Below the pieces are notes generated by a model. It saw only the letters and a program-made list of their open reading frames with translations, was not told the origin of the DNA and did no database searches. A stretch of DNA of 42,107 nucleotides, from NCBI GenBank assembly GCA_029210695.1, contig JARGFH010000033.1:1-42107 (forward strand), read 5' to 3'. Shown in pieces: positions 1 through 42,107 of this stretch (position 1 is the first letter of the stretch; each line of letters begins with the position of its first letter). The translations under genes were made by a program, and so were the position numbers. This DNA is from Acidimicrobiia bacterium. Lineage in GTDB: Bacteria; Actinomycetota; Acidimicrobiia; Spongiisociales; JAHEDJ01.

Positions 1-75
1 CGTAGTAACCATCAGATTGGCAGAGCCCTCCTAATCAACCGGGAACCCCTACACCCCGCTCAATTCCGAAGCGCC
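1..75 (+). mobile_element. Probable right end of an ISL3-family IS (partial, window edge)
   Basis: Ends ...CTACACCCCGCTCAATTCCGAAGCGCC. The reverse complement GGCGCTTCGGAATTGAGCGG resembles ISL3 GGCTCTTCG-type terminal IRs. Frame 1 reads RSNHQIGRALLINREPLHPAQFRSA, similar to ISL3 transposase tails. Cytochrome c coding sequence starts abruptly right after. Confidence 0.5.
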
Positions 76-76
76 C

Positions 77-751
77 GTCAAGTACTGCTCGGCCTGCCAC
101 GGACCCCACGGGGAGGGCGGCACAGCCGGACCACTCGCCGGAACGACGCTCGCCCGCTCCGATCTGATCTCCATCGTCACCGACGGACGGGATTCGATGC
201 CCAGCTACTCCGGGCGCATGAACGCCCAAGAAATCGGCGCGATAGCCGACTTCATCCTCAACTCGTTCGAATCCGTCGGAGGCGATAGCGCCGGCCCGCT
301 AACGGCCGTCGACAGCCCCGGCGGACAACTGTACGCAACCTTGTGTGCCGCCTGCCACGGGACGCTCGGCGAAGGCGGAATCGGAGGGGTGATCCTCGGT
401 GAGCAGTTCGACGCCGGCGAACTCGCCGCCCTGCTTCGAAATGGAACACCCGGAATGCTTGCCTTCCCTGATCTCACCGAGCAGGAAGTAGCGGAGCTGG
501 TCGAGCACACGCTCCTCCTCGCCGACGGGGCGGTGACCCTGGCAGACACAGGCGCAACCGACGAGGCGGATGGCGGCGGTGCAACCTCGAGCGATGATGG
601 TCGGACGCTCTCACTGTTCCTCAATGAGGATTCCGAGGCTGACAGCGGGGTCTCGTTGATCGCCCTCGCCGTCGTGGTCCTGGTCGGGCTCAGCGTGGTG
701 AGTGGTGTCGGCTACGTGTGGATCCGTTCGGCACGTGGCGTAGTTCGGTAG
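77..751 (+). CDS. Membrane-anchored c-type cytochrome with at least two hemes, 5'-truncated (possibly IS-interrupted)
   Basis: In-frame CSACH at 86-100, upstream of the ORF-track start at 197, and CAACH at 344-358. Each is followed by a Met-ligand motif (MPSY, MLAF). C-terminal TM helix. In-frame TAA at 32-34 and no start codon before the first heme motif. Confidence 0.75.
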   Translation, partial: VKYCSACHGPHGEGGTAGPLAGTTLARSDLISIVTDGRDSMPSYSGRMNAQEIGAIADFILNSFESVGGDSAGPLTAVDSPGGQLYATLCAACHGTLGEGGIGGVILGEQFDAGELAALLRNGTPGMLAFPDLTEQEVAELVEHTLLLADGAVTLADTGATDEADGGGATSSDDGRTLSLFLNEDSEADSGVSLIALAVVVLVGLSVVSGVGYVWIRSARGVVR

Positions 752-786
752 AACGCACCAAGTCTGAGAGGGGTCTTAGGCGGCCC

Positions 787-1866
787 TCAGTCGCCGTCGG
801 CCAGCCGGCGAGCCTCTTCGTCGGCGGAAAGCGCTTCGACGAACGCGTCCAGTTCTCCGTCGAGAATCGTGGGCAGCTGTTTGATCGTCAGGCCGATGCG
901 ATGATCCGTCACCCTGTTCTCTTTGAAGTTGTAGGTGCGGATCTTCTCCGATCGTTCCCCCGTCCCGACCTGGGAGCGGCGGTTCTGCGCCAACTCGGAC
1001 TGCTGCTTCTCGACCTCCATCTGATACAGACGGGCACGCAGAATCCTGAACGCCTTCTCCTTGTTCTGCAGCTGTGACTTCTCGTCCTGGCACGTCACCA
1101 CCAGTCCGGTCGGCTCATAGGTGAGACGCACTGCCGAGTCGGTCGTGTTCACCGACTGACCGCCCGGGCCACTCGACCGGTACACGTCGACCCGCACATC
1201 GTTGAGGTCCAGGTCGAGTTCAACTGCTTCCACTTCGGGAAGCACTGCCACCGTCGCGGTCGACGTGTGCACCCGCCCCTGCGATTCGGTCTTTGGCACC
1301 CGCTGAACCCGATGCACGCCCGCCTCGTACTTGAGCATTGAATACGCACCCGCACCCTTGACCGCAAAGATCACCTTGGAGAATCCGCCTGCCTCGGACT
1401 CGGACGAATCCATCGCATCGGTCTTGAATCCGTGCAGTTCTGCGAACCGGTGATACATCCGGTGGAGGTCGCCGGCAAAGAGGGCCGCTTCGTCACCACC
1501 GGTGCCTGCCCGGATCTCAACGATGACGTCCTTCTGGTCGTTCGGGTCTTTGGGGACAAGTGCCAGGCGCAGCTCATGTTCGAGACGTTCGGCCTCCGCC
1601 CTTCGTTCACGTGACATCCGTCGCAGGTCTTCGACCATCTTCGGATCGGTCTCTTCGCCTGCCAGCTCGGCGGCTTCGTTGGCGTCCGAAAGAGCGTCGC
1701 GATAGCTCGAGAACGTTTCGACAATCGGTTTGAGTTCCGAGTGGCGTCTTCCCAGGTCCACAAACCGGGCCTGATCGGACAGTGCATCCGGATCGGCGAG
1801 TTGCTGCTCGACTTCGTTGAACGATTCTTCGACCTCGGCCAGTCTGGCGGCAAGCGCCTCATCCAT
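787..1866 (-). CDS. prfA: Peptide chain release factor 1
   Basis: GGQ motif (SGPGGQSVNTTDSAVR) and RF1-type PxT (VPKTESQGR). ATG 1866 overlaps the end of the upstream gene. Confidence 0.97.
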   Translation of the reverse strand: MDEALAARLAEVEESFNEVEQQLADPDALSDQARFVDLGRRHSELKPIVETFSSYRDALSDANEAAELAGEETDPKMVEDLRRMSRERRAEAERLEHELRLALVPKDPNDQKDVIVEIRAGTGGDEAALFAGDLHRMYHRFAELHGFKTDAMDSSESEAGGFSKVIFAVKGAGAYSMLKYEAGVHRVQRVPKTESQGRVHTSTATVAVLPEVEAVELDLDLNDVRVDVYRSSGPGGQSVNTTDSAVRLTYEPTGLVVTCQDEKSQLQNKEKAFRILRARLYQMEVEKQQSELAQNRRSQVGTGERSEKIRTYNFKENRVTDHRIGLTIKQLPTILDGELDAFVEALSADEEARRLADGD

Positions 1867-2818
1867 CGGTCTTGTCTCCGATACAGCCCACCTCGAAAGC
1901 CTCGACTGCACCTGCAACGATCTCGCCCCGACCACGAACTTCTTCTACCGACTCCGAGTCGAGGGCGGCGAGCAAGCTGGCGACGGCAACCTCGACCTGA
2001 TCGTCGTCGGGTTCGCCGGTAGTCAGCCTCTGCAGCCAGAGCCCGGGGGCGGCCACCATACGACCGAACAGAGCATCAGCACGCAGACCGGAAGCCCTGA
2101 GGATCTCATACGAGATACCCGCGATGACCGGGATGAGGAGCAGACGGCTGAGGACCAGCCATACCACCGGCAGGGTATGCGGGACGAACGAGAACACGAC
2201 GATGGAGGCCAGCACCACCAGCAGAAGGAAACTGGTCCCACACCGGGGGTGGGCGGGTGAGTATTTCTGGATCTCGCCGGCGGTCAGTGGGTCCCCCGCC
2301 TCGTAAGCGTGGATCGTCTTGTGCTCGGCGCCGTGATACTGGAAAACCCGTTTGATCTCCGCGGAACGGCCGATCGCCCAGATGTAGCCGACAAACAGGG
2401 CGATACGGATGAGACCTTCGACGACATTGAGGCCGATCGTCGTCTCACCGGCCAGCCAGCGCGCCGTCAGCAGCGGGGCACCGACAAAGAGGACCGCTAC
2501 CGCCGCGACTGCGATCAAGATCGAGAGGGCCATCTGCCACTTGCCGATCGGCTCCTCTTCTTCCCCTACCGCTTTCTCGGCCGACCAGGTCAGGGCTCGC
2601 ATACCGAGGGACAGCGACTCCCACAGGACCAGCATGCCGCGCACGAGGGGCATTCTGGCCAGTCGCTTGCGCTCGGACAGGCGCGGCAATTCCTCACACA
2701 TCGTCACGATTGAGCCCTCAGGAGTTCGCACGGCCACGGCCCAACCGGCCGGGGCGCGCATCATCACGCCTTCGATTACGGCCTGACCGCCGACGGTGGA
2801 ATTGGGATGACGACTCAT
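1859..2818 (-). CDS. DUF1385 (YqhQ-like) membrane protein
   Basis: GGQAVIEGVMM, FQYHGAEHK, HPRCGTSF and LQRLTTGEP motifs; usual rpmE-prfA context. Confidence 0.92.
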   Translation of the reverse strand: MSRHPNSTVGGQAVIEGVMMRAPAGWAVAVRTPEGSIVTMCEELPRLSERKRLARMPLVRGMLVLWESLSLGMRALTWSAEKAVGEEEEPIGKWQMALSILIAVAAVAVLFVGAPLLTARWLAGETTIGLNVVEGLIRIALFVGYIWAIGRSAEIKRVFQYHGAEHKTIHAYEAGDPLTAGEIQKYSPAHPRCGTSFLLLVVLASIVVFSFVPHTLPVVWLVLSRLLLIPVIAGISYEILRASGLRADALFGRMVAAPGLWLQRLTTGEPDDDQVEVAVASLLAALDSESVEEVRGRGEIVAGAVEAFEVGCIGDKTDG

Positions 2819-2850
2819 AGGACGCCGCCGGTCGCAACCGGCGGGCGGAA

Positions 2851-3105
2851 CTACGCCTCGCTCGTCTCTGTCTCAGACTTGGCGGTCTTCTTCGACTTGA
2901 CCTGGGCCTTGTCGCCGTAGCGCTTCTGGAAACGCTCGACACGACCACCGGTGTCGACCAGTTTCTGGCGACCGGTGAAGAATGGATGACACTCGTTGCA
3001 CAACTCGACGTGCATCTCTTCCTGGGTCGAACGTGTCATGAACGTGTTGCCACACGAACAGGTGACCTTCGTGTCCATGTAGTTGGGGTGGATCCCTGTC
3101 TTCAC
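2851..3105 (-). CDS. rpmE: 50S ribosomal protein L31, Zn-binding type
   Basis: GTG start with [16 protein letters not shown]...CSCG...[10 protein letters not shown]. Confidence 0.97.
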
Positions 3106-3115
3106 GTGATTTCTC

Positions 3116-4816
3116 CTAATTCCCGCTCTTGGCGACTTCCATGAGGAACTCTGCATTGGACTTGGCGGTCTTGAGCTTGTCGATGAGCAATTCGACGGCC
3201 GGACCAGATTCCAATGCCAGCAGCACCCTACGCAGCTTCCACACCTGCGCAAGTTCGTTCCGATCGAACAACAACTCCTCGCGGCGTGTGCCGGAAGCGG
3301 CGATGTCGATTGCGGGATATACCCGCTTGTCGGCGAGCTTGCGATCGAGCTTCAACTCCATATTGCCGGTGCCCTTGAACTCCTCGAAAATAACCTCGTC
3401 CATCTTCGACCCTGTCTCGACCAGGGCGGTTCCAAGGATCGTAAGGCTTCCACCCTCTTCAATATTCCGCGCAGCTCCAAAGAAGCGTTTGGGCGGGTAG
3501 AGAGCAGTCGAGTCGACACCACCCGAAAGGATGCGGCCGCTGGCCGGCGTCGCCAGGTTGTAGGCCCTGGCGAGACGAGTAACCGAGTCGAGCAGGATCA
3601 CCACATCGGTGCCCATCTCGACGAGGCGCTTCGCCCTCTCTAGGGCGAGTTCGGACACCTGCGTGTGCTCCTCGGCCGGACGATCGAACGTCGAGTAGAT
3701 GACTTCTCCCTTCACCGAACGTTGCATGTCGGTGACCTCTTCCGGGCGCTCATCCACGAGCACGACCATCAGATGGCATTCGGGGTTGTTAGCGCTGATC
3801 GAGCGGGCGACCTCCTTCAGCACCGTCGTCTTGCCTGCCTTAGGCGGAGATACGATGAGGCCTCTCTGGCCTTTGCCGATCGGGGCAATGATGTCGACGA
3901 TCCTCGGCAACACCCACTCGTGGTGACCGTCGATCTCGAGCCTCATTCGCACATCGGGAAACAGCGGTGTCAGTTTCTCGAAACGGGGCCGCTTGCGAGC
4001 GTCTTCCACGCTCTGGCCGCTCACCGTCTCAATCCGTGTGATGGCGGCGAATTTCTCTTGAGAGCGGGGCGGACGAACCGGACCGCGAATCAGGTCGCCG
4101 CGGCGCAACCCGAACTTGCGAATCTGGCTGGCCGACACATACACGTCCTGGTCACCGGGGAGGTAGCGGCCGATGCGAAGGAAACCATATCCTTCCGGCA
4201 AAATGTCGAGGACTCCCTCACGCTCTTCGAGGTCACCTTCGGGAATCTGCTCGTGGTGCTGCCGGTCCTGGCCACCCTGCCGGTCCTGACCGCCCTGCCG
4301 GTCCTGACCGCCCTGCCGGTCCTGGCCGCCCTGCCGGTCCTGGCCGCCCTGCCGGTCCTGGCCACCCTGTCCACGTCCCCGCCGCCGGCGTTTGCGACGA
4401 TTCGGATCATTGTCATAACGCTGGCCCTGTTGAGGTTGGTTGGTTCGATCTGACGAATCGGAATCATCGTCTTGTTCGGAATCCCCACCGTCAACGACCG
4501 CAGCCGACTCGCCGGCCGGAAGCTCCTTTTCGGCCGCGGGGGTGTCCTTTGTGGCTTCCTTGGGCTCAGCGGCGTCCACCACCTCAGCATCTTCGCCGTC
4601 TGATTCCTTGCCGGTGTCGCCGATCGGCGCCTTCGTGCGCTCTGCAACCGGGAACTCGACGGGAGTGGGCTCGTCACTGCTCTCGAAACCGTCGGCGCCG
4701 ATGATGGCACCGATCAGTTTGGCCTTCTGCAGCCCTGCCGCATCGATCTGCAGTGCGGTCGCGATCTCGCGAAGGTCTTTGATCGATTTCTCCTGGAGCT
4801 CAGATCTGGTGGTCAT
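3116..4816 (-). CDS. rho: Transcription termination factor Rho with long N-terminal insertion
   Basis: GYGFLR RNA-binding motif, [19 protein letters not shown]alker [11 protein letters not shown]. Start MTTRS at 4816 follows a GGAAGG RBS. Confidence 0.97.
4259..4366. repeat. 18-bp tandem repeat x6 in rho, encoding (QGGQDR)6
   Basis: Six CTGCCGGTCCTGRCCRCC units read directly. Confidence 0.95.
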
Positions 4817-4999
4817 GTCATCCTTCCCGCCCATTCCGGTGCCTCCCCGAGGCAATGTAAATCCGGACCGGCGTCCTGTGACTGAGTGGCTCAGCGTTGA
4901 GTGATATCCCATCCTGCATCGACAAAGGGGCGCCTTGGGGGATGCAGGAGAACCACACGTGCACCGCGAACGGCTAGAGGGATTCTGGGATCGCCACTT

Positions 5000-5028
5000 A
5001 GTGTAGGCGATAGGGTGCGCTGTGCCAA
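5000..5028 (-). promoter_or_regulatory. Putative sigma70-type promoter of rho
   Basis: TTGGCA-17 nt-TACACT on the minus strand, about 185 nt upstream of the rho ATG. Confidence 0.6.
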
Positions 5029-5055
5029 GCACGGAGGAGAGCAAGCACCGTTGAT

Positions 5056-6438
5056 CTAATGCGGGGCTACGCTCCGGGCGATCCGAGCCACCGTGTCGAA
5101 GTCGTTATCGACAACCTCATACCGCTCGTCGCGCTCCATCAGGTCATCGAGGTCGTCGGGCAGATCGGGCTCGAGGTGCAAAGCCGATTTGATCGCAGCC
5201 GGGAACTTGGCCGGGTGAGCGGTGGCGACGAATACGATTTCGTGGTCATAGTCCCTTCGCAAGCGACGACCCGCCGCAATTCCGGTGGCGGTGTGTGGAT
5301 CGACCACCACGCCGGTCTCGTGATACAGGTCCCGGATGATCTGCACGATCTCGTCGTCTGAGGCAAAACCGGCGTCGAACTGGCCTCGAACACCCGCCAT
5401 TTGGGCCGGCAGCACATCGAGACTGCCCATCGCCCGGTACTCGCTCATCAGTGAACCCAGCACATCGCCGCGCCGCTCGAACACATCGAACAGCAGGCGC
5501 TCGAGGTTGCTGGGCACCTGGATGTCCATTGCCGGGGCGAGGGTCGGGACAACCTCCCCGATCGGAAGACTCCCTGCGGTCAGAAAGTCGGCCAGACCAT
5601 GGTTGGCGTTGTTGCCGACAATCAACTGCTCGATGGGCACTCCCATCTTCCCGGCTGCGTAGGCGGAGTACACGTTGCCGAAGTTGCCGGTCGGAATCGC
5701 ATAGGTGACACGTTCGTCGAGCGCGCCGAGTTGAAGGGCCGACCACACGTAGTAGGCGGTCTGAGCCATGATGCGCGCCCAGTTGATCGAATTGACCGCG
5801 GCGGGGCGGACTTCCGCGTTGAGATCAGGGTCCGAGAATATTGCCTTTACGAGGTCCTGGCAGTCGTCGAAGGTGCCTCTCACCGCCAGGTTGTGGATGT
5901 TCGGCGCGTTCACGGTCGTCATCTGGCGGCGCTGAACGTCGGACACCCGGCCTTCTGGATGCAGCATCAGTACCTCGATGGAGTCGAGATCCCGCAGGGC
6001 GTCGATCGCGGCAGAACCGGTATCACCCGATGTGGCCCCGATCACCGTGACCCGTGCCCCCCTTCGCCGGAGCACCTCATCCAGCAGGCGCCCGACCAGT
6101 TGGAGGGCGTAGTCCTTGAATGAGAGCGTCGGTCCCCAGAAGAGTTCTAGGAGCATCTCGCCTTCACCGAGCGGGCGCAAAGGCGCAACCGCCTCGTGCC
6201 GGAAACGGCCGTACGCCGCTTCCGCGAGCTCGAGTGTCTGGTCGTGAGAGAACACCCCCTCGACGAACGGGGTGATGACGGCCGCAGCCACCTCTGCATA
6301 GGTGGCTTCAGGTTCCAGATCGGGCAGCGCCGGCCAGGAGGCAGGAACGTAGAGGCCGCCGTCGGGGGCCAGTCCGGTCAGCAGCGCCCCCTCAAAATCG
6401 ACTTCGGGTGCAGCGCCCCGCGTCGAGACGTACCTCAC
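5056..6438 (-). CDS. thrC: Threonine synthase (long form)
   Basis: MRYVSTRG, GLAPDGGLYVP, ELFWGPTLSFKD (PLP lysine), ATSGDTGSAA, NSINWAR, PTGNFGN, TAHPAKF. Confidence 0.97.
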   Translation of the reverse strand: MRYVSTRGAAPEVDFEGALLTGLAPDGGLYVPASWPALPDLEPEATYAEVAAAVITPFVEGVFSHDQTLELAEAAYGRFRHEAVAPLRPLGEGEMLLELFWGPTLSFKDYALQLVGRLLDEVLRRRGARVTVIGATSGDTGSAAIDALRDLDSIEVLMLHPEGRVSDVQRRQMTTVNAPNIHNLAVRGTFDDCQDLVKAIFSDPDLNAEVRPAAVNSINWARIMAQTAYYVWSALQLGALDERVTYAIPTGNFGNVYSAYAAGKMGVPIEQLIVGNNANHGLADFLTAGSLPIGEVVPTLAPAMDIQVPSNLERLLFDVFERRGDVLGSLMSEYRAMGSLDVLPAQMAGVRGQFDAGFASDDEIVQIIRDLYHETGVVVDPHTATGIAAGRRLRRDYDHEIVFVATAHPAKFPAAIKSALHLEPDLPDDLDDLMERDERYEVVDNDFDTVARIARSVAPH

Positions 6439-7721
6439 GGGGCGTCGCTCTGGACCCGGATCACTGAGGCGACCTGTCGCACCGCGTCGAGCGAATCAAG
6501 CGCCAACCTGGCCTCGGCCAATTGACCCTCCCGGGCGTCGTGGGTCACGATCAACAGGGTCGCTTCGTCGCCGCGACCGTCCTGCCAAACGGAGGCAATC
6601 GACACCTCGTGCTCACCGAACACCGTCGCCACCGCGGCCAGCACCCCAGGGGCATCTTCGACTTCGAGCCGCACGTACCACTTGGTGACGGCCTCTTCGA
6701 AGGCCAGTACCCGACCGGGTGCAAACCGTATGCGGGGTGCCACCTGTGATCTAGCCAGCAACTCCCTTGCCGCGTCGATGACATCTCCGAGTACGGCGGT
6801 GGCAGTCGGCTCTCCCCCGGCACCTGGCCCGGCGAACAACAACTCCCCGACTGCCGGACCTTCAAGAAAGATGGCGTTATTGGCACCACGCACTGAGGCG
6901 AGCGGATGGTCCTTCGGCACCAGCGTTGGGTGAACACGAACCAGAACTCCCGCGTCGGTATCTTCGGCAATGGCCAGCAGCTTCGGCACGAAGCCGAGGT
7001 TGGCCGCGAAGCGGAAGTCGGTGGGACGGAGGCCTTCGATCCCCTCCCGGAACACGGACTTGGCGTCGACCCAGGTGCCAAATGCCAGGCTGGCCAGAAT
7101 CGCCGCCTTGGCCGCCGCGTCGTCACCAGAAACGTCGGCAGCCGGATCGGCTTCAGCGAACCCCAGAGCCTGCGCTTCGGCCAACGCATCCCCATAATCG
7201 GCGCCCTCATCGAGCATCTTGGTCAGGATGTAGTTGGTGGTCCCATTGACGATCCCCATGACCCGGAGGACACGTTCACCGGCCAGCGATTCCGACAGGG
7301 GACGGATGATCGGGATTCCGCCGCCCACTGCCGCCTCGAACAACAACGAAACGCCCCGTTTCTCCGCCAGCGAAACGAATTCCAGGCCACGGGCCGCTAC
7401 CAACTCCTTGTTGGCGGTTACCACGGGCTTGCCGGCTTCGAGGGCGCGCAACACCAGACTCCCGGCCGGGTCGAGCCCGCCCATCACCTCAACGACTAGC
7501 TCCACAGTCGAGTCATCGATGACCTCGGTGGCCTGATCGGTGAGCAGATGAGGGGGGATCGTATAGGGGCGGGTCTTGTCGAGGGATCGCACCGCAATGC
7601 GACGAAGCTCGAGCCGCAACCCGGCCTTCTGCGCGATGACGTCTTGCTCTTCGAGCAGACGGCGCACGAGGGTCCCGCCCACCGTCCCGCTGCCAAGGAT
7701 CCCGACCCCGACTGTTTGCAC
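6435..7721 (-). CDS. hom: Homoserine dehydrogenase with C-terminal ACT domain
   Basis: GSGTVG Rossmann motif, VVTANK, FEAAVGGGIP, NGTTNYIL, GFAEADP; ACT domain (DAPGVLA). Confidence 0.97.
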   Translation of the reverse strand: MQTVGVGILGSGTVGGTLVRRLLEEQDVIAQKAGLRLELRRIAVRSLDKTRPYTIPPHLLTDQATEVIDDSTVELVVEVMGGLDPAGSLVLRALEAGKPVVTANKELVAARGLEFVSLAEKRGVSLLFEAAVGGGIPIIRPLSESLAGERVLRVMGIVNGTTNYILTKMLDEGADYGDALAEAQALGFAEADPAADVSGDDAAAKAAILASLAFGTWVDAKSVFREGIEGLRPTDFRFAANLGFVPKLLAIAEDTDAGVLVRVHPTLVPKDHPLASVRGANNAIFLEGPAVGELLFAGPGAGGEPTATAVLGDVIDAARELLARSQVAPRIRFAPGRVLAFEEAVTKWYVRLEVEDAPGVLAAVATVFGEHEVSIASVWQDGRGDEATLLIVTHDAREGQLAEARLALDSLDAVRQVASVIRVQSDAP

Positions 7722-7762
7722 CTACTGCTCCTCGTGATTGGTGGGAGATGGTAATCCAGAGA

Positions 7763-7880
7763 TTGTGGGTTCTAGGTTCTGAGTTCTAGGTTGTGGGTTC
7801 TAGGTTCTGAGTTCTAGGTTCTGAGTTGGGTATTCCTGGCGGGCTCTGGGGTAGAACCCAAAACCTATGACCCAGAACCT
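7763..7880. repeat. Heptamer tandem array (9 units) plus inverted 4-unit array
   Basis: TTGTGGG/TTCTAGG/TTCTGAG x9 at 7763-7825. Complementary-orientation AGAACCC AAAACCT ATGACCC AGAACCT at 7853-7880. Confidence 0.9.
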
Positions 7881-7929
7881 CTCTTCTCATATCCGACCCA
7901 GGCCTCACCGGCTCGTTACCCTGCCGCTT

Positions 7930-9198
7930 ATGCCAGGGCCGATTCCGCTTCAGTTGCTACCCGACAACAGCTCGGTAGCCGCCGGCCGCCTGTCGATTGG
8001 TGGCTGTGACGTCCTCGACCTGGCCGAGGAGTACGGAACACCCCTCTTCGTGTACGACGAAGCACACATTCGAACTCGCTGCCGGGAAGCCGTGGAGGCA
8101 TTCGGGAACGGAGTCGCCTACGCCACAAAGGCGTTCCTGTGCACGGCGATGGCCCGGCTCGCCTACGACGAGGGCATGCACCTCGACGTGGCCACCGGAG
8201 GAGAGATGTACGTGGCGCTCCGCGCAGGAGTTCCGGCAGATCATCTGATACTGCATGGCAACAACAAGTCGGAACTCGAGCTGCGGATGGCGCTCGAAAA
8301 GGGGGTCGGGAGGATCGTCGTCGACTCCTTCGACGAGATGGACCTCCTCGAGTCACTCCATGCAGACGGACTCGGCCCTGCCCGGGTCCTGATCAGGATC
8401 ACTCCAGGCGTTGAGGCCCACACACACGATTACATCACCACCGGGCGTGACGACACCAAGTTCGGGTTCACCGTGTCGACCGGCGCGGCCGGTGCTGCAC
8501 TCGAGCGGGCGACCGCTTCGCCCGCAATGACGCTCCTCGGCGTCCATGCCCACATCGGCAGTCAGGTGTTCCGGCTTGCATCGTTCGTTGAAGCGACCAG
8601 AGTCGTCGCCCGTTTCGCCGGACGGTACGCCATCGATGAATTGTCGCTGGGCGGGGGGCTTGGACATCCGTATGTCGAACGTGAGAACGCTCCGACCATC
8701 ACCGAGTGGGCGAGCTCCATTCAGGCGGCCGCCCGCGACGAGGGTGTCACCGCCCGGATCACGTCAGAACCAGGGCGCGCCATCGTGGCCGGGGCGGCCG
8801 TTACGCTCTACAAGGTCGGCACGATCAAGGCGCTGCCGGGAATCCGCACCTATGTCGCAGTAGACGGCGGAATGAGCGACAACCCGCGCCCGGTTCTGTA
8901 CGGAAGCGGCTACGAGACGTTCCTTCCCCGGGCTGTTGATGCCCGGCGCCCGGATCCGGTCACGGTCGTCGGAAAGCATTGTGAGTCGGGAGACGTGCTC
9001 GTCAAGGATGGGTTTGTCCCAGACGATCTCCGCGTCGGAGACGTTCTGGCCACTCCGGTGACCGGCGCCTACGGCCATTCGATGGGTTCCAATTACAACA
9101 AGATCCTCCGGCCCGCCGTCGTCTTCTGCCGGGGAGGAGAGGCCAGGCCGGTCGTGCGAAGGGAAACCTACGAAGATCTCGTTCGCCTCGACCTGTAG
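7930..9198 (+). CDS. lysA: Diaminopimelate decarboxylase
   Basis: YGTPLFVYD, YATKAF (PLP Lys), HGNNKS, HAHIGSQ, EPGR, VDGGMSDNPRP, KHCESGD, GAYG. ATG 7930 lies 7 nt after TACCCT, so probably leaderless. Confidence 0.96.
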   Translation: MPGPIPLQLLPDNSSVAAGRLSIGGCDVLDLAEEYGTPLFVYDEAHIRTRCREAVEAFGNGVAYATKAFLCTAMARLAYDEGMHLDVATGGEMYVALRAGVPADHLILHGNNKSELELRMALEKGVGRIVVDSFDEMDLLESLHADGLGPARVLIRITPGVEAHTHDYITTGRDDTKFGFTVSTGAAGAALERATASPAMTLLGVHAHIGSQVFRLASFVEATRVVARFAGRYAIDELSLGGGLGHPYVERENAPTITEWASSIQAAARDEGVTARITSEPGRAIVAGAAVTLYKVGTIKALPGIRTYVAVDGGMSDNPRPVLYGSGYETFLPRAVDARRPDPVTVVGKHCESGDVLVKDGFVPDDLRVGDVLATPVTGAYGHSMGSNYNKILRPAVVFCRGGEARPVVRRETYEDLVRLDL

Positions 9199-9208
9199 AA
9201 GTTCGTTG

Positions 9209-9280
9209 CGCCCCCGGCAGGATTCGAACCTGCGCACCCGGCTCCGGAGGCCGGTGCTCTATCCCCTGAGCTACGGGGGC
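9209..9280 (-). tRNA. tRNA-Arg(CCG)
   Basis: Cloverleaf with GCCCCCG/CGGGGGC acceptor, anticodon arm CCGGC-CTCCGGA-GCCGG and GGTTCGAATCC T loop. CCA not encoded. TACAAT -10 at 9291-9296. Confidence 0.97.
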
Positions 9281-9393
9281 GAATGGCAGGATTGTAGTAG
9301 CGGGAGGGTTCCGCCGGATCGGCGTGCCCGGCCGGTGCACGGTTGGAGAGTCTGAGTAGAGGGTCCCGTCCGCCGGATGGCTCTCTCGAGCTT

Positions 9394-12300
9394 CTACTCG
9401 CTCCCCCACCACATATTCGGCTTGGGGGTTTGGTGGGACGGGCGGGTGGCCTTGCCACAGCCGGCTACCTGCGGCAGGATGGCCGATCGTTCCTGGCGAC
9501 GACCGGCCCGCATCACGATGGCAAGCCCGAGCGCCAGCAGAATGCCGGCAAACAGCACCAGAGCGTCACTGTCCATACCCGTTCTAGCGAGGGTCGCAGG
9601 CACCGTGTCGCCGTTGTCAAGGCTGGCGAGCGCCGGTGGTAGAACATCGATGAACACCGTGTAGATGGCGCAGGCGCCGAGGTCATCACATGCCTCGATC
9701 GTGAGGGTCAGGAGCGCCGTAACTGAGGTCCTGCCCGCGAACGTGCCGTCCGGGTTCATGGTGATGCCGGCCGGGAGTGCGCCGGACAGGATCACGAGAC
9801 GGTAGCTGTTGCCCTCGGAGTCGAACGATCCGAGCGCCGGCAGCGAGTCGCCCACCGTCACCCTGATGTCGGTGGTGGTGACTACCGGTGCGTCGTTCAC
9901 CGCAGATACGGTGATCGTCACGGCGGCCGTTGCGCATTGGCCGACCGCGTCGCACACCGTGTAGTTGATCAAGTCGATGCCGGAGAAGCCTGCTTTCGGG
10001 GTATAGGTGACGGTTCCGTCTGCGTTGATTGCCACGGACCCGTTGGCCGGTTGCGACAACGAAGTGATCGTCAGCGGCTCGCCTTCCGGATCCGAGTCGT
10101 TCGAAACCACCGGAATCGTCACCGCCGTGTCCTCGGCGGTCTCCGCCTCGTCGTCGACCGCCACCGGCGGGTCGTTTACATCGGTGAATCCGAAGTCGAT
10201 GCCACCAACGGTCGAGCCGGGACCAACCAACATCAGGGCAGCGGCATCGGAACCACCGTCGATGTCGAAGGTCGGAACCAGGCCGGCGGGCAGCGTCGAA
10301 GTATCGACGCTCACCCTGCAGAACCCGGGAGGAACGTCGGTCGCCAGGTACGGGCTACCCGTGAAGGCCGACGGCAGCTCAATGTCGTCAGTGGTACCGA
10401 CGATCCCATCGGCGCCGGCGCAGGTGAACTCGATCGCGATATTCGAGAGGTCGAACTCACCTGAGTCGAACAATCCGTCACCGTCGACGTCCATCCAGAC
10501 AACCCCGCTGATCCGACCGAGCTGGGCAACGGCCACCGTCACCCCGGCCGTGTCGCAGGAGTCCGAGGTGTCACACACCGTGTAGGTGAACGTGTCGACA
10601 CCCTCGAAGGCGGGATCGGGTGTGTACGTGATGGTGCCGTCGGCGTTGATTGTGATCACACCGTCGGCCGGCGACGTGGCCGAGGTCACCGAGAGGGTGT
10701 CCCCATCGATGTCCGAATCGTTGGCCAGCACCGGAATCGTCACCGGACCCTCGGTGGCGATGGTGTCATCTACAGCCACGGGTCCATCGTTGGCCGGAGT
10801 GATGATCACCGATACCGTCGCCGTGGCGCAGGCGTCCGACGGGTCGCACACCGTGTATGTGAATGCGTCGGTGCCGTTGAAATCGGGGGCGGGTGTGTAG
10901 GTGATCGTGCCGTCCGCGTTTATCCCGATCGTGCCGTTGGCCGGTGCCGTCACCGATGTCACCGTGAGCGTGTCTCCCTCGGGATCGGAATCGTTGCCGA
11001 GCAGGATGATCGTGACCGGGGTGTCCTCATCGGTCGTCACCAGATCGTTCACTACCACCGGAGCGTCGTTGACCGGAGCCACCGTGACGACGGCAGTCGT
11101 CGTAGCGCAGGCGCCGGACGGGTCGCAAGCTTCGTAGTCAAATGTGTCGGTGCCCGAGAAGTTGGCCTCCGGAGCGTACGTGACCGTTCCATCACCGTTG
11201 ACGGTGACGGCTCCGTTGGCGGGCGGCGTCACGATGTTGACGGCCAGCGAGTCGCCGTCTGGGTCGGAGTCGTTGCCGAGCACAGTGATCGTGACGGGTG
11301 TGCCCTCATCGGTTGCGGCTGAGTCGGGTGCCACAACCGGGGGGTCGTTCACGGGCAGGACGTCGATCTCGACGGTCGCCGCTGCGCACAGCTGCGGGGT
11401 GCCGGCATCACAGACGGTGTATATGAATGAGTCGTTTCCGAAGAAACCGGGGTCGGGCGTGTAGGTGACGGCGCCGGTCACCGGGTCGAGTGTGATCGTC
11501 CCGTTGATCGGGTTGGTCCAGGAGTCGACCGTCAGGGTGTCACCCTCGGGATCGGTGTCGTTGGCCAGGACGTTGAATGAGATCGGCGTGTCCTCGTCGG
11601 TGACCGGCGTCTCGTTGATCGCCACCGGCGGGTCGTTGACCGGGGTGACGTCGATGGTGACGAGGCCCGTGTCACACAGACCATCGGGATCACACACCGT
11701 ATAGGTGAACGTGTCGGTTCCGAAGAAGTCGGCGTTCGGGGTGTAAGCGACCNNNNTGTCACACAGACCATCGGGATCACACACCGTATAGGTGAACGTG
11801 TCGGTTCCGAAGAAGTCGGCGTTCGGGGTGTAAGCGACCGTCCCATCGGGGTTGACCGCCACCGAGCCGTTGGCAGGCTGCGTCACCGAATCCACCGTCA
11901 ACAGGTCCCCATCGGGATCACCGTCGTTGTCCAACACCGGAATCGTCACCGGAGTGTCCTCACCGGTCGTGGCCGGGTCATCGGTCGCTTGCGGAGCATC
12001 GTTGATCGAGTTGACCGTCACCGTCACCGTCGCCTCGTTCGAGGTCAAACCGTCGAAGTCGTCGACCGTATAGGTGAACGTGTCGGTGCCCCACCAACCG
12101 GCCGCCGGCATGTAGAGAACCGTCCCATCGGCATAGACCACGAGCGTGCCGTCGGCCGGACCAGAAGTCACCACCACCGTGGCCGGGTCGACGATGACGT
12201 CCTCGAGATCGGAATCGTTTCCGACCAGGTTGACCACCACCGCAACATCCTCATCCGTCGTCGCCAGGTCATCGCCCGCCACCGGAGCGTCGTTGACCGG

Positions 12301-15300
12301 GGTGACCGTGACGGCCACTGTGGCGGTGGCGCATTCGGCGGGAATCCCGTCGTCGCACGCTGCGTAGGTGAACGTGTCGGTTCCGAAGAAGTCGGCGTTC
12401 GGGGTGTAAGCGACCGTCCCATCGGGGTTGACCGCCACCGAGCCGTTGGCCGGCTGCGTCACCGAATCCACCGTCAACGAATCACCATCGGGATCGATGT
12501 CGTTGTCCAACACCGGAATCGTCACCGGAGCATCCTCACCGGTCGTGGCCGGATCATCGACCGGGACGGGCGGCGTGTTGTCGGTGACGAGGATGGTGAC
12601 CGTTGCGGTATCGCAGGCGCCGTCATCATCACAGACCTCGTACTCGAACGTGTCGGTGCCGGCGAATCCTGCCACCGGTGTGTAGGTGATGGTGCCGCCG
12701 GCATTGACGACGAGCGAACCGTTGGCCGGCTCGAAGAGGCCGTTCACACCATCGCCCACGGTGACGCTCGCCTCAACGAGCGTCCCGTCGACATCGGAGT
12801 CGTTCGCCAGCACGTCGACGGTGATCGAGAACGTGCCACCCTCTTCGACCGAAGCCGCGTCGTCGTTGGCGACCGGAGGATCGTTGACATCGTTGACCGT
12901 GACCGTCACGGTGGCCTGATCGCAGGCGAGGTCGGCGTCGCAAACCTCATACACGAAGGCATCTGCGCCGAAGAAGTCGGCCTCCGGGGTGTAGTCGACG
13001 CTGCCGTCGACATTGACGCCTACCGAACCGCGGGCAGGTTGGCTGACGATGGTCGTAGTCAGTGCGTCGCCATCGGGGTCGGTGTCGTTGCCCTGCACGG
13101 CGATGGTCACCGGTGTGTCCTCATCCGTTGTGGCCGAGTCATCTGAGGCCTCAGGAACATCGTTCACCGAGTTCACTGTGATCGTCACGATGGCAACATT
13201 CGAGACGGCACCGTCGTCATCGAGAACCGTATAGGTGAACGAGTCGGTGCCCCAGAAACCGGGGTTCGGCGTGTACTCGACCGACCCGTCTGAGTTGATC
13301 GCCGTGATCGTGCCGTTGGCCGGGACGTCGACAACCACCACGCTGGCCGGGTCAACGGCACCGTCGAGATCCGCATCGTTTACATCGAGATCGACCGCGA
13401 CGGGCACGTCCTCGTCGGTGGTGGTGGCGTCATCGTTGGCGACCGGAGGATCGTTGACGTCGTTGACCGTCACCGTGACGGTCGCCGTGTCGCACAACCC
13501 GAGCGGATCGCACACCGTATAGGTGAAGGAGTCGGCGCCCCAGAAGTCGGCGTCCGGGGTATAGGTGATAGTCCCATCGGGGTTGATGGCCGCGCCGCCG
13601 TTCGTGGGCGTACCTACCGCGGCGGTTGTCAGCGCATCTCCATCCGGGTCGTCGTCGTTGCCCTGTACAGAGATCACGACTGCCGTGTCCTCGTCGGTCG
13701 TCTCCGTGTCGTCGATGGCATCGGGAGCATCGTTGATCGAGTTGACGATCACCGTGACGGTGGCAGTGTCACACAGGCCGGTGTTGTCACAGATCTCGTA
13801 GGTGAACGTGTCGGTCCCGAAGAAGTCGCCGTTCGGGGCATAGGTGATCGTGCCATCGGCGTTGACGGTGGCGATACCGTCGGCAGGATCGGTGAGGAGA
13901 GCCAGTGTGGACGGATCCAGGTTGCCCTCAGCGTCGGAATCGTTGGCGAGCACCGGGACGGTGACCGCGACGTCTTCGTCGGTGGTTCCGGCGTCGTCGC
14001 GGGCCACCGGGGCATCCTCGACCGCGCTCACCGTGACCGTGACGGTGGCAGTGTCACACAGGCCGGTGTTGTCGCAGATCTCGTAGGTGAAGGTGTCGGT
14101 TCCGAAGAAGTCGCCGTTCGGGGCATAGGTGATCGTGCCATCCGCGTTGACGGTGGCGATACCGCTGGCGGGTGGCGAGTCGACGGTGACGGCGGTCGGG
14201 TCGAGGTCGCCGTCGATATCGAAGTCGTTTGAAACCACCTCGATCATGACCGGCGTGTCCTCGAAGGTCGTTGTCGAGTCGTCGGTTGCCTGGGGCGCGT
14301 CGCCGGTCCCGATCACCGTGATGGTGACGGTTGCCGTGTCGACACCGCCGCGGCCGTCGGAGATCTCGTAGGTGAACGTGTCGTCTGCCGGCACCCCCGG
14401 CGGCAGGGCGGCATAGGCTCCGGCCGGGTCGTAGTCGAACGAACCGTTGGAGTTCACGGTCACTGTGCCCGCCGTACCGGTGGTGTCGATGGTGGCAACA
14501 GTGGGAAGATCGCCGTCGATGTCGGCGTCGTTGGCGAGCACACCGGGGGCCGCGACGTTGAGCACCGTGTCGGCGTTGGTGCTGTAAGCATCGCCTACTG
14601 CGTCGGGGGCGTCGTTGATCGGGTCGACGGTCACCGTCACGGTGGCGGTGGCGGTGCCACCGTTTCCGTCGGAGATCTCATAGATGAAGGTGTCGACGCC
14701 ACTGAAGTCGGCGTCTGGTGTGTAGGTCACCGTGCCGTCGGCGTTGACGACCGCAGACCCGGTGGCCGGGTCGGACACCGAGGCGACGACCAGGCCGTCG
14801 CCGTCGACGTCCGAGTCGTTGGCGAGCACGGTGATCGTGACCGGCACATCCTCGTCGGTGGTCGCCGGGTCATCCACCGCCACCGGAGCGTCGTTGGACC
14901 CAACGACTGTGATAGTAACGGTCGCCTGCGCGCAGTCGCCGTCGACATCGCACACCTCGTAGATGAAGGTGTCCGTGCCTGCAAAGTCGGGATCGGGCGT
15001 GTAGTCGTAGGTTCCGTCGGAGCTCAGGGCGAGGGTCCCGCCCGCCACGTCGGCAATCAAGGTGACCGTGATCCCGCCGTCGCCCAGACCGGTATCGTTG
15101 CCCAGAACATTCCCGGATACAGGACCGCCGTCTTCCGGAACGGAGTTCGTGTCGTCGACCGCCAGCGGCAGGTCATCGACCGGGGTGACCGTGATGGTCA
15201 CCGTGGCCGGCGCCGACACGACTCGATCGTCGTCTGCGACGGTATACGTGAAGGTGTCGGTGCCGAAGAAGTCGGGATCCGGGGTATAGGTGATCTCGCC

Positions 15301-18300
15301 CGTGATCGGATCTACCGCGACGGTCCCGTTGGTTGGTGGGCCGTCGATGGCGACCGTGGTCGGGTCGACCGTCCCGTCGATGTCGGTGTCGTTAGCGACC
15401 ACGTCGACCGTCACCGGCGCATCTTCCGGGGTCGTGGCGCTGTCGTCGACGGCGGTCGGCGGGATGTCGGGCACGATGGTGATCGTCACCATGGCAGTGT
15501 CACACTCAACCGGCGTGCCGTTGTCGCACACCTCGTACTCGTAGACATCGATCCCGGTGAAGCCGGCATTCGGGTTGTAGGTGACCGTTCCGTCGAGATT
15601 GACGGTCACCCAACCGTTGAGAGGTTCGAGAAGGCCGTTGACGCCGTTGCCGACCGTCACCGTGGTCGGATCGATCAGCCCGTCGAGGTCGGTGTCGTTT
15701 CCGAGTACACCGGTCGAGACGGCCACGTCCTGGCCGGTGATGTCGAAATCGTCGGCGGCGATCGGCGCATCGTTGACCGGGTCCACCGTGATCGTCACCG
15801 TGGCGGTAGCAGTGCCGCCGTTGCCGTCGGAAATCGTGTAGTCGAAGGAATCCGTCCCGTTGAAATCGGCGTCCGGGGCGTAGGTGATCGTCCCGTCCGC
15901 GTTGATCGTCACCGACCCGTTCGCCGGGGTCGTCGCCGACACCACGGCGAGCGGGTCGCCGTCGACATCGGAATCATTGCCCAGGACGGCGATGACGACG
16001 TCCAGATCCTCATCGGTGGTCACCGAGTCGTCGACTGCGGTCGGGTCGTCGTTGACCGGGGTGATCGTGATGAGAACGGTCGCCACGTTCGAGATCAGGC
16101 CGTCGGAATCGGTCACGGTATAGGTGAACGAATCGGTGGTGGTCTCCGAACCGTTGTGAACATAGGAGAACGTGCCATCCGGGTTCAGGGTGAGCACACC
16201 GTTGGCCGGTCCGGTCACCAGCGCCACCGACCCGGCCGGCACGCCGTCCTCGACATCGGTGTCGTTGGCCTGCACCGTGGTCGCCGCGCTGTCGAGCACC
16301 ACCACCGTGCCCCCCTCCGCCACCGTGACCGTATCGTCGACAGCCACCGGCGCGTCGTTGACCGCGCCCACCGTGATCGTCACCGTCGCAGTGTCGCAGG
16401 CGCCGTTGATATCGCAGGCCTCGTAGGTGAACGAGTCGCTCCCGTTGGAGTTGGCGTCGGGTGTGTAGGTGAATGATCCGTCGCTGTTGAGGGCCAGGGT
16501 CCCGTCGGCGGGTGATGTGGTGACGGTGAGCGTGTCGAGTCCGTCACCGAGGTCGTCGTTGGCCAGGACGCCGGGGCCGGGAATCACCAGGGCGGTGTCC
16601 TCGTCGGTCGAGTAGGTGTCGTCAACCAGGTCGGGGGTAGGCACCACCGTGATCGTGACGGTTGCCTGGTCACAGGCACCGATCGTGTCGCAGATCTCGT
16701 AGGTGAAGGCGTCGATTCCGTTGAAGTCCGGGTCCGGGGTGTAGGTGAACGTTCCGTCGCCGTTGTTCTGGAGGGCCCCGTTGGCGGGGCCGGACAACAC
16801 CGCGGCCGTGGTCGGGTCGAGGTTGCCATCGACGTCGGTGTCGTTGGCTGCAGCATCGATCGTGACCGGCGTGTCCTCCGGAGTGGTCGCCGGATCGTCG
16901 CCGGCTACCGGTGGGTCGTTGGCTTCGACCACGGTGACCGTGACGGTGGCCGTGGCGGTCCCGCCGTTGCCGTCTGAGACGGTGTAGGTGAAGGTGTCAT
17001 CGCCGTTGAAATCGGCGGCGGGTGTGTAGGTCAGAGATCCATCGGCATTCACCGTCACGATTCCGTTGGCCGGTTGCGTGTATGAGTCGACGACCAGCGT
17101 GTCGCCGTCGATGTCGGAGTCGTTGCCGAGGACGCCGTCGGCAGGCACGCTGAGGGGTGTGTCTTCGGTCGTCGAGTATGCGTCGTCGACCGCCGCCGGG
17201 GTGTCGTTCACGCCATCGATGTTGACGGTCACGGTGGCCGTCGACGTGTCTCCGTCGGCATCGGTGATCGTGTACGTGAAGGTATCGGTCACCGTCTCTC
17301 CGACTGCCAGTCTCTCAAACCGGCCGTCCGGGTCGTAGGACACGGTGCCGTCCGCCGCCACCGACACCACACCGAGGGTACCGGTGGTGTCGAAGGCGGT
17401 GACGGTGGCGGGGGCGTCGCCCTGATCGTCGTTCGTCAGCACCGACACGGCAAAGGTGGCCGGCGTGTCCTCGTCGGTCGTGTAAGTGTCATCGACCGCG
17501 TCGGGACCGGCGTCGACCGTGATCGTAACCTGCGCCGCATCGAAGCCAAGGTTGCCGTCGCTGAGGGTGTACCAGAAGGTGTCGGTGCCGGAGAAGTCCG
17601 AGTTCGGGGTGTAGTCGAACGTCCCGTTTGTATTGAGTGTGAGTGTGCCGTTCGACACGTCGGAGAGGAGCGCAACCGAGAGAGGATCACCATCAACATC
17701 GAAGTCAACTCCGGCGCCGGTGTCGTCGGTGAGGATGTTCCCCGCCACGGGGGTGTCCTCTTCAGTGAGGTAGACGCCATCTGTGGCGACCGGTGCGTCG
17801 TTGACGGGATCGACGGCAATGGTGACCGTCGCAGTTGCGGTGCCGCCGTTGCCGTCTGAAATCGTGTAGTCGAAGGTGTCCGTCCCGTTGAAATCGGCGT
17901 CGGGGGTGTACGTCAGAGATCCATCCGCGCTCACCGAAACCGACCCATTGGGGGGTTGGGTGTATGAGTCAACCAGCAGAGGATCCCCGTCGACGTCTGA
18001 GTCGTTTCCGAGAACTCCCGGCACCGGCAGGGTAAGCGCCGTGTCTTCGTTGGTCGAATACGAGTCATCGACTGCCACCGGGTCGTCGTTGACCGGGTCG
18101 ACGGTGATCGTGACCGTGGCCGTATCGGCACCGCCGTTGCCATCAGCGATGTCGTAGGTGAACGTATCGACGCCGTTGAAGTTGGCGGCCGGTGTGTAGC
18201 CGAATGATCCGTCGGCGTTCCAGGTGACGGTACCGGTGGTGCCCGTCACATCGATCCCGGTCACAGTGAGCGGGTCGCTCTCGCCGTCGGTGTCGTTGTC

Positions 18301-21252
18301 GAGCAAGCCGGGCGCGGCGATGGCGAGCGGCGTGTCCTCGTCCGTCGTGTACGCATCGTCTACTGCCGCCGGGTCGTCGTTGACCGGGGTGATCGTGATG
18401 AGAACGGTCGCCACGTTCGAGATCAGGCCGTCGGAATCGGTCACGGTATAGGTGAACGAATCGGTGGTGGTCTCCGAACCGTTGTGAACATAGGAGAACG
18501 TGCCATCCGGGTTCAGGGTGAGCACACCGTTGGCCGGTCCGGTCACCAGCGCCACCGACCCGGCCGGCACGCCGTCCTCGACATCGGTGTCGTTGGCCTG
18601 CACCGTGGTCGCCGCGCTGTCGAGCACCACCACCGTGCCCCCCTCCGCCACCGTGACCGTATCGTCGACAGCCACCGGCGCGTCGTTGACCGCGCCCACC
18701 GTGATCGTGACCATCGCCGGAGCGCAGGCGCCGCTCGGGTCGCACGCCTCGTAGGTGAACGAGTCGCTGCCGTTGAAGTCGGCATCCGGCAGATACGTGA
18801 ACGAGCCGTCGGCGTTCTGCGTCAGCGTTCCATCGGAAGGACCCGTCAAGGGATTGACCGTCAGGGTGTCGCCTTCGACGTCGGAGTCATTGGCGAGGAT
18901 GCCGGCGGCCGGCACCGTCAGCAGCGTGTCTTCGTCGGTTGAGTAGGAATCGTCGACTGCCACCGGAGCGTCGTTGACTGCGCCAACCGTGATCGTCACC
19001 GTCGCCTGGTCGCACAATCCACCTGCGTCACAGGATTCGTATGTGTACGAGTCGACACCGTTGAAATCGGGATCCGGTGTGTAGACGAAACCGCCGGTGG
19101 AGTTCTGAGCCAGGGTGCCGTCCGAGGGACCGGTCAGGAGAGTGACGGTCAGCGTATCGCCGTCGATATCGGTGTCGTTCCCGAGCAGCCCCGGCGCCGG
19201 CACCGTGATGGCCGTGTCCTCGTCGGTCGTGTACGAGTCGTCGACAGCCACCGGCGCGTCGTTGCGCGGATCCACCGCGATCGTCACCGTGGCCGTGGCG
19301 CACTCACCGTCCGTGTCGCAGATTCCATAGGTGAACGAGTCGCTCCCATTGAAGTCCGGGGCCGGGGTGTAGGTGAACGTTCCGTCGCCGTTGTTCTGGA
19401 GGGTCCCGTTGGCGGGGCCGGACGACAGCGCGGTCGTGGTCGGATCCAGGTTCCCATCCACGTCCGCATCGTTGGCGGCGGCATCGATCGTGACCGGCGT
19501 GTCCTCCGGGGTAGTCGCCGCATCAGCGTTCGCCACCGGCGGGGTATTGACCGTGATCGAAACGGCTGCCGTGTTGTTGGCCGGGGTCCCGTCGCCCGGA
19601 GACGACGCCGACACGGAGGCGGTGTTGGTGATCGTCGCGCCGGCGGTTCCCGACGCGACGGTGGCCGTTATGGAGAGAGTTCTGGAGCCACCCGCAGCCA
19701 GGGCCCCGATCGTCCAGAGGCCGGAGGCAACGCTGTACGAGCCTGAACCGTTGTCCGAGACATAGGTCACACCGGCCGGCAGCAAATCGGCCACTCTGAC
19801 TCCGCTGGCTGCATCGGGACCGTTGTTGGTAACGGTGATCCCGTACGTGATCGTCGCTCCCACCCGGGGCGTGGAGTCGCTGACGGTCTTGATCGCGGAC
19901 AGGTCCGCATTGGCGACCGTCGTCGTAGCGGTGGCCGTGTTATTGGCCGGGGTCGGGTCGGTGGTGGTCGATGCCACGGTGGCGGTATTGGTGAGGGTGC
20001 CGGCAGTGCCACTCGCCACTGTGCCGTTGATCGTGATCGTGGCGGTCTGGCCCTTTGCCATCGTTCCGAGATTGCAGGTGACCGTCGGAGCGGTGAACGT
20101 GCACGATCCAAGAGAGGTCGACGCCGAGGTGTAGGTCACACCCGCCGGAAGCGGATCTGAGACGGTAACGCCGTTGGCGGACGACGCGCCGTTGTTGGTC
20201 ACGTTCAACGAGTAGGCGATCGCCTCGCCCACCCCGGCGGTCGCAGTTGCGGACTTGGTGATGGCGAGGTCGGCACGAGTGACGGCCGTATAGGCAAGAA
20301 AGAGGGTGGACCAATTGTCGTTGTAACGGAAGCTGGATCCTGAGAAGTCGTAGATGAGGGGCCGCAGTGTCCCGGATCCGGCGCCGACCACGTTGACGGT
20401 GAAGGTGACTGCGATGTCTCCGCCCGCCTTGCCCCCCCACAGGAGCGGGCCGATGCAGGATCGGTAGGTGGCACTGGTCGGGACGGCGTCCCAACCGCAG
20501 GCGTCCGCGTGCATCTTGTCGTTCGTCGCTCCGGATGGGGCGGTATAGGCCGCGGCCACGGAGACGATTTGGAAGATAGCCGGGTCGAACGGGACGAGGT
20601 TGACGAGTTGCTCATAGCCGTTCGTGGCGGTGGTCCCGGTGAGCACGAAGGTCGCCTGGGTGCCGACCACGAGATCGCCGGCAGAGGTCTTGGTGAGCGA
20701 GACGGCCTTGTTGTGGAACTGCGAGATGAGCTTCTCAACGTAGAGCTGTCGTGGCCGGGGAGTGGAAGCGGTAGCTGCGTTGCTCGACGTGACTTCGATG
20801 TAGTAACGGCCGGTGGTGTCGAACGCCGCGGCAACCTTGCTGACCGTCACCTTGAAGTAAACCCGGCGACAGGCGCCCGGGGCGAGGTTGCCGATCGTCT
20901 GCGACGCCGGACTTGCCAAGGTGATGTAGGTGGGACTCGTACCATCCCAGCGGAAGGTGGCAACGGCATTCGCAGTGGCCTCTGACCCAGCGTTGCACAC
21001 CCTGGCACCGACGAGGTACTCCGAAGGTCCGGTGGCCGGGCTGTTCGAATCGAGACCGATCATGTCCCAGGTGATTGGCGTGACGGTCAGCGTGGTGGCC
21101 GCCGCCGCAGCGGCGAGAAACGGAGCGGCGAACTGCGACACTACGACGAGGAACGCGATCAATGCCGTCAGCGTCGAACGTCCGCTGATGCGCGTGAAAG
21201 CCGACTGCCTTCCGGCGCCCGCCTTCCGGGAACTGAGATCGGCGATGTTCAC
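9394..21252 (-). CDS. Giant sortase-anchored surface protein / putative adhesin: head domain, 2 DUF11-like domains, ~32 cadherin-like/Ig (Big_9-type) repeats, SdrD-B-like domain, LARTG anchor
   Basis: GTG start with GGAG RBS and signal peptide. ADLAITKS/ADLSAIKT domains, ~95-aa NDAPVAxDD...YTPxxDFxGxDxFTY repeats, ISGVVWMDVDGDG. LARTG (9577-9591) followed by TM helix and RAGRRQER. Contains NNNN gap at 11753-11756. Confidence 0.9.
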   Translation of the reverse strand: MNIADLSSRKAGAGRQSAFTRISGRSTLTALIAFLVVVSQFAAPFLAAAAAATTLTVTPITWDMIGLDSNSPATGPSEYLVGARVCNAGSEATANAVATFRWDGTSPTYITLASPASQTIGNLAPGACRRVYFKVTVSKVAAAFDTTGRYYIEVTSSNAATASTPRPRQLYVEKLISQFHNKAVSLTKTSAGDLVVGTQATFVLTGTTATNGYEQLVNLVPFDPAIFQIVSVAAAYTAPSGATNDKMHADACGWDAVPTSATYRSCIGPLLWGGKAGGDIAVTFTVNVVGAGSGTLRPLIYDFSGSSFRYNDNWSTLFLAYTAVTRADLAITKSATATAGVGEAIAYSLNVTNNGASSANGVTVSDPLPAGVTYTSASTSLGSCTFTAPTVTCNLGTMAKGQTATITINGTVASGTAGTLTNTATVASTTTDPTPANNTATATTTVANADLSAIKTVSDSTPRVGATITYGITVTNNGPDAASGVRVADLLPAGVTYVSDNGSGSYSVASGLWTIGALAAGGSRTLSITATVASGTAGATITNTASVSASSPGDGTPANNTAAVSITVNTPPVANADAATTPEDTPVTIDAAANDADVDGNLDPTTTALSSGPANGTLQNNGDGTFTYTPAPDFNGSDSFTYGICDTDGECATATVTIAVDPRNDAPVAVDDSYTTDEDTAITVPAPGLLGNDTDIDGDTLTVTLLTGPSDGTLAQNSTGGFVYTPDPDFNGVDSYTYESCDAGGLCDQATVTITVGAVNDAPVAVDDSYSTDEDTLLTVPAAGILANDSDVEGDTLTVNPLTGPSDGTLTQNADGSFTYLPDADFNGSDSFTYEACDPSGACAPAMVTITVGAVNDAPVAVDDTVTVAEGGTVVVLDSAATTVQANDTDVEDGVPAGSVALVTGPANGVLTLNPDGTFSYVHNGSETTTDSFTYTVTDSDGLISNVATVLITITPVNDDPAAVDDAYTTDEDTPLAIAAPGLLDNDTDGESDPLTVTGIDVTGTTGTVTWNADGSFGYTPAANFNGVDTFTYDIADGNGGADTATVTITVDPVNDDPVAVDDSYSTNEDTALTLPVPGVLGNDSDVDGDPLLVDSYTQPPNGSVSVSADGSLTYTPDADFNGTDTFDYTISDGNGGTATATVTIAVDPVNDAPVATDGVYLTEEDTPVAGNILTDDTGAGVDFDVDGDPLSVALLSDVSNGTLTLNTNGTFDYTPNSDFSGTDTFWYTLSDGNLGFDAAQVTITVDAGPDAVDDTYTTDEDTPATFAVSVLTNDDQGDAPATVTAFDTTGTLGVVSVAADGTVSYDPDGRFERLAVGETVTDTFTYTITDADGDTSTATVTVNIDGVNDTPAAVDDAYSTTEDTPLSVPADGVLGNDSDIDGDTLVVDSYTQPANGIVTVNADGSLTYTPAADFNGDDTFTYTVSDGNGGTATATVTVTVVEANDPPVAGDDPATTPEDTPVTIDAAANDTDVDGNLDPTTAAVLSGPANGALQNNGDGTFTYTPDPDFNGIDAFTYEICDTIGACDQATVTITVVPTPDLVDDTYSTDEDTALVIPGPGVLANDDLGDGLDTLTVTTSPADGTLALNSDGSFTYTPDANSNGSDSFTYEACDINGACDTATVTITVGAVNDAPVAVDDTVTVAEGGTVVVLDSAATTVQANDTDVEDGVPAGSVALVTGPANGVLTLNPDGTFSYVHNGSETTTDSFTYTVTDSDGLISNVATVLITITPVNDDPTAVDDSVTTDEDLDVVIAVLGNDSDVDGDPLAVVSATTPANGSVTINADGTITYAPDADFNGTDSFDYTISDGNGGTATATVTITVDPVNDAPIAADDFDITGQDVAVSTGVLGNDTDLDGLIDPTTVTVGNGVNGLLEPLNGWVTVNLDGTVTYNPNAGFTGIDVYEYEVCDNGTPVECDTAMVTITIVPDIPPTAVDDSATTPEDAPVTVDVVANDTDIDGTVDPTTVAIDGPPTNGTVAVDPITGEITYTPDPDFFGTDTFTYTVADDDRVVSAPATVTITVTPVDDLPLAVDDTNSVPEDGGPVSGNVLGNDTGLGDGGITVTLIADVAGGTLALSSDGTYDYTPDPDFAGTDTFIYEVCDVDGDCAQATVTITVVGSNDAPVAVDDPATTDEDVPVTITVLANDSDVDGDGLVVASVSDPATGSAVVNADGTVTYTPDADFSGVDTFIYEISDGNGGTATATVTVTVDPINDAPDAVGDAYSTNADTVLNVAAPGVLANDADIDGDLPTVATIDTTGTAGTVTVNSNGSFDYDPAGAYAALPPGVPADDTFTYEISDGRGGVDTATVTITVIGTGDAPQATDDSTTTFEDTPVMIEVVSNDFDIDGDLDPTAVTVDSPPASGIATVNADGTITYAPNGDFFGTDTFTYEICDNTGLCDTATVTVTVSAVEDAPVARDDAGTTDEDVAVTVPVLANDSDAEGNLDPSTLALLTDPADGIATVNADGTITYAPNGDFFGTDTFTYEICDNTGLCDTATVTVIVNSINDAPDAIDDTETTDEDTAVVISVQGNDDDPDGDALTTAAVGTPTNGGAAINPDGTITYTPDADFWGADSFTYTVCDPLGLCDTATVTVTVNDVNDPPVANDDATTTDEDVPVAVDLDVNDADLDGAVDPASVVVVDVPANGTITAINSDGSVEYTPNPGFWGTDSFTYTVLDDDGAVSNVAIVTITVNSVNDVPEASDDSATTDEDTPVTIAVQGNDTDPDGDALTTTIVSQPARGSVGVNVDGSVDYTPEADFFGADAFVYEVCDADLACDQATVTVTVNDVNDPPVANDDAASVEEGGTFSITVDVLANDSDVDGTLVEASVTVGDGVNGLFEPANGSLVVNAGGTITYTPVAGFAGTDTFEYEVCDDDGACDTATVTILVTDNTPPVPVDDPATTGEDAPVTIPVLDNDIDPDGDSLTVDSVTQPANGSVAVNPDGTVAYTPNADFFGTDTFTYAACDDGIPAECATATVAVTVTPVNDAPVAGDDLATTDEDVAVVVNLVGNDSDLEDVIVDPATVVVTSGPADGTLVVYADGTVLYMPAAGWWGTDTFTYTVDDFDGLTSNEATVTVTVNSINDAPQATDDPATTGEDTPVTIPVLDNDGDPDGDLLTVDSVTQPANGSVAVNPDGTVAYTPNADFFGTDTFTYTVCDPDGLCDXXVAYTPNADFFGTDTFTYTVCDPDGLCDTGLVTIDVTPVNDPPVAINETPVTDEDTPISFNVLANDTDPEGDTLTVDSWTNPINGTITLDPVTGAVTYTPDPGFFGNDSFIYTVCDAGTPQLCAAATVEIDVLPVNDPPVVAPDSAATDEGTPVTITVLGNDSDPDGDSLAVNIVTPPANGAVTVNGDGTVTYAPEANFSGTDTFDYEACDPSGACATTTAVVTVAPVNDAPVVVNDLVTTDEDTPVTIILLGNDSDPEGDTLTVTSVTAPANGTIGINADGTITYTPAPDFNGTDAFTYTVCDPSDACATATVSVIITPANDGPVAVDDTIATEGPVTIPVLANDSDIDGDTLSVTSATSPADGVITINADGTITYTPDPAFEGVDTFTYTVCDTSDSCDTAGVTVAVAQLGRISGVVWMDVDGDGLFDSGEFDLSNIAIEFTCAGADGIVGTTDDIELPSAFTGSPYLATDVPPGFCRVSVDTSTLPAGLVPTFDIDGGSDAAALMLVGPGSTVGGIDFGFTDVNDPPVAVDDEAETAEDTAVTIPVVSNDSDPEGEPLTITSLSQPANGSVAINADGTVTYTPKAGFSGIDLINYTVCDAVGQCATAAVTITVSAVNDAPVVTTTDIRVTVGDSLPALGSFDSEGNSYRLVILSGALPAGITMNPDGTFAGRTSVTALLTLTIEACDDLGACAIYTVFIDVLPPALASLDNGDTVPATLARTGMDSDALVLFAGILLALGLAIVMRAGRRQERSAILPQVAGCGKATRPSHQTPKPNMWWGSE
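16042..16380. repeat. 339-bp direct repeat, copy 1 (copy 2 at 18370-18708)
   Basis: Sequences appear identical by eye at offset 2328; one whole Ig repeat. Confidence 0.9.
18370..18708. repeat. 339-bp direct repeat, copy 2
   Basis: Matches 16042-16380. Confidence 0.9.
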
Positions 21253-21498
21253 GTACCTGCTCCGTTGCGGCTGTGGAGCGCCTTCATGCTCGAGGGGCTG
21301 GCCGGGCCGACTGCCCCGCCCGACCGACGGATATCGAACACGCTCGACGCGAAAAATGGAATTAGCTCAACGTTGGTTTCCTGCACTGCCATGGGTATTC
21401 ATCGAACCGCCGGACGCGCCTCTGGAGTGCCATCCCACACGTGCTCACAATGACTAGTCCCTAGCGCCCAGGGCTACTCGCGACGTAGAATCGAAACC

Positions 21499-22284
21499 AT
21501 GCGATCGATCTGGAAGGGGGCCATCAGCTTCGGCCTAGTCACCATTCCGGTTGGCCTCTACTCGGCCACCGAAAATCGGACACCGAAGTTCAAGATGCTC
21601 CGGCAAACCGACGGCAGTCCGATCAAGTACAAACGCGTCGCCGAAGCGGACGGCCAGGAGGTGGTCTGGGACGACATCGTGCGTGGCTTTGAGATCGAAA
21701 AAGGTCGCTACGTTGTGTTCACCGACGAAGAGCTCCAGTCGGCTACGGCCAAAGGGGCCGCCAAGGCGGTCGACGTCGTGCAATTCGTGGACCAGTCGGA
21801 GATCGACCCGATGTATTACAAGTCCTCGTACTACCTCGCTCCGGAACAAACAGGCGTCAAGGCCTATCACATCCTCCTGGAGGCACTGGCCGCTTCGGGG
21901 AAGATCGGTCTCGCCAGAGTGGCACTGCGCGACAAACAGTACATGGCCACGGTCCGCCCCAACAACGGTGTGCTGGTTCTCGAGACGATGTATTGGCCGG
22001 ACGAGATCAGGGAGGCCCGGTTCGAGGAACTCGACACCGCGGTGGAGGTCAGGGAAGAAGAGGCCAAGATGGCCAACATGATCATCGAGAACCTCTCCCG
22101 GGATTTCGACCCCGCCGAGTGGACCGACCACACCCGTGAATCCATCGAGGAACTCGCCCAGAAGAAGATCGAAGGCGAAGAGATAATCGCACCGGAGTCG
22201 CCGGAGCCGACCAAGGTGATCGATCTCCTCGAAGCCCTCAAGGCAAGCGTCGAGGCCACCAAAGCCAAACGAGCAGCCAGCTAG
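21499..22284 (+). CDS. ku: Non-homologous end joining protein Ku
   Basis: MRSIWKGAISFGLVTIPV, IDPMYYKSSYYLAP, LETMYWPDEIR, VIDLLEALKASV. TAGAAT 7 nt before the ATG suggests a leaderless transcript. Confidence 0.96.
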   Translation: MRSIWKGAISFGLVTIPVGLYSATENRTPKFKMLRQTDGSPIKYKRVAEADGQEVVWDDIVRGFEIEKGRYVVFTDEELQSATAKGAAKAVDVVQFVDQSEIDPMYYKSSYYLAPEQTGVKAYHILLEALAASGKIGLARVALRDKQYMATVRPNNGVLVLETMYWPDEIREARFEELDTAVEVREEEAKMANMIIENLSRDFDPAEWTDHTRESIEELAQKKIEGEEIIAPESPEPTKVIDLLEALKASVEATKAKRAAS

Positions 22285-22326
22285 AAGGGCAATAGGCGAA
22301 TAGGCCATACGCATGGCCGAGAACGG

Positions 22327-22371
22327 TGTATCTGTGATGTATATGTAATGTATACGTATTGGTGCTACACT
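22327..22371 (+). promoter_or_regulatory. Three 11-bp direct repeats plus -10 box upstream of parA (putative operator/centromere)
   Basis: TGTATCTGTGA TGTATATGTAA TGTATACGTAT (22327-22359), AT-rich in a GC-rich genome. TGc-TACACT at 22363-22371, 6 nt before the ATG. Confidence 0.65.
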
Positions 22372-22377
22372 GCCCTG

Positions 22378-23310
22378 ATGCTTTCGAACGGGCTGGTGGT
22401 CGCCAATGGCAAGGGCGGCGTCGGCAAGACCACCATCGTCGCCAATGTCGCCGGGATGGCCTCCGCCGCCGGGTGGCGGGTCCTGGCAGTCGATCTCGAT
22501 CCCCAGGGCAACCTTGGATCCGACCTCGGGTTCAAGCAGCGCGGCCTCGACGATGGGGGTGCCGGCCTGCGCGATGCCGTTGCCTTCGGTGCACCTCTGA
22601 CTCCTCTTCGTGACGTTCGACCTGGTCTCGATGCCATCCCGGCCGGCCCGGCGACGCCGGAGCTCATCACCGCTCTCTCCCTCGATCCTTCCGGCGGGCG
22701 CCACGCGCTGCGCTACGCACTCGAACCGCTCGCCGGGAACTACGACCTGATCGTGATGGACTGCCCTCCGGCCGGCGGAATCATGGTTGACGCCGCGCTC
22801 ACCGCCGGGCACTGGTTGGTCATTCCCGTCAAATACGACGACGGGTCACTCGACGGTCTCGAACTCATGGCCCGGCAGTTCGGCGGAGTCCGAACGGTCG
22901 ACAACCCCGGCCTCGAATTGCTCGGTGTCGCCCTCTTCGATTTCAGCCTGGCCGGCAAGCTCATCCGGCGAGAGGTCCGCAAGTCCCTCGAGTCCGAACT
23001 CGGAGATCCCCGGCTGATCTTCGAAGCCGTTATTCGTCGATCCGAACGCGGCGCCTTCGATATGAGACGGCGCGGGATCCTTAGCCACGAGTACCAGAAG
23101 CAGGCCGATCACCAGCAACGGACCGTGACCGTGGGTGAGCGCATCAAAGCGGCGCGAGCCGGCCGGCCGGTTGAACAGTTCTCGTCTGCGGCGGATGGTC
23201 TGGCAGAGGATTACGAAAACCTGACTCGTGAGATCCTGACCCGGATCGGATTGAAGGAACCGCCCCGGCCATTTGCGGTGGTCGACGGCGACCCATGGGC
23301 CGGGTCATGA
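22378..23310 (+). CDS. ParA/Soj-family ATPase (plasmid type Ib-like)
   Basis: Deviant Walker A NGKGGVGKTT, VDLDPQGN, Walker B YDLIVMDCPP; no N-terminal HTH. Confidence 0.92.
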   Translation: MLSNGLVVANGKGGVGKTTIVANVAGMASAAGWRVLAVDLDPQGNLGSDLGFKQRGLDDGGAGLRDAVAFGAPLTPLRDVRPGLDAIPAGPATPELITALSLDPSGGRHALRYALEPLAGNYDLIVMDCPPAGGIMVDAALTAGHWLVIPVKYDDGSLDGLELMARQFGGVRTVDNPGLELLGVALFDFSLAGKLIRREVRKSLESELGDPRLIFEAVIRRSERGAFDMRRRGILSHEYQKQADHQQRTVTVGERIKAARAGRPVEQFSSAADGLAEDYENLTREILTRIGLKEPPRPFAVVDGDPWAGS

Positions 23311-23801
23311 GCCGCAGACGCGACCTGAGCGGCTTCGGGGCGAAGTCACAGCCAGCACCGCAACCTGCGCAGGCGCCCGAGGCTCATCCCCCGGCCGCCG
23401 GCGAGACGCCCTCCCCCCGGTCGCCCCGCGCTCCGAAGAAGCGAACTCGCCTGCCGGCTCCGTCCACCCGAAAGAGCCAGACCCGTCGTATCACGCTCTC
23501 GCTGCCCACGACGCTGGCGAGCGAGCTCAAGGCGGTGACTCGGCGGGATGCGACCTACTACATCGACATCATCCTCAATGCTCTGGTGGATCACGCCGGG
23601 CCACTTCGAGACCAGCGGACGGCCGCGCGCCGCCTGGGTACGCTGAAGGTTGTCGCTCCACGTCGGCGTCGACCACCGGGCCGAACCCAGGTGCCGCTCA
23701 ACATCGGGGAAGAGGCGCTGGCTCAAATCGACCAAGCCGCCCGGGAACTCGGGATGAACCGGTCGGCGTATGTTGCGGAGTTACTCGAGCGCGCCCTCTG
23801 A
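23307..23801 (+). CDS. Putative ParG-like protein with two ribbon-helix-helix motifs
   Basis: ATGA coupling to parA. Flexible Pro/Arg-rich N-terminus, then RITLSLPTTLASELKAV...IILNAL and TQVPLNIGEEALAQIDQAARELGMNRSAYVAELLERAL. Confidence 0.7.
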   Translation: MSRRRDLSGFGAKSQPAPQPAQAPEAHPPAAGETPSPRSPRAPKKRTRLPAPSTRKSQTRRITLSLPTTLASELKAVTRRDATYYIDIILNALVDHAGPLRDQRTAARRLGTLKVVAPRRRRPPGRTQVPLNIGEEALAQIDQAARELGMNRSAYVAELLERAL

Positions 23802-24740
23802 GGCTGGGCCTTCTGCCAGCCAGGTAACCGCATTCGGATCGACCAGGTCGATCCCTTCGAAGACCGGGGCGCGGAGCCGGCCGGCAACTGTCCAGTTCTT
23901 GAATGTGATACGCGCCACCAATCCCGGATGGACCCACCGCGCCTGGCCCGGGTCGCCTGCCCCGTCGAATGGCGATCGGGTGGCCTGCAGGTCGTCCAGC
24001 GCGCTGCGGATGGCTTCGAGCGCTCGATCATCGAACCCGGTGCCGACCCGACCGATGTAGCGAAGTGCCTCCCCATCGAAGAGCCCGAGCAGCAGGCTCC
24101 CGAAGCTGCTCGCCCGTCCGCCCTCTCCCGGCACGAAGCCGCCGACGACGGCCCGGAGGCGATTGATCACGGCGACCTTCCGCCAGTCGGGCGACCGGAC
24201 CCCCGGTCGATAGCGGGAACCCAGCCGTTTGGCGACGATGCCTTCCATCGCCGAGGCCCGGACGGCTTCGAACAACTCGACGCCGTCGCCGGCGGTCTGG
24301 GCGGAGACAACCACCAGACCCGGTTCGATCTGCGACAGCCGTCCGGTCCGATCCTCGAGCGGGTGCGTCAACAAGGGTTCGCCGTCGTAGAGCACGTCGA
24401 AAGCCAGCACGGAGATCGGGACCGATCGAGCCATAGCGCCCGCCTGCCGGCCCGTCGCTCCAATGCGCGATTGGAGCAGTTCGAACGACGGCACCCCGGT
24501 CGAGTCGAAGGCGACGATCTCGCCGTCGATCAGTCCGGGACGCGGCCACCGGAAGGCAGACAGTTCCGGGAAGGCCGGCAGCAGGTCGTTGCCGGTACGG
24601 CTCCCCGCCCGGACCGCCGTTCCGTCCCAACCCAGCACCGTCCGTACACCATCCCATTTGGCCTCAAACACCCACCCGGGGTCGGAAAACGGTTCCCGCC
24701 ACGGCATGGCCAGCATGGGAGAGTACGTCGGAAGCGTCAC
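23781..24740 (-). CDS. ATP-dependent DNA ligase (stand-alone LigD-type ligase domain)
   Basis: EAKWDGVR adenylation motif, IDGEIV, AFDVL, EGIVAKR, YRPGVRSPDWRK, GSLLLG, GRVGTGF, LRAPVF. Confidence 0.93.
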   Translation of the reverse strand: MTLPTYSPMLAMPWREPFSDPGWVFEAKWDGVRTVLGWDGTAVRAGSRTGNDLLPAFPELSAFRWPRPGLIDGEIVAFDSTGVPSFELLQSRIGATGRQAGAMARSVPISVLAFDVLYDGEPLLTHPLEDRTGRLSQIEPGLVVVSAQTAGDGVELFEAVRASAMEGIVAKRLGSRYRPGVRSPDWRKVAVINRLRAVVGGFVPGEGGRASSFGSLLLGLFDGEALRYIGRVGTGFDDRALEAIRSALDDLQATRSPFDGAGDPGQARWVHPGLVARITFKNWTVAGRLRAPVFEGIDLVDPNAVTWLAEGPASEGALE

Positions 24741-25192
24741 TCGAGTTCGGCACGCACCAGGCGGTTGACGAGTGCGCCGTCGACCTCACCTTTGTGTGAC
24801 TTCATGAGGAATCCGACCACCTTGCCGGCTTCCTTGGGCTCGGTAGCGGACAGCTCGGTGATGGCGCCCTTGACCAACTCGAGTGTGGCCGCCTCATCGA
24901 GCATCTTCGGGAGCCAGCGACCCAGATACTCGACCTCGAATCCGAGGCGTCCGGCCATCTGCTCGCCGCGTTCGCCGAGGGCCGCGTATTCGAGCCGCGA
25001 CTTGTCCATCTTCTTGACGAATGAGGCGATGACGGCTTGATAGAAGGAATCGTCGGTTTCGCCGGCGAAGCCCGGCTCGCTCTTGGCACGGGCAGCCTCA
25101 GTCTGGACGGCGCGAATCACGTTCTTGCGTGGACCGTCACCAGCCCGAAGGGCGTCCTTCAGTTCTTCTGCGAGTTCCTGTTGAATGCTCAT
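24737..25192 (-). CDS. GatB/YqeY domain protein
   Basis: LKDALRAGD...EVEYLGRWLPKML...GKVVGFLMKSHKGEVDGALVNRLVR. Confidence 0.9.
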   Translation of the reverse strand: MSIQQELAEELKDALRAGDGPRKNVIRAVQTEAARAKSEPGFAGETDDSFYQAVIASFVKKMDKSRLEYAALGERGEQMAGRLGFEVEYLGRWLPKMLDEAATLELVKGAITELSATEPKEAGKVVGFLMKSHKGEVDGALVNRLVRAELE

Positions 25193-25899
25193 TATTGCTC
25201 CCGCTGGATTCGTTCAGGGTCATCGCTGATGATGCCACCAACGCCGTCTCCGACCAGGCGGGCGGCGACGGCGGCATCGTTCACCGTCCAGGTCACGACC
25301 TCGAGGCCGGCTTCGTGCGCCTGATCTATTGGCCGGCTCCCCGAGTTGATGAGGAGACTGAAGTGAGGGGCGACCACCTCGTGTCCGGTGGCGACGGCTG
25401 CCTCAATAGCGTCTGTCAACGAGCCACCCTCGTCGACCAGAAGACCGGTGCGGACGTGGGGCAGGGCCAGCTTCACGATATCCATGGTCGGCCAGAAGAA
25501 ACAGGTGACGACGTCAAAAGGTCTGGCACAAGCCGCCACCTCGACCGCGACCTCGCCGCCGGGATCAAAGCCGGGTTGCAGCGGTGAGTTCTTGATCTCG
25601 ATGTCGAGTGGGGTGTTGGGAAGGGCGTTCAGAACGAACTCGAGTAACGCCGGGTGGTAGCCCCCGCCGAGATCGATATTTCGGAGCTCCTCCCAGGTGT
25701 GATCATGGATCGTGGTGTCTTGTAACGCAGGATCGTGGGAGAGCACCATCTGCCCGTCGGCCGACCTCCGGACATCCAGTTCAATGAAATCGGCCACTTT
25801 CGCCGCGGCAGTGATGCCTTCGAGCGTATTATCGGGATAGACCAGTGGAAGCCCACGATGGCCGCCAACCTGGGTATTATTGGATTCTTGCAGTTTCAT
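25192..25899 (-). CDS. Glycerophosphodiester phosphodiesterase family protein
   Basis: GHRG, NTL, IELDVRRSADG, VLSHD, IEIK, WTVND, GIISDDP. Confidence 0.93.
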   Translation of the reverse strand: MKLQESNNTQVGGHRGLPLVYPDNTLEGITAAAKVADFIELDVRRSADGQMVLSHDPALQDTTIHDHTWEELRNIDLGGGYHPALLEFVLNALPNTPLDIEIKNSPLQPGFDPGGEVAVEVAACARPFDVVTCFFWPTMDIVKLALPHVRTGLLVDEGGSLTDAIEAAVATGHEVVAPHFSLLINSGSRPIDQAHEAGLEVVTWTVNDAAVAARLVGDGVGGIISDDPERIQREQ

Positions 25900-25919
25900 G
25901 TGTTTTCCGAAATTACCCC

Positions 25920-25976
25920 TTGTGGACCCGGCGCGCGGCCGTTACAGTTTCCACGCTACTTGTGAAAAACGTCACA
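25920..25976 (+). promoter_or_regulatory. whiB1 promoter and CRP/GlxR-type binding site
   Basis: TTGTGG-17-TACAGT (25920-25948); perfect TGTGA-N6-TCACA at 25961-25976. Confidence 0.75.
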
Positions 25977-25994
25977 AACATCCAGGAGACCTCA

Positions 25995-26270
25995 GTGCTC
26001 ACCCAAACAATCGCAACCGAATGGCGAACTCTCGCCTCGTGTCGCGATTCTGATCCGACATTGTTCTTCCCTATCGGGACCACGGGCCTTGCCCTCGATC
26101 AGATCGCTTCCGCCAAAACTATCTGTGCCGCCTGTTCGGTGCAGGAAGACTGCCTCCAGTACGCCCTCCAGTCCAATCAGGAGTCCGGCGTGTGGGGCGG
26201 CTACGCCGAAGACGAGCGTCGTCGCCTGCGGAAGCGCTGGTTGGCGGAGCGCCGCCGCCGCGCAAGCTAA
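25995..26270 (+). CDS. whiB1: WhiB-family Fe-S regulator, WhiB1/WblE-like
   Basis: AGGAG RBS and GTG start. C-x22-C-x2-C-x5-C, DPTLFFPIGTTG, GVWGG, basic tail. Confidence 0.9.
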   Translation: MLTQTIATEWRTLASCRDSDPTLFFPIGTTGLALDQIASAKTICAACSVQEDCLQYALQSNQESGVWGGYAEDERRRLRKRWLAERRRRAS

Positions 26271-26288
26271 CGACACCGAATCTCGACA

Positions 26289-26317
26289 GAGAGGCCGGCG
26301 CAACCCGCCGGCCTCTC
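26289..26317. terminator. Hairpin terminator between convergent whiB1 and DUF3107
   Basis: 12-bp perfect stem GAGAGGCCGGCG/CGCCGGCCTCTC with 5-nt loop. Confidence 0.75.
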
Positions 26318-26392
26318 CAATTCTCCTGTTTTCTCGGCAATACTGTGGCGCGTCACAAGTCATTGCATTGCGGAGAAAATCCGAAGATGGGC

Positions 26393-26620
26393 TCAGTCGC
26401 CGCCGAAGCCGACATTCGGCCGGTCCTTCGTCCCCTCCATCTCGACGTAGGCGATCTTGCGCACCGGGATCCCGACCGACCGCCCCTTCGTATCCACTAC
26501 CCAGAGAACGCGCGATGAACCCTCCACGAAAGCGGCCTCGACCTCTTTCTTGAACGGTCCCGCATCCTCGACGTCGAGCTCGATCTCCCTGCTTTCACTG
26601 ATGCCGATGCGAACGCGCAC
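26393..26620 (-). CDS. DUF3107 family protein
   Basis: GTG start with AGGAG; VRIGISESREIELD...LWVVDTKGRSVGIPVRKIAYVE...VGFG. Confidence 0.88.
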   Translation of the reverse strand: MRVRIGISESREIELDVEDAGPFKKEVEAAFVEGSSRVLWVVDTKGRSVGIPVRKIAYVEMEGTKDRPNVGFGGD

Positions 26621-26664
26621 GTAGTCTCCTTGTTTGCCGGAATCACCATCGTACCGTCCGGCAC

Positions 26665-29600
26665 TCAGGAAGTAGCCACCTGCACGACCTCGATATCTCC
26701 CCCCTGCACCAGATAACCGCGCCCCGGGAGGTGGAAAGATGGACCCCGACGTGGGAAACGCGTCTGCCACAACTCTCCGTCCAGATCGGGGTCGGGTCGC
26801 AACGACACCCCCAGCCGGCAGCGGCGGATGTCCCTGGTCCAATGTTGATAGAGGCCCCGTAGCGCGTCTGCTCTTCCGGCCGCGATCACGTAGAACTCGT
26901 CTCGAGGCCGGGTGAGGAGGGCGTTCAGCTCCGGATGCTCGATCCGTTCGGCATCGTCGATGACAACCAGGGTTGGTTCCGACCGGTCGCGCACGGCTTC
27001 CAGGAGCTCATCGACGGACCCGCAGCAGGTTCCGGCCACCTCACAGAGCATCGATCCCGGCCCGGCCAAGGCGACAACCTCCAGGTCGGGATCAGCGGTT
27101 GCCGCCAGACGAGCCATCGAGGCAAGTGCCGTCGTTCTTCCACTTCTGGCCGGACCGGCGACCAGCACGTGATCGCCGGCATGCATTCGAAACCCGATCG
27201 GGGCCAGGTCGCGATCGCCGAGTCCCACCGGCAGGAATCTGCCCTCGCCGGCTGCGCCCGGGTGGTGCGACAGGGCTTCGAGGGGAACCCGGTGGGGCAA
27301 GATACCGATTCGTTCCGGAGGAGTACCGTTCGGCTGCATGTCCAGAAGCCGGCGGGTTTCCGCCGGCGATGGCCGTCCGACCTGGACCATCCGGCCGGCC
27401 GCATCGAAACCGCGCCCTCGCACCAGGTCCGGAACGTCGCGCGGTGTCACACCGGCAGCCGCGTACTCGACTGGATCGGCGAGGCGGAAACACAATCGCG
27501 GCCCGATCGAGGAGGCAACGGCAGACGGAACCGCCCCGGGACGCAACGCCGATACGAAGGGGAAGATCCCGAAGGCGGGGCCCTCCACCATCACTCTGAT
27601 CAAGGCTTCACGTATGTCGAGGTCGCCGGGACCATCGAAGGCGCTCAGCACGATCCCCAGCCGTTCCACAATCACGAGGACCATGCTTTGGCGCGCCCCT
27701 CCCCGACGTCGATCCTCGAGCAGGCTATCCAGTCGCCTGACAACCCGGACCACCCGCTCGCGATCGGCAATGCGGGCGATCCCCCCAACGTGAGGCCATT
27801 CCTCGAGGTCGGCGAGCGACCCTCCCCCACCATCCAGGCCGTAGATGTGCAGCCCGCCCGGGTCGGTGGCGAGCGCGAGCGCGAAGGCGCAGGACACGAT
27901 GGCATCCGACGCACCCGAGCCCTCGACTCCAAAGGAGAGCAAACCACCGTCGCCGGGGTTCCAGACGAGGTCACCGACTCGTTGCCGATCGGGTTCATCG
28001 ACCAGGCCGAACACTCCGGTGCCCCGATCCGACCCTCCCAGCTCGAGCGCGTCGGGGAGCGGCGGAGCCCACGGTGCTCGTGGCGGTTGCCATCCAAGCA
28101 CGCGGACCGCTGCCGACGCCAACGCCGAAAACCGTTCGAGTTCGCTCGGTGATGAGGCGAGCTCCTGCTCCTGCGCAACCGCCACCGGTTCCCAGCCGAA
28201 CCGGACCGGAACGGCGATGGGAAGATCGCCGGCGCCCGGACGATCACCTCCGCTGATCCTGGCCGTCTGGAAGGGCACCAACTCGCCCGGGCCGAGACGC
28301 AGCACTCCGCGACCAGGGAACCGGCGGGGAAGTCGGGCAGCCACCGGATCGTCGATCACGTCACGCGAGTCTGCGACCGTCTGCACCCGCAGCGCCACGC
28401 GCAGGTTGGTGTTGGCGCGGATTGCATCACCAACGACGCCGGCGGGACGCTGCGTCGCCAGGATCAGATGCACACCGAGCGAGCGTCCTCGACGGGCGAT
28501 GTCGACGAGCGATGGAACGAACTCCGGGATGTCCCCGGCCAGGGCGGCGAACTCATCGACGATGACGACGAGACGCGGCAAAGGCGCGGCTTCGCCCAGG
28601 CGATGATACGAATCGACGTCCTCTGCCCCGGCAGCGCGCAGGACTTCCTCGCGATGTCGCAGTTCGGCCTCGAGACTCTGGAGGGCCCGTTTCCCGAGCC
28701 GGCGGTCGAGATCGGTAACCAGTCCGAGGACGTGCGGGAGGGCCGCGCAGGCGTCGAAGGCGCTGCCGCCCTTGTAATCGATGAGGGCGAAGGTCACGCG
28801 ATCAGGTCCGTAGTTCATGGCCAGCGATGTGATCAGAGAACGGAGCAACTCGCTCTTCCCGGAACCCGTTGTCCCGGCGATCAGCCCGTGCGGCCCGTCC
28901 GCAACGAGGTCGAGAGCCATCAGGCCGTTCTCGGTCAGACCAAGAGCGGCAAGAAGGCCTTCCGGCGGATCGGTCCACCGGGCGATCACTTCCGGAGTGT
29001 CCACCGGAAGACCGACGAGTGCTTGCATCGTGACCCCGGCCGGGAGGCGTCCACCCTCGGATGCTTCTTCCGGGTCGTCCAGCGCGTACAGTTGTCGGGC
29101 GACCAGTCCGGCCACGTCCGGCTGCACGCCGTCGATAGCAAACTCGACCTTCGTTCCGCCGCCGGCAGGATGTGTGAGCACGCCGAAGGCTCCGGAGATC
29201 GTCACCACTGTTTCGCACGACCCGGGAAGCTCCACCGGCGCAGCCTCAACTACCACTGCCGAGACCGTCCCATCATCAACGAGCGCCGCCAGCCGGGCGC
29301 GGAGCTGTGGATCCATTCCTCCGCCATCGAACACCACAACCAGGTCAGCCTCGCTTGCCTGGGTGAGGCTTGCCATGACTGATTCGATGTCGTCCGGGTC
29401 CGCACCGAGGCGGTAGCGCCCCGAGGAGCCATCCAGCCTGGTGTGCGGTAGCCACGAGCACCATTCCCAATCGGTCGTGGTGCCCGTGATGATCGCCAGG
29501 CGAACGTCGGCCGGACCGTGGTGCGTCACCAGTCGCAGAAGAAGAGCCCGCACCATCGCCAGGGCTCCCGGTCGGTCGCCGGCGACTCCAATCATGGTCC

Positions 29601-30642
29601 CGGCCTCCAGTCCGACCTCCACCGGTCCGTTCGGGAGTAGCGATCGCCGTTCGATCACTGCTTCCACCGTCGGGTCGCCGCCGGATGGAGACCGAACGGG
29701 GGGCTCCCACCAGGTCCGTCCCATGCCGATCGACAGCCGCAAATAGTCGGGATGGTGGCGGCGGCGTTCCCAGAGAACAGGTTCCATTTCTATCGCGCCT
29801 CGCACAAGGTCGGGGACGCACGGATGGCGGTCAAACCGCCGCTCGATCTCGTTTCGGGCGGCCCGTTCGAGCGCATCATCGAATACGGCGAGATCGGCGG
29901 CCCATGCCGCCGCGTTCCGGCGGCGGCCCTTTCGGAGGCGCAGGCGGTCCTCAACCAGCGCAATCGTCATCATCAACGGACCAACCAGCGCAATCACCGC
30001 CATGATCGGCCGGAAGACCAACGCCATGATCGCTCCCATCAGGGCCGGGCCGGCCAGCATGGCCCATCCCATTCGAGCCCGGGCGGCCGGTTCTGCAGGG
30101 GCAGCCGGGACATCGATAGCTTGCTCCGGCGACTTGGCGAGTTGCCGAGGTGGGCGGTTGAAGGAGCGGCGTCCGCGTACAGGCTCAACCCGTCGCTCTA
30201 TTGACCCCGGCGCCTTGATCAGCCACCTCGTCCCGCCGGCGCGGAACGTCTGCCCCACTCCAACCTGGTACACATCATCTGACCCATCCACACGGTGAAC
30301 GGTGACCATGCCCCGGTCATCTACGAACACCTGCGGCCCGCCTCGTCGGGTGAGGTCGTATCCACCAGGGGCGAGACGCCAGCGGCCCCCGGCATCGATT
30401 CCCGATTGCCCGACGAGTTCGACCACGCCGGTCTTCCCGATCACTGCCTCTTGCCCATCGGCCTCCCCGCCACGATCCAGCCGGGACCCGTCCCACATCG
30501 CGCCGATCGCAAGCGCCGGATCGATGCGCAAACCCTCGACGAGGAGGTCACCCTCTCCGTTCACCAGGGCGGCGACCGTCCCTAGTGGAGCATCCGGTGC
30601 AACGTCGACGTCGAAAGCACGTCCATCGACCTCAAAGCGCAC
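26665..30642 (-). CDS. FtsK/SpoIIIE multi-ATPase, EccC/EssC-like type VII secretion coupling protein
   Basis: FNRPPR, two TM helices, LWERR, DGPHGLIAGTTGSGKSELL, IDYKGG, VIVDEFA, GRSLGVHLILATQRP. Two further degenerate ATPase domains (GVEGSGAS, GPARSGRT). Directly downstream of two WXG100 genes. Confidence 0.88.
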   Translation of the reverse strand: MRFEVDGRAFDVDVAPDAPLGTVAALVNGEGDLLVEGLRIDPALAIGAMWDGSRLDRGGEADGQEAVIGKTGVVELVGQSGIDAGGRWRLAPGGYDLTRRGGPQVFVDDRGMVTVHRVDGSDDVYQVGVGQTFRAGGTRWLIKAPGSIERRVEPVRGRRSFNRPPRQLAKSPEQAIDVPAAPAEPAARARMGWAMLAGPALMGAIMALVFRPIMAVIALVGPLMMTIALVEDRLRLRKGRRRNAAAWAADLAVFDDALERAARNEIERRFDRHPCVPDLVRGAIEMEPVLWERRRHHPDYLRLSIGMGRTWWEPPVRSPSGGDPTVEAVIERRSLLPNGPVEVGLEAGTMIGVAGDRPGALAMVRALLLRLVTHHGPADVRLAIITGTTTDWEWCSWLPHTRLDGSSGRYRLGADPDDIESVMASLTQASEADLVVVFDGGGMDPQLRARLAALVDDGTVSAVVVEAAPVELPGSCETVVTISGAFGVLTHPAGGGTKVEFAIDGVQPDVAGLVARQLYALDDPEEASEGGRLPAGVTMQALVGLPVDTPEVIARWTDPPEGLLAALGLTENGLMALDLVADGPHGLIAGTTGSGKSELLRSLITSLAMNYGPDRVTFALIDYKGGSAFDACAALPHVLGLVTDLDRRLGKRALQSLEAELRHREEVLRAAGAEDVDSYHRLGEAAPLPRLVVIVDEFAALAGDIPEFVPSLVDIARRGRSLGVHLILATQRPAGVVGDAIRANTNLRVALRVQTVADSRDVIDDPVAARLPRRFPGRGVLRLGPGELVPFQTARISGGDRPGAGDLPIAVPVRFGWEPVAVAQEQELASSPSELERFSALASAAVRVLGWQPPRAPWAPPLPDALELGGSDRGTGVFGLVDEPDRQRVGDLVWNPGDGGLLSFGVEGSGASDAIVSCAFALALATDPGGLHIYGLDGGGGSLADLEEWPHVGGIARIADRERVVRVVRRLDSLLEDRRRGGARQSMVLVIVERLGIVLSAFDGPGDLDIREALIRVMVEGPAFGIFPFVSALRPGAVPSAVASSIGPRLCFRLADPVEYAAAGVTPRDVPDLVRGRGFDAAGRMVQVGRPSPAETRRLLDMQPNGTPPERIGILPHRVPLEALSHHPGAAGEGRFLPVGLGDRDLAPIGFRMHAGDHVLVAGPARSGRTTALASMARLAATADPDLEVVALAGPGSMLCEVAGTCCGSVDELLEAVRDRSEPTLVVIDDAERIEHPELNALLTRPRDEFYVIAAGRADALRGLYQHWTRDIRRCRLGVSLRPDPDLDGELWQTRFPRRGPSFHLPGRGYLVQGGDIEVVQVATS

Positions 30643-30925
30643 CGGCTACTCCTTCAAGGCCGGCGCCTGCGGCCGCCGCGGCCCGGATCCCGGCAGCCTC
30701 CCATTCGAGCCGGCTCGCCCCGGCGCGCAACCCCCGGGCGACACCGCGCAGGACCAACCGGTGGCTCAGCAGGTCCCTCTCCAGCTGATCTGCGGCCGGC
30801 CCGATCCACACCTCGGGCAGCTGCAACAGGGACGGTTCCAGATACGAAGCGATCGCGTCTTCGAGACGATTCGACTCCACCCGCAAGCGTGCGGCGGCCA
30901 ACTCGAGCGAGTCCGCCCCGGCCAT
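30632..30925 (-). CDS. WXG100-like protein 2
   Basis: 97 aa, helix-WIG-helix (EVWIGPAADQL). TGATG coupling to the upstream WXG100 gene; overlaps the ATPase start. Confidence 0.75.
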   Translation of the reverse strand: MAGADSLELAAARLRVESNRLEDAIASYLEPSLLQLPEVWIGPAADQLERDLLSHRLVLRGVARGLRAGASRLEWEAAGIRAAAAAGAGLEGVAGAL

Positions 30926-31203
30926 CAGGCCCCGTAGAGGTTGGTTGCCTGATCGATGGCGTCCCGCCGGGCGGCGACGACATGCGACGCTTCGAGCAGT
31001 GCCTCCTGGAGGTTGACCAGCATCGGCTGGAACTCCTCGTGCCATCGCCGCCGGAACTCGTCGGCGACGAGACCCGTCCACTGCGTCTGCGCCAGATTTG
31101 CGTCGATCGATCGGTTCAGCCGCTCGACCTGGTCGGCCTCTCTGGAAAAGGTGGTGGTGAGTGTCACCAACTGCTCGAGGTTGCCCCCAACAAACGTTGC
31201 CAT
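30925..31203 (-). CDS. WXG100 (ESAT-6/EsxA-like) type VII secretion substrate
   Basis: 92 aa, central QWTGLVADEFRRRW, amphipathic helices, GAAAGGG RBS. Confidence 0.9.
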   Translation of the reverse strand: MATFVGGNLEQLVTLTTTFSREADQVERLNRSIDANLAQTQWTGLVADEFRRRWHEEFQPMLVNLQEALLEASHVVAARRDAIDQATNLYGA

Positions 31204-31247
31204 ATCGCATCCCTTTCTCGATCAGCACCTTGGTGGCGCTTCTCGTC

Positions 31248-31309
31248 ACCGTATAGTGATAGATAAGATATGTCAAGAGTTGACGAGCGGCTTTAGGTAG
31301 AGATATCAT
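31248..31309. promoter_or_regulatory. Back-to-back divergent promoters for the WXG100 operon and the LysM-TcpC operon
   Basis: Minus strand: TTGACA (31271-31276)-17-TACGGT (31248-31253). Plus strand: TTGACG (31280-31285)-18-TATCAT (31304-31309), 6 nt before ATG 31316. Confidence 0.75.
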
Positions 31310-31315
31310 CATCTC

Positions 31316-32077
31316 ATGATGCATAGAAAACTCGCGGCGCTCCTGGCCTTCGAAGGGTTCGCAATCAGCGCACTCCACAGACTCGGTTCCAGGCCGGGAT
31401 TCGGTATCCGGTGGACGGACCTGCCGGCCCCGACCACCCGCCTCGACGACGCCGTCGCCTCAGGCCTTCGCTACCTCACCCTGACGCTGGCGTACTGGCT
31501 GCTCGCGTCGACGGTGCTGTATGTATGTGCACGTCTGGTGGACCTTCAGGCCGCCCTTCGGGCGGTGCAGTGGGCAACGCTCCCGGTTGTTCGCCGTCTC
31601 GTCGACCGGACCCTGGCGGTCGGCCTGACCGTCGGCACGCTCGTCACTCCGGCCCAGGCGATGGTCCAGACCGTTCCGCCGCCCGTCGAACAGATTTACA
31701 TTCCGACCCCGGCCGGCGTGCCGGAGGAACCGGTCGTCGATGCACAGACAGTGGTCCCGCCGTGGGCCTCCCTCCCGGCAGCGCCACCGCCGGCCGGGAA
31801 TCCATCCACTGATCTCCTCGACCATGAACCGGTTGACTCCCTCCCCGCCAACCTGTTGTTCGACGGATCCGAAACCCACGCGGTGGAGGTCGGGGAGAGC
31901 CTGTGGTCCATCGCCGAACATCGACTGCGCCTCACCACCGGTACCCCGCCCTCGGATGCCGCCACTGCGACGTACTGGGTCGAGCTGATTGCTGCCAACC
32001 GTGACAGGCTCATCTCAGGCGACCCGGACCTCATCTACCCCGGAGAGGTGCTGGTGATTCCCCCGGTGGCGCCGTGA
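31316..32077 (+). CDS. Membrane protein with C-terminal LysM peptidoglycan-binding domain
   Basis: N-terminal hydrophobic segments, Pro-rich linker, HAVEVGESLWSIA...YWVELIAANR...DPDLIYPGEVLVIP. Confidence 0.9.
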   Translation: MMHRKLAALLAFEGFAISALHRLGSRPGFGIRWTDLPAPTTRLDDAVASGLRYLTLTLAYWLLASTVLYVCARLVDLQAALRAVQWATLPVVRRLVDRTLAVGLTVGTLVTPAQAMVQTVPPPVEQIYIPTPAGVPEEPVVDAQTVVPPWASLPAAPPPAGNPSTDLLDHEPVDSLPANLLFDGSETHAVEVGESLWSIAEHRLRLTTGTPPSDAATATYWVELIAANRDRLISGDPDLIYPGEVLVIPPVAP

Positions 32078-32901
32078 TCGGCGTACGGTCTCCTGAACCG
32101 GAATACCGGCAACCTCCACCTGCACCACCGCCTGCTGCCCCTGTGCCTGCTGCGCGCTCGCGCCCGGAGAGCGCCTGGAAGCGGACGGCGGTTGTGTCCG
32201 GTGTTGCGATCACGGCAGGAGTCGTCCTCCTGGTGGCAGTCATCGTCCCGAGGCAGACGAACCCGGCCACACCACCCCTCGTCGTGGCCGGGTTCGCCGA
32301 GGGCTTCGTGCACACCTATCTGTCGGCGGCAGGAGAGGAATCCGAAGAGACGCTCGCCCCCTTCCTCGGCTACTCCCCATCGCTGATCGGCATGCGCCCA
32401 GGAGCCTTCTACGTGACCAATGTGTCCGTCCGGGGATTCTTCCCGCACGAAGAGGGCTGGACCGTCGAAGTCCGGGCAGAGGTCCTCGAGCAAACGGAGC
32501 GCGGATTTGCGCCGTCGCACCCCAGGCACTTCGCGATCCGGGTGATCGACAGGCCCGGAGCCGGATTGCTGGCCGACGGGCTCCCCGCTCCGATTGCGGC
32601 ACCGACCGTCGCCGCGGTACCGGCGCCCGCGCTGGAGGCGCCCCCGTCGGACGATGGCACGGCGGAGGCTGTGGCCGCTTATCTCGACTGGTATCTGACC
32701 GGATCGGCTCCCATCGGTGGTAGTGCGCCGGCAGGAGGGTTCGCTGGCGTGGAACTCCTCACCCTCCATCTGGAAGCGGATACCGCCGTGGCAGGCGTTG
32801 CGGTGACCACCGGCGGCGGGCACACGCTCCGGGTAGAGGTACCGCTGGCGAGAGTCGCCGGTGTGTGGCAGGTGGTCGACCTCAGCCGGGAATCCAGCTG
32901 A
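32074..32901 (+). CDS. Putative TcpC/VirB8-like conjugal-transfer family membrane protein
   Basis: GTGA coupling to the LysM gene. One TM helix, then two similar segments (AGFAEGFVHTYL...; AVAAYLDWYL...LARVAGVWQV) joined by a LPAPIAAP linker, as in TcpC double NTF2-like proteins. Confidence 0.65.
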   Translation: MIGVRSPEPEYRQPPPAPPPAAPVPAARSRPESAWKRTAVVSGVAITAGVVLLVAVIVPRQTNPATPPLVVAGFAEGFVHTYLSAAGEESEETLAPFLGYSPSLIGMRPGAFYVTNVSVRGFFPHEEGWTVEVRAEVLEQTERGFAPSHPRHFAIRVIDRPGAGLLADGLPAPIAAPTVAAVPAPALEAPPSDDGTAEAVAAYLDWYLTGSAPIGGSAPAGGFAGVELLTLHLEADTAVAGVAVTTGGGHTLRVEVPLARVAGVWQVVDLSRESS

Positions 32902-33286
32902 GGCGAATCCGCCGCTCCGCGTTGTCCTGGTTGGGATCAATGAGCATGACCGACTGCCAGGCCCCCAGCGCCGGCATCCCGCCCAGAACGGGAATGGTGA
33001 TGCTGGGTGCAATGAAGGCAGGCATTACGTGATCGGCGCCGTGGCCGGGCGAGCCGTGGCGGTGGCGCCACCGGTCGTCGCGGGGCAGGACACCGTCAAC
33101 GGCGTCTATGACATCACGATCGCTGCCGGCTCCCGACTCGATGATCGCTACCCCGGCGGTGGCGTGCGGCACGAACACCGAGACGAGTCCGTCCCCGCGG
33201 CCGGCGGCGAACTCTGAGACCTCGCTGGTGATATCAAACGCACCGCGGCGTCCCCCGGTGTGAATTGTGAGAACAACTGAATCCAA
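32882..33286 (-). CDS. YjbQ / UPF0047 family protein
   Basis: DIT, FVPHATAG, HRHGSPGHGADH, LGAWQS. Confidence 0.92.
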   Translation of the reverse strand: MDSVVLTIHTGGRRGAFDITSEVSEFAAGRGDGLVSVFVPHATAGVAIIESGAGSDRDVIDAVDGVLPRDDRWRHRHGSPGHGADHVMPAFIAPSITIPVLGGMPALGAWQSVMLIDPNQDNAERRIRLSWIPG

Positions 33287-33322
33287 GCTGCGACCCCCTC
33301 GGTCTAGCCGTTAGCCCGGGCG

Positions 33323-33352
33323 AAAACCTAGAACCTAAAGCCTAAAACCTAG
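33323..33352. repeat. Heptamer array (AAAACCT/AGAACCT family)
   Basis: AAAACCT AGAACCT AAAGCCT AAAACCT AG; same family as 7763-7880. Confidence 0.8.
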
Positions 33353-33459
33353 TGGTCCGTCGCGGATTTGGTGACTTGGTCTCCTGCCGGACGATCCCCG
33401 CTGTGGCAGGGTTCGTGGCACTGCCTACCCCGGTCATCAAATAGCAGACAGACCACTAG
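33349..33459. mobile_element. MITE-like element (~103 bp) flanked by CTAG
   Basis: CTAG-TGGTCCGTCGCGGATTTGGTGAC ... GTCATCAAATAGCAGACAGACCA-CTAG; imperfect ~23-bp terminal inverted repeats, no ORF. Confidence 0.75.
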
Positions 33460-33486
33460 AACCGTCGCTCCGGCTTGCCGGAGCGA

Positions 33487-34458
33487 CTACAGATTGTCCC
33501 CCAGGAAGATCTGAGAGACCGAACTCTCCATGAAGATGGCCTGGATCGCCTCGGCCAGGAGTGGGGCGATGGAGAGCACACGGACTTTGTCGAGGGACTC
33601 GATGCCGGGCGGAGCCGGGATCGTGTTGCTGATCACCAGTTCCTCGATGTCGCTGTGCATGATCCGATCGACGGCCGGTCCGGAGAGTATGCCGTGGGTA
33701 GCGGCGATCGAAACGCTGAGCGCTCCCTTGCTCTTCAGTAACTTCACCGCGTTCACGGCGGTTCCGGCCGTGTCGATGATGTCGTCGACAATGATGGCGT
33801 GGCGACCTTCGACCTTGCCGATCACTGCCAGCGCTTCGGATTCGTTGTGCAGGTCGGCTTCGCGACGCTTGTGAATGAAGGCCACATAGGCGTCGAGTTG
33901 TCTTGCGTATTTCTCGGCCCGTTTCACGCCGCCGGCGTCGGGAGATACGACCGTCGTCGGGCCCTTGAGTCGGTCGCGCAGGTAATCGGTGAAGACCGGG
34001 AGGGCGGTGAGATGGTCGAACGGTTTGTGAATGAACCCCTGGATCTGGCCGGTATGGAGGTCGACGGAGGCGATCCGGTTGGCCCCGGCGGTCATGAACA
34101 TGTCGCCCATCAGCCGGGCGGCGATGGACTCACGCGGCCGCACCTTCTTGTCTTGCCTGGAGTACCCGAAGTACGGCACCACCGCGGTGACCCGGCGGGC
34201 GGACGCCCTCTTCAGGGCGTCGATGGCGATCAACTGCTCCATGATGTGGAAGTTGATCGGATCGCTGTGGCTTTGCAGGATGAAGCAGTCGGTGCCGCGC
34301 ACGCTGTCCGTGGGCCGCACATAGATCTCGCCGTTGGCGAACACCAACCGTTCCAGGCCACCCAGCCGCACACCGAGGAGTTCGGCCACCTCCTCTGCCA
34401 GGGCAGGATTGGCGCTCCCGGTGAACAGCATGAGCCGTTTGCGGCTCACGACCTCCAT
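33487..34458 (-). CDS. prs: Ribose-phosphate pyrophosphokinase
   Basis: FANGE, PYFGYSRQDKK, DLHTGQIQGF, VSPDAGG, IVDDIIDTAGT. ATG 34458 follows a GGAGGG RBS. Confidence 0.97.
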   Translation of the reverse strand: MEVVSRKRLMLFTGSANPALAEEVAELLGVRLGGLERLVFANGEIYVRPTDSVRGTDCFILQSHSDPINFHIMEQLIAIDALKRASARRVTAVVPYFGYSRQDKKVRPRESIAARLMGDMFMTAGANRIASVDLHTGQIQGFIHKPFDHLTALPVFTDYLRDRLKGPTTVVSPDAGGVKRAEKYARQLDAYVAFIHKRREADLHNESEALAVIGKVEGRHAIIVDDIIDTAGTAVNAVKLLKSKGALSVSIAATHGILSGPAVDRIMHSDIEELVISNTIPAPPGIESLDKVRVLSIAPLLAEAIQAIFMESSVSQIFLGDNL

Positions 34459-34459
34459 A

Positions 34460-35851
34460 TCAGCCCTCCTCGAGCTTGCGACGGTGTCTTTCCCGCCGCC
34501 GGTCAGCGTAGCCCGGGATCTCCTTCTGCTGCGAGCGCTCGATGGCGAGGGCTCCGTCGGCAACGTCGCTGCTGATGACCGATCCGGCTGCGGTGAAGGC
34601 GCCCTCACCGATGGTCACCGGCGCAATCAGCATGGTGTCCGATCCGACCCTGGCTCCGTCTTTGATGACGGTGCGATGCTTGTCGTATCCGTCGTAGTTC
34701 ACGGTGATGGTGCCTGCCCCGACGTTGGCGCCGACGCCCACTTCCACGTCACCCATATAGGAGAGGTGAGGAACCTTCGACCCCTCGCCGATGACGGCGT
34801 TCTTCATCTCGACGAAAGTGCCGGCCTTCGAGCGAGGTCCCAACAGGGTTCCCGGCCGCAGCGAAACGTAGGGTCCCACTTCGGCCTCGGCGCCGATCTC
34901 GGCCTGGCGCACGACGGCGTACCAAACATGGGCGCCCGGTCCGACCGTGCCGTCCTGGATGTAGGTGTCCGGCCCGATCTGTGCGCCGGCGCCCACCCGG
35001 GTAACCCCCTCCAGATGGACACCGGGGTACAACCTGACTCCGGCTTCGAGTTGAACGGTGGCGTCGATGAACACCTGCCGGGGATCGGCCATCCAGACGC
35101 CGGAGTCCATCCACCCCTCGTTGATGCGCTGGCGCATCAACGCCGCAACTTCGGCCAGTTGCGCCTGGCTGTTGACTCCTGAGAGCTCCACCGGATCCAC
35201 TTGCACAGCACGGATGGGCAGGTGCTCTGCGGCCAACAGGGCCAGCACGTCCGGCAGGTAGTACTCGCCCTGGGCGTTGTCGCGGTCGAGCTTGCCGAGG
35301 GCCTGGGTCAGACTCGCTCCGTCGAAAACGTAGATGCCGGAGTTGACTTCATCGACGGTCAACTCCTCGGCGGTGGCATCCCGATGCTCAACGATCCCGG
35401 TGACGTTGCCGCCGGCTTCTCGCAGCACCCGTCCGTACCCGGACGGATCAGCAAGGCGCATGGTCAACATCGAAACGGCCGGTCGGTCCTTCTGATGGAC
35501 GTCCAGGAGTTCCCGAAGGGTTTCCGTGCGTAGCAGCGGCGTGTCGCCGGGCAGCACGAGCACTGCTTCGCCGTCGACATCGCCGAAATGGTCGATCGCC
35601 ACCTGGGTGGCGTGTCCGGTTCCCAACTGCTCATCTTGCACACAGCTGGTAACCGTTACGGGAAGGGAAGCGCGCAATTCGGCGGCGTCCGGCGCAACCA
35701 CCACGGTCACGTGGTCGGCTCCGATGCCGTCGACGGCGTCGAGGACCCACCCCACCATCGTGCGACCGGCCACCCGGTGCATGACTTTGGGAAGGCTCGA
35801 CTTCATCCGGGTACCTTGCCCGGCGGCCAAGATCGCCACCCTCACGCCCAT
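34460..35851 (-). CDS. glmU: Bifunctional UDP-GlcNAc pyrophosphorylase / GlcN-1-P acetyltransferase
   Basis: LAAGQGTRMKS, QLGTGHA, GYGR, NAQGEYYL, hexapeptide repeats, HLSYMGD, NYDG. Confidence 0.97.
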   Translation of the reverse strand: MGVRVAILAAGQGTRMKSSLPKVMHRVAGRTMVGWVLDAVDGIGADHVTVVVAPDAAELRASLPVTVTSCVQDEQLGTGHATQVAIDHFGDVDGEAVLVLPGDTPLLRTETLRELLDVHQKDRPAVSMLTMRLADPSGYGRVLREAGGNVTGIVEHRDATAEELTVDEVNSGIYVFDGASLTQALGKLDRDNAQGEYYLPDVLALLAAEHLPIRAVQVDPVELSGVNSQAQLAEVAALMRQRINEGWMDSGVWMADPRQVFIDATVQLEAGVRLYPGVHLEGVTRVGAGAQIGPDTYIQDGTVGPGAHVWYAVVRQAEIGAEAEVGPYVSLRPGTLLGPRSKAGTFVEMKNAVIGEGSKVPHLSYMGDVEVGVGANVGAGTITVNYDGYDKHRTVIKDGARVGSDTMLIAPVTIGEGAFTAAGSVISSDVADGALAIERSQQKEIPGYADRRRERHRRKLEEG

Positions 35852-35870
35852 GCGCGCTTCCTCCTTTTCG

Positions 35871-35942
35871 CTGGGGGGACAGGAATCGAACCCGTACTAA
35901 CGGGACCAAAACCCGTCGTGCTGCCAGTTACACCACCCCCCA
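35871..35942 (-). tRNA. tRNA-Gln(TTG)
   Basis: TGGGGGG/CCCCCCA acceptor, anticodon arm ACGGG-TTTTGGT-CCCGT, GGTTCGATTCC; usual position upstream of glmU. Confidence 0.96.
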
Positions 35943-35980
35943 TGGGCAGTGCCGCCGAGGCGGCTAACGGCAGGGTCATG

Positions 35981-36820
35981 TTACCCGTCGTCGACCAGGC
36001 GGGCTCCGTGGCGGAGTGGGGCCGCCGCTCCGGCGTATCGGGAACCCGGCGGGACGAGATCTACAGCCTCACGCGCCTCTTCTTCAGAGCCGAAGAAGCC
36101 GAACAACGACGGCCCGCTCCCCGACATCAGCACCGGCCTGCTCCAGCGTCCGGCCAGCTCGGCCCGCCAATCATCGAGCTGCGGAGCCAGCGCTACCGCG
36201 GCCGGATAGAGATCGTTCACGAACGGCCCGAGGGGTCGCAACGACGGAGGCAGATCAGATCCGGCCACCATGAAGCCCCGTGGTTGTTCGAGTCGATCCC
36301 ATGTGTCGTATACGGCCGGTGTCGACAGGTCGAACGGCGGAACCACCAGCGCCAGGTGATAGCCGCCCGCCGGGGTGAGGGCCGTCAGGATCTCCCCGTA
36401 TCCCTCCATGCGCGCCAACCCGCCGGCGAGGAAGAACGGCACGTCGGCCCCGATTCCCGCCGCCAGCGCGGCCGGATCCTCGACCGTGAAGAGGGCCGCC
36501 ATCGCCAGCAAGGCAGCCGCCGCATCGGAGCTGCCGCCGCCGAGGCCGGCCGCGGTCGGGATTTCTTTGACGAGCTTGATGTGAAGGCCGCGCTTGCGGT
36601 CGGGCACTGCGGCCCGCACTGCCTTCCATATGAGGTTGTCATCGTCGACCTGTAGCCGAATGCCTCTGATGTCGAGCAGGTCATCGTCGGCAGGTTCGAA
36701 GAACAGCGTGTCGAGCGGCTCGATCGCCTGGACGACCGACAACAAAGGGTGATAGCCACTCTCAGCACGGCTGCGGACCCGCAGGCTGAGGTTGACCTTG
36801 GCAGGTGTTTCGATCTTCAC
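35981..36820 (-). CDS. ispE: 4-diphosphocytidyl-2-C-methyl-D-erythritol kinase
   Basis: PAKVNL, KEIPTAAGLGGGSSDAAA, GADVPF, NDL, MSGSGP. Confidence 0.96.
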   Translation of the reverse strand: MKIETPAKVNLSLRVRSRAESGYHPLLSVVQAIEPLDTLFFEPADDDLLDIRGIRLQVDDDNLIWKAVRAAVPDRKRGLHIKLVKEIPTAAGLGGGSSDAAAALLAMAALFTVEDPAALAAGIGADVPFFLAGGLARMEGYGEILTALTPAGGYHLALVVPPFDLSTPAVYDTWDRLEQPRGFMVAGSDLPPSLRPLGPFVNDLYPAAVALAPQLDDWRAELAGRWSRPVLMSGSGPSLFGFFGSEEEAREAVDLVPPGSRYAGAAAPLRHGARLVDDG

Positions 36821-37629
36821 GAGGAGACCCTGGCCAGGGCCAGCCAGTCCCCGGTGGACAACGACTCTGCGCGCTGTGTCGGATCAATTCCGGCGGCCTC
36901 ACAGGCGACGATCGGATCGTCCACCGCTCCCTTCAACGATGACCTGAGCATCTTCCTGCGCTGCGAGAACCCCGCCGCCGCCAACTCGATGGCCCGCTCC
37001 GCTTGCTCGTCGACCTCATCCCGACGTTGGATTCGGATAACTGCGGAGGCCACCTGCGGTGCAGGAACAAACACGTGAGGAGGGACCGTAAACTCCATCT
37101 TGATGCCGGCGTACAGGTTGACAACGACCGTTGGCAGGCCGTACTGCTTGCCGCCGGGATTCGCCGTCATCCGGTCGGCCACTTCCCGCTGGACCATCAC
37201 CACGAACGTATGGATCGCCGGTGCAAAGCGGAGGAAATCGAGGACCAGCGGGGTCCCGACGTGATACGGGAGGTTGGCCACGAGCGTCCACTCCCCATCG
37301 AGACCGGCAACGTCGAGGCTACGAGCGTCCTCCATCCGGATCTCCACGTTGGATAGGTCGCCGACCGATTCCTCGAGCAGCGGCCGCAGATGGTAATCCA
37401 CCTCATAGGCGACCACCCGGGCGCCGGTGGCGGCCAGCCCGCGAGTGAGCGTCCCGGTTCCTGCTCCCACCTCGAGCACGTTGGAGGTGGCATCAACCCC
37501 GCTCAGCCGAACGATGCGCCGCACGATGTTGGGGTCGGCGAGGAAGTGCTGTCCGAGCGTGGTCCTGGGCGAGAGACCGTGTTTGTCGAGCAGGTCTCGC
37601 ATTTCGCGCCGCCCTTGTGGTTCCGTCAC
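36817..37629 (-). CDS. rsmA: 16S rRNA m6,2A dimethyltransferase (KsgA)
   Basis: LGQHFL, VLEVGAGTG, ANLPY, MVQREVADR, QRRKMLR. GTG overlaps the tatD stop. Confidence 0.96.
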   Translation of the reverse strand: MTEPQGRREMRDLLDKHGLSPRTTLGQHFLADPNIVRRIVRLSGVDATSNVLEVGAGTGTLTRGLAATGARVVAYEVDYHLRPLLEESVGDLSNVEIRMEDARSLDVAGLDGEWTLVANLPYHVGTPLVLDFLRFAPAIHTFVVMVQREVADRMTANPGGKQYGLPTVVVNLYAGIKMEFTVPPHVFVPAPQVASAVIRIQRRDEVDEQAERAIELAAAGFSQRRKMLRSSLKGAVDDPIVACEAAGIDPTQRAESLSTGDWLALARVSS

Positions 37630-38378
37630 GGCCTGAAGATCCCGGCAGCCGTGGTGGAGGTGATGCGCGCCACCTCGTCGACCTCGAGACCCCATACCTT
37701 CGCCAGGGCCGCCCCGACCAGGGCAACCCGGGCCGGCTCGTTGTCCTCGTGGCGGAATGGGGGCGGTGAGAGGTAGGGAGTGTCGGTCTCGACCAGTGCC
37801 CGGCCGGGTGGGACGACGGCCGCGGCCCTGCGCACCGTGTCACCGGTTTCAAAGGCGATCGGCCCGGCAAACGAGAAGGTCACACCCAGTTCCATGAATC
37901 GTTTCGTCCACTTCGGTCCGCCCGTCCAGCAATGCAGCACGGTCTGGCGCCCCGCCGCCAGTTCGTCGATTATCTGGAACGCTTCCTTGAACGCATCGCG
38001 AACATGGACGACGAGCGGCTTTCCGAGTTCGAGCCCCACCCGGATCTGATCGCGAAACGCCTGTATCTGCTGGTCACGGGGCGAGAGATCCCGATAGAAG
38101 TCGAGCCCGATCTCCCCCACCGCCGCCGCCCTCTCGAAGAAGGCGGCGAGACCGGCGCGCTCCTCCGGCCATTTGCCTGCGTCGTGGGGATGCAGACCAG
38201 CCGTGAACAGGAGCCGCTCCGGATACTGCTCGACGAGGTGTTCGGCTGCGGCCGTGGAAGCGAGGTCGATTCCCGGAACTACGATCCACGCCACCTCGGC
38301 GGCGCGTTCGAGCAGATCGCTCACCGGCTGCGAGCCAAGTTGCAGGTGACAGTGGGTGTCAACCCAACGGTATGTCAT
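37626..38378 (-). CDS. tatD: TatD family hydrolase
   Basis: DTHCHL, GLHPH, GEIGLDF, HVRDA, HCW, ETDTPYL, NEP. TACGCT 7 nt before the ATG. Confidence 0.93.
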   Translation of the reverse strand: MTYRWVDTHCHLQLGSQPVSDLLERAAEVAWIVVPGIDLASTAAAEHLVEQYPERLLFTAGLHPHDAGKWPEERAGLAAFFERAAAVGEIGLDFYRDLSPRDQQIQAFRDQIRVGLELGKPLVVHVRDAFKEAFQIIDELAAGRQTVLHCWTGGPKWTKRFMELGVTFSFAGPIAFETGDTVRRAAAVVPPGRALVETDTPYLSPPPFRHEDNEPARVALVGAALAKVWGLEVDEVARITSTTAAGIFRP

Positions 38379-38505
38379 CAACGGGAGCGTAGTGGTGCAG
38401 AAGAAGTTGGAAGCCTCCGCCATGTGGTCGGCTACACTTCCCCGAGAGGGGAAGACTCGGCCGCCGCGCAGGGTGCGACGGCCACCACACCAATCGTGAG
38501 GTGCC

Positions 38506-38739
38506 ATGGATACAGGCATGACCCGGAAAATCGATGACCTCGGCCGCATCGTCATCCCGGCCGAAACCCGGCGGCTCTTCAAGATTCGAGAAGGCGACTA
38601 CCTGACAATCGCCGTCGACGGTGACAGCATCGTCATCAAGAAACTCGAAGCGACGTGCACGTTTTGCGGTTCGACCGAAGACGTCAGCGCGTTCAAGGGC
38701 AAAGGCCTCTGCGCGACCTGCCGGAGCGAAATCGCCTAG
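38506..38739 (+). CDS. AbrB/MazE/SpoVT-family regulator with C-terminal Cys4 ribbon (AbrB-like)
   Basis: TGMTRKIDDLGRIVIPAETRR, CTFC...CATC; GAGGTG RBS. Confidence 0.92.
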   Translation: MDTGMTRKIDDLGRIVIPAETRRLFKIREGDYLTIAVDGDSIVIKKLEATCTFCGSTEDVSAFKGKGLCATCRSEIA

Positions 38740-38763
38740 CGAATCCTCAACCAGTCAGGTCCG

Positions 38764-39594
38764 CTAGCGGCTCTCCGCTGAGTGAACGGCCTCGTAAATG
38801 AGACGTCGGGCCACTCCCGTTTCGTCGGCGGCGCGCCGGGCTGCGTCGGCCGACGACATCCCGGCCTCGATGAGCCCTCGGGCGATGCGCGTTGCTTCTT
38901 CCAATGATGGAACCGGCGCGGTCGCCCCGCCGATCACGATCGTGAATTCGCCCCTGGCCTCCCGCGCCGACCATTCGCCCAGGCCGTCACCGAGGCTGCC
39001 GCGCCAGACCTCCTCGTGCAGTTTGGTCAGCTCTCGCAGCACCGCCATCGGCCGTTCGGCGCCCAGCGCAGCCGCGAGATCTTCCAGATCCGCCGCCAGC
39101 CGGGACGGTGCGACAAACAACACCGTCGTCCGCTCCTCGCCGGCGAGTGCCTCGAGGCGCCGGCGGCGCTCGGCGCCCTTGCGCGGCAAGAACCCTTCGA
39201 ATACGAACCGCTCCGAGGGCAAACCACTCAGGGCAACGGCCATCGTGGCTGCGCTGGGTCCGGGAATGGCGGTGACCAGTGCACCGACTTCCACCGCCAC
39301 TCGCACCGCCGAGAGGCCTGGGTCGGAGATGCCCGGCATTCCTGCGTCGGTGAGGAGCGCCACCGTCTCTCCCCGGGTGAGCCGGTCCACCAGTTCATCC
39401 CGGCGACTGGTTTCATTGCCGGCGAAGTAGGACCGCATCGGTACGGCAGCCCCGGCCGCGTCGAGGAGCACCCGGGATCTGCGGGTGTCTTCGGCGAATA
39501 CGACATCGGCGGAACAAAGTGTTTCGATCAGCCGTTGCGACATGTCGCCGAGATTCCCGATCGGGGTGGCGCATAGAACCAACACGCCGCTCAT
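38764..39594 (-). CDS. rsmI: 16S rRNA (cytidine1402-2'-O)-methyltransferase
   Basis: ATPIGNLGD, AEDTR, DAGMPGISDPG, FEGFLPRK, RELTKLHEE. Confidence 0.96.
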   Translation of the reverse strand: MSGVLVLCATPIGNLGDMSQRLIETLCSADVVFAEDTRRSRVLLDAAGAAVPMRSYFAGNETSRRDELVDRLTRGETVALLTDAGMPGISDPGLSAVRVAVEVGALVTAIPGPSAATMAVALSGLPSERFVFEGFLPRKGAERRRRLEALAGEERTTVLFVAPSRLAADLEDLAAALGAERPMAVLRELTKLHEEVWRGSLGDGLGEWSAREARGEFTIVIGGATAPVPSLEEATRIARGLIEAGMSSADAARRAADETGVARRLIYEAVHSAESR

Positions 39595-40874
39595 GGCAAC
39601 AACTGCTCCACGAAGCCTTCCCCAACCTCTGGGTCGGTCGCAACAACGAATCGAATGGTCGGCCCGTCGAGGCGGACGACTGCGAAATCCTCACCGGCCA
39701 CCTCGAGGTACCCGTCGTCGGTGTCAACGACCTCGCCGGCGATCTGCTGAACGACGAACGCCACCAGAGTCTCGAACATCTCTGTTGCGTCGACCGACGA
39801 GTCGGCAACGTAGGCCAGATCGAACACGATCTCACCACCGCCATCCCACAACAGGCGATATTCGTCGCCACCCCACCCGACGGCGGCCGCAGTGGCCGTC
39901 TGATCGTCGAGTGCCTGACCGAACATCGCTCGGAATGCCGCCTGACCCCACACCGAAGTCTCGGAGATGCCGTACCCCGCCGGGACGAAGTTGTCCGTCT
40001 CCACCTCCTTGGGTGGCTCACCGACCATGAAGTCGGCCGGGTGGTAGATCTGCTCGGTTGTGGTCGGCGCCGCTGAATAGAGGTCGTTGACGGCCTCGAA
40101 TCCGTCCACCTCCCACACGGCCGTGACGAAATCCGACCCGGTGGTGTAGGGGAACAGCAGGAGTTCCTGGATGAAGCGGGGAGTCCGGTCGAACACTCCG
40201 GTCTCGATCTCCATGGCGGCATCGAGTACTTCGAGTTGATCGTCCCGGGAGCGCGAACCGAGATACAACGTCTCGGTGAGGGTGGCGTCTCCCTCAATCA
40301 CTGCCGTGAACGCCGCCATTTCTTCGAACCTCTGTGCCTCGTCGAGGTCGATGATGAGATCGGCAAAGCCGAAATGCTGGTCGGTGAGCGCATGGGTGAG
40401 TTCGTGGACCAGGGTCAGCCGCTGCAACTGCGACAGCGCACCGTCGCCGAACGGCACGACCAGTTCACCGGTCTCTCCGTCGTAGAACCCGGCGACCTGC
40501 TCCGAGTAGAGGTCGGTGTACAGATCGGCCAGGTCCGTAGCCGCCCCGATCAGGCCGAGGGCGACGAGCAGCAGTTCATCCCGACGGGTCTCGTTCGGGT
40601 CGAGTTCGTCTTCGATCAACGTGCGCACCCGTTCGGCCAGTTCCGCTTCGGTGACGAGGACGACGTTTGGAGGTGCCACGAACTGGAGTTGGCGGATATC
40701 TTCGGTCACCGCGGTCAAGTCCTCGATGGCCAGCAGCAACGGGTCCGGCGCAATGGTGGAAGTGGTCGAGGTTGAGAGCGGAGCGTCCGGCGGCAATGTG
40801 GTGGACACCCCGGCGCCGCTACAAGAGGCGGTGACCACGAGGAGAACAACGGCGGCGGCGCGAACACGGAACAC
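39591..40874 (-). CDS. Lipoprotein, putative zincin-like metallopeptidase
   Basis: Lipobox VTASC, AGFYD, HELTHALTDQHF (HExxH), distal EGDA, FPY. Confidence 0.78.
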   Translation of the reverse strand: MFRVRAAAVVLLVVTASCSGAGVSTTLPPDAPLSTSTTSTIAPDPLLLAIEDLTAVTEDIRQLQFVAPPNVVLVTEAELAERVRTLIEDELDPNETRRDELLLVALGLIGAATDLADLYTDLYSEQVAGFYDGETGELVVPFGDGALSQLQRLTLVHELTHALTDQHFGFADLIIDLDEAQRFEEMAAFTAVIEGDATLTETLYLGSRSRDDQLEVLDAAMEIETGVFDRTPRFIQELLLFPYTTGSDFVTAVWEVDGFEAVNDLYSAAPTTTEQIYHPADFMVGEPPKEVETDNFVPAGYGISETSVWGQAAFRAMFGQALDDQTATAAAVGWGGDEYRLLWDGGGEIVFDLAYVADSSVDATEMFETLVAFVVQQIAGEVVDTDDGYLEVAGEDFAVVRLDGPTIRFVVATDPEVGEGFVEQLLP

Positions 40875-40957
40875 GCCGGGAGGTTAGCCACCGCATGTCT
40901 GTTTGAGATCATGGCCGGGCAGCGGCCCCGAGCCACCGGCCGGTTGACTCCGGGCGC

Positions 40958-40990
40958 GGAAGTGCCCAGCTGGGGGAGCCGGGCACTTCC
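40958..40990 (-). terminator. Hairpin, probable terminator of the truncated minus-strand gene
   Basis: GGAAGTGCCC...GGGCACTTCC 10-bp perfect stem, about 32 nt past the TAG at 41023. Confidence 0.6.
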
Positions 40991-41022
40991 TCCTGGAAAA
41001 CCTCACTTTCAGCGTGACCGAC

Positions 41023-41121
41023 CTACCCGCCTTCGGATACTTTGACATTGGTAATCGTCGAGTTGCCTTTGATCAGCCCGGAATCGTGGTCGTTGACAAA
41101 GATCAGATGGCTAAACGTCCC
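41023..41121 (-). pseudogene. 3' remnant of a gene (GTFSHLIFVNDHDSGLIKGNSTITNVKVSEGG*)
   Basis: Protein-like beta-strand pattern ending at TAG and followed by a hairpin; runs directly into CDF sequence on the other strand. Confidence 0.5.
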
Positions 41122-41683
41122 GTGGGTCATCACAGCCGGTTTCGTCGGGGCGCTGGGAAATGAGCTCGTCGCCCGCTATCGCATCAGAGTGGGAACCGCG
41201 ATCGGCTCTGAGGCATTGATTACCGATGGTCGCCATGCCCGAACCGACGCGTTGACTTCCCTGGCGGTGGTTGCCGCTGGGATCGGGGCCGCCTTTGGCG
41301 CGGCGTGGGTCGATCCGGCCGCCGGTTTCGTCGTTGCTGGTGCCATCCTGTGGCTGATGGCTAGATCGGCGAAGCGCATGACGCGTCGAGTGCTAGACGG
41401 GATTGAGCCGGAGATCGTCGATGAGGTCGAGGCGACCATCCGCGCAGTGGCCGGCGTAGAGGATGTAGCAGATCTGCGGGTTCGCTGGCACGGCCATCAG
41501 CTCCGCATCGCTGCCGCGATCTCGGTCGACGCCACCGTGACGGTCAAAGCGGGGCACGACACCGCCCACGATGTCGAGCACGCACTACATCATCGGTTTA
41601 GCTTCCCGATCACTGCACTCATCCATGTCGATCCCCACGGCCAGGCCGACGCCCACGACGGAACCGCCCACCACCAGAGTTAA
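41120..41683 (+). pseudogene. 5'-truncated cation diffusion facilitator (CDF) transporter
   Basis: GNELVARYRIRVG, SEALITDGRHARTD (HxxxD), DP, LDGIEP, RVRWHGH, IHVDP and His-rich tail. The N-terminal TM helices are missing. Confidence 0.8.
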
Positions 41684-41724
41684 CCCAACACCACACCGGA
41701 TTCACCGCACATGTAAGTGACTTC

Positions 41725-42107
41725 GGTGGCTGATCACTGCCGGGTCCTGGGTGCATGATGCATCCTGGCTGGTCCGGGTGGAGGCGCCTTTGACCGCACT
41801 GAGGGATCCGCTCGATGGCGGGGAGCCTCGTTGGTCTGTTTGCCTTTGCCGGGCCCGTCACGGGTGACCCGATTGAGGGAAGTGGGGCGGACCGGCGAGT
41901 TCGGCCCCAGTTGCAGCACATGTGTGGGATCCGCGGCGTGGTGTCGTGGCTGAGGAACGTGGGACCGTGGCGTTTTGTGTCTTCTGCCAGGAGCGGCCGA
42001 AAGTCGGAGAAGCTCGTGCAGAAGGAGGAGACGGTCATGAATGAGGTGGCCTATCGGAGGCTGGTGGGGATCGATCTGGGTATCGCTACTGCCCACACCG
42101 CGCAGGT
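41725..42107 (+). mobile_element. IS110-family element, left end and transposase start (partial)
   Basis: About 310-nt structured non-coding region followed by AGGAGG RBS and an IS110-type N-terminus. Left boundary approximate. Confidence 0.7.
42037..42107 (+). CDS. IS110-family transposase, 5' fragment
   Basis: MNEVAYRRLVGIDLGIATAHTAQ: the GID motif carries the first catalytic Asp of the DEDD RuvC-like domain. Runs off the window. Confidence 0.72.
   Translation, partial: MNEVAYRRLVGIDLGIATAHTAQ

Follow-up and report, generated by a model that had tools for sequence, protein, structure and literature searches.

A locus of five genes in an Acidimicrobiia bacterium (GTDB lineage Bacteria; Actinomycetota; Acidimicrobiia; Spongiisociales; JAHEDJ01; GCA_029210695.1) is best explained, with a probability of about 0.55, as a minimal type VII secretion system (T7SS) whose divergently transcribed LysM and TcpC genes encode co-regulated accessory parts of the envelope. 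What the analysis shows is gene order, coupling, model folds, co-occurrence, a shared promoter motif, and EspG and cargo genes as neighbors in relatives. The LysM-TcpC envelope unit is likely an accessory derived from a conjugative element (ICE), and the TcpC scaffold is likely a helper part of the secretion system, not its essential core. The locus occupies positions 26665..32901 of the window, the whole 42,107-nt stretch analyzed (contig JARGFH010000033.1, positions 1 to 42,107, forward strand); the genome is 97.85% complete.

Gene boundaries were read from the sequence and ORF translations, which confirmed the five genes and their couplings. On the minus strand are a WXG100/EsxA-like protein (WXG1; 30925..31203, 92 aa, W-T-G at 42-44), a second WXG100-like protein (WXG2; 30632..30925, 97 aa, W-I-G at 40-42) and an EccC/EssC-like ATPase (26665..30642, 1325 aa). 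WXG1 overlaps WXG2 in TGATG, and the WXG2 stop lies 11 nt within the ATPase ORF, whose GTG start is preceded, at a distance of 6 nt, by an AAGGAG ribosome site. A membrane-anchored LysM protein (31316..32077, 253 aa) and a TcpC/VirB8-like protein (32074..32901, 275 aa) are encoded on the plus strand, their ORFs overlapping in GTGA, with 112 bp (31204-31315) between the LysM and WXG1 genes. The translational coupling on both strands and the narrow divergent gap reported in the initial annotation are thus borne out. Flanking genes are whiB, DUF3107, GDPD, yqeY and ligD on one side and yjbQ, prs, glmU, ispE and ksgA on the other. Locus GC (0.64-0.68) is the same as that of the window, and a recent horizontal island was rejected on account of this host-like composition. 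A profile scan of the 31 window proteins found no Ecc/Ess partner, VirB4, VirD4, relaxase or integrase, nor does VirB6 accompany TcpC in the window; the claimed absence of secretion and conjugation genes holds for these proteins but not genome-wide, since VirB4, VirD4 and relaxase occur in ICEs on other contigs.

The ATPase matches FtsK (PF01580, E 1e-48) in profile searches, and the EssC, EccCa and EccCb models at E 1e-126 to 5e-78, yet below those models' cut-offs. Its predicted domains, on which the initial annotation was silent, are ubiquitin-like (~1-57) and FHA-like (~74-143), followed by a membrane hairpin (~193-230) and a linker/DUF region. The Walker A motif of D1 (GTTGSGKS, at 590) is intact; D2 (905) and D3 (GPARSGRT, 1163) are degenerate. 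Foldseek matches for the N-terminus are to FHA domains and ubiquitin/SUMO/NEDD8, with probabilities of 0.95-1.0 but E>0.001; for residues 1-57, modeled with a beta-grasp element order, the ubiquitin/SUMO/NEDD8 probabilities are 0.95-0.99 with weak E-values (~0.06-0.12). Among 34 ATPase homologues, Pfam YscD and FHA were matched in 10 and 3, and YukD in none. WXG1 matches TIGR03930 at E 5e-6, below cut-off, and its homologues in relatives match PF06013. WXG2 has no family match in profile searches; its position between WXG1 and the ATPase is kept in relatives, and it is likely the heterodimer partner. The locus thus has the features by which a T7SS of any subtype is recognized, namely WXG100 genes and a membrane-bound FtsK-type ATPase that combines multiple NTPase domains with a membrane hairpin near the N-terminus. 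Genome-wide searches for canonical partners, whose presence elsewhere would have counted against the initial annotation's reading, gave no EccB or EccD, and no mycosin, EssB or EsaA over cut-off. EccB is likewise found in none of 43 module-bearing relatives. EccE, which is optional in ESX-4, is missing among the 31 window proteins, and neither the window nor the module loci inspected have T7SSd-type genes (Ser/Thr kinase TsdD, TsdH, Ig-repeat TsdI) next to the module; T7SSd is further marked by having no ubiquitin-like part.

On its modeled fold and sequence, the product of 32074-32901 is a TcpC/VirB8-family protein, as initially annotated. In the predicted model a short cytoplasmic tail is joined to a single membrane helix (40-58) and two NTF2-like domains, the fold on which that assignment hinged. 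Its eight best Foldseek matches are TcpC (3ub1, E 2.6e-9) and OrfG; an Atlas look-up agrees, and it is 30% identical over 216 aa to the TcpC of an ICE in its own genome. The ORF alone has no Pfam match at E<=0.01, and the PF12642 cut-off was passed by three of ten chromosomal TcpC homologues scanned. A second, distant chromosomal TcpC-like family lies away from T7SS genes (L190-L194). The LysM protein, a predicted peptidoglycan binder, has a hydrophobic N-terminal part, a Pro-rich linker and a C-terminal LysM domain (E 0.0015, just short of cut-off). Both proteins are under purifying selection, with dN/dS of 0.24-0.50 for TcpC (six pairs). A complex prediction that paired the TcpC-like protein with residues 1-250 of the ATPase (score 0.00, mark 0.32) favored neither contact nor its absence.

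Co-occurrence was surveyed in 301 genomes of the host's order, which are kin, so that the counts are not independent samples. The ATPase is present in 43 of the 45 genomes with a non-ICE TcpC-like gene, and one of the two without a full ATPase has an N-terminal fragment. In genome G036, which is 89% complete, TcpC and LysM are retained and no ATPase was found. Where both TcpC and WXG100 genes were matched, they are divergent and <2 kb apart in 31 of 34 genomes, and on split contigs in the remaining three. This adjacency recurs in at least five flank groups (33 loci), and TcpC, with or without LysM, is linked to WXG100-WXG100-ATPase in four families; at L025, L044 and L097 the genes are ordered differently and TcpC is still next to the ATPase. 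TcpC was unmatched in 22 of 65 ATPase genomes, a count that falls to 21 with the copy located manually in G226. Cores that lack TcpC are seen in families f7 and f10, in three genera of f6 (g6/g22/g30), and at 79 distant ATPase loci, none with a TcpC match at E<1e-3. In the f6 genera LysM directly adjoins yjbQ, so that the loss there is real. Five genera of f2 have the core without LysM, f12 has the T7SS and LysM/TcpC halves physically separate, f11 retains a single NTF2 domain, and genus g74 has only a 62-aa tail-plus-helix TcpC stub. TcpC is not essential to the ATPase core.

Loci in relatives are often larger. EspG, which a genome-wide search did not find in the host, follows TcpC directly or one gene on at 17 f2 loci, and seven of 13 genes scanned downstream of the ATPase encode Abhydrolase_8 proteins with a helical N-terminus. 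TcpC is wedged, in one predicted operon, between the WXG100 genes on one side and, on the other, EspG or genes for cargo with a helical N-terminus. In the host genome an Abhydrolase_8 protein of this helical-N-terminus type (C128:1844-3031) is a likely cargo. The conserved five-gene layout first proposed therefore survives as a TcpC linkage kept in four families, not as a fixed module, given the losses of TcpC or LysM and the additional genes; nor is there support for TcpC and LysM as substitutes for the ordinary membrane components, as some cores lack TcpC and others lack LysM. In a class-wide search, 33 of 401 genomes had a TcpC match; the three matches among the 262 genomes outside the order are all in ICE operons, so the link to T7SS genes was not found there.

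The two halves appear to share control. A leftward promoter (TTGACA-N17-TACGGT, 31247..31276, minus strand) is predicted and is the genome's sole site above 17 bits under a model trained on relatives. Back to back with its -35 box is a predicted rightward promoter (TTGACG-N18-TATCAT, 31280..31309, plus strand), and most relatives have TGTCAA followed by TTGACA or TTGACG. In relatives the leftward spacer is a direct repeat, ATCGTTA-N3-ATCGTTA, which is degenerate in the window, where it scores a weak 9.4 bits, and is absent from two of three f10 loci. In f12, with its halves apart, the repeat motif scores at least 12 bits upstream of all six WXG operons and seven of eight LysM genes, against none of 278 control regions; a reversed copy there may now serve the DUF3107 gene. 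Where LysM has been lost, TcpC shifts up to the divergent promoter.

The host genome holds complete conjugative elements on other contigs; across the genome VirB4 has five matches above cut-off, and VirD4 and the TrwC relaxase have at least one each. The initial annotation had counted such elements against its proposal. They are indeed present; the link between TcpC and the T7SS stands because the ICE TcpCs form a separate clade (support 100/99-100) with the window's protein outside it. In one ICE the operon order is LysM-TcpC-pilin-TcpE-VirB4-VirB6, and the window's LysM protein is 32% identical over its full length to the LysM gene product upstream of TcpC in an ICE operon. TcpC trees group by host genus or family; their deep branches lack resolution and thus give no direction from ICE to chromosome. 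A conjugative element is the probable source of the pair, which would since have been passed down within the host lineage.

A rather doubtful alternative is that the core acts alone, with LysM and TcpC as co-regulated neighbors that never touch the secretion machine and have an envelope job of their own (wall binding, adhesion, contact sensing, or interference with incoming conjugation). It would fit the cores without TcpC in f7, f10, part of f6 and the 79 distant loci, the separated halves in f12, the LysM-TcpC pair of G036, and the distant TcpC-like family away from T7SS genes. It sits less easily with the placement of TcpC between WXG100 genes and EspG or cargo genes, its recurrence beside the ATPase in other orders, and its near-absence from genomes without the ATPase (43/45).

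A less probable explanation is a chimeric DNA-transfer device in which the core and TcpC serve conjugation or chromosomal transfer, in the manner of ESX with T4SS on mycobacterial plasmids or of ESX-1/ESX-4 in distributive conjugal transfer, perhaps with ICE VirB4/VirD4 in trans. TcpC is a conjugation protein, the host has the VirB4, VirD4 and relaxase genes, and PMC5381665 and PMC12857230 supply a precedent in mycobacterial ESX plasmids. We consider it unlikely: VirB4 occurs in just one of 43 module-bearing genomes (versus four of five ICE controls), for which reason reliance on VirB4 in trans was rejected and the proposed independence of TcpC from VirB4 is upheld in relatives; the window's protein is excluded from the ICE clade; and the neighboring genes encode a protein chaperone and candidate hydrolase cargo, with none for DNA processing. 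Decay of an ICE once inserted beside T7SS genes, with TcpC and LysM as what is left of it, is very improbable. The pair does head a true ICE operon in G318, and truncated TcpC forms exist in f11 and g74, but the frames are open in four families under the selection noted above, GC is host-like, trees follow host genus or family, and no further ICE gene lies beside any module locus inspected. Selection and conservation largely refute this origin.

Under the preferred reading, a minimal T7SS with accessory envelope parts, export of the two WXG100 proteins, and of helical-hairpin cargo, would depend on a single ATPase with its predicted ubiquitin-like and FHA domains built in. By analogy with known T7SSs, the ATPase would form a hexameric pore with D1 as active motor, the fused ubiquitin-like domain would take the role of EsaB/YukD or the EccD domain, and WXG1-WXG2 would be secreted as a heterodimer. 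TcpC, with one helix in the membrane and its NTF2 domains presumably outside, would brace or lengthen the pore across the wall, and LysM would tether the assembly to peptidoglycan.

Among known systems, T7SSa/ESX-4 is similar in its EccC-like ATPase, two non-identical WXG100 genes and (in relatives) EspG-family chaperone, but here EccB, EccD and mycosin are missing over cut-off and TcpC and LysM are present instead; unlike that of T7SSa, the ATPase is predicted to start with ubiquitin-like and FHA-like domains, and it branches away from canonical EccC in the set compared. T7SSb and T7SSc-j resemble the locus in WXG100 proteins, lipase-like cargo and, if the domain predictions are right, an FHA-domain ATPase and a ubiquitin-like component. 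T7SSb differs in having EssB/EsaA. Here there is one FHA-like domain, and the predicted ubiquitin fold is on the ATPase, not in a separate gene. These ATPases group apart from Bacillota and Coriobacteriia sequences (FastTree). In the main text of Garrett, Higginson, Palmer 2024 (PMC11217815), T7SSg and T7SSh are comparably small, VirB8/TcpC and LysM components are missing from all eight subtypes, and the sole actinobacterial subtype, T7SSd, includes a kinase as well as an Ig-repeat protein. The pRAW-type mycobacterial conjugative plasmids also link T7SS genes to tcpC, but with a full Ecc set and VirB4/VirD4 on a plasmid, whereas TcpC here is chromosomal, among housekeeping genes, without VirB4 at the locus; mycobacterial ESX plasmids are described in PMC5381665 and PMC12857230 as always having virB4 and tcpC and as needing both systems for transfer. 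TcpC of pCW3 and OrfG of ICESt3 (VirB8-like) share the single membrane helix and two NTF2-like domains; the present protein differs in lying outside any conjugation operon, ~30% identical to its own ICE TcpC. No description of the module was found in the literature searched. It may, tentatively, represent an undescribed T7SS subtype, a type IV/type VII protein-export hybrid in which a conjugation-derived VirB8/TcpC is the pore's outward scaffold and LysM from the same element the wall anchor, its ubiquitin-like/FHA ATPase being one member of a broader family in actinobacteria (Streptomyces, Microbacterium, Frankia) that falls outside subtypes a-j.

The field has yet to settle how T7SS cargo passes through the cell wall and which of the membrane parts a T7SS cannot do without; one ATPase and two WXG100 proteins, with TcpC and LysM optional, offer a small natural test bed for both questions. 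Whether plasmid ESX and T4SS parts form one hybrid machine is described as unanswered in PMC12857230, and contact between TcpC and the ATPase here would bear on that question in mycobacterial conjugative plasmids. With such contact, this would also be an instance of conjugation machinery retained by the chromosome for protein export.

The five ORFs of the locus, their overlaps and the 112-bp gap between the two operons agree with the initial annotation. On the minus strand are two WXG100 genes (WXG1, 30925–31203; WXG2, 30632–30925) and the ATPase gene (26665–30642), divergent from plus-strand LysM (31316–32077) and TcpC-like (32074–32901) genes. The genome is 3.9 Mb and 97.85% complete; the module is flanked by whiB-DUF3107 on one side and yjbQ-prs-glmU on the other, and its GC is host-like. 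The presence of whiB marks the organism as an actinobacterium. Also in the window, 5 kb from the type VII secretion (T7SS) locus, is a 3952-aa surface adhesin (9394–21252, minus strand) with ~33 Big_9/cadherin-like (tandem-95) repeats, CshA repeats, and DUF11 domains; an adhesin-related start was seen at the same site in locus L024. A non-homologous end-joining set (21499–24740; Ku, a ParA-like gene, a short ORF, and an ATP-dependent ligase) adjoins the locus and is found in several relatives as well.

The TcpC-like protein alone has no Pfam match. Modeled with AlphaFold from 13 sequences (mean pLDDT 68.5), it has a membrane helix plus two domains that combine helix and sheet, and the best eight Foldseek matches are TcpC of pCW3 (3ub1, E = 2.6e-9) and OrfG of ICESt3. 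Over the whole chain, TM-scores reach just ~0.33, probably owing to a different placement of the two domains; single-domain TraM aligns at 0.74 by target. The protein falls among PF12642 clusters in the Atlas and shares 30% identity across 216 residues with a TcpC from an integrative conjugative element (ICE) of the same genome. The proposal that 32074–32901 encodes a TcpC/VirB8 family member is upheld, and its assignment to this family is secure.

Across one set of 301 genomes from the order, profiles for TcpC, WXG1, and the ATPase gave 50, 50, and 71 hits, respectively. Five TcpC genomes were set aside as ICE-type (four by neighborhood, G120 by its second hit), and six genomes with ATPase hits were excluded as carrying other types (inspection for G009 and G030, score for four). 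The ATPase is present in 43 of the remaining 45 TcpC genomes, and TcpC in 43 of 65 ATPase genomes (44 including G226, found by hand). The suggested synteny of TcpC with WXG100 genes is borne out in relatives: of the 34 genomes where both were hit, 31 have TcpC and WXG1 in divergent orientation <2 kb apart, and in the other three the two are split over contig ends. This arrangement occurs in families f1, f2, f6, and f11, with at least five flank groups among 33 loci. Related genomes share traits, so such counts overstate independence, and more weight falls on the variation in flanks and gene order. VirB4 was found in one of the 43 module genomes vs. four of five ICE controls, and EccB in none of the 43. 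Two of the genomes set aside have T7SS-like loci of their own: L039 (G009) encodes an ATPase, a WXG100 pair, a kinase, a vWA protein, and PP2C, resembling the T7SSc gene set, and L043 (G030) a canonical-looking EccC, WXG100, and a membrane protein with a YukD domain, with EccB not found in G030.

Extra genes at relatives' loci also tie TcpC to secretion. Seventeen family f2 loci carry an EspG-family gene immediately after TcpC or one gene further on, and in several loci TcpC is directly followed by genes for proteins of 374–770 aa whose N-termini appear, by eye, helical and WXG-like. Of 13 genes scanned downstream of the ATPase, seven encode an Abhydrolase_8 protein. The gene order in L025 is TcpC-cargo-LysM, and in L044 a frameshifted ATPase gene is followed by TcpC on the same strand. 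ATPase copies broken by a stop or frameshift were seen at L040, L044 (G023), and L076 (G218), including two loci in one genome.

The initial annotation named canonical T7SS partners elsewhere in the genome as a finding that would refute it: EccB, EccD, EssB, and EsaA had no match genome-wide, and neither a mycosin nor EspG was found over the cut-off. The module ATPase is the only FtsK-family gene besides true FtsK. A full ICE was its other such finding, and of ICEs the genome has several, with four PF12642 matches over the cut-off, a fifth TcpC by profile, and five VirB4 matches; contig C96 carries the run TcpC-small membrane protein-TcpE-VirB4-VirB6-M23-VirD4 and, close to it, a TrwC relaxase. 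Related ICE-type runs number at least five (contigs C96, C141, C148, C55, C179, and C61); in the vicinity of those on C96 and C148 are Tad pilus genes, a relaxase of the TrwC type, and a ~1100-aa membrane-LysM-BTAD protein. In two trees, one without six short rows and one also without eight near-duplicate or long-branch rows, these ICE TcpC proteins form a single clade (support 100/100 and 100/99) excluding the window's TcpC, which groups with its own genus. In G318, from another order of the class, a LysM gene (32% identity along its full length) stands ahead of TcpC in a TcpC-pilin-TcpE-VirB4-VirB6 operon; this single case suggests capture of the LysM-TcpC pair from an ICE, with trees that do not fix direction. 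The dN/dS values show purifying selection on both genes (0.24–0.50 in six pairs for TcpC, 0.20–0.52 in five for LysM).

A candidate cargo in trans is encoded at C128:1844–3031 (minus strand; L199), with no neighboring secretion gene. It has a helical N-terminus and an Abhydrolase_8 domain (E = 2e-14), its C-terminal part is related to the hydrolases at relatives' module loci, and homologs occur in three of six congeners, all carrying the module.

EssC, EccCa, and EccCb models match the ATPase strongly, yet under their cut-offs. Walker A of D1, the first ATPase domain, is intact in all 12 aligned homologs, and D2 is degenerate. Residues 1–250, modeled with 34 homologs (pLDDT 82), fold into a beta-grasp-like domain, an all-beta one, and a helical hairpin, for which Foldseek gave ubiquitin/SUMO/NEDD8 and FHA domains at high probability but E > 0.001. 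Nearly all T7SS have a ubiquitin-like part (PMC11217815); the modeled N-terminus and these matches make its fusion to the ATPase likely in this system. In a quick FastTree reconstruction (126 ATPase segments, 10 near-duplicate loci left out), module ATPases of the order form one clade (support 98) with two outsiders. A named Acidimicrobiia ATPase lies inside the clade and those of Acidimicrobiales branch beside it, which makes class Acidimicrobiia the likely placement of the organism. The clade nests in a wider actinobacterial group that includes Streptomyces, Microbacterium, and Frankia, separate from the single canonical EccC and from Bacillota/Coriobacteriia sequences, with deep branches of this tree unsure. 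The related ATPase family (L105–L148) occurs widely, in Streptomyces, Microbacterium, Frankia, Geodermatophilus, Nonomuraea, and other genera, often with adjacent WXG100 genes, and is apparently outside the published subtypes a–j.

LysM and TcpC had been proposed to replace the usual membrane components in a five-gene module, but their distribution speaks against an essential role. In f6 genera g6, g22, and g30, LysM is followed immediately by yjbQ, with TcpC missing; in five f2 genera TcpC is present and LysM absent; f11 has a one-domain TcpC; f7 and f10 have neither gene beside the ATPase; and in f12 LysM-TcpC is at the DUF3107 site with the WXG-ATPase operon elsewhere. TcpC was found (E < 1e-3, within up to 8 kb) at none of 79 more distant ATPase loci, and outside the order just three of 262 class genomes match it, all in ICE operons. 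Because both are lost in some lineages, TcpC and LysM are better seen as accessory. Two genomes of genus g74 have at the TcpC position a 62-aa ORF with only the PLEL tail motif and a membrane helix (L085:10888–11076 and L086:9956–10144; dN/dS 0.28). Another chromosomal TcpC-like family, only distantly related (profile E ~1e-10; L190–L194 in G191, G203, G016, G225, and G115) adjoins a small NifU-N-like gene, in one case beside a LysM gene, with no T7SS or ICE gene nearby.

Most relatives have back-to-back −35 boxes in the gap between operons, with a predicted leftward consensus of TTGACA-ATCGTTAAATAACGTTA-TAGGGT, and a promoter model trained on relatives finds one site >17 bits in the genome, at 31276. 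A model of the spacer repeat alone (18 nt, from 39 loci) scores ≥12 bits upstream of six of six f12 WXG operons and seven of eight separated f12 LysM genes, vs. none of 278 control regions (maximum 10.5); these scores suggest that co-regulation of the two operons outlasts their separation. G036, where the ATPase is absent, and the ICE LysM score low. In the window itself the repeat is weak (9.4 bits), and it is missing in two of three f10 loci. The reversed site in f12 may serve DUF3107.

The module is most likely a minimal T7SS. Judging from what is established for T7SS, the pore would consist of the ATPase, and the secreted WXG100 pair would escort helical cargo. TcpC presumably shares the topology of EccB or EssB (one helix, bulk outside), by analogy and not homology, and may brace or extend the channel, with LysM putatively holding the assembly on the wall. 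No description of the module was found in the literature searched, with most subscription journals outside its coverage. No VirB8/TcpC or LysM part is listed for T7SSc–j in the main text of PMC11217815, and the T7SS-TcpC links in PMC12857230 and PMC5381665 lie on conjugative plasmids that also carry VirB4 and the complete Ecc set. The locus is judged to be a real, undescribed T7SS variant.
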